A DNA stretch of 64,000 nucleotides, from assembly GCA_038131365.1 (NCBI GenBank), contig JAYPPH010000006.1, positions 120,971 to 184,970 of the forward strand, written 5' to 3'. Positions 1-64,000 of the stretch are shown in pieces (position 1 is the first letter of the stretch; every line of letters begins with the position of its first letter). Under the pieces are notes generated by a model, which had not been told where the DNA came from, did not search any database, and saw only the letters and a program-made list of their open reading frames with translations. The translations under genes and the position numbers were made by a program. This DNA is from Candidatus Marisalimonas marina (lineage in GTDB: Bacteria; Pseudomonadota; Alphaproteobacteria; Puniceispirillales; Marisalimonadaceae).

Positions 1-802
1 GGGTCTGCTTCACAAATAGCTAATGCAATAGACAAATTTAACGAATTAACTGATCAAACAATTGTTAAAAAACCTGACCTATTAATTGTTGCTAGAGGAG
101 GAGGTAGTCTAGAAGATCTTTGGTCTTTCAATGAAGAGATCGTAGTTAGAGCTGTTTTCAATAGTGCTATTCCTGTCATTTCTGCTGTAGGTCATGAGAC
201 AGATACAACATTAATTGACTTTGTATCAGATTTAAGAGCACCTACACCAACAGGTGCAGCAGAAAAATCAGTTCCAGTAAGAGATGACCTTAGAGCAAGG
301 ATTGGTGAGTTGGATCTAAGACTTAAAACTTCATTTTTTAACAAAATGAATATTAATAAAGATAGACTTAATAGTTTAATAAGACTCTTGGGAAAACCAG
401 ACCAAATTTTTGATAATAAAAACCAAAAGTTAGATTTTGTTTTCAAAGATATTGAAAATTTATTTAAAACTATTTTCACAGAGCAAAAAAATAAAATTAC
501 GCAATATACTCAAAAACTTACTCCTCCTAAAGTACTTATTAATAATCTTGATTCAAAAATTCAGCTTTTGGATACGAAGGTTTAATAATTATTTAGGAAT
601 CTTAATAAAAAACAAAGTTACAAAATTAAATTTTCTAAGTCAGTTATTAGAAGCATCTAGTTTTAATAGAGTGCTTGATAGGGGTTTCGCTCTTGTAATG
701 AATGATAAGGGTAAACCAATTAAATTAAGTAAAGAAGTACCTAAAAAATCAAATATTAAAATTAAGTTTGCAGATGAAATTCGTTCTGCAAAAATTGATT
801 GA
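1..802 (+). CDS. xseA: Exodeoxyribonuclease VII large subunit, 3' part (starts before window), with apparent +1 frameshift near 555-580
   Basis: Frame 1 from base 1 reads ...[19 protein letters not shown]...[29 protein letters not shown] (XseA signature) and stops at 585. Frame 2 continues ...[14 protein letters not shown]..., the typical XseA C-terminus, to 802. Confidence 0.9.
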
Positions 803-869
803 TTAAATTGTTAATGGAAAACAACTATTAAAAAGTTGTATTAAGTAATCACTTCTTAGTTCTGATTAA

Positions 870-1757
870 TTATTTACCCCATCGCCTATGAGCCCATAAC
901 CACTGTTCAGGCTGTTCTTTAATCCAATCTTCTATTCTGGATGAAATCATTTTAGTAATTTGATAAATAGCTTTTTCTTTATCTAGGTTTGAAGGGATTC
1001 TAAGTTTATCTTCAACAGTCATTTTAAACTTTATTCCTTTAAAACGTTCTATTCTAACCATATAAATTGGCACATTCCATTTTAAAGCCATAACAGCAGC
1101 TGCTTGAGGAGTTGGTGTTTTTATACCAAAAAAAGGTACCATAATACCTTCTCTCAATAATTGATCACCAGTTAGACCAATAATCTCCCCAGATTTAAGT
1201 TTGCTTGCCATACCAATTGCAGCTAAACGGCCTTTACGATAGAAATCAGCGTTAGCATCTTTGTTCCTATGAATTTGTATTTTATTTAAAATCCAGTTGT
1301 TTATAGGTCTGAATACATAACCTGCACGTCTTCCTGCAAGGTCACCTACCCTTAAAAGAAATTCCCAATTACCCATATGAGCCCCCACTAGAATAGCAGG
1401 ACCAGTTTTTAGTTTGTCTAAACCGTCCGTTTCTAAATGACCTATCTTTATTAGACGATTTATATGAGGCATTTCCCCAATAGTTTGACCTAGCATAAAC
1501 CAGTGTTGTTTAGTAAGTTTATTAATTTCAGTAATAGATTTTTTGGGGAAAGCAATCTGCATATGCTTTTTAATACGACCGTTATAAGAAGTCATTGGGC
1601 CAACTATATACATCAAGCTACCGCAAAGATAGGATGATAAATTGAAAGGTAACATTTTAAGAATTAAAAATAACGGAATAGCTAAAATAGCAATAATAGG
1701 ATCGTGGATATACCTATCAAATTGTTTTTTTATACGAAAACTTAGAGGGTCAGCCAT
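870..1757 (-). CDS. lpxL: Lipid A biosynthesis late acyltransferase (LpxL/HtrB family)
   Basis: HMGNWE acyltransferase motif, VPFFG, C-terminal QWLWAHRRW; adjacent to lpxK and waaA. Confidence 0.85.
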   Translation of the reverse strand: MADPLSFRIKKQFDRYIHDPIIAILAIPLFLILKMLPFNLSSYLCGSLMYIVGPMTSYNGRIKKHMQIAFPKKSITEINKLTKQHWFMLGQTIGEMPHINRLIKIGHLETDGLDKLKTGPAILVGAHMGNWEFLLRVGDLAGRRAGYVFRPINNWILNKIQIHRNKDANADFYRKGRLAAIGMASKLKSGEIIGLTGDQLLREGIMVPFFGIKTPTPQAAAVMALKWNVPIYMVRIERFKGIKFKMTVEDKLRIPSNLDKEKAIYQITKMISSRIEDWIKEQPEQWLWAHRRWGK

Positions 1758-2743
1758 TTAGTTTCTTTTCCAAAAATATTTCAAAATTTTTCTCATCTTT
1801 TGTATCTAAAGTACTTTCAATTGATAAAACATTTATCTCATTTTTTTTATCTTGAATTTTAACATAGTCTTTTTCAGTTGTTAAAAGTGTTAGGTTTTGA
1901 TTTTTGGCATTTAAAATTAAATTATTAATTTCTTTTTCTGTGTATTGATGATGATCAGGAAATGATTTTTTAGAAATAACATTATACTCATTCTGGTAAA
2001 GTGTATCAAAAAACTTATCAGGATTAGCTAAGGCACAAAATGCAAAAATGTTTGTTGTTTTTGTTTATGGATGATTTAATAATTTTAATAGATGAGTTGA
2101 AAATAGTTTTGTGATTAAATTTATCATTATAATTTATAAACTTTTTATCGTTACCTGTTAAAATGATAGCATCAATATTTTCTAAGCCCTGCTTTGTTGG
2201 CTCTCTAAGTGGCCCAGAAGGAAAACAAAATTCATTTCCAAATTTTAATTTTTTATCAACTAGCAACAATTTAATATCTTGTTCTAATGTATTATTTTGT
2301 AATCCATCATCCATCAAAATTACATTATAATTATTCTTAAGACCCTCGATAAATTTAGCTCCAAGTGATCGATTGGCTGATACTACTGTAGGGCCGACTT
2401 TACTAAGTAATAATGCCTCATCACCAACATCATTAAAATTATGATCAGGTCGGACTTTAACTGGACCTTTTTCTAATCCCTTATATCCTCTTGTTAAAAA
2501 TACAGGTTCATAACCTAACTTTTTTAAAATTTTAAAAGTGTAAATTGTAAAAGGGGTTTTTCCAGTACCCCCAATATTAAGATTACCTACACAAATCACT
2601 TTCAGTTTCGATTTATAAGGTTTAATAAATATTTTTTTAACAAATGAAATTATTATCCAGATTATGGATAAAGGATACAGAGCTAAAGCTATTATGGTAG
2701 ATGATGTATTGTTGTAGTACCAAAATTTTGGTGTTTTAATCAT
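1750..2743 (-). CDS. lpxK: Tetraacyldisaccharide 4'-kinase, with apparent +1 frameshift at the A5 run 2044-2048
   Basis: VICVGNLNIGGTGKTP, LTRGYKG, VGDEALLL, MDDGLQ and FPSGPLREP in ORF 2024-2743. Removing one base gives ...HFAFCALANPDKFF...FPDHHQY...LTTEKDYVKI..., ending TGA at 1750. Confidence 0.92.
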
Positions 2744-2745
2744 TC

Positions 2746-4065
2746 CTAAGCAACATCATTAATTTTATTTTTATGCAATAAACCAAGTAAATAAACACTT
2801 GCTTCGTCTGCACGTTGTTGAGCATAACCTGAAGCAATTAAGCTGTTTTTACCCATATCCTCCAGTCGATCTTTATTACCAAGAAGCTCTATGGTTGTGT
2901 TTAAGAAATTTTTTGTCATTTCAGGATCTTTTTCAATTTGAACTGCTCCTCCAGACCATACTAGGTCCTTAATTTGAGCATCACATTTTTCAGTGTGTGG
3001 TCCCATAATTACTGGTTTACCAAATTGAGAAGCTTCAGATGGGCTATGTCCACCAACAGGAACCATAGATCCGGCAACGTATACTAAATCTGCCGCTTCA
3101 ATAAGCGAACCCATTTCTCCCATTGTATCAGATAAATAAAAAACATCATTTTTATGAGGAAACTCTCCCTTACTTCTGGATTTAATATCAAACCCTGCAG
3201 CTTTAATTCTGTTTTGAATAACAGTACTTCTTTTTATATGGCGGGGAGCAATGATTATTAAAATATCATCATGAGCTTGTTTTCTTAGGAGGTCAGCTAA
3301 TTTTATCATCAACTCTTCCTCACCAGGATGAGTGGATGCAGCTAGTAAAATCTTTTTTTTAATCAAATATTTTTTAAGATTTCTAATATAATTTTCGTCA
3401 ACAGGAGGCTTTTCTGCAATTGATTTTAGGCTAGTTAAACTCTTAACATGTGGTGCGCCTAATTTTTTGAAAAGTAATTCCTGTTTAGGATCTACAGCTA
3501 ATACTTGAGTAACCTGACTGAATATTTTTTTTGCTAAAAAATACCCCAACCCTGTCCAAAATCGGGCAGATTTTTGTGACATTTGTGAAGATGCTAGAAC
3601 TGTTGGAACATTTGACTTTGCTGTTAAATATATTAAATTTGGCCAAAAATCAGATTCTAAAAACACCGCCATGTCAGGTTTCCAATACTTAATAAACTTA
3701 GCAACAAATTTTGGATGGTCATAGGGGTGATATTGATGGATTGCTGGTAATCCTTTTTTAATTTTATCTTTTATTAATTTAGCAGCAGAAAGGGTATTTG
3801 TAGTTAAAAGAAAAAACTCAGTATTATTATCCCCATAGCCATTTTTTTTCATTGAATTTGCTAAAGCTAGTGCAGCGACTGATTCACCAACGCTTGTCCC
3901 ATGGAGCCAAATAATAGTACCATTAGGTCTTTTTTTTCTGGAATTGCCGTATCTTTCGTTAATTCGCTGACCATCTTCTTTACCGTTTTTTTTGCGCCTA
4001 GCCAGATAGTTAGGAAGGAAATATTTTATTATTCCCCATAAAAAATTATAAGTGGTTAGTGTCAT
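2746..4065 (-). CDS. waaA: 3-deoxy-D-manno-octulosonic acid (Kdo) transferase
   Basis: IWLHGTSVGE, ESDFWPNL, AASTHPGEE, APRH, DTMGEM and GGHSPSE motifs; next to lpxK. Confidence 0.93.
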   Translation of the reverse strand: MTLTTYNFLWGIIKYFLPNYLARRKKNGKEDGQRINERYGNSRKKRPNGTIIWLHGTSVGESVAALALANSMKKNGYGDNNTEFFLLTTNTLSAAKLIKDKIKKGLPAIHQYHPYDHPKFVAKFIKYWKPDMAVFLESDFWPNLIYLTAKSNVPTVLASSQMSQKSARFWTGLGYFLAKKIFSQVTQVLAVDPKQELLFKKLGAPHVKSLTSLKSIAEKPPVDENYIRNLKKYLIKKKILLAASTHPGEEELMIKLADLLRKQAHDDILIIIAPRHIKRSTVIQNRIKAAGFDIKSRSKGEFPHKNDVFYLSDTMGEMGSLIEAADLVYVAGSMVPVGGHSPSEASQFGKPVIMGPHTEKCDAQIKDLVWSGGAVQIEKDPEMTKNFLNTTIELLGNKDRLEDMGKNSLIASGYAQQRADEASVYLLGLLHKNKINDVA

Positions 4066-4085
4066 TTATAATCTCACTCAAAAAA

Positions 4086-4757
4086 TCAATTTGTTTTATC
4101 ATAAACAAGTTTAGTAAGTCTTTTAATTTCATTTTGCAGGTTTTTTGTAGCTTTTTTTATCTCATCCTCATTCATTTTTTTCTCAACATATATCGGATTT
4201 CCAAAGCTATAAAAACCTTTTGAAAATGGAAATGGTAAGACAAAGTTGTCCCAAGAATTAAAAACTTTATATCTGTTAGTAGACCAAACTAGTGGAATTA
4301 TAGGTTTTTGAGTAATTTGTGCTAATTTTATAATACCTTCTTTTACTACCTCTTTAGGTCCTTTAGGACCATCAGGAGTAATAGCTACACTTTCACCGGA
4401 CTGTATGCATTTAACCATTTTTCTAAAGGCTTGCATACCACCCTTTTTTGAAGATCCTAGTATCACTTTCATACCTAAATACTGGAATGCCAGTGAGGTA
4501 ATCATCCCATCTGAATGACTTGATTGAAGAGCATTGATAACTCTATTTCTTGGTAATAGGTGAGGACCTAAAAAGAGTCTATTATGCCAGCAACAGAAAA
4601 TATATTCTTGATCATTATTAAAAATATTTGATTTTTCATTTTCAACTAAATATGTCCATCTTATTGATTTGCATACCAAACTTGTTATAAAATAAAAAAG
4701 AAAACCAATAAATTTTTGGCCAAAATTAGTTTTACTAAAACGTTTTATGATACGCAT
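4086..4757 (-). CDS. DUF374 family (LpxJ-like) lysophospholipid/lipid A acyltransferase
   Basis: CCWHNRL, SHSDG, ITPDGPKGP and NSWDNFVLPFPFS motifs typical of DUF374; directly upstream of waaA. Confidence 0.8.
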   Translation of the reverse strand: MRIIKRFSKTNFGQKFIGFLFYFITSLVCKSIRWTYLVENEKSNIFNNDQEYIFCCWHNRLFLGPHLLPRNRVINALQSSHSDGMITSLAFQYLGMKVILGSSKKGGMQAFRKMVKCIQSGESVAITPDGPKGPKEVVKEGIIKLAQITQKPIIPLVWSTNRYKVFNSWDNFVLPFPFSKGFYSFGNPIYVEKKMNEDEIKKATKNLQNEIKRLTKLVYDKTN

Positions 4758-4884
4758 TTATCATTCCAAACTTTTATATTTTGAGTAAATGTTTTGAAAA
4801 AATCTAAACAAAACAAAATAATTACCTATATATACATATCATTTATATAATAAGTTAACATAAAGTTTTATATTATATCGGAAT

Positions 4885-6654
4885 ATGATGGATAAGGATA
4901 AAAATATAAATAAGAGCGCTAAATTAATCCTTAAAGATTTTTTTAATGATTTTGCATCGAAGTATCTTGTTGATATAATCATAGCCTTTTTTCTATTGAT
5001 CTTAGTAGCAGCCACAGCTTCTGTGTATCCTTATCTAATTCAACAGGTATTTGATGGTTTGTTGGATAACAAAAACAGTGATTGGCTAGTTCTACCCTTT
5101 ATTATTGCTGTTGTAGCTATTATTCGTGGGGTAGCAATGTTTTTCCAGATAAGACAAGTCTCAAAAATATCATTATCAATTTCTGTTGATATACAAAAAA
5201 AATTGTCAAAACATCTTATCAATAGTGATTTGATGACTCTTAATAAATTTTCTTCAGGAAATCATGTTTCTAGGATAATTAATGACGTCACTCTGATTAG
5301 GGATGGTTTTGAGAGAAGTATAAATAATTTAATAAGAGATACTTTAACGATCATAGCGTTAATGTCATATCTTATATGGTTGGATTGGCTTTTATCTATT
5401 TTGGTTTTTATTATTTATCCTATTGCTCTTAAGCCAATTTTTAACATTGGTAAAAAACAAAAAACGATTGCGACATCTCTGCAAGAGCAAATGGAAACTG
5501 TCACGTCTACCTTAACTGAAATGTTACAAGGTATAAGAATGGTTAAATCTTATAATCTTGAAACAACTGAAATTAAAAGGTCAGAAAATGTTCTAAATGA
5601 GTTATTTACAAGAATGTATAATTTGGTAATTGGAAGGGCAAAAGTATTGCCTATTCTTGAGATCTTAGGGGGAGTAGCCGCTGCATGTGTTATTGGATTG
5701 GCTAGCTATAGAGTTACAATAGGAGAGTTGACTCCTGGTAGTGTTGTTGGTTACGTAACCGCTTTACTCATGATTGCTCAACCAGCAAGAGCTTTAGGGA
5801 CGTTTAACACTGTATTTCAAGAGGCTTTGTCTGCTTTGGACAGAATATATATCCAGTTAAGTGTTGTCCCTAAAATTAATAGCTTGAATTCCTCTCCAAT
5901 ATTTAAGTTAGCTAAAAACAAACCGCCCAATATAATTTTTAAAAACGTTAATTTTTCATATAATCAAAAATCTAAAGTCTTAGATAATATAAACTTTGCT
6001 ATTAAAGGGGGGTCAAACGTTGCCTTGGTTGGCCAGAGTGGTGCAGGAAAATCATCAATAATAAATTTAATATCACGATTTTATGATCCATTATCTGGAG
6101 ATATTCTCATAAATGATCAGGAAATAAGTAAAGTAGATATTGCCTCACTTAGGAAGAACATTGCTTTAGTAAGCCAGGATACAATAATATATAATCAAAG
6201 CTTTATGAATAATATCAGAATTGGTAGATTAGAAGCTACGGAAAACGAAATTATTAAAGCAGCGAAGAGTGCCGATATTCATGATTTTATTAATGCCTCT
6301 CCGCAAGGTTACAATACTGTATTGGAAGAGAATGGTAATAATTTATCAGGAGGTCAAAAACAAAGAATTTCGATCGCCAGGGCTATTTTGAAAGATGCAC
6401 CTATTCTTTTATTAGATGAAGCAACAAGTTCATTGGATGCTGAAACAGAAAAACAAGTCACAGAAACTTTAAGAAAGATATCAAAAAATAAAACATCTAT
6501 TACTATTACCCATAAATTATCAAATGCAGTTAATGCTGATCAAATAATTTTATTTAGTAAAGGGAAAGTTTTGAGTGTTGGAAACCATCATGAGTTAATG
6601 AAAAAATCAAAAACATATAAAAATTTATATGATAGTAGCGCTAAGAATAATTAA
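4885..6654 (+). CDS. msbA: ABC transporter fused permease/ATPase, MsbA-like lipid A flippase
   Basis: N-terminal TM domain, Walker A GQSGAGKSS, LSGGQKQR signature, LLLDEATSSLD; located in lipid A cluster. Confidence 0.75.
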   Translation: MMDKDKNINKSAKLILKDFFNDFASKYLVDIIIAFFLLILVAATASVYPYLIQQVFDGLLDNKNSDWLVLPFIIAVVAIIRGVAMFFQIRQVSKISLSISVDIQKKLSKHLINSDLMTLNKFSSGNHVSRIINDVTLIRDGFERSINNLIRDTLTIIALMSYLIWLDWLLSILVFIIYPIALKPIFNIGKKQKTIATSLQEQMETVTSTLTEMLQGIRMVKSYNLETTEIKRSENVLNELFTRMYNLVIGRAKVLPILEILGGVAAACVIGLASYRVTIGELTPGSVVGYVTALLMIAQPARALGTFNTVFQEALSALDRIYIQLSVVPKINSLNSSPIFKLAKNKPPNIIFKNVNFSYNQKSKVLDNINFAIKGGSNVALVGQSGAGKSSIINLISRFYDPLSGDILINDQEISKVDIASLRKNIALVSQDTIIYNQSFMNNIRIGRLEATENEIIKAAKSADIHDFINASPQGYNTVLEENGNNLSGGQKQRISIARAILKDAPILLLDEATSSLDAETEKQVTETLRKISKNKTSITITHKLSNAVNADQIILFSKGKVLSVGNHHELMKKSKTYKNLYDSSAKNN

Positions 6655-7314
6655 CTACTCTCGTTTTAAAATATCATCTACCAATCTATTAACCCACCAT
6701 ATAGATCTAAAGTTTTTTTCTAGTTGAATTGGTTCATACTTTTTACTAACCCAATCTAAAAGCTTTATTTTATTTTTTTTATATTCATTGATGTACTCAT
6801 GAACAAAAGCATCTAAAACACCAGGTTTTGCCCACTTAATATGTAAATATTTCCATGAGAGTTGTTGTTTTGCCTTTTGTATTTCTGGTTTTTTTTGGAG
6901 TAAAAAATATAAAGCGCACATTATACCTGCTCTATCAGCACCTGACTTACAATGTATGAGTGCCGGATATTCAATATCTTTAAATAATTTATCGGCTTCA
7001 AAAATCATTTCTTTTTCTGGTGCCGCCCGCGATCTAGCTCTGAAGTCAATTAATTTAATTTTATATTTTTCACAGGCTTCATTTTCCAACAACCATCCGC
7101 CGTCTTTTCTGATACCCCTAAGGTTAATAATTGTTTTTATTCCTAGCTGACTATATTTTTTTATTCTTAGAGGGGTAGGCATATTTGATCTGTAGAGTTT
7201 CTCATCAATTTTATGAAAGTTGTTGTAACATAGCCTCAAGAAACCATGGTCTTTTATAATCATGTCAAACCATGCTAAAAATCTATTAAATTGTTCCTCT
7301 TTTTTTTCTGTCAA
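6655..7314 (-). CDS. Cys-dependent dual-specificity/tyrosine phosphatase family protein
   Basis: HCKSGADRAG = C(X)5R P-loop, preceded by LYRS and TIINLRG segments typical of the family. Confidence 0.85.
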   Translation of the reverse strand: MTEKKEEQFNRFLAWFDMIIKDHGFLRLCYNNFHKIDEKLYRSNMPTPLRIKKYSQLGIKTIINLRGIRKDGGWLLENEACEKYKIKLIDFRARSRAAPEKEMIFEADKLFKDIEYPALIHCKSGADRAGIMCALYFLLQKKPEIQKAKQQLSWKYLHIKWAKPGVLDAFVHEYINEYKKNKIKLLDWVSKKYEPIQLEKNFRSIWWVNRLVDDILKRE

Positions 7315-7318
7315 TCAA

Positions 7319-8677
7319 TTAATTCCCTGCTATGGTCATGCCTTCAATTAATAATGTTGGGCAATTTATGGACTGGTTATAATCAAGGTCATTTGCAGGA
7401 ATGATAGTCATAAACATCTCTTTTAAATTTCCAGCGATAGTTGCCTCTGTAATTGGCTGAGACAATTGACCATTTTTTATCCAAAAGCCACTTGCCCCTC
7501 TACTATAATCACCTGTGACCATTGATATACTACTGCCAATCATGTCAGTTATATAGAGGCCATCTTTAACGTTTGAAATTAAAACCTCGGGTGTTTCTTT
7601 CCCATTCATTAATGTTAAGTTTGTAGTCCCAGGTGATGGAGGGCCACTAATACCGCGTTTGGCATTCCCAGTAGGTTTTAAATTGAGTTGTTTTGCTGAT
7701 GATAAGTCTAATAGCCATTGGCGTAACACACCGTCTTTAATTAGAGTTTGTTTTGATGTGCCTAAACCTTCACCATCAAATAACCTTGAACTTAAGCCTC
7801 TTTTAAGTAATGGATCATCTACTAAATTGATTGACGCATTAGCAACTTTTTTTTCAAGCATATCTTTAAGGAAACTTGTTTGACGTGTTATAGCAGAGCC
7901 ATTAATTGCTGATGCAAAATGACTGGCAATTGATCGAGACACTCTCGGGTCAAATATTACAGGATATTTGCCAGTTACTGGTTTAACTGCTCCCATTCTA
8001 GCTAAAGTTTTTTTTGCAGCTTCAATTCCAACTTCTTTTGGGCTTTTTAAATCTTCAGCAAAGACTTTTGAAGAATAATCGTAGTCCCTTTCCATTTTTC
8101 CATCTTTTTCGGCTATGACAACAACGCTAATACTGTGGTTAGATTTTTTTGAGCTGCCTAGAAACCCATTTGAAGTCATTAAGAGTGTTTCGCCTTCACC
8201 CCATGATGCGTCTGCACCATCACTATTAGTAATGCCTTTTACGCTTAAAGCTGCTTCTTCAATTTCAGATGCTCTTTGTCTAATAGTCTCAATATTAGGT
8301 TCATTGGCATCATAACTATCTATTGATAAATTTTTATGAATTGGAAATTCTTTTAGAGTTTCTTGATCAGCAATTAAGCTGAATTTGTCTTCAGGAGCAA
8401 TTTTAGCCATTTCAACAGCTCTGCATGCTACATCTTTGATAGAACTCTCAGAACTTTCATTTGTCGAAACTGATGCTATTTTATTACCAACGAATACCCT
8501 CAAGCCAGTATCAAAATCTTCATATCTTTCAATAGTTTCATCTTTGCCTAATCTTCTTGTTAGTGATACGCCTCTACTTCTAGATAAAACACAATCTGCT
8601 GCTGTCGCTCCTTGTTTTATGGCTGTATCAATGAGCAGGTTCATTATGTCAGTGTCATTAAGCTTTTGAGCACTCAT
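7319..8677 (-). CDS. pmbA: TldE/PmbA family metalloprotease subunit
   Basis: FDGEGL, DYSRGASGFW, EATIAGNL, PTLLIEGMTIAG; lacks the TldD HExxGH motif. Confidence 0.9.
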   Translation of the reverse strand: MSAQKLNDTDIMNLLIDTAIKQGATAADCVLSRSRGVSLTRRLGKDETIERYEDFDTGLRVFVGNKIASVSTNESSESSIKDVACRAVEMAKIAPEDKFSLIADQETLKEFPIHKNLSIDSYDANEPNIETIRQRASEIEEAALSVKGITNSDGADASWGEGETLLMTSNGFLGSSKKSNHSISVVVIAEKDGKMERDYDYSSKVFAEDLKSPKEVGIEAAKKTLARMGAVKPVTGKYPVIFDPRVSRSIASHFASAINGSAITRQTSFLKDMLEKKVANASINLVDDPLLKRGLSSRLFDGEGLGTSKQTLIKDGVLRQWLLDLSSAKQLNLKPTGNAKRGISGPPSPGTTNLTLMNGKETPEVLISNVKDGLYITDMIGSSISMVTGDYSRGASGFWIKNGQLSQPITEATIAGNLKEMFMTIIPANDLDYNQSINCPTLLIEGMTIAGN

Positions 8678-8776
8678 TTTTTAAAATCCTAAAAATAAAT
8701 TACAAAAATTTACATTTGAGTTATTAATATAGTGTTTTAGTTGTTGCAACGTTAATAAATATTTTAAAAGGATAAA

Positions 8777-9721
8777 ATGAAAAAAAATATTTTTATTGAT
8801 GGTGAAAGCGGTACCACTGGCTTGCAAGTATATGAAAGGTTGAATAAACATCCTTATGTAAATATCTTACCGATTGATAACGAAAGAAGGAAAAGTACTT
8901 CTTATAAAAAGGAGATGTTAGCTTCTTGTGATATTGCGTTCTTATGCCTTCCAGATAAAAGTGCAATTGAAACGGTTGAAATCGCAGACCAACTTGGGAA
9001 CGAATCTCCTGTTATCATAGATGCTTCGACTGCGCACAGGACTAATATAGACTGGGCATATGGTCTTCCAGAGTTAGGGCAAAATTATAAAAATAAAATT
9101 TTAGAATCTAAAAGAATAGCTGTTCCTGGATGTTATCCAACTGGAGCTAACCTCATTATCAAACCATTGATTGATTATAAATATATTTCATCTAATAACC
9201 CTTTCATTATAAGTGCAGTTAGCGGGTATTCTGGTGGAGGTAAAGACCTTATTAGATATTTTAAGGAAGAAGATCATGAACCTTTTTTTACTTATGGACT
9301 TAATTTAGATCACAAGCATTTACCTGAGATTAAATTTCACAATAACTTGTCATTAGATCCTATTTTTATGCCATCTGTAGGTGATTTTATCCAGGGCATG
9401 ATAGTTTCTATCCCATTACATTTTTCTTCATTTATTAAAAAAGTAGATACAGAAACAATACAAACTTTCATGGAAGAATTTTATTTAGATTCAAAGTTTG
9501 TGTCGGTATTGAAAAAAAATGAAGGTTTAAATTCCAAAGGTTATCTTAGGCCCGATAATTTAGTAAATACTAATTTCCTAGATATAAGCGTTTTTGGAAA
9601 TGATAAAAATGAGCAACTTGTTATATCTTCTAGATTGGATAACTTAGGCAAGGGCGCATCTGGGGCCGCTATTCAGTGTATGAATTTGGTTTTAGGTTAT
9701 GATGAAGCTTTAGGTTTATAA
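8777..9721 (+). CDS. argC: N-acetyl-gamma-glutamyl-phosphate reductase (type 2)
   Basis: IFIDGESGTTGL, IIDASTAHR, AVPGCYPTG, SGYSGGGK, DNLGKGASGAA. Confidence 0.95.
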   Translation: MKKNIFIDGESGTTGLQVYERLNKHPYVNILPIDNERRKSTSYKKEMLASCDIAFLCLPDKSAIETVEIADQLGNESPVIIDASTAHRTNIDWAYGLPELGQNYKNKILESKRIAVPGCYPTGANLIIKPLIDYKYISSNNPFIISAVSGYSGGGKDLIRYFKEEDHEPFFTYGLNLDHKHLPEIKFHNNLSLDPIFMPSVGDFIQGMIVSIPLHFSSFIKKVDTETIQTFMEEFYLDSKFVSVLKKNEGLNSKGYLRPDNLVNTNFLDISVFGNDKNEQLVISSRLDNLGKGASGAAIQCMNLVLGYDEALGL

Positions 9722-9728
9722 AGTATCT

Positions 9729-10517
9729 ATGAGCTCTTTTGAAGAAAAACCAAGTGCTAAGCATATTGATGAGCTTTTTCCAAATTATTCTTCATTTGAA
9801 AGAGCTGTAAGTTATCCATATCCAGCTCCAGACTTTTCATTTTCTTTTTATAAAGGAGAATTTGTAAAGGGAATACGTCATGATCTAGAAAGTAGGATTC
9901 CTATTCTATCAGTGGGTTCTAATAGATCACCATATCAGTTAAAAAGGAAATTTACTTTAGACGAAGATATTTGCGTTACTCCAGCTATTTTGTTTGATTC
10001 AGATATCGTCTATGCGGCATCAATTTCAGCATATGGATCAGTGCCGGCTACACAGTGGCCAAGTAAGGGTGCTTCAGTAGCACTTAATGTATTATGGTTA
10101 AAAGAGGATCAATTAAATAAAATGCATCTTACTGAGGGGCTTGGCATTGCATACCACTTTGTCAAATTAACTACGGGAACAGTAAAAATAGAAGATTTTG
10201 ATTATACAAAAGATATTTATGGCTATATTTCAGTGCCGGGCGTTTTCCCATTCCAAGATAATCTTCCCCGAAGACTTTCTTCTATAGGTGGAGATAATAT
10301 TAAGCTCAATGAATTTTCAGAAACAAATGCAGTTCTTTATTTAAAAGAGACTATGGGTGATAAAAAGCTATCACTAGACCAGTGGTTAAAGAAAATTATA
10401 AATGATGAAGAATATAGATTTTCAAAACTTAAACTTTTACGTGCCAAAGCAATTAAGCCTAAAAATCCTAACTGGGAAATAGTTAATGTCACTACTAAAG
10501 GCAAGTTAATAGTTTAA
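9729..10517 (+). CDS. Hypothetical protein, possibly gamma-glutamylcyclotransferase-like fold
   Basis: 262-aa ORF starting 7 nt after the argC stop; ILSVGSNRSPYQL and QLNKMHLTEG resemble the GGCT YGSN and LDxxEG motifs (by eye only). Confidence 0.6.
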   Translation: MSSFEEKPSAKHIDELFPNYSSFERAVSYPYPAPDFSFSFYKGEFVKGIRHDLESRIPILSVGSNRSPYQLKRKFTLDEDICVTPAILFDSDIVYAASISAYGSVPATQWPSKGASVALNVLWLKEDQLNKMHLTEGLGIAYHFVKLTTGTVKIEDFDYTKDIYGYISVPGVFPFQDNLPRRLSSIGGDNIKLNEFSETNAVLYLKETMGDKKLSLDQWLKKIINDEEYRFSKLKLLRAKAIKPKNPNWEIVNVTTKGKLIV

Positions 10518-10523
10518 TATTAA

Positions 10524-10730
10524 TTAATTGGTAACTAAATAAGTGCTACTGTGCCATTTAAAAATAGCTATCGTTACTAAAATTAATGTGCCTAATATTA
10601 CATAGTTTAATATTCTTTTACCTTTATCATTCATAGAAGAATTATCTACTTTTTTAATTAAAAGAAAAACAATTCCCGCTAAAATTAAGAACCCTATACC
10701 GCCTATTAATACTGTATCCATAGAAAACAT
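10524..10730 (-). CDS. Small two-helix membrane protein of unknown function
   Basis: 68 aa, two hydrophobic stretches (VLIGGIGFLILAGIVFLLI; ILNYVILGTLILVTIAIF) joined by a Lys-rich loop; AAGGG RBS-like sequence before the ATG; fills the gap cleanly. Confidence 0.7.
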   Translation of the reverse strand: MFSMDTVLIGGIGFLILAGIVFLLIKKVDNSSMNDKGKRILNYVILGTLILVTIAIFKWHSSTYLVTN

Positions 10731-10743
10731 CCCTTATTTTTGT

Positions 10744-10762
10744 AATAATGATTATCATTATC
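10744..10762 (-). promoter_or_regulatory. Fur-box-like operator GATAATGATAATCATTATT
   Basis: Reverse complement of aataatgattatcattatc matches the classical Fur consensus GATAATGATAATCATTATC at 18/19; perfect 8-1-8 palindrome; 13 nt from the small-protein ATG. Confidence 0.7.
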
Positions 10763-10945
10763 AAAATTAAAAACGCATTGAAATCAATAACTTAGATATT
10801 TTTTTCAAAAAAAAATGATTTAAATTAATTTTTATTTGTTGATAATCTTTTAATTCTTTTTTATTGTCACCTTCAAAGTACTAACTAATAGTGCATAAAT
10901 CTAGCATTAGCTAGAATATATGACAAATATAAGGGGAGTTTATAA

Positions 10946-11710
10946 ATGTCTAAATTTTTAAAATATGCCTTACCAGCAGCTTTCATTTCGTCATTACCAT
11001 TCCTGGCTAATGCAGCAGATAGTGCTAACTTAAAGTCAGATGATTTTGTAGGAATTAGTTTCTGGTTAATTTCAATGGCTCTTGTAGCCTCAACTGCTTT
11101 CTTCTTTATGGAAACACAAAGAGTTTCTCCAAAGTGGAAAACATCTTTAACAGTTTCTGGTCTAGTAACTTTAGTTGCTGCAGTTCACTACTTCTACATG
11201 AGAGATGTATGGGTAGGAACTGGTGAGACACCAACTGTTTACAGATACATTGACTGGCTAATTACAGTTCCATTGTTAATGGTAGAATTTTACATTATCC
11301 TTAGAGCATGTACAGCGGTTGCTGGTGGTGTTTTCTGGAAACTAATGATTGGTTCTTTAGTAATGTTAATTGGTGGTTACTTAGGTGAAGCTGGTTACAT
11401 GAACGTAACTCTTGGTTTTGTTATAGGAATGGTTGGTTGGATATACATCCTATATGAGGTATTTGCTGGTGAAGCAAGTAAAGCTAGCGAAGAAGCTCCA
11501 GAGTCAGTTAAGTCAGCTTTCTCTACAATGAGATGGATTGTAACAATTGGTTGGGCAATTTACCCAATCGGTTACTTTATGGGTTATATGGCCGGTGGCG
11601 TGGATGATAATTCACTAAACATTATATATAACTTAGCTGACGTTCTTAATAAGATTGCATTTGGTGTAATTATTTGGAACGTTGCTGTAACTGAATCAGA
11701 AGCAGCATAG
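10946..11710 (+). CDS. prd: Proteorhodopsin, DTE proton pump, green-tuned (Leu105)
   Basis: Signal peptide ending ANA; AAVHYFYMR (His75); YRYIDWLITVPLLMVEF (D97, T101, L105, E108); LADVLNKIAFG (D227, retinal K231); RBS AAGGGGAG at 10931-10938. Confidence 0.98.
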   Translation: MSKFLKYALPAAFISSLPFLANAADSANLKSDDFVGISFWLISMALVASTAFFFMETQRVSPKWKTSLTVSGLVTLVAAVHYFYMRDVWVGTGETPTVYRYIDWLITVPLLMVEFYIILRACTAVAGGVFWKLMIGSLVMLIGGYLGEAGYMNVTLGFVIGMVGWIYILYEVFAGEASKASEEAPESVKSAFSTMRWIVTIGWAIYPIGYFMGYMAGGVDDNSLNIIYNLADVLNKIAFGVIIWNVAVTESEAA

Positions 11711-11729
11711 CTTTAATAATTAATTCTAT

Positions 11730-11762
11730 AAAAGCCTGCAGTTTATTCTGCAGGCTTTTTTT
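11730..11762 (+). terminator. Intrinsic terminator between proteorhodopsin and crtI
   Basis: AAAAGCCTGCAG-tttatt-CTGCAGGCTTTT perfect 12-bp stem followed by further T residues. Confidence 0.85.
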
Positions 11763-11799
11763 ATATTTAAACTACGGTAAAACTCTTAATTAGGTATAA

Positions 11800-13296
11800 A
11801 TGAAAAGAGAAATCAAAAAAAAATATGAAGTTAGTAGTATTGTTATTGGAGGAGGTTTTGGTGGTATAGCAGCCGCTCTTAGGTTAAGGGCTCTTGGTCA
11901 TGAAGTAACACTTTTAGAAAGATTAGAATCCTTGGGTGGTAGGGCACAAGTATTTAAAAAAAATGGTTATAAACATGATGCTGGTCCAACTGTCATAACA
12001 GCCCCTTTTTTATTTGACGAACTTTTTGAGCTTTTCGATGAAAAAAGGTCAGATTACGTCGAGTTTAAGCCTTTAGATCCATGGTATAGATTCCACTTTC
12101 ATGATGGCCAAACTTTTGATTATTCTCAAACAATTGAAAAAACAAAAGAAGAAATGAAAAGATTTTCGATCAGTGATGCCGAGAATTATGAAAAATTATT
12201 AAACGCTTCTAAATCTATATTTGATGTTGGGTTCACAAAGCTAGCAGACAAACCATTTAACTCATTTTTATTTATGCTAAAACAGATACCTTCTCTATTA
12301 AAACTTAAAAGTTATTTTACAGTTTCCCAATTGGTAAATAAATATATTAAAAATTCTAATTTACGAGCCGCTTTTTCTATTCATCCACTTTTAGTTGGTG
12401 GAAACCCCTTTTCAACGACCTCAATTTACGCCCTTATTCATTTTCTAGAAAGAAATTGGGGTGTTTATTTTAGTATGGGGGGTACAGGAAAATTAGTTGA
12501 AGAATTAACAAAATTATTAGATAGGTCTGGCGTAACAGTAAGGTACAAAGTAGACATTAAAACTGCGTATGAAGAAAATGGATTAATAAGAAAACTAGAA
12601 AGTATGGAAGGTGAAGAGTTTACTGCCGATAATATAATTTTTAATGGTGATCCACCTACCTTTTATAGTGAAATTTTAAACACAGATAGATTTATAAAAA
12701 AACGAAAGAAATTTTTACCAGAAAAATTTACAACTTACTCAATGGGTATGTTTGTTCTTTTTTTTGGAACAAAAAAACAATTTCCTAAAATTGCCCATCA
12801 TTCAATTTGGTTAGGTAAAAGATTTAAAGGTTTATTAACAGATATATTTGATAATAAGATTTTAAGTGAAGATTTCTCATTATATATACATCGACCTACT
12901 GCAACTGATAAAAGCTTTGCACCAAAAGGGTGTGATAGTTTTTATGTATTATGTCCTGTGCCAAATTTACTAGGAAACGTTGATTGGGAAATTGAAGGAC
13001 CTAAACTTCAGAAAAGGATTATTGAGGCCTTAGATAAAACTATCTTACCTGATCTTAATAAGGTTATTTGTGATGACTTCTATATGACACCAAAAGATTT
13101 TAAGACTAATTATCGATCAAAACACGGTGCAGGATTTTCTATTGCTCCAAATTTTTCCCAATCAGCTTGGTTCAGATATCATAATAAAGACCCACATATT
13201 GATAATTTATATTTTGCTGCTGCAGGTGCTCATCCAGGTGCTGGAGTTCCTGGAGTTTTATCTTCGGCTAAAGTTGTAGAAAGTCTTATTAAGTAA
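11800..13296 (+). CDS. crtI: Phytoene desaturase
   Basis: VIGGGFGGIAAALRL FAD motif, HDAGPTVIT, C-terminal HPGAGVPGVLSSAK. Confidence 0.95.
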   Translation: MKREIKKKYEVSSIVIGGGFGGIAAALRLRALGHEVTLLERLESLGGRAQVFKKNGYKHDAGPTVITAPFLFDELFELFDEKRSDYVEFKPLDPWYRFHFHDGQTFDYSQTIEKTKEEMKRFSISDAENYEKLLNASKSIFDVGFTKLADKPFNSFLFMLKQIPSLLKLKSYFTVSQLVNKYIKNSNLRAAFSIHPLLVGGNPFSTTSIYALIHFLERNWGVYFSMGGTGKLVEELTKLLDRSGVTVRYKVDIKTAYEENGLIRKLESMEGEEFTADNIIFNGDPPTFYSEILNTDRFIKKRKKFLPEKFTTYSMGMFVLFFGTKKQFPKIAHHSIWLGKRFKGLLTDIFDNKILSEDFSLYIHRPTATDKSFAPKGCDSFYVLCPVPNLLGNVDWEIEGPKLQKRIIEALDKTILPDLNKVICDDFYMTPKDFKTNYRSKHGAGFSIAPNFSQSAWFRYHNKDPHIDNLYFAAAGAHPGAGVPGVLSSAKVVESLIK

Positions 13297-13308
13297 AAGA
13301 GATTTTAA

Positions 13309-14214
13309 ATGGATACCCATATTCAAGATGCAAAATTAATTCTAAAAGAAAATGGGAAAAGTTTTAATTGGGCAGGTAAATTTTTACCGAGTAAATATAC
13401 TAATAGAGCTGCTGAGTTATATAGCTTTTGTAGAATTCTAGATGATATAGCCGATAGTGGAGATTCATTTTCTTTAGAGCAACTAAAGGGTATTAAAAGC
13501 TATCTTGTAAAAAATGATAAAAAATCAATATCAGGAATAAATTTCCCCAAATATTTTAATTCACTATCAAAAAAAGCTGCTATTGATTTGGTTGATGGTC
13601 TAATCTTAGATCAAAATTCTGTCTCTTTTGATAATCAATCTGAATTAATAAGATATTCTTATCAGGTAGCAGGAACCGTAGGGTTAATGATGTGTGATGC
13701 CTTAGAATGTAAGGATAAAAATGCGAATTTGTTTGCAATTGATCTTGGCATTGCAATGCAGCTCACAAATATTGCAAGAGACGTGTTGGAAGATGCAAGT
13801 ATGGGAAGAAGGTATCTGCCTGGAGCTTGGGTGAATAATCTATCGGCTAACGAAATAGTAAAAGCGGCTGAAAAAGGTGATGAGAAAAAAATTGAGATTG
13901 TTTCACTAGGAATAAAGAAATTATTAAATTTATCTGAAAAATATTATCTGAGTGGATCACAAGGGTTAGTTTATTTACCTTTAAAAATCAGAGTTGCTAT
14001 TTCAATTGCTGGTGGAGTTTATAGAGAAATAGGTATTCAACTAAAAAATGAAAATTATAATTGGCATATGGGTCGTCAAGTAACATCAAATATTACTAAG
14101 GCAAAAATTTCAGCAAAAAAAATCTTAACTGAAATTTTTAAGAAAAAAATTTATATTAATCATAAATCTGAACTTCATAAATATTTAAAAGAGTTTTACC
14201 CAATTGAAGTATAG
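13309..14214 (+). CDS. crtB: Phytoene synthase
   Basis: GKSFNWA, LYSFCRILDDIAD, YSYQVAGTVGLMM, LGIAMQLTNIARDVLEDA. Confidence 0.95.
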   Translation: MDTHIQDAKLILKENGKSFNWAGKFLPSKYTNRAAELYSFCRILDDIADSGDSFSLEQLKGIKSYLVKNDKKSISGINFPKYFNSLSKKAAIDLVDGLILDQNSVSFDNQSELIRYSYQVAGTVGLMMCDALECKDKNANLFAIDLGIAMQLTNIARDVLEDASMGRRYLPGAWVNNLSANEIVKAAEKGDEKKIEIVSLGIKKLLNLSEKYYLSGSQGLVYLPLKIRVAISIAGGVYREIGIQLKNENYNWHMGRQVTSNITKAKISAKKILTEIFKKKIYINHKSELHKYLKEFYPIEV

Positions 14215-15313
14215 TCAAATTGATATAATAGGAGGAGGATGTGCAGCTTTTTCATTAGCTAGGCTCATTAAAAAAACTTCATTAAATAATATTAATTTAT
14301 TTCTTGGTAAAAACTTCGATTTGAACAAGGACCATTTTTGGGGTTTTTGGAAAAATGAATTTAATGAAGATGCTTATAAAAATGCAGATCATATCTGGTA
14401 TAAATGGTCTATATGTACAGAAAACTCTAATATAATTCTCTCTTCTAAAACACACCCTTATTGCGTAATAAAGAAAAAAAAATGGCTAAGCTTTTGTCAA
14501 TCTGAGCTTAAAAACATCAAGGTTAATTATATAAAAGAAAATGTTATTGAAAGTGATAATGCTCTATTTGTTAATGATAAAGAAATAAATAGCGAATTAA
14601 TTTTTGATAGTAGACCTCCTGAAATTCCTTCAAATATCATGTTACAACATTTCCAAGGTTATGTAGTTGAGACTAAAGAAGATGTGTTTGATGATGCAAC
14701 TGCAATTCTGATGGATTTTAGATGTGACCAATCTAGAGGTATTCATTTTATTTATTTACTACCCTTTAGTAAAAAAAAAGCGTTAGTTGAATCAACAATG
14801 TTTTCAAAAAAAATTCAAAGTAAAAGCTTTTATAAAAGCGAGATCTCTAACTATCTTAAGAAACATTTTAATTTGACCTCCTTTACAACTAGTCACTATG
14901 AGGAGGGTGTAATACCGATGCATCAAATTTCAATTAAATCTCAATGCAGTCTTAGTATTGGTACAAGAGGAGGAGCTGTAAGACCCTCTTCTGGATATGC
15001 ATTTACTTTTATTCAAAAACAAGTATTTCAAATTTTTAACCAAATAAGGAAAGGTACTTTTATAAATACAAAAATTCATAATAATTTAGATCTGTTTTTA
15101 GATAAGGTTTTTATAAGTGTGATAGATAAATACCCTCAGTTAGCTCCTAAGATTTTTTCTAGTTTGGCAAGTAAATTAAGTGGAGATGAAATGGCACAGT
15201 TTATGTCAGGTGAATGTTCTAAATTAACAATATTTAAAGTAATTTTTGCTATGCCCAAACTACCTTTTATTAAATCTTTTATGTTGATGTTATTATCTAA
15301 TGCTAGAAATTAA
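14204..15313 (+). CDS. crtY: Lycopene beta-cyclase (TTG start overlapping crtB)
   Basis: IIGGGCAAFSLA, IFDSRP, LMDFR, FIYLLPFS, EEGVIPM, GGAVRPSSGYAF; position between crtB and blh. Confidence 0.88.
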   Translation: MKYSQIDIIGGGCAAFSLARLIKKTSLNNINLFLGKNFDLNKDHFWGFWKNEFNEDAYKNADHIWYKWSICTENSNIILSSKTHPYCVIKKKKWLSFCQSELKNIKVNYIKENVIESDNALFVNDKEINSELIFDSRPPEIPSNIMLQHFQGYVVETKEDVFDDATAILMDFRCDQSRGIHFIYLLPFSKKKALVESTMFSKKIQSKSFYKSEISNYLKKHFNLTSFTTSHYEEGVIPMHQISIKSQCSLSIGTRGGAVRPSSGYAFTFIQKQVFQIFNQIRKGTFINTKIHNNLDLFLDKVFISVIDKYPQLAPKIFSSLASKLSGDEMAQFMSGECSKLTIFKVIFAMPKLPFIKSFMLMLLSNARN

Positions 15314-16121
15314 TTTATATTGGTGGGATTATTTATCCTTTTTTTTAATTTTTTTTGTGGGTATACCTCATGGAGCCTTAGATGGTGCTATTTCAATAAC
15401 ATTAGGGTACTCAAAAAAAATTAGTCTCCAAATTCGTTTTCTAATAAGTTATTTATTATTCTCAAGTGTAATATTAATTTTTTGGTATTATTTTCCAGTT
15501 ATCTCACTAATAACTTTTATTTTAATAAGTATATTTCATTTTGGATGTGGTGATTTAAAATGGAATGCTGATAATTTTTACTATATCAGAGGTTATGTTC
15601 ATGGCAGTTTAATAGTTTTAGGAATAATTTTTCTAAATCCAAGTGAGGTAGAGCAATTCTTTAAAATTTTATCTGGCAATAATTTATCTTTATTATGGAT
15701 GTCTTTAAAAGCCATGCTTTTGTTTTGTGGTTTATCAATAATTTTCTTATTGATAAATTATAAAACAATAAATTTCTCTATTGATTATTTGAAATTAATG
15801 TTTCCAATCATTTTAATAATTTCCTTTTTTCCACCTTTATTAGCCTTTGCGCTATATTTTTGTTTTATACACAGCTTTAATCACATGAAAAGAATAATAC
15901 CAACTTTGTTTAACTTTATGAATAAAGCAAAAGCTATCTGGTTAATGGTAATATTTTCTTTACTAAGTTGGTTGGGAGGTGCATTCGCATTATATTATTT
16001 ATCATTTAACTTCAACCAAAATGAAGCTTTAATTAAAGTTATTTTTATTGGACTGGCTGCTTTAACGTTTCCGCATATGGTTCTTGTTGATGGTTTCTTT
16101 AGGCAGAAATTTAAAATTTAG
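15300..16121 (+). CDS. blh: Beta-carotene 15,15'-dioxygenase (Brp/Blh)
   Basis: GIPHGALD, SIFHFG, FCFIHSFNH, LAALTFPHMVLVD: four-His pattern in a polytopic membrane protein. Confidence 0.93.
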   Translation: MLEINLYWWDYLSFFLIFFVGIPHGALDGAISITLGYSKKISLQIRFLISYLLFSSVILIFWYYFPVISLITFILISIFHFGCGDLKWNADNFYYIRGYVHGSLIVLGIIFLNPSEVEQFFKILSGNNLSLLWMSLKAMLLFCGLSIIFLLINYKTINFSIDYLKLMFPIILIISFFPPLLAFALYFCFIHSFNHMKRIIPTLFNFMNKAKAIWLMVIFSLLSWLGGAFALYYLSFNFNQNEALIKVIFIGLAALTFPHMVLVDGFFRQKFKI

Positions 16122-16124
16122 ACT

Positions 16125-17042
16125 TTAGTAACTGATGAGGTTAGATAAAGAAAAAATTGTTAATAATAAGCCTAAATGCACATTAGATTTAAATATCTTT
16201 AGGGGGTGATTTTTGTTTAAGTCTTGAAGTTTAATAACTTGAAATAATAAATGAAGCCCACATATCATGACACCCAAAAACCAAAAATAGTTAGCCTTTA
16301 AAAAATATCCGCCCGCCATTAGTAAAATAAAACATAAAAAATATGAAATACTTACGAAAGCACTTAAAAAATTTTTTGCAGATACTGCAGAATTTTTAAC
16401 TCCTAATTTTTCATCTTCGTTTTTGTCCTGGCATCCATAAATTGTGTCGTAACCTATAATCCAGAAAACTGTTGCAAAATAAATTAAAATAATTCCTAAA
16501 TTCCAATTTTCACTGGCTGATGCCCATGCAGTAGGAACTGCCCAGCTAAATGTTAATCCTAGAACTACTTGAGGCCATTTGGTAAACCTTTTAGCCAAGG
16601 GGTAAATTATTACTAATGGTATTGCTGAGATTGCAACAAACCAAGTTTTAGTATTAAGTTGATATAAACAAATTAAACCAATGAGTGACATAATTAATAA
16701 AAAAATAAGGGCTTGATTAACTGAAATATCACCCTTTGCTAGAGGTCTATTTTTCGTCCGGGTTATTTTTTTATCAATGTCCTTGTCCCATAAGTCATTT
16801 ATTGTACAACCCGCAGCTCTCATAACAATGGAGCCTATAAGAAAGATAAACATAATTTTAAAACATTCAAGCAGACTTAAACTTGTTAAGGGAAGAACCC
16901 ACCAACCTGGTAAAAGTAAAAGCCAGAAGCCTACGGGTCTGTCAAATCTTCCTAGTCTAATCCATTTTACATAATTATTAGGTAAAGCGTCCCACCAACC
17001 GTTCTCTATGATGTCGCTATTATTAGTTTTTGGAATATTCAT
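16125..17042 (-). CDS. ubiA: 4-hydroxybenzoate polyprenyltransferase (likely start MNIPK at 17042)
   Basis: RFDRPVG, RAAGCTINDLWDKDID, RTKNRPL, YPLAKRFT, YDTIYGCQD. Confidence 0.93.
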   Translation of the reverse strand: MNIPKTNNSDIIENGWWDALPNNYVKWIRLGRFDRPVGFWLLLLPGWWVLPLTSLSLLECFKIMFIFLIGSIVMRAAGCTINDLWDKDIDKKITRTKNRPLAKGDISVNQALIFLLIMSLIGLICLYQLNTKTWFVAISAIPLVIIYPLAKRFTKWPQVVLGLTFSWAVPTAWASASENWNLGIILIYFATVFWIIGYDTIYGCQDKNEDEKLGVKNSAVSAKNFLSAFVSISYFLCFILLMAGGYFLKANYFWFLGVMICGLHLLFQVIKLQDLNKNHPLKIFKSNVHLGLLLTIFSLSNLISY

Positions 17043-17120
17043 AAATAATGCAATATCATCTAATCTTAGTGCGATCAATCTGCTGTAGATTTATTTTTTT
17101 AAAAAGCATAGATTTTACGA

Positions 17121-17876
17121 ATGAGAAATTTTTCATATCAGCCAAAAATAAGGTTACATATACCAGACAAGCTTATTCCTGATAAAAGACTTATTATTTC
17201 ATTGAAGCAATCACATTATTTAATCAATGTAATGAGAAAAAAAATTGATGAAAATTTACTAATTTTCAACGATGATTATGGAGAGTACTTAGCTAAAATA
17301 GAAAAAATAGAAAAGAAAAAAGTATCTTTAAATATTTTACGAAAGTTAAGAAATCCTGAAATTAAAAATGATATTTGGGTTATGTTTGCTCCAGTAAAGA
17401 AAACACCGAATGAGTATATTATTCAAAAGGCAACAGAATTAGGAGTATCCAAAATACTTCCAATATTAACTGAGAGGACAATTACACAAAAACTCAATTT
17501 AAATCGATTAAATGATATTGCTATAGAAGCTGCTGAGCAATGTGAGAGAATTACTATACCTGAAATTCTTCCTCCTCAAAAAATAATTAAGGTTATTCAA
17601 GATTGGGATGATAAGAGAAAGATATTATTCTGTGATGAGACAATAAGACATCAGGTCGAAAACAATTCTTCTAATGATAAATTATCTCCTTATTCTTCGG
17701 GGGCTATTTTAATTGGCCCAGAGGGAGGTTTTTCATCTGATGAAATAAAATATATTAGACAAAAAAACTTTGTAATTCCTATTAATTTAGGGCCAAGAAT
17801 TTTAAGGTCTGATACTGCAGTAATTACAGCTCTTACTATTTGGCAACTAACGAATGGTGATATGAAACAAGAGTAA
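17121..17876 (+). CDS. rsmE: 16S rRNA m3U1498 methyltransferase
   Basis: HYLINVMR, QKATELGV, EAAEQCER, IGPEGGFS, LGPRILRSDTA. Confidence 0.95.
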   Translation: MRNFSYQPKIRLHIPDKLIPDKRLIISLKQSHYLINVMRKKIDENLLIFNDDYGEYLAKIEKIEKKKVSLNILRKLRNPEIKNDIWVMFAPVKKTPNEYIIQKATELGVSKILPILTERTITQKLNLNRLNDIAIEAAEQCERITIPEILPPQKIIKVIQDWDDKRKILFCDETIRHQVENNSSNDKLSPYSSGAILIGPEGGFSSDEIKYIRQKNFVIPINLGPRILRSDTAVITALTIWQLTNGDMKQE

Positions 17877-17975
17877 TATTGTTGATATAAAAAAATTAAT
17901 AGTTTTAAAAATAAATTATATTATAAACTGTTAATATGTTAAGAATATACATCTCTTTATAAAAATGGGGTCCAT

Positions 17976-19322
17976 ATGCCAAGGTTAGAAAAAGAAGACC
18001 TTCTCAAATGGTTTCAAGCAGGAGAAAAACCTAGAGAAAAATGGAAAATAGGAACTGAGCACGAGAAGTTTGTTTTTCACAAAGAAACATTTGAACGTGT
18101 CGGCTACTCAGGTAAATCTGGAATAAGCGATCTTTTGAATAAACTAGCCCACGAAAACAATTGGGAAAAAATTTTAGAGAAAAATAATACCATAGCTTTA
18201 AAAGATGAAACAGGCGCATCGATATCCTTAGAACCAGGTGGACAACTAGAATTATCAGGCACTCCTCTAGAAAATTTGCATCAAACATGTAAAGAGACTG
18301 GCAAACATTTAAATATGATGAAGATAGCCATGAAGGATCTAGATTTATCAATGATTGGTTTAGGTTATGACCCTAAATGGTCTCGTTCCGATCAAAAATG
18401 GATGCCAAAGGGAAGATATGAAATTATGAGAAATCATATGCCTAAAGTAGGTAAACTTGGATTAGATATGATGCTCAGAACTTGTACTATCCAAGTAAAT
18501 CTTGATTATCTAAATGAAAAAGACATGATACAAAAATTCCAAATCTCATTGGCTCTTCAATCTATTGCAACTGCTATTTTTGCTAACTCTCCTTTTATAG
18601 AAGGAAAGCAGAGTGGTTATTTATCCTCTAGAGCAATGGTTTGGACAGATACTGACCCTTATAGGACTGGGGTTCCTCAAATAGTTTTTGATGATGATTT
18701 TGGGTATTCTAAGTGGTTGGAATATGTTCTAGAAGTTCCAATGTATTTTGTTTACAGGGAAGGTAAATATATAGACGTTGCCGGACATTCTTTTTTAGAT
18801 TTTATGAATGGAAATTTAGAGGGTTTTGAAGGACAGTACCCAACAATAAAAGATTGGGAAGACCATATAACTGTTCCATTTCCAGAGGTAAGGTTAAAGC
18901 AATATTTAGAAATGAGAGGAGCAGATGGTGGTCCTTGGAATATCATTTGTGCCTTACCTGCTTTGTGGGTTGGTTTATTATATGATCCTCAGTCTCAACA
19001 GGAAGCTTATGATCTAGCAAGGCCTTTTATGAATTCAAAAATTCTTGAAGAAGGACGAATTTCGGCTGCTAAATTTGCTCTTGGAGGAAACATTAATAAT
19101 GTATCTATACATGATATAGCTTTAGAAATGTTAAGAATTTCTAGTGAAGGGCTAAAAAGACGCAATAAGTTAGATAGTAGAGGAATTGATGAAAGGCAAT
19201 TTCTAGACCCGTTATTCAATATTGTTAACAATAAAAAAACAGGTGCTGAAATTTTATTAGAAAAATATCACAAATCTTGGGATACAAAAATAGATAACAT
19301 CTTTATAGAAGATGCTTTTTAA
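17976..19322 (+). CDS. gshA: Glutamate-cysteine ligase (plant-like alphaproteobacterial type)
   Basis: IGTEHEKF, SLEPGGQLELSG, MPKGRY, MMLRTCTIQVNLD, FPEVRLKQYLEMRGADGGP. Confidence 0.95.
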   Translation: MPRLEKEDLLKWFQAGEKPREKWKIGTEHEKFVFHKETFERVGYSGKSGISDLLNKLAHENNWEKILEKNNTIALKDETGASISLEPGGQLELSGTPLENLHQTCKETGKHLNMMKIAMKDLDLSMIGLGYDPKWSRSDQKWMPKGRYEIMRNHMPKVGKLGLDMMLRTCTIQVNLDYLNEKDMIQKFQISLALQSIATAIFANSPFIEGKQSGYLSSRAMVWTDTDPYRTGVPQIVFDDDFGYSKWLEYVLEVPMYFVYREGKYIDVAGHSFLDFMNGNLEGFEGQYPTIKDWEDHITVPFPEVRLKQYLEMRGADGGPWNIICALPALWVGLLYDPQSQQEAYDLARPFMNSKILEEGRISAAKFALGGNINNVSIHDIALEMLRISSEGLKRRNKLDSRGIDERQFLDPLFNIVNNKKTGAEILLEKYHKSWDTKIDNIFIEDAF

Positions 19323-19329
19323 AAGTTAA

Positions 19330-20778
19330 CTAATTAGTATCTGTTCCGCCTATTGTAATTCCACCCATTAGCAAGGTTGGTTGACCGACCCCCACGGGAA
19401 CACCTTGTCCATCTTTTCCACAAGTACCAATTCCATCATCTAAAGATAAATCATTTCCAATAAGTGAGATTTTAGACATGGCATCTGGACCATTGCCAAT
19501 TAATGTGGCTCCCTTAAGAGGCTGTTTAACTTTCCCATTTTCTACCAAGTATGCTTCAGATGCTGAGAAAACAAACTTTCCATTTGTTATATCTACTTGG
19601 CCTCCAGCAAAATTTACAGCATATATACCTTTTTTAACTGAATTAATAATTTCTTGCGGTTCCATTGTCCCATTATCCATGAATGTGTTTGTCATTCTTG
19701 GCATTGGATAATGCGAGTAAGATTGTCTGCGGCCGTTTCCAGTAGGTTCCATTTTCATTAATCTAGCATTCTGTCTGTCTTGCATATAATTTCTAAGAAT
19801 ACCGTCCTCGATTAAAATATTTTTCTTAGATTTTGTACCTTCATCATCTATCGTGATAGAGCCTCTTTTGTTTTCAATTGTTCCGTCATCAATAACTGTA
19901 ACACCTTTAGCTGTTACTTTTTCACCAATTTTACCTGAAAAAATAGAAGTACCTTTTCTGTTAAAGTCTCCTTCAAGACCATGTCCAACAGCTTCATGAA
20001 GCATAACTCCTGGCCATCCAGGACCCAAGATAACTGGCATTTCTCCAGCTGGTGTTGGAATGGATTCAAGATTAGTATTAGCTATCCGAAGAGCTTCTTT
20101 GACTTGTCCTTTCCACCTATCTTTATTAATCCACTCTTCATAGAGACCTCTTCCACCACAACCAGAGCTGCCTGTTTCACGTCTTCCGTTCTTTTGTACA
20201 ACCAATGATACATTAAGTCGAATGAGAGGTCTAATATCAGCAACCCTCTCACCATCAGCTCTTAATATTTGAATGGCTTGGTATGATGCTGCAATAGAAG
20301 CAGATACCTGAACTACATTACTATCTAATGACCTAGCATAACTATCAATTTCTTCTAAGAGCTTTGTTTTGACCGCAAAAGCAGTTTCTTCAAGTGGGTT
20401 TACAGATGTATAAAGAGGCCTGTTAACTCCGTAAGTTGTTATCGGGGCCATTATGCCTGAGTAGTTTTTTGAAACAGATTTTACAGTTTCTGATGCTCTT
20501 TTTAGAGAAGACTCTGAGATTTCACCTGAGTGTGCAAACCCTCTTGCTTCACCTGCGATTGCTCTAAGGCCAAAACCTTTAGTGCTATCATATGAGATAT
20601 TTTTCATCCTTCCATCATCAAAAGAAAAGGACTCAGATCTAGTCGATTCTAAATATAATTCTCCATCGTCAGCATTTTCCAGGGTTTTTGATAATATAGA
20701 TTGAGCTTTTGTAAGATCAAAATCATTATCTTCATAAAAAATTTTATCTGTTATTTCTAAAGGTGATTTATTTTGCAT
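19330..20778 (-). CDS. tldD: Metalloprotease TldD (likely start MQNKSP at 20778)
   Basis: LHEAVGHGLEGDFNRKG, DDEG, MPRMTNT, GTCGKDGQGVPVGVGQPT. Confidence 0.95.
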   Translation of the reverse strand: MQNKSPLEITDKIFYEDNDFDLTKAQSILSKTLENADDGELYLESTRSESFSFDDGRMKNISYDSTKGFGLRAIAGEARGFAHSGEISESSLKRASETVKSVSKNYSGIMAPITTYGVNRPLYTSVNPLEETAFAVKTKLLEEIDSYARSLDSNVVQVSASIAASYQAIQILRADGERVADIRPLIRLNVSLVVQKNGRRETGSSGCGGRGLYEEWINKDRWKGQVKEALRIANTNLESIPTPAGEMPVILGPGWPGVMLHEAVGHGLEGDFNRKGTSIFSGKIGEKVTAKGVTVIDDGTIENKRGSITIDDEGTKSKKNILIEDGILRNYMQDRQNARLMKMEPTGNGRRQSYSHYPMPRMTNTFMDNGTMEPQEIINSVKKGIYAVNFAGGQVDITNGKFVFSASEAYLVENGKVKQPLKGATLIGNGPDAMSKISLIGNDLSLDDGIGTCGKDGQGVPVGVGQPTLLMGGITIGGTDTN

Positions 20779-21047
20779 TATTAAACCTGATTTTAATTTC
20801 TGAACTAATAATAAAATGGCAGTATTGTTTCTATTCTGCAAGGTTTAACACAAAATAAAGTTTTACGGTATTTCAGGTTGAATTTTAATTGATTTTTTAA
20901 AATTATTTGTTTTTAGATCTAGTATTTTTGTTAAAAAAGTTTTAAGTAATAAATATAAAATAATGATAAAAATCATTTTAATTTTTAGCAATAAACTTCC
21001 TTAATAACAGTGGATTGTTTCAAGTTAAAGTTTGAGGAGTAAACATA

Positions 21048-23542
<2,495 letters not shown>

Positions 23543-23559
23543 TGATTAGCTAATAAGAT

Positions 23560-24486
23560 ATGTCCGTAAGTACCACTAATACCAATAGCGTAATCGAAGG
23601 TTACGAAAACCTAAGTTCGCCATTAGATTATTTTAGGTTAATGAAACCTAGAGTAATGTCCCTTGTGGTTTTTACAGCTTTTGTAGGTTATTATGTATCT
23701 ACACCAGAGAGTGGATATTATTTAAACCCTTTTTTAGCTTCTATAGGTATATTGGCTATAGCGCTTGGTGCTGGCGCATCTGGTGTGCTCAACCAATGGT
23801 ATGACAGAGATATTGATAAATTAATGGAGAGGACTAAAGATAGGCCTATTCCTCAAGGTAAAATCATTCCATCAGAAGCTCTGTCCTTTGGTATGATAAT
23901 ATCTGTTTTATCTATTATCATTTTAGGTTTATCTGTAAATTGGATGGCTGCCGGGTTACTAGCTTTTACAATATTTTTTTATGCCGTAATCTACACAATT
24001 TGGTTAAAACGAACTACAGCTCAAAATATTGTGATCGGGGGTGCGGCTGGTGCGTTTCCTCCTGTAATAGGTCAAATTTGTGCGACCGGTTACATTGGTA
24101 TGGAGTCGCTTATATTATTTTTAATTATTTTCTTATGGACGCCCCCACATTTTTGGGCGTTAGCGTTAATTAAAAAAGAAGATTACGTTAAAGCAAACAT
24201 TCCAATGCTTCCTATCGTTCATGGTGATGAGGCAACAAAGAAAAATATTTTCATCTACACCTGTCTACTTATTCCCTCATCTATTTTGCCTTGGGTTTTA
24301 GGCTACTCTGGGTTGATTTATCTTATAGTAGCAAGTCTTTGTGGCCTTGAGTTTTTCAGAAGATCATTATTGATATTTAAAAAAGATAATGGAGCTGAAA
24401 AAAAACTCTTTTTATATTCTATATTCTATCTAAGTGTAATTTTTACTGGTATTTGTTTGGATAAACTAATTGGATTGGGATTGTAG
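23560..24486 (+). CDS. ctaB: Protoheme IX farnesyltransferase (heme o synthase)
   Basis: LMKPRVMSLVVFT, YDRDID, RTKDRPIP, NIVIGGAAGAFPP, WTPPHFWALA. Confidence 0.95.
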   Translation: MSVSTTNTNSVIEGYENLSSPLDYFRLMKPRVMSLVVFTAFVGYYVSTPESGYYLNPFLASIGILAIALGAGASGVLNQWYDRDIDKLMERTKDRPIPQGKIIPSEALSFGMIISVLSIIILGLSVNWMAAGLLAFTIFFYAVIYTIWLKRTTAQNIVIGGAAGAFPPVIGQICATGYIGMESLILFLIIFLWTPPHFWALALIKKEDYVKANIPMLPIVHGDEATKKNIFIYTCLLIPSSILPWVLGYSGLIYLIVASLCGLEFFRRSLLIFKKDNGAEKKLFLYSIFYLSVIFTGICLDKLIGLGL

Positions 24487-24494
24487 TATTTATT

Positions 24495-24638
24495 ATGAAA
24501 ACTAGTAAAAAAGATGATGATATAAAAGCTTTCTATGAAAATAGAAAATCAAAAAATATTGCTATTTTTAGCATAATAATTTTCATGGTCGTTCTTTTCT
24601 TTTTTATTACTATTTTGAGGATGGATATTACAGGGTAA
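24495..24638 (+). CDS. Small single-TM protein between ctaB and ctaG (CoxF-like), not in ORF track
   Basis: Hand translation MKTSKKDDDIKAFYENRKSKNIAIFSIIIFMVVLFFFITILRMDITG*; its stop TAA abuts the ctaG ATG. Confidence 0.7.
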   Translation: MKTSKKDDDIKAFYENRKSKNIAIFSIIIFMVVLFFFITILRMDITG

Positions 24639-25178
24639 ATGACTGTTAGTTTATCAAAGAAAAATAATAATGCTCTTTTGTGGACCTCGTTAATTGTAAT
24701 ATTCATGTTAGGTTTATCTTTTGCCTCTGTTCCATTATATGATTTGTTCTGTAGAGTTACTGGCTATGCAGGAACGGTTCAGAGAGCATCCATTGCGCCT
24801 GGTTCAAATGGCCAATATAATAATGTTCAGATAAGATTTGATTCTAATATATCTTCTGATTTGAATTGGGAGTTTAGTGCTCCAAAACAAGAAATTTTAG
24901 TCCAACCAGGCGTTCAAGAAATAATTTATTATACCGCAAAAAATTTGTCCGATAAGCCGACTACTGGCACAGCAGTGTTTAATGTTTCTCCACCGAAAGC
25001 AGGAAGTGTTTTTATGAAAGTTGATTGTTTTTGCTTTGTTGAACAAACTCTACAGCCGGGTGAAGAAGTTAAAATGCCTGTTTCATTTTATGTTGATCCA
25101 AGTATTAGCGAAGATGAAAATACTAAGAACTTAAAAGAAATTACTTTGTCATACACTTTCTTTAGTGCTGAAAAATAG
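24639..25178 (+). CDS. ctaG: Cytochrome c oxidase assembly protein CtaG/Cox11
   Basis: SFASVPLYDLFCRVTGYAG, KVDCFCFVEQTL, ITLSYTFF. Confidence 0.95.
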   Translation: MTVSLSKKNNNALLWTSLIVIFMLGLSFASVPLYDLFCRVTGYAGTVQRASIAPGSNGQYNNVQIRFDSNISSDLNWEFSAPKQEILVQPGVQEIIYYTAKNLSDKPTTGTAVFNVSPPKAGSVFMKVDCFCFVEQTLQPGEEVKMPVSFYVDPSISEDENTKNLKEITLSYTFFSAEK

Positions 25179-25277
25179 ATTAAAGGTTGGAATAATTAAA
25201 AGAGATAAAAATTTATTGGACTAAATTACGTTTAAATATATAAAATTAAATGATCATAAGTAAGTAAGGAGATATAA

Positions 25278-26063
25278 ATGAGCGGCGATCAAAAACATCA
25301 ATATCATTTAGTAGAGCCAAGCCCATGGCCTGCTTTAGGTTCAGCTGCCGGTTTCACCTTGTTTTTAGGATTAACGTTGTTTATGCATGAATATCCCTAT
25401 TCTCTGTATGTTTTAGGGGCAGGCGTATTTATGGTATTAGCCACAATGTTTTATTGGTGGCGTGATGTTGTAAGAGAAGCCGAATATCAAGGTCATCATA
25501 CTCCAATTGTTCAAATTGGAATGAGATATGGTATGATTTTCTTTATATGTTCAGAGGTAATGTTCTTTGTTGCCTTTTTTTGGGCATTCTTTGACTCAAG
25601 TTTATATCCTGACACTGGGGTATGGCCACCAGAGGGTATTGAAGCTTTAGATCCATTTGATTTACCTTTGATAAATACTCTTATTCTTCTTTTATCTGGA
25701 TGCACAGTTACATGGTCTCACCATGCATTGCAGCATAATAATAGGAAAGATTTTATAAGAGGTCTTGTATTAACAATAATTTTAGGAGCTATATTTACGT
25801 TTGTGCAGGCTTATGAATATAATCATGCAACTTTTGGCTTTACTGATGGTATATATGCTTCCACCTTTTATATGGCTACTGGCTTTCATGGTTTTCATGT
25901 TTTAGTTGGTACTATTTTCTTAACTGTCTGTTTATTCAGAGGTTTAAAAGGTCATTTTACTGCTGACCATCATTTTGGTTTTGAAGCAGCTGCATGGTAT
26001 TGGCATTTTGTTGATGTTGTGTGGTTATTCTTATTTGTTTGTATTTACTGGTGGGGTGCTTGA
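25278..26063 (+). CDS. coxC: Cytochrome c oxidase subunit III
   Basis: HQYHLVEPSPWP, FICSEVMFF, TGFHGFHV, WYWHFVDVVW. Confidence 0.97.
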   Translation: MSGDQKHQYHLVEPSPWPALGSAAGFTLFLGLTLFMHEYPYSLYVLGAGVFMVLATMFYWWRDVVREAEYQGHHTPIVQIGMRYGMIFFICSEVMFFVAFFWAFFDSSLYPDTGVWPPEGIEALDPFDLPLINTLILLLSGCTVTWSHHALQHNNRKDFIRGLVLTIILGAIFTFVQAYEYNHATFGFTDGIYASTFYMATGFHGFHVLVGTIFLTVCLFRGLKGHFTADHHFGFEAAAWYWHFVDVVWLFLFVCIYWWGA

Positions 26064-26110
26064 TAAGTATTGGTAAATACTTATTCACTATTGGAGCATT
26101 TTATTAACAA

Positions 26111-26845
26111 ATGAATATAATTTTTAAGCCAATGTTTTGGCCATCGATATTTTCTTTTTTTGTTTTTGTTATGCTTCTGAGTTTTGGAACTTGGCAAGTA
26201 AAAAGGTTATATTGGAAAGAAGCGTTAATAGAGAGATATTTAGAGCAAAGCCAATCTAATCCTGTCGTTAATCCATCAGATTTAAAAATAAATAATATTA
26301 ATGAATTTAAATCTATCCAGTTCAAAGGTAATTTTCTGCATGAGAATGAAATTTATATAACTGGGAAAACATATGAAGGTAATGCAGGCTTTCATGTTGT
26401 TACACCCTTTAAATTAACAAATGAAAAAATCATTCTTGTTAATAGAGGTTGGGTATCAGAAGGATATAAAGATCCACAAAAAAGAAAATTTAGTCTTTTC
26501 CCTGACCAATTGACTATAAAAGGTATAATAAGATATCCACAAAAAAAAGGTTATTTTGTCCCAGAAAATGATGGCACGAATGGCTTCTGGTTTACTATAA
26601 AACCAGTTGAGATTTTTAAGTTTTTAAATATCAACGATAATGATTTTATTCCTGATTACTATATTGATGCTCTCAGGGTTGGAGAAAAAATGACACTTCC
26701 AATTGGTGTCAGCGGAAAGCCAAAACTAAGAAATCAACATTTATCTTATGCGATAACATGGTATGGTTTGGCATTATCTCTTTTAATTGTTTATTTTTCT
26801 TACCATGCATCACATGGAAGGTTCAAAATTAAAAAGAAAGATTAG
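26111..26845 (+). CDS. surf1: SURF1/Shy1 family protein
   Basis: SFGTWQVKRLYWK, ILVNRGWV, NQHLSYAITWYGL. Confidence 0.92.
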   Translation: MNIIFKPMFWPSIFSFFVFVMLLSFGTWQVKRLYWKEALIERYLEQSQSNPVVNPSDLKINNINEFKSIQFKGNFLHENEIYITGKTYEGNAGFHVVTPFKLTNEKIILVNRGWVSEGYKDPQKRKFSLFPDQLTIKGIIRYPQKKGYFVPENDGTNGFWFTIKPVEIFKFLNINDNDFIPDYYIDALRVGEKMTLPIGVSGKPKLRNQHLSYAITWYGLALSLLIVYFSYHASHGRFKIKKKD

Positions 26846-26846
26846 C

Positions 26847-28266
26847 ATGTCGAAACAGATTAAATATTCAAGTACAAGAGGTGGAGAATCTTCATTAACC
26901 TATGAAGATGTTCTTCTATCAGGATTAGCGAGAGATGGTGGTCTATTTATGCCTGAAGAATGGCCTCACTTTAGCTATTCTGAGTTAGAAGAAATGAAAA
27001 CCTTAGATTATGCAGAATTAGCAACAAAAATTATGAAGCCATTCATTGAGCCATGTCTAAGTGAAAAAGAAATACTTGAAATATCTAAAGATACCTATTC
27101 CAGTTTTAATGAAGGTGTAGCTCCTTTATTTAATATCAAAAAGAATATTTATATATTAGAACTTTTTCATGGACCAACTTTTGCATTTAAAGATTATGCA
27201 ATGCAATTTTTGTCTAGAGCGTTTAATAAAGCTCTTCAAAAGCGAAATAAAAGAGGTGTTATTCTTGGCGCTACCAGTGGTGATACAGGCTCAGCAGCAT
27301 TGGAGGCATTTAAAGGACAAGATAATATAGACATCTTTATTCTTTTCCCTCACAAAAGAGTTTCTGAAGTTCAACAAAAACAAATGACTTATATCAATGA
27401 TCCTGGTGCATTTGCATTATCAGTGAAAACAGATTTTGATGGCTGTCAATCTATTGTAAAAGATTGTTTTGAAGATTTGATTTTTAAAGATCAAACCTCT
27501 TTATCTGCTATCAATTCAATTAATTGGGTCAGGTTATTACCTCAAATTGTTTATTATTTTTATTCTGCATTAAAAGTAGGTGCTCCTGAAAAGGAAATAA
27601 CATTTTCTGTTCCAACTGGGAATTTTGGTAATATTTTAGCAGGGTGGATGGCAAAAAAAATTGGATTACCTATTTCAAAATTAATTTGCGGATCTAATCA
27701 AAATGATATCCTAACTAGATTTTTTGAAAATGGTGTAATGGAAAGAAAAAGAGTTATTACATCTTTTAGTCCAAGTATGGATATCCAGGTTTCAAGTAAT
27801 TTTGAAAGGTTATTATATATAATCAATGAATTAGACACAGCTAAAGTTAAACAGCAGATGCTTGATTTTCAAAAATGAAGGTAAGTTTGAAATTACAAAA
27901 GAGCAGTTGTTAAATATTAATAAATTATTTGCAGCATATAAGATTACGGATGAGGAAACACTAACAATAATAAAAAGTGTATACCAAGACTATGACTATT
28001 TGTTGGACCCTCATAGCGCTATTGGTTACGGTGCACTTCAAAAAGCCATAGATAATAACATTATACAAGATAGCTCAACAATAATTTCTTTAGCATGCGC
28101 ACATCCCGCAAAATTTCCTGGAGTAATAAAGAAAAGTATTAACTCTTCACCTGAAACCCCTAGTAAACTTGAAAAAATTATGGCTAGTGAGGAGCATTTT
28201 GAAGTAATTGAAGCAAATTTGTCTAAGGTTCAAGAGTTTGTCAAATCAAAAATGAGATGCCAATGA
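26847..28266 (+). CDS. thrC: Threonine synthase, with apparent +1 frameshift at the A5 run 27871-27875
   Basis: YSSTRG, GLARDGGLFMPE, ELFHGPTFAFKD, ATSGDTGSAA, NSINWVR, VPTGNFGN, SPSMDIQVSSNFER. The C-terminal part (DPHSAIG, ACAHPAKF) lies in the next frame. Confidence 0.93.
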
Positions 28267-29519
28267 ATCTAGAATACAAAATACTAGATAATGGACTTAC
28301 CATTATAAATGACAAAATGAATGTTGATAGTAGTTCTGTTGGGGTTTGGATTGGATCTGGAAGCTCTAAGGAGAAAAAAAATCAATCTGGAATTGCCCAT
28401 ATGTTGGAGCACATGGCCTTTAAAGGAACGGTTAACAGAAGTGCTCAGCAAATAGCTCAAGAAATTGAAGATGTTGGTGGAGATATAAACGCATATACAA
28501 GCAAAGAAGTAACAGCATACTATTTAAAAGTTTTAAAAGAAAACACAGATTTAGGCATTGATATTTTATCTGATATATTAGTAAATCCTACTTTCCCAGA
28601 AGAAGAAATAGAAAGAGAAAGAGGAGTTATTATCTCAGAGATCGGACAGTCAATAGATTCACCAGATGATAAAGTTTTTGAAAATTTTAATTCTACGGCT
28701 TTTAAAGATCAATCCATTGGAAGGTCTATTTTAGGTACAAAGGAAACAGTTAGTGAATTCAAAAAAATTGATTTACAAGAATTTCTTTCAGCTAATTACG
28801 CTCCACAAAACATGGTCATTGTTTGTTCTGGAGATATAAATAGTGATTGGTTTTTTAAAACCATAGAAGAAAAATTTTTACATATTAAAAATAATTATAA
28901 ACCAAATAACATAATCCCTAAGTGGTCTTCAGGCTTTTGTGGTGAAGAAAGAGATTTGGAACAGACACAATTAGTATTTGGAATAGAGGGATTGAAAAAC
29001 TCTGATATAGATAGATACTCATTAAGGGCTCTAACTATTATACTTGGTGGTGGTATGTCATCAAGGCTGTTCCAAGAGATAAGAGAAAAGAAGGGGTTAT
29101 GCTATTCTATTTTTGCATTCAGTCAAATTCAAAAAACATTTGGAACTTTAGGATTTTATGCTGGTACCTCGCCTGATAATGTAGATGATTTAATTGATAC
29201 AAGCCTTAAAGAATTAAAAAAAATAAGACTATCTCTTTCTAATCATGAACTTTCTAGAGCGAAAGCACAGATGAAAGCAGGCTTTATTATGGGACAAGAA
29301 AGTAATTCTGCAAGAGCTGAATATCTAGCCAAATGTATGCTTGATTTTGGTAAGATAATAAAGAGTGAAGAAGTTAAAGAGAAGATTGAAAATATAACAA
29401 TAAATTCAATTTACCAAGTTGCTGATAAATTACTGACATCCTCAGATCCCGTCCTATCAATCATAGGGCCTGGTGCAGGTAAATATAAAAAATTAGGAAT
29501 GTCATCCTTATTAAATTAG
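28263..29519 (+). CDS. M16 family zinc peptidase (MPP-like)
   Basis: HMLEHMAFKGT inverted zinc motif, INAYTSKE, LGGGMSSRLFQEIREKKGLCYS. Confidence 0.92.
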   Translation: MNLEYKILDNGLTIINDKMNVDSSSVGVWIGSGSSKEKKNQSGIAHMLEHMAFKGTVNRSAQQIAQEIEDVGGDINAYTSKEVTAYYLKVLKENTDLGIDILSDILVNPTFPEEEIERERGVIISEIGQSIDSPDDKVFENFNSTAFKDQSIGRSILGTKETVSEFKKIDLQEFLSANYAPQNMVIVCSGDINSDWFFKTIEEKFLHIKNNYKPNNIIPKWSSGFCGEERDLEQTQLVFGIEGLKNSDIDRYSLRALTIILGGGMSSRLFQEIREKKGLCYSIFAFSQIQKTFGTLGFYAGTSPDNVDDLIDTSLKELKKIRLSLSNHELSRAKAQMKAGFIMGQESNSARAEYLAKCMLDFGKIIKSEEVKEKIENITINSIYQVADKLLTSSDPVLSIIGPGAGKYKKLGMSSLLN

Positions 29520-29523
29520 CTTT

Positions 29524-30084
29524 TTAAGCAGTCCCTGAGAATGATATCAATTTTTTTGGGTCTACCCCAATATTGACAAGCGATTTTTTCCATAATTCAG
29601 TTCCTAATTGTTTGTCGAAAATTATTTCTACTGAAGAATCTGAAATTAACCAAGAGTTTTCAAGAATTTCATTATTTAACTGATCATAGTCCCAAACAGC
29701 ACAACCAAGAAAAATTTTAGACAACTCAGGTGATTGGTTTTTAGATATGTCACTAAAAATTTCATTAGAGCTTGTAATCATTACATTATCTAAAACCGGA
29801 AAAGATGATGGGTACTTTTTATCATTGGAATGAAGAATAAAACCTTGATTTAAATGTACAGGACCACCAAAGAAAGTTGTTTTATTTTCAATGTTTTTAT
29901 TATTTTGAATTTTTAATTTTTTAAACATTTGGTGTATATCAAAATTGTAGAGGGGTTTATTTAAAATTAATCCCATCACAACATCTTTAGAATATTCACA
30001 AATTATTATAACAGAGTCTTGAAATCTCAAGTCTTGTAGTCCAGGTGAAGAAATTAAAAGTTTGCCCAATAGCTCTTGATGCAT
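29524..30084 (-). CDS. YqgE/AlgH family protein
   Basis: GKLLISSP, F..SVIIIC, MGLILNKP, GGPV, GFILHS, W...QL..EI..NSW. Confidence 0.88.
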   Translation of the reverse strand: MHQELLGKLLISSPGLQDLRFQDSVIIICEYSKDVVMGLILNKPLYNFDIHQMFKKLKIQNNKNIENKTTFFGGPVHLNQGFILHSNDKKYPSSFPVLDNVMITSSNEIFSDISKNQSPELSKIFLGCAVWDYDQLNNEILENSWLISDSSVEIIFDKQLGTELWKKSLVNIGVDPKKLISFSGTA

Positions 30085-30137
30085 ATATATATATCCAATA
30101 TATTCATTAGTTATTTAATAATATCTGAAAACTAAAT

Positions 30138-32093
30138 ATGCACAATCATGTAGTAAATTATAAATTTTATAAAATTATTATTTTTTTTATATGTTTGTTT
30201 TTTGTAAACCTAAATGAATTAAAAAATTCTTATGCTAATCAAACTACTATTTCAAAAAATTTTATATCTAATGAAGTTTATGATTTTGTTAAATTTGATC
30301 TTCTTCTTGGGTATACGCCAGAAAATAATGAGGACCAGTATTTATTAGGTTTAGAAGTAAAACTTGAACCTAACTGGAAAATTTATTGGAAAAATCCAGG
30401 TGATGCTGGCCTACCACCTAAAATTACATGGGAAAAAACAGAAAACGTAAGCACAGTGAATTTATTATTTCCTGCTCCAAAAAGATTTTCCTTTTATGAT
30501 ATTGAAACTTTTGGTTATGAGAGTGAAGTGGTTTTTCCTCTTGAAATAAAACCAATAGATAAAAAGAAAAAAATTCAGGGGATTTTAGAATTAGATGCCC
30601 AGGTGTGTTCTCAGATTTGTGTGCCAGTTAAACATAAATTTGATTTAAGTAAAATTAATTATTTATTTCAAGATAAGAAATCTTTAACAAAAATTATTAA
30701 ATATAAAGATAAAATTCCGCAGAAATCTACAAACGATAAATTAAAGTTTGTATCTGGTAAAATTGATGGAAATCTTATTAAATTAAAATTTGAAAATTAT
30801 CTAAAGGATAAAGTTAATGATGTTATTTTAGAAGATGGTAAAGGTTTTATTTATCAAAAGACTAATTTTATTGGAGATAATGAGTACTTAAATATTCATT
30901 TCTTAAAAAACAATGTAGCAGAATCTTTGGATTTTCTTAAGCTAACTTTTCTTACTAATAATATTAGTTATGAATTATCAATTGATAATCTAGATAAAAA
31001 ATTGAATCAAATCTCTAAACCCAACTTTAATTTAGGGATAAAAATTATAATTATTGCGTTTGCGGGTGGCTTTATTCTGAACTTTATGCCCTGTGTACTT
31101 CCAGTTTTATCTTTGAAAATGATCCAATTAGTTGGTTTTAGAGCTGAAAGCAGGATGGTTTATAGAAAGAAAATAGTTCTCAACATACTAGGGATTATGA
31201 CTACATTTCTATTACTGTCATTTTTAACTTTCTTGGTTAAAGCAACTGGAAATTATGTGGGATGGGGAATCCAATTTCAAAGTCCATATTTTCTTATATT
31301 CATGATTTTGTTAACTTTTATGTTTGCCCTAAACTTATTTGGAGTTTTTCATTATTTTTTACCTTCAAAATTTTTGACATTTTTATCTTATAAACAAGAG
31401 GGTTATATAGGAGATTTTATAACCGGAATGTTTTTAACCTTATTGGCAACACCTTGCACTGCTCCTCTTGTAGGGACAGCAATTGGTTTTGCTTTGTCAG
31501 GAGGTTTTGTTGACATTTTTTCAATTCTTTTATTTATGGGATTAGGTTTATCATTACCTTTAATAATACTTTTATTTTTCCCAAACATAATAAATTTTAT
31601 TCCTAAGCCAGGGAATTGGTTAATAGTATTTAAAAAACTTATGGCTCTATCGCTCTTGGTTACTTCATTGTGGTTAACTGGCATTTTGTTAAGTTTACTA
31701 AATATCAAAAACCCAATTTCAAAAGTTGATAAGAATTTCTCTGAAACAAGTTGGAATATTGAACAGAATTTTGTTTTTCCAAGTCAATTAGCCCAAGAGG
31801 GTAACACAGTATTTGTAGATATCACTGCTGATTGGTGTATAACGTGCAAAGTTAATAAAAAATTTGTCTTAGACAATCCTGAAGTTATAGAATTGTTCAA
31901 GAAAAATAATATTATTTTCCTTCAGTTAGACTGGACAAAGCCAAATGATAAAATAAAAGAATTTTTAGCTCATAAAGGTCGTTATGGCTTGCCATATAAT
32001 GAGATATATAGCCCATCATTAATAAATGGTAAAATATTACCAGAGTTATTAACTACCGAAATTATTAGGGAATATATAAATTTATCAAAATAA
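30138..32093 (+). CDS. DsbD-superfamily disulfide reductase, ScsB-like
   Basis: N-domain WKIYWKNPGDAG and CSQIC; membrane domain LNFMPCVLPV and ATPCTAP; C-terminal TADWCITCKVN thioredoxin domain. Confidence 0.88.
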   Translation: MHNHVVNYKFYKIIIFFICLFFVNLNELKNSYANQTTISKNFISNEVYDFVKFDLLLGYTPENNEDQYLLGLEVKLEPNWKIYWKNPGDAGLPPKITWEKTENVSTVNLLFPAPKRFSFYDIETFGYESEVVFPLEIKPIDKKKKIQGILELDAQVCSQICVPVKHKFDLSKINYLFQDKKSLTKIIKYKDKIPQKSTNDKLKFVSGKIDGNLIKLKFENYLKDKVNDVILEDGKGFIYQKTNFIGDNEYLNIHFLKNNVAESLDFLKLTFLTNNISYELSIDNLDKKLNQISKPNFNLGIKIIIIAFAGGFILNFMPCVLPVLSLKMIQLVGFRAESRMVYRKKIVLNILGIMTTFLLLSFLTFLVKATGNYVGWGIQFQSPYFLIFMILLTFMFALNLFGVFHYFLPSKFLTFLSYKQEGYIGDFITGMFLTLLATPCTAPLVGTAIGFALSGGFVDIFSILLFMGLGLSLPLIILLFFPNIINFIPKPGNWLIVFKKLMALSLLVTSLWLTGILLSLLNIKNPISKVDKNFSETSWNIEQNFVFPSQLAQEGNTVFVDITADWCITCKVNKKFVLDNPEVIELFKKNNIIFLQLDWTKPNDKIKEFLAHKGRYGLPYNEIYSPSLINGKILPELLTTEIIREYINLSK

Positions 32094-32152
32094 GTTTTTT
32101 ATTTAATTAGTATAAATTTTAGTTTAATAATGAGTTTTTAGAGGAGTTTTGA

Positions 32153-32632
32153 ATGTCGGTAAAAATTGGTGATACCTTTCCTTCAGGTGTTTTTGTTAGT
32201 AAAGATGATGATGGTATTAAACATATTAACATTGAAGAATATTTTGAATCTTCAACTGTAGTCTTGTTTGCTCTGCCTGGGGCTTTTACACCAACCTGTT
32301 CTGCTAAGCATTTACCTGGATTTATAAATAACTCTGAAAAGTTTATCTCAAAGGGGGTCTCTAAAATTGCGTGTATGGCAGTAAATGATCCACATGTTAT
32401 GAAAGCCTGGGCAGAAGCAAGTGGTGTAAACAATAAAATAGATATGCTGTCTGACCCTGATTGTTCTATTTCTAAATCCCTTGGTCTTGATCATAATTTT
32501 GGAAAGGTAATGGGGCATAGATCAAAGCGTTTTGCTATGATTGTTAAAGATAGAATTATTACCAAACTTTTTGTTGAAGAAATCGGAGCATTTGAGGTTT
32601 CAACTGCCGAAAATCTTTTGGATAATTTATAG
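32153..32632 (+). CDS. Peroxiredoxin, Prx5/type II family
   Basis: LPGAFTPTCSAKHLPGF, VNDPHVMKAW, RSKRFAMIV. Confidence 0.92.
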   Translation: MSVKIGDTFPSGVFVSKDDDGIKHINIEEYFESSTVVLFALPGAFTPTCSAKHLPGFINNSEKFISKGVSKIACMAVNDPHVMKAWAEASGVNNKIDMLSDPDCSISKSLGLDHNFGKVMGHRSKRFAMIVKDRIITKLFVEEIGAFEVSTAENLLDNL

Positions 32633-32636
32633 TTGT

Positions 32637-33071
32637 TTAACTATTTTTTATTGCATCAACAGCTAATTTATCAGCAATTTCGTTGTAATGATTACCAGAG
32701 TGACCTTTAACCCAAAACCATTCTATTTTATGAGCTTCTACACATCTATCTAATTCGATCCATAGCTCCTTATTAGCCACTGATTTCTTATTTGCAGTTC
32801 TCCAACCATTTTTTTTCCAGTTCAATATCCATTGATTAATTCCATTTTTTACATATTGGGAGTCTGTATATATGTGAATGTTACTTGTTTTTTCTATACT
32901 TTTAAGTGCTTCTATAGTTGCAGTAAGCTCCATCTGGTTATTTGTTGTTAGAGGTTCAAAACCTGATAAATGTATCTCTTTCTCTTCTTTAAGGATAACT
33001 GCTCCCCATCCTCCTTTACCAGGATTTCCAGAACAAGCACCATCAGTATATATTGTTATTACACCACTCAT
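32637..33071 (-). CDS. rnhA: Ribonuclease HI
   Basis: IYTDGACSGNPG, TTNNQMEL, TDSQYV, WVKGHSG, NEIADKLA. Confidence 0.96.
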   Translation of the reverse strand: MSGVITIYTDGACSGNPGKGGWGAVILKEEKEIHLSGFEPLTTNNQMELTATIEALKSIEKTSNIHIYTDSQYVKNGINQWILNWKKNGWRTANKKSVANKELWIELDRCVEAHKIEWFWVKGHSGNHYNEIADKLAVDAIKNS

Positions 33072-33080
33072 TTTTTAATT

Positions 33081-34052
33081 TTAGTTATAATTAATTTTTT
33101 CTACAACATTTGAAAAATATTTCATTTTTCTAATATATTCCTTTGGATCTTTAGGAATAACATCTGCCTTCTCCGGGGTATTCACCCAATCGTAAAGCCT
33201 TGTTAGTAAGAACCTCATTGAAGCAGCTTGAGATAACAAAGGTAAAAAGAAGATTTCATCTTTATTTAATTTCCTTTGAGAATTATAACCTTTTAATAAA
33301 GAATCATACTTTTGTGAATTAAAAACATCATTTTTATTAAAACACCAAGCATTAATAGCTATAGCTAGATCATAGGCTAAAATGTCAGTACAGCTGAAAT
33401 AAAAATCAATAATTCCTGAAACTTTTTGATTTTGAAAAAAAACATTATCTGGAAACATATCGGCGTGAATAAAGCCCTTTGGAAGGTGAGATGGCCAATT
33501 CTTTTCACAAAAATAAAGAGTTTTTTTAATATCTTCAATTAAATCACTACCTAAATCAGTTAACAAACTTGTAGGTATTGAATTTGAACATTTATGAACT
33601 AGTTCTTTCCATCCATCTATTGATAGAGAGTTTTTTCGCTGCATAGGAAAATCATAGCTTTGATTATGCATGTGGCCCATATAAGAACCGACATTGAAAC
33701 AATCATCTGTACTAATATTTGATTTCGATTTCCCTTCAAGAAAATTAACAATTATTGAGGACTTTCCGTATAATTCTTGAATATAGTTATTATTTAAATC
33801 TTTGATTGGGTGAGGGCATAGAAAGTTTTTCTTACTTAAGTGGGTCATCACATTCAAAAAAAATGGAAGTTCATTTTTATTTACTCGATTTTCAAAAATA
33901 GTAAGGATAAATTTACCATGCGTGGTTTTAATAAAAAAATTACTATTTTCAATACCTTCGGTTATTCCATTGTATAAAATTAAATCGCCTATATCGTAAA
34001 GTTTTAAAAATTTTAGTAATTGTTCTTCATGTAATTCAGTATAAACAGCCAA
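33081..34052 (-). CDS. thrB: Homoserine kinase type II
   Basis: AVYT, GIENSNF, ILTIFE, GFIHADMFPDNVFF, GIIDFYFSC, RFLLTRLYDW. Confidence 0.93.
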   Translation of the reverse strand: MAVYTELHEEQLLKFLKLYDIGDLILYNGITEGIENSNFFIKTTHGKFILTIFENRVNKNELPFFLNVMTHLSKKNFLCPHPIKDLNNNYIQELYGKSSIIVNFLEGKSKSNISTDDCFNVGSYMGHMHNQSYDFPMQRKNSLSIDGWKELVHKCSNSIPTSLLTDLGSDLIEDIKKTLYFCEKNWPSHLPKGFIHADMFPDNVFFQNQKVSGIIDFYFSCTDILAYDLAIAINAWCFNKNDVFNSQKYDSLLKGYNSQRKLNKDEIFFLPLLSQAASMRFLLTRLYDWVNTPEKADVIPKDPKEYIRKMKYFSNVVEKINYN

Positions 34053-34068
34053 TTTACTACCTAATTTT

Positions 34069-35022
34069 TTATCTTAAAATCTTTGGCAAATTAAAAGTGA
34101 TATTTTCTTTTGTTACAGCATGATCAATAAGATTAACATCGAAATCTTTTTTTAGTTTGGATATCAAAACTTGGACTAAGGTCTCAGGCGCGGAGGCACC
34201 AGCAGTTAACCCAAGGTTAGGAGTTATGGAGGGATTAAAACCCTCAAGAAATTGATCTAATCTATACTCATCAGGGATTAATTGTGCTTTTTTAACGCCA
34301 TGGCTTAAAGCAACTTCAACTAGTCTAAGAGAGTTAGAAGAATTTTCAGCTCCAATCACTAAAATAGTATCACATAGATTAGCCATTGATTTTACAGCTT
34401 GTTGCCTGTTTGTTGTTGCATAGCAAATATCTTCAGAGTTTGGCCCTTTTATTGAAGGAAATCTTTTTTTTAAAACAGTCAGTATCTCTCGCGTGTCATC
34501 AAGTGATAAGGTCGTTTGGGTAGCGTATGCTAATTTTTCTGAATTTTTAACGTTTATATTTCTGGCATCGTCAACTGTTTCGATTAGAGAAACAAATTCA
34601 CTAGGTACTTGACCCATAGTGCCAATTACCTCTGGGTGGTTTTTATGTCCAACTAATAATATATGTCTTCCAAGATTATAGTGTCTTATTGTCTCATTGT
34701 GAACTTTAGTTACTAAAGGGCATGTAGCATCAATAGAAATCATTTTTCTTTTATTTGCTTCATTGACAACTGATTTAGCAACTCCGTGAGCAGAAAATAT
34801 AATTGGCCTATCTTTAGGTGCCTCATGAACTTCATCAACAAATACAGCACCTATTTTTGCTAATGAATTAACAACATCCTTATTATGTACTATTTCATGT
34901 CTTACATAAACAGGGGAACCAAACTTTTTAATTGTTTCTTCAACAATTTTTACTGCTCTATCTACACCTGCGCAAAATCCTCTTGGCGATGCTAAATATA
35001 AATTTATATTTTGTTTCTTCAT
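34069..35022 (-). CDS. ispH: 4-hydroxy-3-methylbut-2-enyl diphosphate reductase
   Basis: PRGFCAGV, HEIVHN, SAHGV, DATCPLVTKVH, ICYATTNRQ, SSNS. Confidence 0.97.
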   Translation of the reverse strand: MKKQNINLYLASPRGFCAGVDRAVKIVEETIKKFGSPVYVRHEIVHNKDVVNSLAKIGAVFVDEVHEAPKDRPIIFSAHGVAKSVVNEANKRKMISIDATCPLVTKVHNETIRHYNLGRHILLVGHKNHPEVIGTMGQVPSEFVSLIETVDDARNINVKNSEKLAYATQTTLSLDDTREILTVLKKRFPSIKGPNSEDICYATTNRQQAVKSMANLCDTILVIGAENSSNSLRLVEVALSHGVKKAQLIPDEYRLDQFLEGFNPSITPNLGLTAGASAPETLVQVLISKLKKDFDVNLIDHAVTKENITFNLPKILR

Positions 35023-35104
35023 AATTTACTTTTGATGTATTACATTGATTACGTCAACTAAGATTAATTTAACAACAAACTTTTTTTACATATAGGAAAT
35101 AATA

Positions 35105-35533
35105 ATGAATAAGCTAATTAAAATTTTTATGTTCTTATTATTAAGTGGTTGTGCAGTTATAGAAAAAGAAAAAATCGATTGTCCTAAATTTACATCGTTT
35201 AGAGAAGCGGCTGAGGTTGTAGTAAAATCAGAAAATAATTTTCCTATTTATATTGGTATAAGAGGAGTACAAACTTATTGTACTGATAATGATAAGGATA
35301 TTGACATGGAATTGTCAGTGAATATAAGGGCAATAAGAAATGATATAAGTATTGAAGATTATGTTCCAGTAAATATATCAGTGGTGTCCTTGGATCTCGC
35401 AAATAATGAATATGAAAGAGATGATTTTTCGTACTCGCAATTTATGTTAAAAAATAGCCGTATTGTTGACAGAGCTACCAAATTTAATTTGAATGTGCCT
35501 AAAGGTGGTAGGGTTTTAATAGGAATTAAATAG
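35105..35533 (+). CDS. Hypothetical lipoprotein
   Basis: MNKLIKIFMFLLLSGC: basic N-terminus, hydrophobic core, LSGC lipobox; no family recognised. Confidence 0.7.
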   Translation: MNKLIKIFMFLLLSGCAVIEKEKIDCPKFTSFREAAEVVVKSENNFPIYIGIRGVQTYCTDNDKDIDMELSVNIRAIRNDISIEDYVPVNISVVSLDLANNEYERDDFSYSQFMLKNSRIVDRATKFNLNVPKGGRVLIGIK

Positions 35534-35539
35534 TTATAA

Positions 35540-36025
35540 CTAATTAATTGAAGTCGCTTTAATCTCATTAGATGATTTAGTAATTAATTTACTATTTTCC
35601 TTCGGATCAAGGTGTTCATCTATATAAATTTTTGAAGATTCAATGACAATATTACTAGTAATTTTTTTAATTTGATTAATTGCATCATTTTCCAGTGTTA
35701 AAATCTTCTGTTCAGCTTGCTCTTCTTTCCTTTTAATAATTTCAGATGACTTCGCCTTAGCTTCTTCCATTATTGTCTTAGCATTTTCTTTAGCTTCTTT
35801 AAGGATATTGTTAGCTTCTTCTGAAATATTTTTTTGCGTTTGTAGAGCTTGTCTTAGTTCTTCTAAAGCTTCTTCTTTTAGTGATTTAGCCTGATTTAAT
35901 TCATTTTCAATTAATGAAGATCTATTATCTAATAAAGAAGTTATGGCTTGGCTGCCCTTTTTCCAAACCAAAATAATGAAAAGAATAAATGCTATTGCTA
36001 CCCATGCCGTTTCGTCAAGATACAT
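35540..36025 (-). CDS. atpF: F0 ATP synthase subunit b
   Basis: DETAWVAIAF N-terminal TM followed by a long coiled coil; last gene of the atp F0 operon. Confidence 0.88.
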   Translation of the reverse strand: MYLDETAWVAIAFILFIILVWKKGSQAITSLLDNRSSLIENELNQAKSLKEEALEELRQALQTQKNISEEANNILKEAKENAKTIMEEAKAKSSEIIKRKEEQAEQKILTLENDAINQIKKITSNIVIESSKIYIDEHLDPKENSKLITKSSNEIKATSIN

Positions 36026-36610
36026 TTATTTCTCCATTAAAATTTTTTTAGAAGCTAATTTAACTGCTTTTTCAATATCAGATTTATTACATTTTAAGTT
36101 TGTAAATTTTTTAACAACACTAGTAGTTATTTCTTCAGCAGATCCAATAACCTCATCAATCACAGTTTTTTGTGTATTTAAGATTTTATCTTCACTTTTG
36201 GAAACTTTTTGATCTAATTTCTTAGAAATATCCTTTTCATCTTTTTCAATCATCTCTCTTGCTTTTACCAATGCATCATTGATGATTGATTGTGATTTAG
36301 ATTTTATTTCTTCTTGATCTTGTAAAATACTTTGTTTTATTTTTTCAGCCTCTTGGCTAGAAGATTTAGCTTTTACCAAATCATTTTGAATAGTTGTTTC
36401 TCTGGCATTAAGAATTGATTTTATATTTGGTGTCACCAAATATCTCATTAAAAAATAACCAATTATTAAAGATATAACTGACCAGAATATAAGTGAAGGG
36501 TAGGTATTTAAATCTAATTGAGGTAAACCACCTTTGCTCTCTTCACCCAACGCCGAGCTTGAAACGACTAAGAAAGTAAATATAAAATAATGAATTTTAA
36601 AATTTTTCAT
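36026..36610 (-). CDS. F0 ATP synthase subunit b' (likely start MKNFK at 36610)
   Basis: GGLPQLD...SLIFW...P.I..IL..R motif of alphaproteobacterial b'; lies between atpE and atpF. Confidence 0.88.
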   Translation of the reverse strand: MKNFKIHYFIFTFLVVSSSALGEESKGGLPQLDLNTYPSLIFWSVISLIIGYFLMRYLVTPNIKSILNARETTIQNDLVKAKSSSQEAEKIKQSILQDQEEIKSKSQSIINDALVKAREMIEKDEKDISKKLDQKVSKSEDKILNTQKTVIDEVIGSAEEITTSVVKKFTNLKCNKSDIEKAVKLASKKILMEK

Positions 36611-36626
36611 TTTTATTCTTTTTCTT

Positions 36627-36660
36627 AAGAAAATACCTGCAGTCAACGAACTACAGGTAT
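36627..36660 (-). terminator. Hairpin plus short U tract downstream of atpE
   Basis: Minus strand AUACCUGUAGU-ucguug-ACUGCAGGUAU (11 bp, one G-U) followed by UUUCUU. Confidence 0.6.
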
Positions 36661-36673
36661 TGAATTTTTAAGT

Positions 36674-36901
36674 TTAAAATGTGAATAGAAGTAAGAGTGC
36701 AATCACTAGTGCGAAAAGCGCAACAGCTTCTGTAAGAGCAAATCCAAGAATAGCTATACCAAATACTTCATTTTTAGCAGCTGGATTTCGTCCTACAGCT
36801 GTTACTAATGATGCAAAGATATTACCTATACCTACACCAACACCAGCTAGAGCTATAACAGCTAAGCCAGCACCTATTAATTTTGCGGCATCCATTTCCA
36901 T
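36674..36901 (-). CDS. atpE: F0 ATP synthase subunit c
   Basis: [15 protein letters not shown] loop, GFALTEA carrier Glu. Confidence 0.97.
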
Positions 36902-36937
36902 TTTATTTTCCTTTCATTTTAAAATGTTAATCATTAA

Positions 36938-37681
36938 TTAGTGTAAATGTATTGCATCGTGTAAATACATACATGTTAATATGCTAAAAACATATGCTTG
37001 AAGAGCTGCTACAAGAAATTCCAGCCCTGTTAAACCAATTACTGCCAGAAGTGGTAGTACAGCACCAATTTTTAAAAGACCACCAGCAGAACCCATCATT
37101 ATAATTAGTCCAGCAAAAACTTTCATCATAGTGTGACCTGCTAACATATTAGCAAATAATCTTACTGATAAACTGATTGGACGTATGAAGTATGAAATTA
37201 TCTCAATAGGAATTAATAACGGAGCTAATGCAATAGGAACACCTGAGGGAAAAAAATAGGTGAAAAATTTAAAACCATGTTTAAATAAAGCAATTAAAGT
37301 AACCCCAACAAAGATTATGGCTGCTAAAGTAAAAGTTACTGCTATTTGTGAAGTAAAAGTATAACTATACGGGATCATACCTAACAAATTACCGAATAAA
37401 ATAAACATGAATAAAGTAAAAACAAATGGGAAATAGGCTTGACTTCCTTTACCAGCATTTTCTTTAACCATATTAGCAACAAATTCATATGACATCTCAA
37501 CAAGACATTGAATTCTGTTTGGTACAAGAGATTGTTTTCTTGCTCCAAAATATAAAAAACCTATTGAACAACAAATTGATAAAATCATAAATAAAGAAGC
37601 GTTAGTAAAGGAAACATCAATACCCATCAGATTAAGGTCATATAAGGTTTTAATAGTAAATTGTTCTACAGGTGAATTCAT
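36938..37681 (-). CDS. atpB: F0 ATP synthase subunit a
   Basis: PVEQF, RPISLSVRLFANMLAGH, LQAYVF. Confidence 0.97.
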   Translation of the reverse strand: MNSPVEQFTIKTLYDLNLMGIDVSFTNASLFMILSICCSIGFLYFGARKQSLVPNRIQCLVEMSYEFVANMVKENAGKGSQAYFPFVFTLFMFILFGNLLGMIPYSYTFTSQIAVTFTLAAIIFVGVTLIALFKHGFKFFTYFFPSGVPIALAPLLIPIEIISYFIRPISLSVRLFANMLAGHTMMKVFAGLIIMMGSAGGLLKIGAVLPLLAVIGLTGLEFLVAALQAYVFSILTCMYLHDAIHLH

Positions 37682-37700
37682 TTTTTATTTTCTATATTAA

Positions 37701-38003
37701 TTAATCAAAATATCCAATTTTTAACCCCTTTCCAGTTACCACTCTCCAGAGGTTTAATATACCAGCTGCTCCACCAAGAAGAAAAAAAACAATCAAAAAC
37801 CAAGGTGTGGTTTCTAACCATTGATCAATTGTCCAACCTATTCCTGCTCCAATCATTAGACCTGCTAATAATTCTGTAGCAACCCTAGAAAAAATATTAA
37901 CAAAAGATTTATTATGGTTATTGGGGTCTTTTATTTTTCCTTCTTTAGATATTGCAATATCAATTCTTTCCGTCAAAGTTTTATTATTTTTTAACGAGCT
38001 CAT
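37701..38003 (-). CDS. atpI: ATP synthase protein I (AtpZ/AtpI)
   Basis: ELLAGLMIGAGIGW.ID....T.PW...GGAAG..N; first gene of the operon. Confidence 0.88.
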   Translation of the reverse strand: MSSLKNNKTLTERIDIAISKEGKIKDPNNHNKSFVNIFSRVATELLAGLMIGAGIGWTIDQWLETTPWFLIVFFLLGGAAGILNLWRVVTGKGLKIGYFD

Positions 38004-38091
38004 AATCTGCTTTCATCTACAATTAATAAGCGTGCTTAAACTATTTTGAGCTAACAAATAAGTCAAGAGTTTACTTCAAAAAAAAGTTTAA

Positions 38092-41000
38092 TTATGCACT
38101 TTTTTTCATTCTATTTGCTTGTTCTAAATTTACTCCTACTAACCTACTGATTCCTTTTTGTTCCATAGTCACTCCAAACAGTCTATCCATTTTGGCCATA
38201 GTAAGTCTGTGGTGTGTAACTACTAAAAAATAAGTATCTGTTTCCTCTGATATTTTTTCTAATAGATTACAGAATCTTCCTACGTTTGAATCATCAAGTG
38301 GGGCATCAACTTCATCTAAAATACATATAGGTGCAGGGTTACATAGAAAAACAGAAAATATTAGTGAAATCGCGGTTAATGCTTGCTCTCCACCAGATAA
38401 AAGGGATAAAAGTTGCATTTTTTTTCCAGGAGGACTTGCCAAAACTTCTAGACCTGCATTTAAAGGGTCTTCATCTCCAATTAACTTTAATTCAGCATTA
38501 CCTCCGCCAAAAAGTTTTTGGAAAAGATTCTTAAAATTTTTATTAACCTCTTCAAAACTTTCTTTTAGCCTTTGTCTTCCCTCTTTATTAAGTTCAAATA
38601 TACCTGTTTTCAATTTATCAATAGCTTGTTCTAGGTCTATCCTTTCATCAGACATGGTTTTTATTTTTTCTTTCATTTCATTCATTTCTACTTCTGCACG
38701 AAGGTTTACTGCACCAATAGAATCTCTTTCATTAAGTAATCTTTGGACTGTTTTTTCTAATATTTCAGTAGAAGTATTTATTTCATCATTTTTATTAAGA
38801 TTAGCAATTTCATACAGTTGATCTGTATTAATTCTAAGCTTTTCAAATACCCTATCTTCTATGTTTTTAACTTGATTTTTTGAGAGGTTAAGCTTTGCTT
38901 CAATCTTAATCATTTCTTCTCTTAGGAATGAAACTTTTTGTTCACTTTGTTTTTCTAATTTTTCTAAATTATTTAAATTAGTTTCAGCTTCAACTAAATT
39001 ATCAGCTGCTTTATTTCTTAATAATAATGCTTTTTCAATTTCTTGATTTAATTCATCATCTTTTTTTTTGAAATCATCAGGTAAATCCAAAAGATTTTGT
39101 TTTTTCTCCATGAGGTCTTTTTGTCTATCTCTCAATGATGATAGGCGTGTTATTGCCTCTTGTTCTCTTTTCTTCCAGTTATTTTTTTGATTAGTGATTT
39201 GAAGTAAGTTTCTGGATCTAAAACTTTCATGATTTCGTAATTGTTGTTCTGCAGCCATTGCATCAGTTAATGAATTTCTACTCTGGTCAGCAATAGTTCT
39301 TATCTCTAATTCTTCAGCCAATAACTGAGGTAAATTACTTGAATTAACCAGTTCGGCATTCAATAAATCGAGTTCTTTGTTAGAGACATTAATAATATTT
39401 TGATGCTCTTTTATTAGAATTTTTGATGAACTAAGCTTAGATTCTATTTTTGTATTCAATAAATTTAAATTATTATTTTTTTCTATTAATTCAGAAATTT
39501 CCTTTTCTAATTCCAAAACATATTTTTCTATTTCTTTTAGAGAGGATTCATTTTCATTAATGATTTTTTCAATACTTTTTTGTTTTTTTTCTAGATGAGG
39601 TATCTCATTTTCCAAAGTTCTGAGCTTAGCTAATTTTTGCAGTCTTTCTGAGTAGCTATTTTGAACTTCTGGAGGTTGAACAAAACCATCCCATCTCCAT
39701 AATCCACCTTCCAATGTTGTTAATGCTTGTCCAAAAGATAGTTTATTTTGAAGTTGAAATGCTTTTTCTTGATTATCCACAACTCCTACACCCAATAAAG
39801 CAATATCTAATATTGAATTACTTTTGATATTATCAACAATAGGTTTCGCCCCATTGGGAAGAGTTGTTTGTAAGCTACTCCGGAAATTATTTCTCCAAAA
39901 CGATGTATTTGTTTTGCTATCTAAATTCGATAATACTGGAGCTAATAAAGTTTCTCCTAGAATTGAACCAATAGATTTTTCAAGACTAGCATAGTTATCA
40001 ATACTCTTTTCTAGCGTTTCATTATTTGATGAATTATGGCCTAGCAATGATGAAAGTGAGTTAAATTCTGCTCTATTTAAATTAATTTTATTATCAGCCT
40101 CATTTTTCTCTTTATATAAATCAGTTAGGGTTTTTTTAATAATTTCGTATTCATTCTTCTTAGAAACTAATAATTTATTCTTCTCTTCTAATATTTCTTT
40201 GCCTTCAATTAGTTTTTGATTGTTGTTTTCAAAATTCTTTTCGTCTTCGGAAAGATTAAATTGGGGAATTTGAGTTTCGGATTTTATAATTTTTTCTTTG
40301 AGGTCATTAATACGATTTTCTATATTTTCTTTGTTAGATTTTAAAGAAAATATTTGTGAACTTATTGAGGATAGTTTTGTATCTGCTTCATCAGATTTTT
40401 CCTTAAGCTTTTTAACTAAATTTTTTGCCTCATTAATTTTACTTTCAAAATCTTCTGAGTCGGTTTTCAATTCTTTTTCTTCACTCATTAAATTTAAGAA
40501 ATTTTTTTGGGCATCTTCTTTAATTTCCAACTCTCTTTCAATATCTAACTCTATTTGTGATAATTGATTGGAAATATTTTCAAGGGTTCTATTAGCTGAA
40601 GATTTTTCTTCTTCTAATCTAATTTTTTTTATATTTAGAGATTGTAAAAAAGCAGCTTTTTCAGCCTCTATTTGCTTTAATTCTGGAATTTTATCAAATG
40701 CTACTAATTTAGATTTTGTATTTTTTGTTACATCTAGTTGTGCTTGATTAACATTATCAGAAGCTTCTTCATATTCTTTTTTAAAACTTTTAAGTTCAAT
40801 CTCTAATGAATTTAACAGTTTAATAAACAATGTCGACTCAGCTTTTCTTAATCGTTCGCCTACAGATTTATAACGAACAGCTTTTCTAGCTTGTTTTTCT
40901 AATTCGACTAATTGTTCTTGATATGTTTGTTCAATGTCCATGAGCCTACTTAAATTATCTGTAGCTCCATTTAATTTCAGTTCAGCTTCATGTCTTCTAC

Positions 41001-41523
41001 TATGTAAGCCTTTAATATTGGCAGCTTCTTCTAAAATTATTCTTCTACTTTCAGGAGTGGAATCTATTATTTGAGAAATTCTACCTTGACTTACAATTCC
41101 AGAAGATCGAGCTCCGGTTCCATTATCAGCAAATATTAATTGAATATCTCTTGATCTGACTTGTTTTCCATTTACTCTATATGTAGAACCTTTTTCTCGT
41201 TCAATTTTCCTCGAAACTTCAATTTCTTCTAGGTGATTAAAATTCGAGGGAGCTTTTTTTTCAGCATTGTCTAATTTAATAGATACTTCGGCAAAATTTC
41301 TTGCTGGTCTATCATTAGTTCCAGAAAAGATAATATCATCCATTCCATCACCACGCATTTGTCTTGCTGAGTTCTCACCCATTGCCCATTTCATGGCTTC
41401 AACAATATTTGATTTTCCGCATCCATTAGGGCCTACAATACCTGTTAAACCTGTTTCAATAGGTATTTCAGTAGTTTCTAAAAATGATTTAAATCCTGAA
41501 ATTCTAATGGATTTAAATTTCAT
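38092..41523 (-). CDS. smc: Chromosome partition protein Smc
   Basis: GFKSF, GPNGCGKSN, long coiled coils, LLSGGEQ, LDEVDAPLD. Confidence 0.96.
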   Translation of the reverse strand: MKFKSIRISGFKSFLETTEIPIETGLTGIVGPNGCGKSNIVEAMKWAMGENSARQMRGDGMDDIIFSGTNDRPARNFAEVSIKLDNAEKKAPSNFNHLEEIEVSRKIEREKGSTYRVNGKQVRSRDIQLIFADNGTGARSSGIVSQGRISQIIDSTPESRRIILEEAANIKGLHSRRHEAELKLNGATDNLSRLMDIEQTYQEQLVELEKQARKAVRYKSVGERLRKAESTLFIKLLNSLEIELKSFKKEYEEASDNVNQAQLDVTKNTKSKLVAFDKIPELKQIEAEKAAFLQSLNIKKIRLEEEKSSANRTLENISNQLSQIELDIERELEIKEDAQKNFLNLMSEEKELKTDSEDFESKINEAKNLVKKLKEKSDEADTKLSSISSQIFSLKSNKENIENRINDLKEKIIKSETQIPQFNLSEDEKNFENNNQKLIEGKEILEEKNKLLVSKKNEYEIIKKTLTDLYKEKNEADNKINLNRAEFNSLSSLLGHNSSNNETLEKSIDNYASLEKSIGSILGETLLAPVLSNLDSKTNTSFWRNNFRSSLQTTLPNGAKPIVDNIKSNSILDIALLGVGVVDNQEKAFQLQNKLSFGQALTTLEGGLWRWDGFVQPPEVQNSYSERLQKLAKLRTLENEIPHLEKKQKSIEKIINENESSLKEIEKYVLELEKEISELIEKNNNLNLLNTKIESKLSSSKILIKEHQNIINVSNKELDLLNAELVNSSNLPQLLAEELEIRTIADQSRNSLTDAMAAEQQLRNHESFRSRNLLQITNQKNNWKKREQEAITRLSSLRDRQKDLMEKKQNLLDLPDDFKKKDDELNQEIEKALLLRNKAADNLVEAETNLNNLEKLEKQSEQKVSFLREEMIKIEAKLNLSKNQVKNIEDRVFEKLRINTDQLYEIANLNKNDEINTSTEILEKTVQRLLNERDSIGAVNLRAEVEMNEMKEKIKTMSDERIDLEQAIDKLKTGIFELNKEGRQRLKESFEEVNKNFKNLFQKLFGGGNAELKLIGDEDPLNAGLEVLASPPGKKMQLLSLLSGGEQALTAISLIFSVFLCNPAPICILDEVDAPLDDSNVGRFCNLLEKISEETDTYFLVVTHHRLTMAKMDRLFGVTMEQKGISRLVGVNLEQANRMKKSA

Positions 41524-41542
41524 ATAATTCCCTTTGTAAAAA

Positions 41543-42175
41543 TTAAGAGTTTTTATACTCAGTTAGTTCAAAAAGTTTTTTTTCAAAATCCTTAAATGTT
41601 AGAGCGCCTGTAATTTTATGTTTATTATTAATAATGAATGTAGGTGTAGATTCTATATTAAAATTCTTAGTTTCTTCTTCCATTTTATTAACAATTTTTT
41701 GCATTAGTGGAATATTTTGAACTATAGAATCAAATTTATTAGAGCTAATACCAAACAATTTGGAGATTGATCGTAACTCATCAATGGGTTTATTTGAGTA
41801 AGCCCATTGTTTTTGCTTTTTTAACAAAATTGCTATTGCCTCAACATACCCTTTTTCTGTGGGTATTGTTCTAGCCAAAGTTGCAGCGATGATAGCTAGT
41901 CTATCAAGAGGGTAATCAATGAACTCAAGCTGTACTTTGCCCGTATCGATATATTTTTTTTTAAATTCAGGAAGTGTCTTATTATGAAAATTTGCACAAT
42001 GACCACAGGTTAATGAAAAATATTCTTTTATTTTTATTGGTGCTGTATTTGAACCTATAAAATGCTTCCTTAATTCATCATTATTTTGTTTTGCCAGTGT
42101 AATTCTAGGCAACAAACAAAATGTCAACATTGTAAATAAGAAATTTCGCCTCACCATAACCAAACTTTTTTTCAA
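41543..42175 (-). CDS. DsbA family thiol-disulfide oxidoreductase
   Basis: EYFSLTCGHCANF, cis-Pro loop STPTFIIN, N-terminal RRNFL signal. Confidence 0.88.
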   Translation of the reverse strand: MKKSLVMVRRNFLFTMLTFCLLPRITLAKQNNDELRKHFIGSNTAPIKIKEYFSLTCGHCANFHNKTLPEFKKKYIDTGKVQLEFIDYPLDRLAIIAATLARTIPTEKGYVEAIAILLKKQKQWAYSNKPIDELRSISKLFGISSNKFDSIVQNIPLMQKIVNKMEEETKNFNIESTPTFIINNKHKITGALTFKDFEKKLFELTEYKNS

Positions 42176-42261
42176 AATTCCATCCTCGTGCTTGTAACTA
42201 GTAAATATATATATTTATATCAAAACTAAATCAAAAAATATTAGATTTTTAACTATTGAAA

Positions 42262-42708
42262 TTATCTCCTAGAAAGTTCCCATTTTTTCATTGCTAATTT
42301 TAATTCATTATCTTTTATAGTGTCTGATATTAGAGGTCTTTTATTTTCTTTAACATTATTTTTTAAAACTTTTTCTTTCTGATCAATGAAACCTATATCC
42401 GTTTGTAAGATTTTAATTTTAGAAATTGCTTTATACCCAAACCTTGCGTTGATTTGATTTATTAAAAAGGGGATCGCCATTTGGATTTCAGGTCCAAAAC
42501 CACTTTGTACCTTCAAAGTAATTTGTCCATCCATTTTTTTTTTATTATAAAATTTTATATTTTCTGGGAAAGTAATCCCAGCGTATTTTTCAGCTATGTG
42601 ATGCCAATTTAGGAAAATATGGGTTTGAATTGAGCCCAGCCTACTTATTTTCTTTTCAACAATTTTTTCTGTAATTTTTAAAAGAGGTTTCATTTTTTTA
42701 AATAACAT
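42262..42708 (-). CDS. DUF721/DciA family protein
   Basis: W..I...A....PE.I, L.IN..FGY.AISKIKI.Q; mutY-DUF721-dsbA-smc neighbourhood. Confidence 0.75.
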   Translation of the reverse strand: MLFKKMKPLLKITEKIVEKKISRLGSIQTHIFLNWHHIAEKYAGITFPENIKFYNKKKMDGQITLKVQSGFGPEIQMAIPFLINQINARFGYKAISKIKILQTDIGFIDQKEKVLKNNVKENKRPLISDTIKDNELKLAMKKWELSRR

Positions 42709-42738
42709 TTTGTAGTAAAGATATATATATAATTACTC

Positions 42739-43854
42739 ATGATTAAAACAAAAAAAAATAACAATGAAAAATTCTCTGTTAGGTTATTACACTGGTATGA
42801 TAACAACAAAAGAAATTTACCTTGGAGAGCCTTAACCGGGGAGAATCCTAATCCTTATCATGTATATTTGTCCGAAATAATGTTGCAGCAAACTGTTGTA
42901 AAAACAGTTATTCCCTATTTTTTAAAGTTTGTAAAAAAATGGCCAACTATTACAAGTTTAGCTAACGCCAATTTTGAAGAAATTTCTCAATATTGGGCAG
43001 GATTAGGTTATTATAGACGTGCAAAAAACTTACATGAAACTGCCATGCAGATTGTAAAAAATCATGGTGGTATTATTCCAAATAATAAAAAAACTTTATT
43101 GAGTTTGCCAGGGATTGGGGAATACACATCATCTGCAATAGTTGCTATTGCTTTTGGGAAAAAAGCAAATGTTATAGATGGAAATGTTGAAAGAATTTTT
43201 TCAAGACTATTCAAAATTCAAAAACCTATTAAAGATGCTAAAGATCAAATTATTGACTATTCTAACAAATATTTACCTATTGATAGATATGGAGATTATG
43301 CTCAGGCGCTTATGGATTTAGGGTCTTTAATTTGTATCCCTAAAAATCCACGTTGTTCTGTATGTCCTATAATTGAGTTTTGCCAAGCTGGCTCTGATTT
43401 GTCAGCAAAACAATATCCCAAAAAAAGTTTAAAAATAAAAAAACCTGAAAGATATGGCTTGTTTTATTGTTTATTAAACAAAAAGGGTGAGCTTCTTATC
43501 ACTACTAATAAGAATAAGGGATTATTAGCTAATATGAACGTCTTACCATCAGTTGGGTGGTATGAAGAGGAAAACCGGTTTTCTAAAAAGCCACAATTTA
43601 TAGAGATTAAAGATTCTTTATTTAATCTTGAATGGCAATTTATTGAAAGTAAAATTGTACATGCATTTACGCATTTTAATTTAAATGTCTCAATTGCAAC
43701 AACATTGGTTGAAGATGATATTGTTTTAAAAAAATATTTATTAAAAGGAAATTATAAGTTTGTTAAAGCGAAAAAAATAAAAGATTTAGGCTTACCGAGT
43801 ATTATGAAAAAAATTATAAGACATCTCCAAGATGAAAATATTATTAAAATTTAA
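42739..43854 (+). CDS. mutY: A/G-specific adenine glycosylase
   Basis: LSEIMLQQT, WAGLGYYRRA, LPGIGEYT, DGNVER, CIPKNPRCSVCPI..C Fe-S motif, HAFTHF. Confidence 0.96.
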   Translation: MIKTKKNNNEKFSVRLLHWYDNNKRNLPWRALTGENPNPYHVYLSEIMLQQTVVKTVIPYFLKFVKKWPTITSLANANFEEISQYWAGLGYYRRAKNLHETAMQIVKNHGGIIPNNKKTLLSLPGIGEYTSSAIVAIAFGKKANVIDGNVERIFSRLFKIQKPIKDAKDQIIDYSNKYLPIDRYGDYAQALMDLGSLICIPKNPRCSVCPIIEFCQAGSDLSAKQYPKKSLKIKKPERYGLFYCLLNKKGELLITTNKNKGLLANMNVLPSVGWYEEENRFSKKPQFIEIKDSLFNLEWQFIESKIVHAFTHFNLNVSIATTLVEDDIVLKKYLLKGNYKFVKAKKIKDLGLPSIMKKIIRHLQDENIIKI

Positions 43855-45461
43855 TGCTTAAAATGTCTTATTGAAGTAAAAACCATCGCGATGTTTCTAT
43901 CATTTGCCGCCTCTATTACTTCTTTATCTCTAATTGATCCTCCAGGTTGAATCACGGCAGTTACACCTGCTTCTGCGGCGGCAATCAAACCATCTGCAAA
44001 TGGGAAAAAGGCGTCACTTGCAACTACACTATTTTTAATCATTGAATCTTCTAAATTAGCAATTAATGCGGACTGTTTGGCTTTCTCTATAGCTATTTTA
44101 GTAGAATCTATTCTACTCATTTGACCTGCTCCAATTCCAACAGTTTGAAGATTCTTTGCGTAAATTATTGCATTTGACTTTGTATGTTTTGCAACTTTCC
44201 AAGCAAAAAGTAGATTATTAATTTCATCTTCAGTGGGTCTTTTCTTAGTCACAATTTTTAAACTATTCTTGTCCAAAACATGATTGTCACGTGTTTGAAC
44301 AAGCATGCCTCCTGCTATTGATCTAATTGTTAAACCATCCTCAGAAGGTTTTGGAATTGAAGTAGAAGACAAAATTCTTACATTTGGCTTTTCCTTGAAT
44401 ATTTCCAAGGCATCTTCGTCAACGCTTGGAGCAATTATTACTTCTAAAAATAATGATTTTAATTCACGTGCTAAATTTGCTGTTAAATTTCTATTAATAG
44501 CCACAATGCCGCCAAATGCACTTACTGGGTCAGTTTGAAGTGCATTCTTCCATGCTTCATTAATGTCATCATTCTCTGCAACACCACAAGGATTAGCGTG
44601 TTTTATAATTGCTACTGCTGGTTTTTCAAATTCACAAATCAATTCAAATGCAGCATCAGCATCATTGATATTATTGTATGAGAGCTCTTTACCATGCAAT
44701 TGGATAGATTTAGCAACACCTATTCTGTTATCAGTTGTTTTGTAAAAAGAAGCTTTTTGGTGTGGATTTTCCCCGTATCGCATTTCAAGTGATTTTTCTA
44801 ATTCTAATGTAATTCTTTCAGGTAATTTTGTAGTGTCATTTTCATTTTTGTTAAACCAATTCGAAATTGCTAAATCGTATTCATTTGTTAATTTAAAGGC
44901 TTTACCTGCAAGAAATTTTCTAAATTCATAGGTTGTTGAACAATTATCATCTAATTGTTTTAAAAGTTCACTATAATCTTCTGGATCTGTTATGACAGTT
45001 ACGAATTCGTGATTTTTTGCAGAAGCTCGAAGCATTGCAGGCCCTCCAATATCAATATTTTCAATAATTTTTAAATTATCAGAAGTTTGATTAAGGGTTT
45101 CTTTAAATTTGTATAGATTGATTATGACAAGATCAATTTCTTGAATTTCATGTTTTGCAGTTTCCGAAACATGAGTTGGATTGTTTCGTCTACTTAAAAT
45201 GCCACCATGTATTTTAGGGTGTAATGTTTTTACCCTTCCATCTAAAATTTCAGGGAAACTTGTTATATCTGTAATGTCGGTCACAGGTATAGAATTTTCT
45301 TTTAAAAATTTTGCAGTACCACCAGTAGAAAGTATTTCAATCTTAAACTTGATAAGATTTTTTGCTAATATTTCAATATTACTTTTATCAGTAACAGAAA
45401 TTAGTGCTCTTTTTATTCTAACATTACCTTTAAAAACATTGCTTAAATCTGAAGTGGTCAT
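43851..45461 (-). CDS. purH: Bifunctional AICAR transformylase/IMP cyclohydrolase
   Basis: RALISVTDK, GRVKTLHP, IDIGGP, RYGENPHQ, SDAFFPF, RHFKH. Confidence 0.97.
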   Translation of the reverse strand: MTTSDLSNVFKGNVRIKRALISVTDKSNIEILAKNLIKFKIEILSTGGTAKFLKENSIPVTDITDITSFPEILDGRVKTLHPKIHGGILSRRNNPTHVSETAKHEIQEIDLVIINLYKFKETLNQTSDNLKIIENIDIGGPAMLRASAKNHEFVTVITDPEDYSELLKQLDDNCSTTYEFRKFLAGKAFKLTNEYDLAISNWFNKNENDTTKLPERITLELEKSLEMRYGENPHQKASFYKTTDNRIGVAKSIQLHGKELSYNNINDADAAFELICEFEKPAVAIIKHANPCGVAENDDINEAWKNALQTDPVSAFGGIVAINRNLTANLARELKSLFLEVIIAPSVDEDALEIFKEKPNVRILSSTSIPKPSEDGLTIRSIAGGMLVQTRDNHVLDKNSLKIVTKKRPTEDEINNLLFAWKVAKHTKSNAIIYAKNLQTVGIGAGQMSRIDSTKIAIEKAKQSALIANLEDSMIKNSVVASDAFFPFADGLIAAAEAGVTAVIQPGGSIRDKEVIEAANDRNIAMVFTSIRHFKH

Positions 45462-45531
45462 TTTATAATTTATTCCTAATTAAAATATGATAATGGAATA
45501 GTTTCTTTTTCTATCTTTAGTCAATAAAAAT

Positions 45532-47076
45532 TTAATTTTGAAGTTGGAATCCCCAATCACAGGAAATTGTGTTATGGGCTCTTATTGTTTCGATCCTCAT
45601 AGTAATCATTATTTCTTTACAAGGGACAGGTCCATTAAGACCAAACATAACGGAATCCTGTATATTAATGTTTTGATTACTAGAAGTCATTTTCCATACA
45701 AATCCCTTTGAATGTTTTAATAAAATTGATCCATTCCTTGTCTTTATAAGTTCTATATTTGGAGAAATGTGAAATCGAATATATGCGTTTTTAGGAATTG
45801 TGCCTACATTCCCAATGCTTATAATTTCATCTTTACCTTTAATCTCATTATTGTTTCGAGGTAGATAAATCTGTCTACAATGATTAACTCCATAAATGGA
45901 GCCATAGCCTGAATGCATAACGTTAATTATGCTCCCTTCGTTGGTTTTCTGATATTTCGAATTTAAGATCTCTATTTTTCTTTTTCCGGTTAAATCCACA
46001 TTGTTTCTATCATCAATATTTAGAGTAGAATGAGCAGCTGTTGAGGCTAAGGAGTTATTCATACTCTTGACGTTGGACCCAGATATTTCCCCTAAATTAG
46101 AAATTATTTTTTCTTTTTTGAAGAAAAGTTCGAATGCAAATAAACTTGCCTTTGTATCAACTGAAACTTTTTGTGGAAGTCCAATGTCCATAAATATCAC
46201 TGTATCATTTGAAGATAATCTGCAATACCCAGATTCTTCAGCAACATTAAAGATTCTATTTTTATAACCGATCCTATTTAGAGTTTGTTTAATAAGGTTT
46301 TTTTCTACTAAACTTCCACCGTTAAACCAGGCGAAACTTTCATTTGGCATTTGAAAGCTTCTACAAAATTCACCCATTTTTATAGTTAAATTATGCAAAT
46401 ATTCTGCATCAATATTTTTTAAAATCGCAATAATTGACCTTATTTCAACTAGATGTCTTAGGAGTATTAATTGTTTTGCAGGGCTTCGTGATTTGTGACC
46501 ACCATCAGGATCAATTAAAGTATCAACGGCCTCGTATACTAAGTCTATCATTTTATGAATATTCTTAATATCTTTATACAATATTGATTTAGCTATAAAA
46601 ATACCTTTGATAATAATAATTTTATTTAATGGGCTGTGAGTTTCTTCAAGTTTAAGTTCTAGAAACTTTGCTTGTATCGCTATTGAATTTAAAACTTTTT
46701 TTTGAAATTTTAATTCGCCGCTCTCTACAAACCAAGAATAATTAAAGCACCAACAACTTATTCTTTCTGCCATTGTGCCTGAATTAAATGCTTCAGAACG
46801 GAGATTTATGTCTTGATCAATCCATTCATCAACTAATGAACGGGCAATTGACCTGGCCTTAATGCTGCCATCTGATTTCAAGTCTCTTAAAAACTTAAAC
46901 TTATTGAAATCATGTATTTGTCTGGGATTGATATTGCCACTTATAATTTTTTGGCCTTTAATTCCATCTCCATGCCAATTATCAGTCAGTCTTCTTTCTG
47001 GAGAGTTAACAGGTTCTATTTTTAGTTTTTGTTTAAGAAAATAATTGTTAGTTATTAAATTTAAAAAATCCAACAT
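45532..47076 (-). CDS. Heparinase II/III-like family protein
   Basis: DGGHKSRSP, FAWFNGG, ISNLG, STAAHSTL, HSGY, RFH in the C-terminal domain; upstream of purH as commonly seen in alphaproteobacteria. Confidence 0.7.
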   Translation of the reverse strand: MLDFLNLITNNYFLKQKLKIEPVNSPERRLTDNWHGDGIKGQKIISGNINPRQIHDFNKFKFLRDLKSDGSIKARSIARSLVDEWIDQDINLRSEAFNSGTMAERISCWCFNYSWFVESGELKFQKKVLNSIAIQAKFLELKLEETHSPLNKIIIIKGIFIAKSILYKDIKNIHKMIDLVYEAVDTLIDPDGGHKSRSPAKQLILLRHLVEIRSIIAILKNIDAEYLHNLTIKMGEFCRSFQMPNESFAWFNGGSLVEKNLIKQTLNRIGYKNRIFNVAEESGYCRLSSNDTVIFMDIGLPQKVSVDTKASLFAFELFFKKEKIISNLGEISGSNVKSMNNSLASTAAHSTLNIDDRNNVDLTGKRKIEILNSKYQKTNEGSIINVMHSGYGSIYGVNHCRQIYLPRNNNEIKGKDEIISIGNVGTIPKNAYIRFHISPNIELIKTRNGSILLKHSKGFVWKMTSSNQNINIQDSVMFGLNGPVPCKEIMITMRIETIRAHNTISCDWGFQLQN

Positions 47077-47081
47077 TAAAA

Positions 47082-48443
47082 TTATTTTTCCATTTTTAGT
47101 AAAGCTATAAAAAAACCATCTGAACCATCCATAACATTTTTAAAATTAAAATTAAAATGGTTTGGGAGAATTCTAATAAAACCTTCTTTGGTAATACAAC
47201 AATCTATTTTGGGATATTCTCCATTTAAGAAAGGAATAATTGAGAAGTTTTTATTTTCTTGTAAAAATTTTTCTATTCTTCGTTCTCCCTCAATTTTTTG
47301 AAGAGAGCATGTGACATACATTATTAGTCCATTTTTATTTAATATTTTAGAAGCATTTTCAAGAATTTTGTCTTGAAGAGATGTAAAATCATTTAAATTT
47401 TCTGGAGCAGGTTTAATAAAAATGTCTGCATTTTTCCTTATTGTCCCTGTTGAAGAACAAGGTGCATCTATCAAAATGACATCATAATCAAAATCAGGTT
47501 TATATAGTTCTGCCTCAACATTAATTAGTTTAGGGTTAAAATTTAATCTTTTCATATTAGTTAAAAATTCTTTTGATCTAAACTTACTCTTTTCAATGCT
47601 AATTACGTCTATATCATTATCAAGAAGTTGTGCTGTTTTACCTCCAGGAGCACTACACATATCCAAAACTTTGAGTAAATTATTTTCACATGAGAAATGA
47701 ATTTTTAATTTCGATAATAATAAATTACAGGCAATTTGTGAGGCGGCGTCTTGTATCCACCACACCCCATCAGAATAATAAGGTATAGTTTCAACAGGAT
47801 TTTTAAACATGCATCGAATTACATTAGGAAAAATTTCTGTTCCTTGAACTGCTGATTTCAATTCTTCTAATTGAGTTTTAGTTATTCTATTTGAGACGAC
47901 AATATCAAGTGGAGGGCGAGACATGGCTATATTGACAATTTCTATTACATTTTCTTGTCCATAGGATGTAGTCCAGCTATTTAATAACCATTCAGGTAAG
48001 TTTTTGGTATTGTCAGACGAGGATTTTAAACATTCATCAATATTTAATGCTATCTTTCTTAAAATTGCATTTACTAGTTTAGCTTGTTTTTCTCCAATAA
48101 GATTTTTTGAGTATTTTACTGCCTCGTCTATGACTGCATATGGTGGTATTTTAAGCCAAATAATTTCCACAGTCGCCATAGTTAAAACGCTATTTAAAAG
48201 TCTATTTTTTTTATCAATTCCAAAATTTGAGTATTGATTATAAATATTTTCAGCATGTTTGTGACGCCGCATTGCAGTATTGAGAAGTAAATATAAAAAG
48301 GATTTATCTCTAGTCTCTAGTTTTTTAAAATCAAATGAGGTATTTAAAATTTTATCTAGAGCTCGATTTTTATAAAAAAGAAGGATCCAAATGTTGATCG
48401 CAACTAATCTAGGATTTTTTTTATAAACTTTTAATGGTTTCAA
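47082..48443 (-). CDS. RsmB/NOP family rRNA m5C methyltransferase with NusB-like N-domain
   Basis: IQDAAS, LDMCSAPGGKT, IDAPCSSTGT, YVTCSL, DGFF. Confidence 0.9.
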   Translation of the reverse strand: MKPLKVYKKNPRLVAINIWILLFYKNRALDKILNTSFDFKKLETRDKSFLYLLLNTAMRRHKHAENIYNQYSNFGIDKKNRLLNSVLTMATVEIIWLKIPPYAVIDEAVKYSKNLIGEKQAKLVNAILRKIALNIDECLKSSSDNTKNLPEWLLNSWTTSYGQENVIEIVNIAMSRPPLDIVVSNRITKTQLEELKSAVQGTEIFPNVIRCMFKNPVETIPYYSDGVWWIQDAASQIACNLLLSKLKIHFSCENNLLKVLDMCSAPGGKTAQLLDNDIDVISIEKSKFRSKEFLTNMKRLNFNPKLINVEAELYKPDFDYDVILIDAPCSSTGTIRKNADIFIKPAPENLNDFTSLQDKILENASKILNKNGLIMYVTCSLQKIEGERRIEKFLQENKNFSIIPFLNGEYPKIDCCITKEGFIRILPNHFNFNFKNVMDGSDGFFIALLKMEK

Positions 48444-48522
48444 AATAGTTCCGTTTTCTGTATTTTGTTATTAAACATGTTATAAGGTTTGATAAAGTCT
48501 AGCTATTGGAAAGTAAATTATA

Positions 48523-48687
48523 ATGGAAAAAACTATACCAAAATCTTCTAAGCTTGTAGATGAAAATGACAACTCTATGAAGCCAACAGATAATAAATCT
48601 ATGCCCAAAGAGACAGGTGGCCCTAAAGGTCTAGAACCAACAAGATATGGTGATTGGGAAAAATCAGGTAGATGTTCTGATTTTTAA
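48523..48687 (+). CDS. DUF1674 / SDHAF4 (Sdh8)-like small protein, not in ORF track
   Basis: Hand translation MEKTIPKSSKLVDENDNSMKPTDNKSMPKETGGPKGLEPTRYGDWEKSGRCSDF*; GGPKGLEPTRYGDWE..GRC.DF is the family signature. Confidence 0.92.
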   Translation: MEKTIPKSSKLVDENDNSMKPTDNKSMPKETGGPKGLEPTRYGDWEKSGRCSDF

Positions 48688-48713
48688 TTAGTTTCAGCTT
48701 GAAGTTTAAGATT

Positions 48714-49061
48714 ATGGATGAATTAAAATCAGAAATAATAATTAATGCTGGAATTAGAGCGGCGGAGAGAAAATTTGCAAGTGCTTATGTGACAAAGAAA
48801 GGTGATGTAGATGCAGGCGCAATTTTTGTAAAAATCAATACTCTTGATGGCAAAGCTAAACTTTTTGTAAGAAGTTCTTTGTATGATTTTGAAGAAGATA
48901 AACACAAGTTTAGTTTTGAAGATTTATATCCATCCCAAATTATGTCAGTCGATGATATCGATAAGAGAATCTTCAAAGAAATTAATATAGATATGGACTG
49001 CTGGGTTATTGAGATTGAAGATAAAAAAGGATATAATCCTTTCGAAAATTTAAATTGTTAG
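48714..49061 (+). CDS. DUF1491 family protein (likely start MDELK at 48714)
   Basis: LKSE...A.IR, KKGD.DAGAIFVK, D.DCWVIEIED. Confidence 0.82.
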   Translation: MDELKSEIIINAGIRAAERKFASAYVTKKGDVDAGAIFVKINTLDGKAKLFVRSSLYDFEEDKHKFSFEDLYPSQIMSVDDIDKRIFKEINIDMDCWVIEIEDKKGYNPFENLNC

Positions 49062-50066
49062 TTTCTCTATTAATTCGTTCCTTTTATATAAATTTAAATA
49101 ATCAGCTTTCAATTTTAATATTGCATTAATGTGTTTTAGGGTAGGTATCTCAATTTCTAGTTTATTACCTATTTCTATGATAGCACTCATGATGGGATCT
49201 ATTTCTAACGGTCTTCTCATTTCTACATCTTGTCTAGTTGAAGGTTTGTGACCTTTAATTGAAGCTGCGCCATTAATCCTGTTCTCAATAGAGACATTAA
49301 AGTTAACTCCAATAGCTTCCCCAACTTTTTGACACTCCTCCATCATTTTTTTAATTAGTTTCCTTGTACTTGGATCATTGCCAATAATGTCTAAGCTTGC
49401 TCCTGTTAAAGCGCTGATAGGATTAAAAGTACAGTTACCCCAAAGTTTAATCCAAATTTCATCTCTCAAATTTTTCTTTTGTGGAGCTTTAAGTCCACCC
49501 TTGATAAAAAGATCAGATAATATTTTTAATCTCTCTGAACTCTCCCCATTTGGTTCTCCGAGGCTAAACCTATTTCCTTCAATATGTTTTATAACACCCG
49601 GACTTTCAATTTCACATGCAGGGTAAACAACACAACCAAGAGCTCTTTTAGGGTTTATGGTTTTCCAAATAATTCCACCAGGATCAACAGAGTCTACATG
49701 AGAATTTTCCAAAATCGTTTGTGAACCACATTTATAGAAATACCACCATGGTAAACCATTAACTGCTGATAAAACGGTAGTGTTTGAGTGTAAAAGTGGT
49801 TTTAAGTTTTCGACAATTGGACTTATTGCATGAGCTTTTACAGCTATGATTACATAGTCTTGCTCTCCTAATTCAAAAGTATTATCTGATACTTTCAAAT
49901 TAAATTTTTCTTTACCTTTATCTGAAATTAGAGCTAATCCATTTTTTTGAATAGCTTCTTTATGTGGCCCTCTTGCTACTAATGATACTTCTGCACCTGC
50001 CTTAGCAAGGCTACACCCTATATATCCACCAATAGCCCCAGCGCCAAATATACAAATTTTAGTCAT
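49050..50066 (-). CDS. Ketopantoate-reductase family protein, PanE2/oxalyl-CoA reductase-like
   Basis: ICIFGAGAIGG, VNGLPWWYF, IWIKLWGN..FNPISAL, STRQD....RPLEID; directly downstream of an oxalate-CoA ligase-like gene. Confidence 0.8.
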   Translation of the reverse strand: MTKICIFGAGAIGGYIGCSLAKAGAEVSLVARGPHKEAIQKNGLALISDKGKEKFNLKVSDNTFELGEQDYVIIAVKAHAISPIVENLKPLLHSNTTVLSAVNGLPWWYFYKCGSQTILENSHVDSVDPGGIIWKTINPKRALGCVVYPACEIESPGVIKHIEGNRFSLGEPNGESSERLKILSDLFIKGGLKAPQKKNLRDEIWIKLWGNCTFNPISALTGASLDIIGNDPSTRKLIKKMMEECQKVGEAIGVNFNVSIENRINGAASIKGHKPSTRQDVEMRRPLEIDPIMSAIIEIGNKLEIEIPTLKHINAILKLKADYLNLYKRNELIEKLTI

Positions 50067-50075
50067 TTTGGTGTC

Positions 50076-51578
50076 CTATTCTAAGCCAAGCTTTTTGGAA
50101 AGGCCTATCCTTTGCATTTTACCAGTAGCACCCTTAGGAATTTCATTTAAGAAACATATGTGTTTAGGTATCTTAAAATCAGCCAAATGCATACGTGCAT
50201 AATTTTTTATTTCTGTATCAGTGCATTGAGCACCTGCTTTTAATACTATGGCAACGCCAATGGTTTCTCCAAGCATTTTGTCTTTAACGCCAAAAGTAAC
50301 AACTTGTTCAATAGATTCATGTTCCATTAAAACATTATCAATTTCTAGAGGAGATATTTTTTCTCCTCCTCTATTAATTATTTCTTTTAGTCTACCTGAT
50401 ATTTTCAAATAGCCATCACTATCAAAAAAACCTTGGTCACCAGTTCTAAACCATCCATTAATAAAAGATGATTTGTTTGCCTCCTCATTATTTTCATAAC
50501 CTTTAGTTACGTTATCTCCTTTAATGCAAACCTCGCCTTCAACCCCATTGGGTTGTATTTTGCCACTTGCATCCATTATACAAACTTCTGGACCAGCAGG
50601 TTTGCCAACAAAACCGGCTTTTTGTTGTTCAGGTGGTAAAGGATTAGATGTCATTTGATGGGTTGCTTCAGTCATGCCATAAGCTTCAATCACTGTAGTT
50701 TTAAAAACGTCTTTTAATTCTTCAAAAACCGCAGGTGGCAATGAAGCAGAAGATGACCTGATAAACCTAAGTGATAGACTTTCTGCCAGTGAAGTGTTTT
50801 TTTGAGCCCTTAATAGAATACCTTGGTGCATAGTAGGTACACCTGAATACCAAGTGATTTTTTCTTTTTTTGCATTTTCTAAAAATTTTAAAGCGTTAAA
50901 ACCGCTACTAGCATAAACAGAAGCCCCAGCAAAAATAGATGAACATAAAATAGCAATTAATCCATGAATATGAAAAAGAGGCATAACATTGTAGCAATGA
51001 TCTTCAGATGTTAATTTTAGAGATTTTGAAATATTAAAAGCAGAGGAGAAAATATTTTTATTAGTTAGTGGAACAACCTTTGGTCTTGATGTTGTTCCAG
51101 ATGTATGTAGTACTAAAGCCTCACCTTCTTCTTCTGAAAGTTCAAAACTTGAAACGGAATCATATAGATTAAAAATTCCTTTTGGTTCACCTAGAACCTG
51201 CTTAATTTCACAAATTTCAATATTTAATTTCTTAGCAGCTTCGACAACTGTATTTGTACTTCCTTTTTCAACTATTACTATTTTTGGTTTTAAATCTTCA
51301 AGATAAAATTCATATTCGCTAAGTTTATATGATGGGTTTAAGGGAGCAGCTGACATATAACTTGAAATAGCAAGGAAAGCTGTCGCCATTTCTGGTCCAT
51401 TAGGTAGAACTATTACTGCTCTATCATTATTGCTAATACCATTGGCAGCTAATTGCCCTGATATGTCATAAATATGTTTTTTAAGTGCTTCAAATGTTAT
51501 TTTTTCATTATTATCTGAGGTAATAGCAATGTGATTGTCTTGATTTTCATTGATTAGATTTCTAATAGTTTTAGTCAT
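50076..51578 (-). CDS. Acyl-CoA synthetase, oxalate-CoA ligase (AAE3/Pcs60/Oxs-like)
   Basis: LHTSGTTSRPK, MPLFHIHGL, LRFIRSSSASL, EAYGMTEATHQMTSNPL, WFRTGDQG, ELINRGGEKISP-like segment. Confidence 0.82.
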   Translation of the reverse strand: MTKTIRNLINENQDNHIAITSDNNEKITFEALKKHIYDISGQLAANGISNNDRAVIVLPNGPEMATAFLAISSYMSAAPLNPSYKLSEYEFYLEDLKPKIVIVEKGSTNTVVEAAKKLNIEICEIKQVLGEPKGIFNLYDSVSSFELSEEEGEALVLHTSGTTSRPKVVPLTNKNIFSSAFNISKSLKLTSEDHCYNVMPLFHIHGLIAILCSSIFAGASVYASSGFNALKFLENAKKEKITWYSGVPTMHQGILLRAQKNTSLAESLSLRFIRSSSASLPPAVFEELKDVFKTTVIEAYGMTEATHQMTSNPLPPEQQKAGFVGKPAGPEVCIMDASGKIQPNGVEGEVCIKGDNVTKGYENNEEANKSSFINGWFRTGDQGFFDSDGYLKISGRLKEIINRGGEKISPLEIDNVLMEHESIEQVVTFGVKDKMLGETIGVAIVLKAGAQCTDTEIKNYARMHLADFKIPKHICFLNEIPKGATGKMQRIGLSKKLGLE

Positions 51579-51706
51579 TTTAGATCTCCAATTATTTTTA
51601 TCAATTTAACAATTTAAATTTTTAAAGTGCAATCTAAATTTCTCTTGTGTTTATTTCATTTGTTGATATTAACGTGTTCTTCATTATCTATTTTCAACTA
51701 ACTTGA

Positions 51707-52549
51707 ATGAGCTTTATTTTGATAAATGATATTTTATTTCAAGATTTATTTATTTACTTTATTGGCTTATTAATAACAGGGGTTATAGGTGGACTTATAG
51801 CAGGGTTATTTGGAGTTGGTGGAGGAATTGTAATTGTTCCAATTTTATTTTGGATTTTTACGTCTTTGAATTTTCCAAATGAGATTCTAATGCATATGGC
51901 AATTGGATCGTCATTAGCCACAATTATACCTACATCAATTTCATCGGCTAGAGCGCATTATAAAAAAGGCTCAATTGACATAGAAATCATAAAAAAATGG
52001 TGTCCTGGAATATTTTTAGGTGCAATTATTGGAGGTCTTTCAGGTAAATACTTTAGTGTAAATGAATTGAAGTATCTTTTTGCGATTATTGCTTTTTTAG
52101 TAGCTTTAAATATGTTCTTAAAAGAACCTTTGAAGATTGCAAAAAATTTACCAATATCAAGATTAATAAATATTTCTATTTCTACCGTTATTGGTTTTGT
52201 CTCTTCTCTAATGGGTGTGGGAGCTGGTACTTTAGGTGTTCCAACATTAGTTGCTTTGTCAGTCCCTATACATAAATCAATAGGAACAGCCGCAGCCTTA
52301 GGATTATTCATTGCGGTACCTGCGACACTTGGATTAGCTTTTTCTGGCTTTAACGTTCCCAACAGACCGCCTATGAGTATAGGTTATGTAAATTTAATAG
52401 CTTTTTTTATTATGTTTCCTTTAACAGTTTTTTTTGCTCCAATTGGAGTCAAAATTGCACATCGAATTAATCAAAGGTTATTGAAAATAATATTTGGTAT
52501 TTTTCTAATTATTACATCATTCAAAATGTTGTTTACTATTTTGCTTTGA
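51707..52549 (+). CDS. TauE/SafE (TSUP) family membrane transporter
   Basis: AGLFGVGGGIVIVP, AIGSSLA, SSLMGVGAG, AP.GVKIAH; about 8 hydrophobic helices. Confidence 0.88.
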   Translation: MSFILINDILFQDLFIYFIGLLITGVIGGLIAGLFGVGGGIVIVPILFWIFTSLNFPNEILMHMAIGSSLATIIPTSISSARAHYKKGSIDIEIIKKWCPGIFLGAIIGGLSGKYFSVNELKYLFAIIAFLVALNMFLKEPLKIAKNLPISRLINISISTVIGFVSSLMGVGAGTLGVPTLVALSVPIHKSIGTAAALGLFIAVPATLGLAFSGFNVPNRPPMSIGYVNLIAFFIMFPLTVFFAPIGVKIAHRINQRLLKIIFGIFLIITSFKMLFTILL

Positions 52550-54040
52550 TAAAAATTGTCTTGCTGAGGGAGAAAATTGCTCATTTTGGCTATTATGTTC
52601 TATTTTTTTTGCCAAATTTTTACCAAGTTCTACACCCCACTGATCAAAACTATTTATATTCCATATAAAGCCTGATGCTATTGTAATATTTTCATAAAGA
52701 GCGATTAATCTTCCTATAGAATTAGGCGTAATTTTATCCCAACTGATAACAGTTGATGGTCTGCCGCCTGGAAAGTGTTTGTTTTTATTATTTTTATCCT
52801 CAGAGCCAATAGCTAGAGATTCAGCTTGAGCTATTGCATTTATCACAAGCGATTCATGATTTTTTTTTGCTTCTTGATGTGTAATCTCATTTGATGGGTT
52901 GCGGGGTAATAAAATATCTATTGGTATTATTTCTAACCCTTGATGCAGAAATTGAAAAAAACTATGTTGAGCGTTTGTTCCACATTCCCCCCAGATTAAA
53001 GGGCTTGCAGGCATTTCTAAATCTTTATTATTAATATCCACACTTTTGCCGTTACTTTCCATTTCTAGTTGTTGAGCCCAAGAAGGAAGAGTTTTTAACC
53101 TGTTACTATAAGGTACAATACAATGACTATTTCTATTAAGAAAATTACGGTTCCATATTCTTAGGAGTGCTAAAATTATTGGTATATTTCTTTCAATATC
53201 CTCATTAAAAAAATGATCATCTATTTCATTCGCACCATTTAAAAATTCTTTAAAATTATATTCACCAACACTAAAAATTATAGGTAATCCTACCGAAGAC
53301 CATAGCGAATATCTTCCTCCAATATTCTCTGAAAATGGAAAAATGTTTGCTTCTTTAAATCCCCACTCTATAGCTTTTGAAACAGAAGCAGTAACTGCAA
53401 TCATACAATCATTAATTAATATATTTGAATCTAAAAGCCATTTCTTTGCTAACTTTGCGTTAGCCATGGTTTCTTGTGTACTAAAGCTTTTGGAGGTAAT
53501 TATAAATAAAGTTTTATTTGGATTACATTTTTTTAAAATATCAAAAATATTACTTGGGTCTATGTTAGACACATAAAAAATTTCAGGACCTGTATGAAAA
53601 TCTTTAAGTGCCTCATTGATCATTAAAGGACCTAAGTCTGACCCCCCGATACCAATATTTACAAGATATTCAAACTTTTTCTGATTAAAACTTTTATTAA
53701 TGAAACTAGTTATTTTCTCCCATTCATTGGTATCTAATCTATTTTTTTTTCTTAGTTTGAAATGGTCAACTGACCTGTTTTCAGAAAAATTAATTTTTTC
53801 TCCCTTAGATAATTGTTTAATTTTTTCTAAAATATTAGATTGTTTTGCTAATGCTAATAGATCTTTTTTAATGTCATAATTTATAGGTTGTCTTGTGAAA
53901 TCTACCAAAAGGTCGCCAAAGCATAATTGAAAGTCTCTAGTCCTATTTTCTTCATAAATAAATTTGTTAAGATTATTAAAATTCTGATTTTTTACTTTTT
54001 CTCTAAGAATTTTTGTAATTGGATTGTCCGCTAATTGCAT
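52517..54040 (-). CDS. pgi: Glucose-6-phosphate isomerase
   Basis: NIGIGGSDLGP, SKSFSTQET, GGRYSLWS, QQLEMESNGK, QHSFFQ, FDQWGVELGK. Confidence 0.96.
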   Translation of the reverse strand: MQLADNPITKILREKVKNQNFNNLNKFIYEENRTRDFQLCFGDLLVDFTRQPINYDIKKDLLALAKQSNILEKIKQLSKGEKINFSENRSVDHFKLRKKNRLDTNEWEKITSFINKSFNQKKFEYLVNIGIGGSDLGPLMINEALKDFHTGPEIFYVSNIDPSNIFDILKKCNPNKTLFIITSKSFSTQETMANAKLAKKWLLDSNILINDCMIAVTASVSKAIEWGFKEANIFPFSENIGGRYSLWSSVGLPIIFSVGEYNFKEFLNGANEIDDHFFNEDIERNIPIILALLRIWNRNFLNRNSHCIVPYSNRLKTLPSWAQQLEMESNGKSVDINNKDLEMPASPLIWGECGTNAQHSFFQFLHQGLEIIPIDILLPRNPSNEITHQEAKKNHESLVINAIAQAESLAIGSEDKNNKNKHFPGGRPSTVISWDKITPNSIGRLIALYENITIASGFIWNINSFDQWGVELGKNLAKKIEHNSQNEQFSPSARQFLSKQNSKQHFE

Positions 54041-54123
54041 TTGTTTATAGATTTTCTTTCTTTAATTTGACATTAAAGTCCAAGTTACTTAAGGATCTTA
54101 ATTATAATTAATTGTGTATCATA

Positions 54124-54603
54124 ATGTTTACTAAATTCAGATTTAATTTTATTTATACTATAATTCTAATAACCTTCACTTCAACAAGTTTTGGTGAAAC
54201 TCTTAATTTTAAGAACTTAGTTATTAAAGATTTTTGGATTAAGCCTAGTATCGGAAATCATAAAATAACATCAGGTTATTTAATTATTCAGAATAATAGT
54301 AATTTCGATGAACGTTTGATTTCAGTAACATCAAACTTCTCAAAAAAGACTGAGTTACATCAAATGGATGTAAAAAATGATATAATGATAATGAAAAAAT
54401 TAGTTAAAGGACTGATTATTAAGGCAAAATCTGAAACTGTACTTAAACCAGGTGGTTATCATTTAATGTTTCTAAATTTAAATAATCCAGTAAAAATAAC
54501 AAATAGTTATAAGGTAAATTTATTTTTTGAGAATTCAGGTTCATTTGTAGTCAATATGCCAGTTTTGGATAAAAAATTAAAAAATAATGGTCATAAACAT
54601 TAA
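54124..54603 (+). CDS. Periplasmic copper chaperone PCu(A)C
   Basis: Signal peptide; ELH...M...LKPGGYHLM = H-X10-M-X21-HXM-type motif; C-terminal HKH. Confidence 0.88.
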   Translation: MFTKFRFNFIYTIILITFTSTSFGETLNFKNLVIKDFWIKPSIGNHKITSGYLIIQNNSNFDERLISVTSNFSKKTELHQMDVKNDIMIMKKLVKGLIIKAKSETVLKPGGYHLMFLNLNNPVKITNSYKVNLFFENSGSFVVNMPVLDKKLKNNGHKH

Positions 54604-54716
54604 TATTATTAAATAAATAATTTTTTAAAAAAGATAATTTCATCAAAAATATTTACTAAAAATCTAAAAAAAATAAAAATTTTTCTTTTTATTATCATAT
54701 TAACATTGATTAGAAG

Positions 54717-54758
54717 AAAATTTTCCTTTTAAAAGAATTTTTTTTAAAGGAGAATTTT
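54717..54758 (+). promoter_or_regulatory. Possible anti-Shine-Dalgarno hairpin in metY leader
   Basis: AAAAUUUUCCUUU (54717-54729) can pair with AAAGGAGAAUUUU (54746-54758): 13 bp, one G-U, ending at the ATG. Confidence 0.35.
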
Positions 54759-56057
54759 ATGACTAATTCAAAGCATCCAGAAACTATTAGTTTACATGCA
54801 GGCTGGAGAGCTGATGAAACTACGGGATCAGTCGCGGTCCCTATTCACCAGACTACAAGCTATCAATTCAAAAATACAGATCAAGCAGCAAACTTATTTT
54901 CATTAAGCGAATTGGGTAATATTTACACAAGGATAATGAATCCTACAAATGATATATTAGAGAAAAGAATTTCTGCATTAGAAGGCGGTGTTGCAGCCTT
55001 AGCTGTTTCTTCAGGGCAAACAGCAACAGCATTTGCTATTCAAAATCTTGCTAAGGCCGGTGATAATATTGTAAGTTCAACTGATCTATATGGTGGTACA
55101 TGGAACCTATTTTCAAATACTTTAAAGGATATGGGAATAGAGGTAAGGTTTGTTGATCCTTCAAATCCCAAGGCATTTGAAGAAGCCACAGATGATAGGA
55201 CTCGTGCTTATTATGCTGAAACTTTACCAAATCCAAAATTATCAGTTTTTCCTATTTCTGAAGTTAGTGCTATTGGAAAAAAGTATGGTATCCCTCTGAT
55301 TGTTGATAATACCGCTGCTCCAGTTATCTGTCAGCCAATAAAACATGGGGCTGCAATCGTTGTTTATTCTCTGACTAAATATATAGGTGGGCATGGAAAT
55401 TCTATTGGAGGATTAATTGTAGATAGTGGTAATTTTGACTGGGAATCTGCAGGAAAAGAGAGGCAACCAGCTTTAAATACTCCAGATCCATCTTATGGAG
55501 GAGCTGTTTGGGTTGATGCAGTTAAACCTTTAGGACCGATAGCTTATATTATTAAGGCAAGAGTTACGTTATTACGTGATTTAGGAGCAGCTTTGAGTCC
55601 TTTTAACGCATTTCTGATATTACAAGGATTGGAAACACTATCTTTAAGGATGAAAGCTCATTGTGAAAATGCATCTAAAGTTGCAAATTTTCTTGATAAC
55701 CATAATTTAATCGAGAAGGTTATTTATCCTGAATTACAAATTGGAAACTCTAAACTTTCAGCCGACAAACATTTAACTGGTGGATATGGAGGTATGTTAG
55801 GCTTTGAGTTGAAAGGTGGAGCAAGTGCTGGGAAAAAATTTATTGATGCATTAGAATTATTCTATCATGTTGCCAATATAGGGGACTCTAGAAGTCTAGC
55901 CATTCATCCAGCTACAACAACACATAGTCAATTGTCTGCTGAAGAACAGCTAAAGACAGGAGTTTCTGAATCCTACATTAGATTGTCCGTAGGGATTGAG
56001 CATATAGAAGATATTCTTAATGACTTAAAAAACGCGTTAGATAAATCTCAAGCATAA
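54759..56057 (+). CDS. metY: O-acetylhomoserine aminocarboxypropyltransferase (sulfhydrylase)
   Basis: PIHQTTSY, IYTRIMNPT, SSGQ, SLTKYIGGHG (PLP Lys), HVANIGDSRSLAIHPATTTH, IRLSVGIE. Confidence 0.9.
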   Translation: MTNSKHPETISLHAGWRADETTGSVAVPIHQTTSYQFKNTDQAANLFSLSELGNIYTRIMNPTNDILEKRISALEGGVAALAVSSGQTATAFAIQNLAKAGDNIVSSTDLYGGTWNLFSNTLKDMGIEVRFVDPSNPKAFEEATDDRTRAYYAETLPNPKLSVFPISEVSAIGKKYGIPLIVDNTAAPVICQPIKHGAAIVVYSLTKYIGGHGNSIGGLIVDSGNFDWESAGKERQPALNTPDPSYGGAVWVDAVKPLGPIAYIIKARVTLLRDLGAALSPFNAFLILQGLETLSLRMKAHCENASKVANFLDNHNLIEKVIYPELQIGNSKLSADKHLTGGYGGMLGFELKGGASAGKKFIDALELFYHVANIGDSRSLAIHPATTTHSQLSAEEQLKTGVSESYIRLSVGIEHIEDILNDLKNALDKSQA

Positions 56058-56081
56058 TTAATTTGATTAAAATATAATTTT

Positions 56082-56111
56082 AAAGAGCTAAGAAATTTCT
56101 TAGCTCTTTTT
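56082..56111 (+). terminator. Intrinsic terminator after metY
   Basis: Perfect 28-bp palindrome AAAGAGCTAAGAAATTTCTTAGCTCTTT followed by T residues. Confidence 0.8.
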
Positions 56112-56188
56112 ATTTAAGTTGGTAAATTTTATTTATTGTAGTAGTTATTCAACCTTTTAATATAAATTTTCTTTTAGAGGGTTGTTAA

Positions 56189-57193
56189 TTGCTTTTGAAT
56201 GAAAGATTTTCTGTGGCTCCAATGATGGAGTGGACAGACCTTCATTGTAGGTATTTTTTAAGACTCATTTCTAAGTATACAGTTCTTTATACGGAAATGA
56301 TTTCAGCTGATTCAGTAATTTTTGGACCACGTCAAAAATTATTAAATTTTAATGCTGAAGAATTACCATGCATTCTTCAACTTGGTGGAAGTAATCCTCA
56401 AAGATTAGCTCAAGCTGCTAGGTTTGGGCAAGATTATGGTTACTCACAAATTAACCTTAATATTGGCTGCCCTTCTAATAGAGTTCAAAATGGTTCTTTT
56501 GGAGCGTGTTTGATGAAGGATCCTAAATTGGTTGCCGATTGTGTCAAATCTATCCAAGATGATTGTCAAATACCTGTAACTATAAAATGTAGAATAGGTG
56601 TTGATCAAATGGATGAGGAAAAAGGTTTAGATGATTTTGTTGATGAGGTATCAGCCGAAAACGTTGATGTTTTTATAATACATGCACGTATAGCCATTCT
56701 AAATGGATTAACTCCAAAACAAAATAGAGAAATTCCTCCTTTAAAATATGAAAGAGTGGCTGCTTTAAAAAAAAGAAGACCAGATTTAAAAATAATTATT
56801 AATGGAGGAATTACCTCAATAACACAAGGCTTAGATCTTCAAAAAAGATATGGCTTAGACGGGTTTATGATTGGAAGAGAGGCTTATAAGAATCCATATA
56901 TTTTGAGTTCAGTTGATAAAGATGTTTTTAATAAAGAAATAAAAACTAAATCAAGATATCAAATAGCTATGCAAATGGCTGACTATATAGATCATTATAT
57001 GAAATATAAAGATGGAAACGTTCATTCTATAATAAGGCATATTTTGGGTTTGTATAACTCCTTACCAGGTGCTAAATACTGGAGACAGGAATTGAGTGAA
57101 AACGCAAGATTTGCAAAGAATGGTGATATTTTAAGATTTGCTACAGAAAATATTGAAAAGTTAATAAATAAAGAAAATTCAGTATTAGTTTAG
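56189..57193 (+). CDS. dusA: tRNA-dihydrouridine synthase A (TTG start)
   Basis: FSVAPMMEWTD, LYTEM, QLGGS, INLNIGCPSNRVQ, VTIKCRIG, HAR, INGGI, MIGREAY. Confidence 0.95.
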   Translation: MLLNERFSVAPMMEWTDLHCRYFLRLISKYTVLYTEMISADSVIFGPRQKLLNFNAEELPCILQLGGSNPQRLAQAARFGQDYGYSQINLNIGCPSNRVQNGSFGACLMKDPKLVADCVKSIQDDCQIPVTIKCRIGVDQMDEEKGLDDFVDEVSAENVDVFIIHARIAILNGLTPKQNREIPPLKYERVAALKKRRPDLKIIINGGITSITQGLDLQKRYGLDGFMIGREAYKNPYILSSVDKDVFNKEIKTKSRYQIAMQMADYIDHYMKYKDGNVHSIIRHILGLYNSLPGAKYWRQELSENARFAKNGDILRFATENIEKLINKENSVLV

Positions 57194-57203
57194 GAGTTTT
57201 GTA

Positions 57204-57761
57204 TTGGAAGAAGTAAATAAAAAAGAGGGGTATAGATCTATTCTAGAAATGGGGCCTCTATTGTTGTTTTTTGGAGTAAATTACTTTTATGGAATTATGG
57301 CAGGTACTGCAGTTCTGGTTATTAGTACCCTCCTTTCTCTAGGGCTTTCTTGGTATTGGTTTAAGAATATTCCTATGATGGCTGCTGCTGGGTGTGTAGC
57401 AGTTGTTCTTTTTGGAGGTTTAACAATATTTTTTGATGATGAGTTTTTTATAAAAATCAAACCAACTATTGTTTCAATAATTATAGCAGGTGTCTTAGCA
57501 TCTGGAAAAATTTTAGGAAGAAATCCTCTTGCAGCTATTATGAAGTCAGCTGTAAACTTAGACAATGAAGGATGGAATAAATTAACATGGCTCTGGGTAG
57601 GCATGTTCATAATTATGGCGGTTGCGAACGAAATAGCGTGGCGAAATTTAACAACCGACCAATGGGTTTCTTTTAAAGCTTTTGGTATCCCAATATTATC
57701 TTTAGGATTTGGGTTGTTATCTTTGCCAATAATGCAAAAACACCAAATAAAAAAGGACTAA
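57204..57761 (+). CDS. yciB: Intracellular septation protein A / YciB (TTG start)
   Basis: LEMGPL..FF, FIKIKPTI, GWNKLT..W, ANEIAWR, WVSFKAFG. Confidence 0.9.
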   Translation: MEEVNKKEGYRSILEMGPLLLFFGVNYFYGIMAGTAVLVISTLLSLGLSWYWFKNIPMMAAAGCVAVVLFGGLTIFFDDEFFIKIKPTIVSIIIAGVLASGKILGRNPLAAIMKSAVNLDNEGWNKLTWLWVGMFIIMAVANEIAWRNLTTDQWVSFKAFGIPILSLGFGLLSLPIMQKHQIKKD

Positions 57762-57762
57762 T

Positions 57763-58974
57763 TTACTTTTCTAATGTTTCAAGCTTCTTTATTAGTTCCA
57801 AAGATATTTTTGAATTTGGAGGTAGAGTAGCTATTAATTTATTCCAATATAGCTTTGCTGTGTTATTCTCGCCATTATTAAAAGCTTTAAGACCCTTAAA
57901 AAATAAAGCGTCAACGTTGTTTGGTTCTTTAATTAAAATGTCATCAATTAGTTTGTCTGTTTCTAGCGTAAATTTAGGTTTATCTTGAGGTGGTAACAAT
58001 TCTTTTAAAAGAGTTTGTTTCAAAATAATTGAGGGTTTAATCTCAATAGCTGTTCTAAGAGCTAACAATGCTTTATCATTCTCTTGTAGATATTTGTAAG
58101 AATTAAATAATCTTATCCAACCTTCAAAATCATCTTTTTCTTTGGTAAGCCTGCTTGCTAGTTGTTCAACCATTCCATAGATTCTTATTTTTTGTTCTTT
58201 TTCGGATAGATTTAAAATGTTTGTAGCAACGTCATTGTTAATATTTTTATTACTTTTAAGTTGAATATTTATCTCTTTTTGACTTATGCCTATATTTTTT
58301 GCTGCTGATTTTATATTTATTTCTAGATTTTTTTTCCAAGTATCATTTTTAATAGTGCTATTGTATAATTTTATCCATATTTTCAAAGCTTCATCTTCAT
58401 TTCCAATTTGAGATTGTCTTAGGCCGTTTAAAAAATTTGCTCCGGGATCTAATGGATTTTCGATTAGGACCTCATCAACAAGTTTTTTAGCTTTAGTTGT
58501 TACCTGGCCATTAGCTTTTCTTACAATAGCTTGTGCAAGCAATGATTTAATTTTTGGTGATGAATTGATTGAATTTAGTTTTGTCAAAGAAGCGATCTCA
58601 GCTTCAATTTTATTAACTTTGGAGGCAACCTCAGCTAATTTTAAAAGTATTTGAATATTATTAGGTTCTTTTTTTAACGCTATATTTAATTCATTAAATT
58701 TTTGTAAGTTTTTGTCAAAATTTTTATTTTTTTGTGCCTCAGTTTCTTTGAGTTTATCTCTCTGTGAATATAATTCTTTTATATTTATAAATGGGTTACC
58801 GACATAGTTGTATATTAGGGAACTAAGTGTGAATAAAAATAATACAATAAATATAAAAGTAATATTTTGTATTTTATAAATTGATTTTCTTTCATTAGAA
58901 AGTTTGATGATATCGTTTTTAAAAACATATAAGATACTAATAAAGCTTATGATTAAAATTATAAGAAATATCAT
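57763..58974 (-). CDS. ccmI: c-type cytochrome biogenesis protein CcmI/CycH (TPR)
   Basis: N-terminal TM pair, Y..VGNP, TPR repeats, MVEQLASRL....DD.EGW..L..SY; last gene of the ccm operon. Confidence 0.8.
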   Translation of the reverse strand: MIFLIILIISFISILYVFKNDIIKLSNERKSIYKIQNITFIFIVLFLFTLSSLIYNYVGNPFINIKELYSQRDKLKETEAQKNKNFDKNLQKFNELNIALKKEPNNIQILLKLAEVASKVNKIEAEIASLTKLNSINSSPKIKSLLAQAIVRKANGQVTTKAKKLVDEVLIENPLDPGANFLNGLRQSQIGNEDEALKIWIKLYNSTIKNDTWKKNLEINIKSAAKNIGISQKEINIQLKSNKNINNDVATNILNLSEKEQKIRIYGMVEQLASRLTKEKDDFEGWIRLFNSYKYLQENDKALLALRTAIEIKPSIILKQTLLKELLPPQDKPKFTLETDKLIDDILIKEPNNVDALFFKGLKAFNNGENNTAKLYWNKLIATLPPNSKISLELIKKLETLEK

Positions 58975-58997
58975 TATTAGATCTTTTCAATTAAAAT

Positions 58998-59384
58998 TTA
59001 TTTTTTAAAAAATTTAGTTATATAAACTGTACTGAATACTAGAATAATAAAAGGTAAAAACCATAACAAAATAGTATTTTTATTTAGAGGTGGTTTTAGT
59101 AAAATATAATCACCATATCTGTCTCTTAGAAATTTATAAACATCATTTTCATTAAGACCTGCTTCTAATTTTTCTTTAATTAATTTTTTTAAATCTTTAG
59201 CTAATTCTGAGTTAGATTCATCTATACTTTGGTTTTGACATACTAAACATTTAATATTTTGAGCTATTTCTCTTGTTTTATTTATAATTGAGTTAGTCTT
59301 GAAATCATTTTCATTTGCCAAGGCTAAATGAGAGATAATAATTAGAAAAAATGATATTAAAGATAAATTGATGTATATTTTCAT
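58998..59384 (-). CDS. ccmH: Cytochrome c biogenesis protein CcmH
   Basis: IKCLVCQNQSIDESN, RYGDYILLKPP. Confidence 0.93.
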   Translation of the reverse strand: MKIYINLSLISFFLIIISHLALANENDFKTNSIINKTREIAQNIKCLVCQNQSIDESNSELAKDLKKLIKEKLEAGLNENDVYKFLRDRYGDYILLKPPLNKNTILLWFLPFIILVFSTVYITKFFKK

Positions 59385-59944
59385 TTTTTATTACTTTTTA
59401 TTATAGGTAACACTTCGGAGTTAAAGGTATTATATAAAAGTGGTCCTGCATGCCGATAAATGATTTCACCTTTTTCGTTTATTAAAAACGTTTCAGGCAC
59501 TCCATATACTCCCCATTCTATAGCTACTTTGCCGGAATCATCTATGCCAATTTGGTCATAAGGATTTCCAAACTCTTCAAAGAACTTTTTTGTATCAATT
59601 GGTTTATCTTTATAGGCAATTCCAACTATAGGAATAATCTTTGATAAATCTTCAATAATAGGTGCTTCTATCCTACAAGGAGCACACCAAGAGGCAAAAA
59701 AATTTACTGCAAAAACTTTGTTTTTATATTTTTCAAACTTCAATTCTTCATCATTAGTAATAAGGTTATTATCAGCATGTTGAATTATGATATTAGGAAT
59801 TTTATTGCCAATTAATTGAGATTTTAAAATATTTTGTTTTGCAGGGTTTTGTTTTAGTTCGTAAAGAAAAAAGCAAAATATTATAACTATGAATGAAAAT
59901 ATAATAAGTGGGAGAAATCTGAAAACAAAAGACCTAGTTTTCAT
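59381..59944 (-). CDS. ccmG: Thiol:disulfide interchange protein CcmG/DsbE
   Basis: NFFASWCAPCRIE, AYKD, FGNPY, WGVYGVPETF. Confidence 0.93.
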   Translation of the reverse strand: MKTRSFVFRFLPLIIFSFIVIIFCFFLYELKQNPAKQNILKSQLIGNKIPNIIIQHADNNLITNDEELKFEKYKNKVFAVNFFASWCAPCRIEAPIIEDLSKIIPIVGIAYKDKPIDTKKFFEEFGNPYDQIGIDDSGKVAIEWGVYGVPETFLINEKGEIIYRHAGPLLYNTFNSEVLPIIKSNKK

Positions 59945-61894
59945 TTAAGCCAACTTAACATTTTTTTTGCCAGCATTTTTATGTTGGAAAAATGATAACA
60001 AACCACCTAAGGCCATAAAAAAAGCTCCACCCCATATCCATGATACTAATGGGTTAAAATATACTCTTAATGACCAACCTGTTTCATTATCTCCTTCTCC
60101 TAAAACAATGTAAGTGTCTCCCCAAAAGCTTGGTAGTATAGCGGCTTCTGTTGTTTGACTTTGTTCAGTTGGATAAAATCGTTTCTCTGGTTTAAGGTAT
60201 CCTAAAAATTTATCATTTTCATATAAAGTGAAAGTAGCCATTTCGGATTGAAAATTTGGACCTTTTAAATTTTCAAAACTTTTAAACTTTAATAATTTGT
60301 CTGCAATATAGAAAGAGTCACCAATATTTTTCTTTCCACTAAATTCTGTCTTAAAAAATTGTTCGCCAGTTACACCAGCTAAAAAAATTGCAACTCCTAA
60401 GTGAGCAACATTCATTCCTGTAATATTTTTTGAAAAATATAAAAACACATTTTTAATTTTATTAATTTTGACTTTTGATCCTTTTATTTTGATAAAAAAC
60501 TCACTAAAAACTCCAATAAATAACCAAAACGATAAAGTACCACAAATTATTGCAAAAATTGTTGAACCTTTCATGCTATATAGAATGAAGGCTGCTATTA
60601 GTGAACTTATTGTAAGTATTGTAATTATTTTTGCTAAGTTTCTAGGTTTGCCTTTTCCCCAGTTCAGAAACGGAGCAATTGCCATCAACAAAATTACTGG
60701 TGTCATGATAGGGGCAAATGTAGCATTGTAATATGCCGGACCAATTGAAATTTTAGCCCCACTAATAGCGTCTAAGAATAATGGGTATAATGTTCCTATT
60801 AGGACAGTAACGGTAGCAGTAGAAAAAAATAAATTATTTATTAAAAGTGCACTTTCTTTGCTTATAAAATTAAATTGTATCTTTTGTTCTTTGAAAAGAG
60901 AGCTTTTAAGAGCGTATAAAATTAAAGGTCCACCAACTGATATAACTAGAATTACTAAAATGAAAATACCCCTAGATGGATCTGATGCAAAAGAATGAAC
61001 TGATGTTAACAAACCTGACCTTACAATAAATGTACCTAATAACGAAAATGAAAACCCTAAAATTGATAAAAGCACACACCAATTAATGAATATAAGTCTT
61101 TTCTCTAGCATTCTGATTGAATGCAGTAATGCTGTCGCAACTAACCAAGGCATGAAAGAAGCGTTTTCAACAGGGTCCCAAAACCACCAACCACCCCATC
61201 CTAATTCATAATAAGCCCACCAACTTCCAAGGGCTATACCAAGAGTTAAGGCAGACCAAGCAATTGCAATCCAGGGTCTAATTTGTTGTGCCCATTCTCT
61301 ATTAATTTCCCCTGTAATGAGAGCGGCAACTGCAAAAGAAAAGGAAACTGATAAACCAACATAACCAATATAAAGCATTGGTGGGTGAAATGCTAAACCA
61401 GGATCTTGAAGTAGGGGGTTTAGACCTCTTCCTTCGGATGCTAATGTATCCACTCTTTCAAAAGGGTTGGATGTGAAAAGAATAAAAGCCAAGAACAAAC
61501 ATAAAATTACAGTTTGAACCCCAATAATTGAATATAATAATTTATTATTTTTATTTTTTCTAGAAACCCAAAAGGTAAAAAAAGATAAAATTAATACCCA
61601 TAGTAATAGTGAACCTTCATGATTTCCCCATGTTCCACTAATTTTGTAAAGCATTGGCTTAAGTGAATGAGAATTATTTGAAACAATTAGTAATGAGAAA
61701 TCAGAAATAATAAAACTATATGTTAATACAGAAAATGAAATTAATATAAATATGAAATTAATAAGTACACTTTTTTTAATTACTTCGAGGGTTAACTCAT
61801 TAAAATTATTTAAATTAAAAATCCAAAAAATTATCTGCATTATTGATGCGACAAATGTTAAGATAAGGAATATATGACCTATTTCAGGTATCAT
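59945..61894 (-). CDS. ccmF: Heme lyase CcmF
   Basis: WGNHEGSLLLW, GLNPLLQDPGLAFHPP, WGGWWFWDPVENAS, RSGLLTSVHSFASDP. Confidence 0.97.
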   Translation of the reverse strand: MIPEIGHIFLILTFVASIMQIIFWIFNLNNFNELTLEVIKKSVLINFIFILISFSVLTYSFIISDFSLLIVSNNSHSLKPMLYKISGTWGNHEGSLLLWVLILSFFTFWVSRKNKNNKLLYSIIGVQTVILCLFLAFILFTSNPFERVDTLASEGRGLNPLLQDPGLAFHPPMLYIGYVGLSVSFSFAVAALITGEINREWAQQIRPWIAIAWSALTLGIALGSWWAYYELGWGGWWFWDPVENASFMPWLVATALLHSIRMLEKRLIFINWCVLLSILGFSFSLLGTFIVRSGLLTSVHSFASDPSRGIFILVILVISVGGPLILYALKSSLFKEQKIQFNFISKESALLINNLFFSTATVTVLIGTLYPLFLDAISGAKISIGPAYYNATFAPIMTPVILLMAIAPFLNWGKGKPRNLAKIITILTISSLIAAFILYSMKGSTIFAIICGTLSFWLFIGVFSEFFIKIKGSKVKINKIKNVFLYFSKNITGMNVAHLGVAIFLAGVTGEQFFKTEFSGKKNIGDSFYIADKLLKFKSFENLKGPNFQSEMATFTLYENDKFLGYLKPEKRFYPTEQSQTTEAAILPSFWGDTYIVLGEGDNETGWSLRVYFNPLVSWIWGGAFFMALGGLLSFFQHKNAGKKNVKLA

Positions 61895-62337
61895 TAGTTA
61901 TCTTTGCCTTTCCAGGAACCATTTTTCTTTAACGCGTCTGCTACTTCAGGAGGCATATAATTTTCATCATGCTTGGCAAGCACTTGATTTGCTATCAGTT
62001 TATCCTGATTGAAGATACCTTCAGCAACAATACCTTGTCCTTCTCTGAATAAATCTGGCAGTTGCCCATCAAAAATTACTGGTATTTCACTTTTCTTATC
62101 TGTGATTGTAAACTCTACAATATTTTTATTTTTTATCACTGAATTTTCAAGGACAAGTCCCCCAACTCTAATTTTACTTTCAATATTTTTACTGTCCGCA
62201 TATTTGTTTTTTAACTCATTGGGAGTATAAAAATAAACAATGTTATCCCTGAGAGCAATTAATACAAGTTGTGTAGCTACCGCTATTGTAAGGATAATTA
62301 AGGTGATTATGAATAATCTTCTATATTTTGGGTTCAT
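61894..62337 (-). CDS. ccmE: Heme chaperone CcmE
   Basis: IRVGGLV, LPDLFREGQGIVAEG, VLAKHDENYMPPE. Confidence 0.96.
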   Translation of the reverse strand: MNPKYRRLFIITLIILTIAVATQLVLIALRDNIVYFYTPNELKNKYADSKNIESKIRVGGLVLENSVIKNKNIVEFTITDKKSEIPVIFDGQLPDLFREGQGIVAEGIFNQDKLIANQVLAKHDENYMPPEVADALKKNGSWKGKDN

Positions 62338-62373
62338 TATTATAGCTGCATTTATAAAATAGATTATAAGAAA

Positions 62374-62532
62374 TTAAATATTCTTTTTTGTTAATTGATT
62401 TAACATTCTTTTTGCTTTTTGGAACTTATGAATTGATCTTATATATAACAAGGATAAGCAGAATAAAGTTAAGAAATAACTTGGCCATATATAAACTTTG
62501 TATTCATCCATTTCCCATAAAATTTCAAACAT
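62374..62532 (-). CDS. ccmD: Heme exporter protein CcmD, not in ORF track (alternative start 62511)
   Basis: Hand translation MFEILWEMDEYKVYIWPSYFLTLFCLSLLYIRSIHKFQKAKRMLNQLTKKNI*; Y..YIW.SY TM motif and position between ccmC and ccmE. Confidence 0.85.
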   Translation of the reverse strand: MFEILWEMDEYKVYIWPSYFLTLFCLSLLYIRSIHKFQKAKRMLNQLTKKNI

Positions 62533-62543
62533 AAACAGCTCTT

Positions 62544-63293
62544 TTAAGAAAATTCTTTTAAGTTTAATTTTAAGATTAATGCTTCACATTTTTTTTCCAT
62601 TAACATTGTTTTGACGTTTATAATTATCAGATATAAGGAAAACAAACTAAAGCCTACCATCATCAAGGCAAGAGGAAATAACATTTCTTTATCAATTGAA
62701 GGACCATCCATTCTCAGAATACTTGAGGGTTGATGCAGGGTATGCCACCAATCAACAGAAAACTTAATAATTGGTAGATTAATTAGCCCTATTATGGCTA
62801 GTACTGAAGCAGTTTTGGATCCATCAATCTTTCTTTCAAAGGCATTGCTTAAAAGAATAAATCCTAGATAAAAAAAGAACAATATTAGCATTGATGTTAA
62901 TCTAGCATCCCAAACCCACCAAGTACCCCACATTGGCTTTCCCCATAAAGAGCCAGTAATTAAGGTCAAAACAGAAAAAATAAGTCCAATAGGGGCTATA
63001 GCATTTGCTATTAAGTCAGCTAATGGATGTTTCCATACTAAATAAAAAATGCATGAGATTGCTAGACTAAAATACAAAAATGATGCAAGCCATGCAGACG
63101 GGACATGAACGTACATTATCCTCACAGCATCGCCCTGTTGATAATCTTTTGGGCTGTCAAATAGTCCATAATAAAGCCCTAAAGAAATCATCGTTGTAGA
63201 TAATATGATCAAAGGTAATTGAAGGTTACCTGTTAATCTTGAAAATCTATGAGGATTTGCTAGCCAATCAAACACGAACGAATTTATCTCCAA
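62544..63293 (-). CDS. ccmC: Heme exporter protein CcmC
   Basis: RIMYVHVPSAW, WGKPMWGTWWVWDARLTS, SVDWWHTLHQP. Confidence 0.97.
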   Translation of the reverse strand: MEINSFVFDWLANPHRFSRLTGNLQLPLIILSTTMISLGLYYGLFDSPKDYQQGDAVRIMYVHVPSAWLASFLYFSLAISCIFYLVWKHPLADLIANAIAPIGLIFSVLTLITGSLWGKPMWGTWWVWDARLTSMLILFFFYLGFILLSNAFERKIDGSKTASVLAIIGLINLPIIKFSVDWWHTLHQPSSILRMDGPSIDKEMLFPLALMMVGFSLFSLYLIIINVKTMLMEKKCEALILKLNLKEFS

Positions 63294-63329
63294 TTAATAG
63301 GTCTTTAATATTTTTATAACTAAACTTTT

Positions 63330-63992
63330 TCAACGTGCAATTGCTATTCTTATCAACAAAGCAGAAATAAATGGAGATATAACTAAATATATCAGTGTAA
63401 AAGCTATCAATAAAAGTAAGTTGTTAATAGGTTCTTGCCCTATTTTTATCGCTTCATTTATTCCTACACCAAATATTAAGATAGGGATCATTAATGGTAT
63501 GATCAATATAGGGAGCAAAATATTTCCTCTTTTTGCTCCTAATACTAAAGAAGCGCCATTTAACCCAATTAAAGATATAGCAAGACCACCAATTGACATG
63601 CCTAAAATCAACCAGGGCATTTGTTCTTTACCTATATTAAGTAAAATAAGAAATATAGGCGTACTTAAAATTAAAGGAAATATAATCATTATCCAATGTG
63701 AAATACTTCTGGATAATAGTACAATTTCAAGGGGTATAGAACTAGTAGCTAGTTGGTCAAACCAACCATTTTCAAGATCTTTTTTTAGAGTTTTTTCTAA
63801 AGAGGGAATTATCGCTAAAATTAAACCAACCCATATTATAGCGTTTGAGATTATATCTAAATTTTTTTTAATAGGTCCAATCCCAAACGTGAATAGTATT
63901 ATGATCAAAAGCATAAAACTTATTATTGCAATAATGTCTATCAACGATCGATAATTAATTAATAAATCTCTTTTTAGATGTGTAATGAACAC
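63330..63992 (-). CDS. ccmB: Heme exporter protein CcmB (GTG start overlapping an upstream TAG at 63992-63994, probably ccmA)
   Basis: LKRDL, F.FGIGP, D.ENG..DQL, HW, LLPIL..PL.IP.LIFG; first complete gene of the ccm operon. Confidence 0.88.
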   Translation of the reverse strand: MFITHLKRDLLINYRSLIDIIAIISFMLLIIILFTFGIGPIKKNLDIISNAIIWVGLILAIIPSLEKTLKKDLENGWFDQLATSSIPLEIVLLSRSISHWIMIIFPLILSTPIFLILLNIGKEQMPWLILGMSIGGLAISLIGLNGASLVLGAKRGNILLPILIIPLMIPILIFGVGINEAIKIGQEPINNLLLLIAFTLIYLVISPFISALLIRIAIAR

Positions 63993-64000
63993 TAATGTCC

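Follow-up and report, generated by a model that had tools for sequence, protein, structure and literature searches.

The window, the whole 64,000-nucleotide stretch analysed here, contains argC (8777-9721), a gene for a 262-aa protein (9729-10517), a small gene on the minus strand, the proteorhodopsin (PR) gene and a set of retinal pathway genes, in this order (Table 1). The pump gene followed by crtI, crtB, crtY and blh makes this a proteorhodopsin photosystem cluster. The 262-aa protein matches no Pfam or NCBIfam model, and it is conserved at this place, upstream of the small gene, in the majority of low-GC SAR116 loci. PR and the small gene are transcribed divergently from a control region of 215 bp. 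The closest PR loci in a one-genome-per-species collection belong to uncultured alphaproteobacteria and SAR116 with a GC content of about 30%, and include the complete genome of Candidatus Levibacter sp. Uisw_134_01 (NZ_CP159808.1; Puniceispirillales; locus L004). The window itself has about 30-31% GC, slightly above the 28% given in an earlier note on this DNA, and its lineage is the low-GC (LGC) SAR116 subclade (Levibacteraceae). Genomes of this subclade are reported to be streamlined, with intergenic spacers of less than 22 bp (PMC8547437; PMC12421898), so that a conserved spacer of 215 bp is unusual for them.

Table 1. Genes and sequence elements at the proteorhodopsin locus (positions within the window)
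Feature	Position	Strand	Remarks
65-aa protein gene, two predicted membrane helices	10524..10721	-	orphan family, motif MDTVLxGG...KR...WHSxxY; divergent to PR
Small-gene Shine-Dalgarno sequence AAGGGA	10730..10735	-	read directly
21-bp (7-1-7)x2 putative operator	10743..10763	.	two overlapping TGATAATNATTATCA motifs, 10743-10757 and 10749-10763, one mismatch each
Fur-box-like 19-bp sequence GATAATGATAATCATTATT	10744..10762	-	18/19 to consensus; perfect 8-1-8 palindrome
Conserved block AAATCAATAACTTAG	10781..10795	+	between box and PR -35; fits IHF consensus WATCAANNNNTTR
PR promoter	10839..10867	+	-35 TTGATA 10839-10844, 17-nt spacer, -10 TATTGT 10862-10867
PR mRNA 5'-end interval	10870..10894	+	contig starts 10870, 10892, 10894; adapter junctions 10882, 10885, 10894 (twice)
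Structured PR 5' leader	10878..10950	+	three hairpins: 10878-10894, 10900-10915, 10922-10950
Proteorhodopsin (PR) gene, 254 aa	10946..11710	+	Bac_rhodopsin PF01036, E 1.3e-51
Retinal pathway genes crtI, crtB, lycopene cyclase, blh	11800..16121	+	downstream of PR; NCBIfam

The earlier note had drawn attention to a palindromic Fur-box match on the minus strand of the control region, and direct reading bears it out. The 19-bp sequence GATAATGATAATCATTATT (plus strand AATAATGATTATCATTATC) is identical at 18 of 19 positions to the classical Fur consensus GATAATGATAATCATTATC, which is that of E. coli, and contains the perfect palindrome ATAATGAT-A-ATCATTAT. Under the 7-1-7 model of Bacillus subtilis Fur boxes, reportedly owed to Baichoo and Helmann in 2002, the site extends to 21 bp with two overlapping motifs, and its core at 10749-10763 is the part conserved between clades. 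Such a match is also rare: dinucleotide shuffles gave 0.01 chance matches to the 19-bp consensus per window at two or fewer mismatches and 0.07 at three or fewer, 7-1-7 matches of this quality are expected by chance about 0.13 times per window, and the second-best 19-mer of the window reaches 15/19. Among 86 related loci (about 525 kb), all 7-1-7 matches with at most one mismatch lie upstream of PR (12 loci, five of them perfect), as do nearly all matches of at least 15/19. The site is a real, non-random Fur-type palindrome, far beyond chance expectation, and it is probably also a functional operator of a Fur-family regulator, to judge from its sequence and conservation.

Fur boxes consist of -10-like hexamers, and several predicted promoter-like matches overlap the box. 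In a genome of about 30% GC the site could conceivably be bound by nothing, being an AT-rich promoter or UP-like element of the small gene whose GATAAT -10-like hexamers resemble a Fur box by chance, and the box is indeed dispensable in four related loci that are described below. This explanation is very improbable, however, given the chance expectation of 0.01 per window, the absence of any comparable match elsewhere in the 525 kb of similarly AT-rich related DNA, and the retention of both half-sites over at least 15 bp across clades, even where the small gene is dead.

With regard to the identity of the regulator, the 7-1-7 motifs of B. subtilis carry discriminating bases, namely TGAT...ATCA for Fur, TTAT...ATAA for PerR and TCGT...ACGA for Zur, and by comparison with these motifs the box is of the Fur type and of neither the PerR nor the Zur type. 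That the three B. subtilis Fur homologues are told apart by such bases is attributed to Fuangthong and Helmann (2003) where that work is cited in PMC2864753. An FNR/CRP-type reading of the box, TTGAT-N4-ATCAA, was rejected, as it fits at just 8/10 positions by inspection. With E. coli Fur and Rhizobium Mur as tblastn queries, the window, the 10 kb on either side of it and 80 PR loci yielded no fur-family gene, and the same regions hold no iron-uptake genes; a database search with Rhizobium Mur retrieved only Rhizobiales Fur proteins and no SAR116 match. The iron supply of SAR116 is reported to depend mainly on afuABC (PMC12262181). In alphaproteobacteria outside Rhizobiales and Rhodobacterales, a Fur-type palindromic box has been predicted for iron-uptake genes, whereas the Fur homologue of these two orders senses manganese (PMC1698941).

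The latter observation raises the alternative that another regulator binds, either a manganese-responsive Mur-type protein, a further Fur-family member or an unrelated dimeric factor, and that the signal is not iron. The alphaproteobacterial Fur-alpha box only resembles the classical one (PMC1698941), and among SAR11 the genome HTCC1062 yielded no classical Fur box (PMC3090418), this negative report being the sole result of the literature searched for a Fur box in connection with PR or SAR116. Nevertheless, such a regulator appears quite unlikely, as the match to the classical box is 18/19, five orthologous sites are perfect 7-1-7 motifs, the discriminating bases are those of Fur, the FNR/CRP-type fit is poor, and SAR116 belongs to neither of the two orders where Fur gave way to Mur, Irr and RirA. 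Elsewhere in the window, a weak Fur-like palindrome, AATGAT-AAAA-ATCATT (20959-20980), lies about 70-90 nt upstream of the coxB-coxA-ctaB-ctaG-coxC-SURF1 operon; as a Fur box this site (20959-20977) was rejected, since it matches at 14/19 with a wrong half-site spacing.

For the small gene, the distances from the box to the two start codons that had been reported earlier, 13 nt to the ATG of a 68-aa reading frame and about 180 nt to that of PR, are exactly 13 nt (ATG at 10730) and 183 nt (ATG at 10946). The 68-aa product itself does not stand. The longer frame (10524-10730) begins at the first ATG, while all homologues start with M-D-T-V-L-x-G-G, which corresponds to the second ATG at 10721; this conserved start, preceded by a Shine-Dalgarno sequence 8 nt upstream, indicates that the real product has 65 aa. 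The end of the box is consequently 22 nt from the true start codon and 8 nt from the Shine-Dalgarno sequence, and because of the latter distance any small-gene mRNA led by this Shine-Dalgarno sequence must begin within or upstream of the box. No promoter of the small gene could be assigned from the sequence, as the candidate -35/-10 pairs are poor.

By inspection, the small protein has two hydrophobic helices separated by a loop rich in lysine and arginine, followed by a conserved W-H-S-x-x-Y tail; residues D2, L5 and G7 are invariant and H57 almost invariant. A DUF4870/Tic20-like identity was discarded because the score of 21.1 bits falls below the Pfam gathering cut-off of 25. A profile search gathered 202 clusters of the family, a Pfam domain is recorded for none of the best 120 of these 202 clusters, and the names given to members in the source are clearly spurious; the family is an orphan one with no Pfam assignment. 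An intact copy of the gene lies divergently upstream of PR in 40 of 80 PR loci (tblastn, E<1e-3), the family loci including L001-L009, L012-L033 and others, and L081-L086. These pairs of small gene and PR span SAR116 and HIMB59-type genomes with 30-58% GC. In addition, all three distant family members (26-39% identity) divergently adjoin a Bac_rhodopsin gene, with other neighbours that differ. Such persistent adjacency makes the small gene a conserved genomic partner of PR, so that its description in the earlier note as a small membrane protein gene beside PR was well founded, and its product is a candidate PR accessory protein.

The PR gene has a promoter and a leader of its own. Relatives keep the promoter as TTGTTGATwAAC...TTTATTGT. 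The predicted fold of the leader (10875-10950) has a minimum free energy of -17.2 kcal/mol and a z-score of -3.6. Its third hairpin pairs a conserved ACAUGACA block with the Shine-Dalgarno/AUG region, and the first is kept as a hairpin despite differing in sequence between clades; the hairpins may serve translational control of PR. No Rfam match was obtained in the window or in the intergenic region. The conserved block AAATCAATAACTTAG could be regarded as a site for IHF, and this is a lead only; the consensus WATCAANNNNTTR is not enriched in the window (18 occurrences found versus 12.75 expected).

Metatranscriptome contigs of 12 runs were placed on the window. PR contigs have a depth of about 40-2000 in 11 of the 12 runs (run X7 gave no PR contig at 95% likeness), and none of the high-depth PR contigs in the 12 runs reaches upstream of 10870. 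In the related lineage L068, two runs gave contigs that begin at 2926 and carry fold-back loose ends; this position is 8 nt past the conserved -10 TATTGT, and by homology it places the PR start of the window at about 10875. With the centre of the 7-1-7 core (10756) accordingly at about -119 relative to this start, the box is too distant to occlude the PR promoter in the classical manner. Contigs over the small gene have a depth of only 2-4, and all but one end at or before 10753, the exception being a contig of depth 3.2 from run X4 (10669-10844); as these contigs are unstranded, part of them may stem from read-through of the convergent 262-aa gene. The great abundance of PR transcripts beside a barely covered small-gene region argues that PR is not classically repressed via the box, and the difference in depth fits a repressed small gene next to an active PR gene. 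The earlier placement of the box in a promoter shared by both genes can thus be kept for the small gene, in whose promoter-proximal or leader region the box lies, but not for PR, which has its own promoter and 5' ends about 119 bp away.

With respect to taxonomic distribution, a Fur-like site is found at the same position, about 190 bp before the true PR ATG, in 11 LGC species (L002-L006, L068, L069, L073, L074, L079 and L080). The conservation that had been set as a check on the box is therefore seen in part of the subclade; the box is degraded to 13/19 in L001, whose PR is the most similar to that of the window, and absent in L007-L009, with the small gene intact in all four. None of the higher-GC SAR116 and HIMB59-type loci examined has it either, and most lineages with the PR/small-gene pair are box-less. 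These comparisons make the box a lineage-specific element, confined among LGC genomes to part of the subclade.

The geometry of the site is rigid on both sides. The distance from the small-gene ATG to the box centre is 34-35 nt wherever the start survives (nine loci, including L068 and L079, in which the reading frame is otherwise decayed), and together with the 8 nt between box and Shine-Dalgarno sequence this favours the small gene as the target. Relative to the small gene, the putative operator is placed as in classical repression by Fur. On the other side, of the 12 LGC sequences that carry the box (the window and 11 loci, L054 not included), 11 have their box centre 105-106 bp from the PR -10, although indels occur among relatives in the PR leader and in the remnant of the small gene; L002 gives 112, as the overlapping 7-1-7 motif, shifted by 6 bp, is the better match there.

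The box has also been kept, with zero or one mismatch to the 7-1-7 motif, after two independent losses of the small gene. The first concerns an AAA536-G10-type clade of five species, which share stop codons and lost start codons and none of which has an intact reading frame (remnants in L068, L069, L073, L079 and L080 at about 2590-2790); the second concerns L074, in which a deletion of about 100 nt is accompanied by loss of the start (remnant at about 2000-2110). Decay of this gene was thus seen twice in genomes that are streamlined and said to contain few pseudogenes. In the five-species clade, 14 of the 15 bp of the core are invariant compared with 65% of the gene remnant (Fisher p=0.018, about 0.02, on few closely related species) and 72% of PR third codon positions. 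The twelfth locus with a 7-1-7 match, L054, belongs to another lineage and has a different distance to PR: this 42%-GC Rhodospirillales MAG, which has no small gene, carries a 37-nt palindrome (2817-2853), CTAATTTATGATAAT-CATTATT-ATTATCATAAATTAG, with perfect arms and Fur-like hexamers, about 100 nt upstream of the PR ATG. RNA contigs of L054 from two runs begin at 2671 and cross the palindrome, and no clear promoter is predicted there.

Taken as a whole, the best explanation of these observations, still a tentative one with somewhat less than an even chance of being correct, is a Fur-family operator, most likely of Fe(II)-Fur, that keeps the small PR-linked gene off as long as iron suffices. 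Under iron sufficiency, putative Fur dimers would occupy the -10, start and leader region of the small gene and block its transcription, and under iron starvation the small protein would be made. This protein, being strictly PR-linked, would then modify the assembly or function of PR. PR itself would be driven by its separate, strong sigma-70-type promoter without being occluded, and any effect of Fur on PR would be distal.

Retention of the box after loss of the small gene is, however, unexpected if repression of this gene is the sole role of the box. This retention, the loss of the box in four lineages that keep the gene and the fixed spacing of 105-106 bp make a distal effect on PR a live rival to repression of the small gene alone: Fur bound at about -119 may modulate the PR promoter through activation, anti-silencing or spreading along the AT-rich spacer, perhaps with a bend at the IHF-like block. 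The near-invariant core in the five-species clade and the palindrome of L054 are in line with this possibility, and distal upstream Fur operators are known to activate genes elsewhere, as for norB, pan1 and nuoA of Neisseria meningitidis and, by antagonism of H-NS, for ftnA of E. coli. The site of the window resembles these in that its centre precedes the start of an unrepressed gene by about 100 bp or more, an analogy of position only. An operator acting on PR is nevertheless rather doubtful, and it is compatible with repression of the small gene. A centre at -119 is far from the binding site of RNA polymerase, PR transcripts are high in 11 of 12 runs, the PR promoter and leader are equally conserved in the box-less L007-L009, the clade comparison comes from a handful of close relatives, and in L054 the palindrome is itself spanned by RNA contigs that begin upstream of it. 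For the SAR116 isolate IMCC1322, moreover, constitutive expression of PR has been reported (PMC12262181).

Both effects may also be combined, in that a Fur-controlled 65-aa accessory subunit of PR would be switched on under iron starvation while PR is tuned by a distal, phased action of the same operator; this joint reading is speculative and would seem improbable at present. The earlier proposal of an iron-starvation phototrophy module is partly supported, by the conserved Fur-type site at a partner gene of PR. As an account of PR itself it is a reasonable but unproven extrapolation, since PR is strongly expressed and not occluded.

Like the classical Fur boxes of iron-uptake genes, the window site combines an 18/19 match with two overlapping 7-1-7 motifs just upstream of a ribosome-binding site, but it adjoins PR and an orphan membrane-protein gene rather than iron-uptake genes, and its host is a streamlined marine alphaproteobacterium. 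In E. coli, fepA-fes and fepD-ybdA are Fur-controlled bidirectional promoters with close or overlapping transcription starts, both sides of which are repressed. The arrangement studied here is similar in having a single putative operator in a divergent intergenic region between two transcription units; it differs in that some 120 bp or more lie between the site and the PR start and that PR is strongly expressed. The site also shares with the Fur-alpha regulons described by Rodionov et al. 2006 (PMC1698941) a palindromic site of the Fur type in an alphaproteobacterium outside Rhizobiales and Rhodobacterales, and such regulons can reach past uptake genes, for instance to the magnetosome genes of Magnetospirillum (PMC1698941). 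In contrast to the sites of that set, in which SAR116 was not included and which were said to have 'some resemblance' to the classical box, the window site is closer to the γ-proteobacterial and Bacillus consensus. It may therefore be regarded as a new putative member of the Fur regulon type, with targets that differ from those of known members.

Rhodopsins of eukaryotic phytoplankton have been linked to iron limitation, for example in Southern Ocean diatoms (PMC10523587). The concept of rhodopsin as an iron-free source of energy under iron stress is common to both cases; the diatom case concerns eukaryotic expression and physiology, whereas the present one is a cis-element read from sequence. 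No report of a cis-regulatory iron element beside a bacterial PR was found in the literature searched. The regulation of PR in heterotrophic bacteria is poorly understood, with constitutive expression reported in cultured SAR11 and SAR116 strains. Large regions of the ocean are iron-limited, and pumping by rhodopsin does not require the metal. A conserved Fur-type operator in a PR control region would be the first sequence-level handle on a link between iron and phototrophy in an abundant clade. If the joint reading were true, it would provide the first cis-regulatory connection between iron sensing and PR in marine heterotrophic bacteria as well as the first proposed function for the conserved PR-partner protein. 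The finding also highlights the 65-aa membrane protein, an orphan whose gene is linked to PR in the genomes of SAR116 and HIMB59-type bacteria. As cultured Ca. Levibacter sp. Uisw_134_01 carries the box (7-1-7 with one mismatch), an intact small gene and PR, the proposed regulation is directly testable.

A separate observation concerns lpxK (1758-2743, minus strand), which encodes 239 aa in the window compared with 330 aa in the near-identical contig L088. The frames diverge near the 3' end of the window reading frame, beside a short A run (in the lpxK sense), leaving about the last 90 codons in a different frame; the difference is either a sequencing error or a real frameshift.

Follow-up and report, generated by a model that had tools for sequence, protein, structure and literature searches.

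A predicted oxalate-CoA ligase and PanE2-type reductase operon for conversion of oxalate to glyoxylate in a low-GC SAR116 bacterium

A route from oxalate through oxalyl-CoA to glyoxylate is already known from Methylorubrum extorquens AM1, in which Oxs and PanE2 are the oxalyl-CoA synthetase and the oxalyl-CoA reductase (Schneider et al., 2012, as related by the papers that cite it). The same two enzyme families, taken from two organisms, have been combined in yeast, where an engineered pathway of Pcs60/FAT2 and M. extorquens PanE2 converts oxalate to glyoxylate and then glycine (PMC12686821; PMC10127448). Deletion of C. necator ApbA2, a reductase 51% identical to PanE2, impairs growth on oxalate. 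Plant AAE3 and yeast Pcs60/Fat2 are oxalate-CoA ligases of solved structure (PDB 5IE0-5IE3, 6QJZ, 8AFF); in plants, oxalyl-CoA decarboxylase then yields formate and CO2. Here we describe a gene pair that is probably a newly recognised member of the oxalate to oxalyl-CoA to glyoxylate route, in which a ligase of the plant and yeast type is coupled to a reductase rather than a decarboxylase, and whose operon would be a natural version of the engineered yeast pathway.

The pair lies within a 64-kb window, by which we mean the whole stretch of DNA that was analysed. Its host is a low-GC SAR116 bacterium, Levibacteraceae-like and proteorhodopsin-bearing. An earlier reading made from the sequence only had implied a SAR11 host, but flanking synteny assigns the window to Levibacteraceae, a low-GC family of SAR116. 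The features of the locus are as follows.

50076-51578, minus strand: ligase gene, 500 aa, predicted AAE3/Pcs60-type oxalate--CoA ligase (AMP-forming; EC 6.2.1.8)
50067-50075, minus strand: intergenic spacer from ligase to reductase, 9 nt
49050-50066, minus strand: reductase gene, 338 aa, PanE2 subfamily with a ketopantoate-reductase fold, predicted oxalyl-CoA reductase (glyoxylate dehydrogenase, CoA-acylating; EC 1.2.1.17)
51579-51706, no strand: intergenic region upstream of the ligase gene, common to the divergent TauE gene, 128 nt
51707-52549, plus strand: TauE/SafE (TSUP) family anion permease (Pfam TauE, E = 9e-51), divergent from the operon
49224-50223 (X3), 49698-50189 (X1) and 50036-50186 (X8): metatranscriptome contigs crossing the ligase/reductase junction

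Both open reading frames lie on the minus strand, separated by the 9-nt spacer, as the sequence-only reading had stated. A Shine-Dalgarno-like AGGA motif, read from the sequence at 50077-50074, overlaps the TAG stop codon of the ligase gene, which indicates a single operon, and a scan of the spacer found no terminator-like site between the two genes. Metatranscriptome contigs from three runs cross the junction; these contigs carry no strand information and may include DNA. An identical reductase in the same gene order was present on six independent metagenome contigs. Upstream of the ligase gene, a GGAGA ribosome-binding site was read at 51589-51585. No riboswitch, for glycine or any other ligand, is present there: Rfam gave no match at the gathering threshold in the window and nothing better than chance-level matches at 48400-52000. 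Promoter-like matches were no commoner in our scan than in shuffled sequence. The immediate neighbours of the pair are DUF1491, TauE and pgi, and no regulatory RNA or regulator was found adjoining it.

The ligase has the two-domain architecture of the ANL superfamily (Pfam AMP-binding, E = 4.9e-66; AMP-binding_C, E = 2e-14), and its open reading frame contains all three motifs originally picked out for it (LHTSGTTSRPK, LRFIRSSSASL and EAYGMTEATHQMTSNPL). Its proposed resemblance to plant AAE3 and yeast Pcs60 was confirmed by structure scores, sequence identity, phylogeny and a retained oxalate pocket. Solved oxalate--CoA ligases scored 410 bits (5ie0), 404 bits (6qjz) and 382 bits (8aff) against it, compared with 190 bits for the next-best structure family (MenE) and about 176 bits for malonyl-CoA synthetase structures. 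Sequence identity gave the same picture, reaching 47% with AtAAE3 (453 aa aligned) and 50% with ScPcs60 (339 aa aligned), compared with about 25% for E. coli MenE, FadD and CaiC. In the tree, plant AAE3 grouped with the reductase-linked ligases, apart from FadD and MenE (support 100/99). The best NCBIfam match was the uncharacterised FadD7 family, at 386 bits and below its cut-off of 650.

Nine positions line the ligase pocket in our alignment (H203, I204, H205, S276, S277, G301, M302, H307 and K487), corresponding in the same order to H214, V215, H216, C288, S289, A313, M314, H319 and K500 of AtAAE3. Ser289 and His319, which are reported to be conserved in oxalyl-CoA synthetases only (PMC8905533), are kept as S277 and H307, and His216, Met314 and Lys500 are kept as well. 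Relative to AtAAE3, three of eight pocket residues show conservative changes (V215I, C288S and A313G), giving the window ligase I, S and G for V, C and A. The combination of oxalate-pocket residues was absent from the control ligases MenE, FadD and CaiC, and the pocket was invariant across 43 of 43 reductase-linked ligases.

The reductase, with Pfam domains ApbA and ApbA_C and therefore a ketopantoate-reductase fold, carries the NGLPWWYF motif noted earlier. Whether it groups with PanE2 or with canonical PanE had been set as a check by the sequence-only reading, and identity, NCBIfam model NF005089 and phylogeny all place it with PanE2. NF005089 scored 438.5 bits for the window reductase and 435.1 bits for M. 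extorquens PanE2 (cut-off 223), and the two proteins are 42% identical over 324 aa (E = 2e-92, 267 bits), the PanE2 sequence being a translation of the yeast-optimised ORF in the supplement of PMC12686821. The best PDB match was 3ghy for both. In the subfamily tree, PanE2 was nested inside the subfamily, with E. coli PanE as a very distant outgroup; because PanE2, the closest reductase to have been characterised, sits on a long branch and is 42% identical, its exact position is uncertain. The window reductase fell in a marine clade, all members of which are ligase-linked.

Canonical PanE (E. coli b0425; PDB 1KS9; EC 1.1.1.169) shares its two-domain fold and its catalytic Lys, Glu, Ser and Asn with the window reductase, but the two are only 25% identical (48 bits). 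K207, E288, S276 and N103 of the window reductase align with K176, E256, S244 and N98 of E. coli PanE, whereas E. coli Asn241 aligns with His273, within a His-Lys motif that is invariant in five aligned subfamily members. We take Asn98, Lys176, Asn241, Ser244 and Glu256 to be the residues with which E. coli PanE binds ketopantoate. An NG(I/L)PWWYF insertion and a GHK motif are invariant in the same five members and shared with PanE2, but absent from E. coli PanE. Finally, every NCBIfam PanE equivalog model fell below its cut-off for the window reductase (best, NF005091, 149 vs. 252 bits), although the generic TIGR00745 apbA_panE subfamily model was passed (190 bits; cut-off 141).

Across relatives, we compared gene context at 80 loci of the reductase subfamily, which are those most similar to the query and not a random sample; in 71 of these, the reductase was linked to oxalate-activating genes (a ligase, or oxlT and/or frc). 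The ligase stood immediately upstream of the reductase, on the same strand, at 44 loci, with oxlT and frc absent within 10 kb. Another 27 possessed oxlT and/or frc without a ligase, and nine had neither, making the ligase-type and oxlT/frc-type architectures mutually exclusive among the 80 (context models: oxlT TIGR04259, 624 bits; frc TIGR03253, 736 bits). The ligase and reductase trees are congruent, and the two genes have moved together, by inheritance or by transfer. This module is widespread among ocean bacteria, its carriers including SAR324, roseobacters and SAR11 (in single-cell genomes), and in streamlined genomes the pair is better conserved than most flanking housekeeping genes.

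Loci of the second architecture, typified by Bradyrhizobium and Burkholderiaceae, encode OxlT/Frc/Oxc-linked reductases which, like C. necator ApbA2, belong to the same subfamily and are about 50% identical to that of the window. They use CoA transfer by Frc and import by OxlT, where the window type would use an ATP-dependent ligase. The sole ThDP enzyme seen in soil-type loci (L037) was considered as a candidate oxc and rejected: it scored 248 bits with the oxc model (cut-off 557) and fitted PRK05858 better, at 445 bits (cut-off 587). In the window itself, tblastn with frc, oxlT and ThDP-enzyme queries over the full 64 kb found no homologues, in keeping with the original remark that it holds no oxc or frc. 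The further suggestion that oxalate carbon is assimilated and not lost by decarboxylation was checked over the window and the 10-kb flanks. The predicted reactions are the same two as those of M. extorquens Oxs and PanE2, with the reductases in one NCBIfam subfamily; the window pair differs in forming a tight operon without oxc, frc or oxlT within 64 kb. M. extorquens reportedly also runs an oxidative Oxc/Frc branch, for energy.

Other genes accompany the pair less regularly. TauE adjoins it only at L001-L006, which represent the window's own population, and at L007 and L010, and is absent at L008, L009, L011, L012 and every other pair-bearing locus. It might carry oxalate, but it does not belong to the module throughout; we rejected it as the module's transporter because it is not conserved with the pair. 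In several lineages, TctABC and TRAP uptake systems and a GGT-family hydrolase adjoin the pair. The GGT-family gene beside the SAR11 pair was considered as an HpxW-type oxamate amidohydrolase, but similarity gave this no support, as it scored 87 bits with 5hft, which we take to be HpxW, vs. 252 bits with a cephalosporin-acylase-like protein.

The reading that we consider probable is that the two genes form an operon by which oxalate is converted to glyoxylate reductively and at the expense of ATP. This was the original proposal, and it is supported by a reductase that sides with PanE2 and a ligase that sides with AAE3/Pcs60 and keeps the oxalate pocket. Judging from homology and pocket conservation, the ligase would adenylate oxalate and hand it to CoA (oxalate + ATP + CoA -> oxalyl-CoA + AMP + PPi). 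The reductase would then convert the thioester (oxalyl-CoA + NAD(P)H -> glyoxylate + CoA), a step suggested by its 42% identity to PanE2, the shared subfamily and the gene context. Malate synthase may carry the glyoxylate into central metabolism, or it may be transaminated to glycine or reduced to glycolate. Its use as a glycine precursor, part of the original argument, is documented for SAR11 and not for the SAR116 host; SAR116 genera are reported to be able to make all 20 amino acids. The pair offers a way into oxalate metabolism other than the classical one through OxlT/Frc(/Oxc).

The same chemistry might instead remove oxalate, whether internal or taken up, as detoxification or salvage with little carbon flux, in the manner of AAE3/Pcs60 in plants and yeast. 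AAE3-type enzymes are described mainly for oxalate catabolism and tolerance, the route would spend ATP (to AMP) and NAD(P)H per C2 unit, and in the window's lineage the pair has neither a dedicated, linked oxalate transporter nor an adjoining regulator or regulatory RNA. We nevertheless regard a removal role as an unlikely, if serious, contender: uptake systems and the GGT-family hydrolase adjoin the pair in several lineages, soil relatives have the same reductase beside the true oxalotrophy genes oxlT and frc, and in streamlined genomes the pair is better conserved than most flanking housekeeping genes. It is also conceivable that the substrate is another small acid, such as malonate, which would pass through malonyl-CoA to malonate semialdehyde, or a 2-oxo or amide acid resembling oxalate. 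ANL ligases readily change substrate, the pocket departs from that of the plant enzyme at three positions, the best NCBIfam match is the sub-threshold one to FadD7, and the GGT-family hydrolase linked in some lineages may point to an amide precursor. However, the two oxalate-specific residues are retained, malonyl-CoA synthetase structures score far below the oxalate enzymes, the reductase's relatives sit with oxlT and frc, and the efficiency of grass-pea oxalyl-CoA synthetase falls by about four orders of magnitude on the longer dicarboxylates malonate and succinate, which together make a different substrate very improbable.

Two further alternatives concern the reductase. If it were the cell's ketopantoate reductase for pantothenate, or served as such in addition, the ligase could be functionally unrelated to it. 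The fold, the retained K207, E288, S276 and N103 and the passed TIGR00745 cut-off are consistent with this, SAR116 genera and genomes have been scored as pantothenate (B5) prototrophs from KEGG calls, and the reductase could also be the cell's only ketopantoate reductase. We think it improbable, given the low identity to E. coli PanE, the failure of every PanE equivalog model, and the replacement of substrate-binding Asn241 by the invariant His-Lys motif together with a PWWYF insertion common to PanE2. Moreover, window-type reductases are consistently linked to oxalate genes and not to pantothenate genes, which were not the immediate neighbours at any pair-bearing locus inspected; PanE paralogues inactive on ketopantoate are documented; and among 135 Pelagibacter genomes, 36 have K00077 and 40 have K22133 (oxalate-CoA ligase). 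One such paralogue, P. aeruginosa KPR2, is inactive on ketopantoate and reduces glyoxylate, pyruvate and other keto acids, so the window protein might likewise be a broad alpha-keto-acid reductase (e.g. glyoxylate to glycolate) and not a thioester reductase. PaKPR2 (8IWG), however, scores only 52 bits against it, compared with 267 bits for PanE2, and the tight coupling to a CoA ligase would be left unexplained; we give this last possibility scarcely any credence.

Public databases name the two genes '2-dehydropantoate 2-reductase' and 'acyl--CoA ligase'. On our reading the pair is mis-annotated, and the suspicion that it would be hidden under a pantothenate label proved correct. This bears on calls of pantothenate auxotrophy in SAR11. 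A 2026 preprint, from which the Pelagibacter count of K00077 is taken (that of K22133 comes from its supplement), read the presence of K00077 as pantothenate prototrophy vs. auxotrophy; if this gene is of the PanE2 type in Pelagibacter, the trait would describe oxalate use, not vitamin B5. We also considered whether the pair compensates for missing isocitrate lyase (ICL) in SAR11, where 36 genomes have K00077 and 36 lack ICL, and rejected the idea because K00077-positive species mostly have ICL (12/13 and 4/4).

A wider proposal, which we put forward tentatively as a real possibility somewhat short of probable, is that the SAR11 and SAR116 'panE' used for prototrophy calls is an oxalyl-CoA reductase that forms, with an AAE3-type ligase, a mobile two-gene module carried by low-GC SAR116 and by about one quarter to one third of complete Pelagibacter genomes, letting these most abundant heterotrophs of the ocean make glyoxylate from oxalate. 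In surface water, oxalate is commonly produced by photochemistry and by algae. In the literature searched, we found no paper joining oxalate with SAR11 or SAR116, and the sole marine oxalotrophy survey found took oxc, oxdC, oxlT and frc for its marker genes, so a route through ligase and reductase would be missed. The pair is present in cultured carriers, namely Levibacter sp. Uisw_134_01, Roseobacter sp. CCS2, Yoonia maricola and Ruegeria spp., which makes the route testable. If the proposal is true, the module would supply glycine in glycine-dependent SAR11 and would constitute an unrecognised oxalate sink, overlooked by surveys based on oxc and frc. The pair adds oxalate to the likely substrates of very abundant, streamlined bacteria of the sea, among them SAR324, roseobacters, low-GC SAR116 and some of SAR11.

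The pair consists of two genes on the minus strand of the window, both identified as open reading frames with Pfam matches.

50076-51578, minus strand: AMP-binding ligase, 500 aa
49050-50066, minus strand: ApbA/PanE-fold reductase, 338 aa

The sequence-only reading had taken them for a minimal oxalate-to-glyoxylate module that would likely be masked by a pantothenate annotation. Both co-directional reading frames and all four motifs it listed (LHTSGTTSRPK, LRFIRSSSASL, [sequence] and NGLPWWYF) are present, and the 9-nt spacing of the genes was borne out by the sequence. The ligase gene is preceded by a GGAGA ribosome-binding site and ends in a TAG stop at 50078-50076, overlapped by an AGGA motif; the reductase ATG lies at 50066. 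No terminator-like site was found between the two genes, and an Rfam search returned no riboswitch or other family at the locus. The pair has the structure of an operon and is transcribed in environmental samples. The locus is present in several metatranscriptomes (salt marsh, seawater and aquatic samples), and contigs from three runs cross the junction (X3, 49224-50223; X1, 49698-50189; X8, 50036-50186), which fits in situ co-transcription, although these contigs are strandless and may include DNA.

The three top matches to the ligase among all PDB sequences are oxalate-CoA ligases (AtAAE3, 410 bits; Lathyrus OCS, 404 bits; yeast Pcs60, 382 bits), well ahead of MenE, the next family, at 190 bits and of malonyl-CoA synthetase at about 176 bits. 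The ligase shares 47% of its residues with AtAAE3 over 453 aa and 50% with Pcs60 over 339 aa, compared with some 25% for E. coli MenE, FadD and CaiC. The oxalate pocket of AtAAE3 comprises V215-H216, C288-S289, A313-M314, H319 and K500, of which S289 and H319 are conserved only in oxalyl-CoA synthetases (PMC8905533). The corresponding residues here are I204-H205, S276-S277, G301-M302, H307 and K487; the two specificity residues are thus preserved, and the three substitutions are conservative. This pocket is invariant across 43/43 reductase-linked ligases collected, and the H/S/H combination is absent from the E. coli control ligases. Phylogenetically, plant AAE3 clusters with these bacterial ligases, apart from FadD and MenE, as the sequence-only reading had anticipated. 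No NCBIfam model captures the ligase (the FadD7 family comes closest, with 386 bits where the cut-off is 650), which accounts for its public name, 'acyl-CoA ligase'; public names do mask the pair, as predicted.

The reductase was compared with PanE2 of M. extorquens (WP_015822665, represented by the translated codon-optimised ORF in the PMC12686821 supplement), to which it is 42% identical (324 aa, 267 bits, E 2e-92). NCBIfam subfamily NF005089 recognises both proteins, with scores of about 435-438 bits (cut-off 223); both find the Ralstonia protein 3ghy as their top PDB match and contain an NG(I/L)PWWYF insertion as well as a GHK motif. A maximum-likelihood tree likewise placed PanE2 inside the subfamily, with E. 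coli PanE as a very distant outgroup, although the PanE2 branch is long and its exact position within the subfamily uncertain. PanE2 has been employed in vitro as an oxalyl-CoA reductase and combined with Pcs60 in yeast (PMC12686821). In C. necator, deletion of ApbA2, which is 51% identical to PanE2 and encoded near frc-oxc, impairs growth on oxalate, which lends independent genetic support to an oxalate role for the subfamily. Together, sequence similarity, pocket residues, the subfamily model and the trees place both predicted enzymes in these families.

We compared gene neighbourhoods in one genome per species, examining the best 80 of >590 reductase relatives, a set chosen for closeness to the query rather than drawn at random from the subfamily.

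Gene context of the reductase in the 80 nearest loci
44/80 loci: AAE3-type ligase immediately upstream on the same strand, 47-80% identical to that of the window
27/80 loci: oxlT and/or frc nearby, without the ligase (oxlT, TIGR04259, 624 bits; frc, TIGR03253, 736 bits)
9/80 loci: neither ligase nor oxlT/frc, some on short contigs

Neither oxlT nor frc was found within 10 kb of the 44 ligase-type loci; the oxlT/frc type occurs in Bradyrhizobium, Caballeronia, Burkholderia, Pandoraea, Afipia, Rhodopseudomonas and Azospirillum. Within these loci, the subfamily's two links to oxalate exclude each other: ATP-dependent activation by the ligase, or OxlT import with CoA transfer by Frc. In pair-bearing loci with inspected reading frames, ligase and reductase range from a 4-nt overlap to a gap of about 25 nt, and their trees are congruent, indicating that the two genes travel together, whether by inheritance or by transfer.

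On this evidence, the ligase would convert oxalate, ATP and CoA to oxalyl-CoA, AMP and PPi, and the reductase would then use NAD(P)H to release glyoxylate and CoA. The same chemistry would hold if the pair served oxalate detoxification or salvage rather than nutrition, which we consider unlikely. That the reductase is a true or dual ketopantoate reductase is improbable. The catalytic Lys, Glu, Ser and Asn of E. coli PanE align with it, and SAR116 has been called a B5 prototroph from KEGG, yet K-12 PanE is only 25% identical (48 bits) and its Asn241 is replaced by His273. A different small acid as substrate seems very improbable. We give least credence to a keto-acid reductase like the P. aeruginosa 'KPR2/PanE2' (8IWG), a separate, distant paralogue that scores 52 bits.

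Other genes recur beside the pair. A gamma-glutamyltransferase (GGT)-family gene (TIGR00066, 374 bits) adjoins it in three unrelated lineages, placed upstream, directly downstream or convergently.

L023:2035-3618 (and 14 other Pelagibacteraceae loci): GGT-family gene beside the pair
L072:11029-12618: GGT-family gene beside the pair
L055:11571-13280: GGT-family gene beside the pair

This recurrence suggests a functional link, for example hydrolysis of an amide that feeds oxalate. The gene bears no specific similarity to the GGT-family entry 5hft, taken here as the oxamate amidohydrolase HpxW: it scores 87 bits with 5hft, whereas a cephalosporin-acylase-like protein reaches 252 bits. In a SAR116 single-cell genome (L013:4867-7984) and Roseobacter sp. 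CCS2 (L053:11018-14108) the pair is bordered by TctC/TctB/TctA genes, which also occur in several frc/oxlT-type loci; this tripartite tricarboxylate transporter is a candidate for uptake of oxalate or a precursor, the Tct names being our reading of sequences whose TctC representative had no NCBIfam match. A fumarylacetoacetate-hydrolase-family gene lies directly 3' of the reductase in L066:11014-11802 and many Bradyrhizobium/Afipia loci. Caballeronia neighbourhoods include a ThDP enzyme and a succinate/malate-CoA ligase beta-subunit homologue (L037:14486-16339, L051:13023-14318), hinting at further C2/C4-CoA chemistry; the ThDP enzyme is a better fit to PRK05858 (445 bits, a score below the cut-off) and to 2-hydroxyacyl-CoA lyase than to oxc.

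The reductase protein recurs unchanged on 23 metagenome contigs. In the six shown, the order is, where length permits, Dus, MetY-like, LpqE, PGI, TauE, ligase, reductase, DUF1491, DUF1674 and RsmB; TauE adjoins the pair only in the window's own population, L007 and L010. The rest of the annotated stretch holds carotenoid/retinal-pathway, cytochrome oxidase and further housekeeping genes. The nearest named relatives of the pair (76-80% identical) are from SAR116 SAGs, SCGC AAA015-N04 and cultured Candidatus Levibacter sp. Uisw_134_01, whose flanks, over about 20 kb, are collinear with the window, the shared genes being 50-90% identical in amino acids (mutY, purH, heparinase-like, rsmB, DUF1491, pgi, LpqE, metY, dus, ccmI). 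Levibacter is the low-GC (31.4%) lineage of Puniceispirillales, in line with the window's GC of about 30%. Synteny and GC content thus identify the host as a SAR116 bacterium of Levibacteraceae type and not as a SAR11 member. Across 42739-58974, compared with L007-L012, the pair is 76-80% identical to its Levibacter-group orthologues, and flanking housekeeping genes 46-78% (mutY, heparinase-like, rsmB, pgi, ccmI and others), except metY (84-90%). These identities point to comparatively strong constraint on the two genes. L007 (CAJIZD010000007.1), titled a Planktomarina (Roseobacter) MAG, is syntenic with Levibacter L010 and nearly identical to it in both genes, which probably reflects mis-binning or mislabelling of the contig. 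Elsewhere, a threonine synthase gene is seemingly split at 26787-28264 (ORF 26787-27878, with no in-frame continuation before the gene at 28257); in a related metagenome contig of 525 kb the gene is intact and encodes 483 aa (L088:14879-16330), which fits an assembly indel or strain-specific frameshift.

Fifteen SAGs labelled Pelagibacteraceae also carry the pair (ligase 69% and reductase 62% identical to the window's), and these loci have only the two genes in common with it. In both trees the Pelagibacteraceae pair nests within SAR116-labelled lineages (L014-L033 vs L007-L020), which suggests that the two genes moved laterally as a unit between SAR116 and SAR11, or that a shared low-GC amino-acid composition draws these branches together.

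As to the fate of glyoxylate, the SAR11 literature describes glycolate oxidase, malate synthase G and usually isocitrate lyase, with a genus-wide glycine/serine dependency. SAR116 is reported to synthesise all amino acids, with a glyoxylate shunt in some genera only, so the SAR11 glycine argument does not transfer as such to the window's host. We rejected the pair as a stand-in for missing isocitrate lyase; K00077-positive Pelagibacter species mostly have that enzyme.

The oxalate-to-glyoxylate route has been described in M. extorquens, and the ligase family in plants and yeast. A survey of marine oxalotrophy relied on oxc, oxdC, oxlT and frc alone as markers, and a 2026 preprint took K00077 (36/135 complete Pelagibacter genomes) as the determinant of pantothenate auxotrophy, its supplement listing K22133 (oxalate-CoA ligase) in 40/135. 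These similar counts, which are totals per KO and not per-genome co-occurrence, fit a linked pair. The close coupling of ligase and reductase in one operon, and the operon's wide occurrence among abundant marine lineages, appear not to have been reported in the literature that could be searched.
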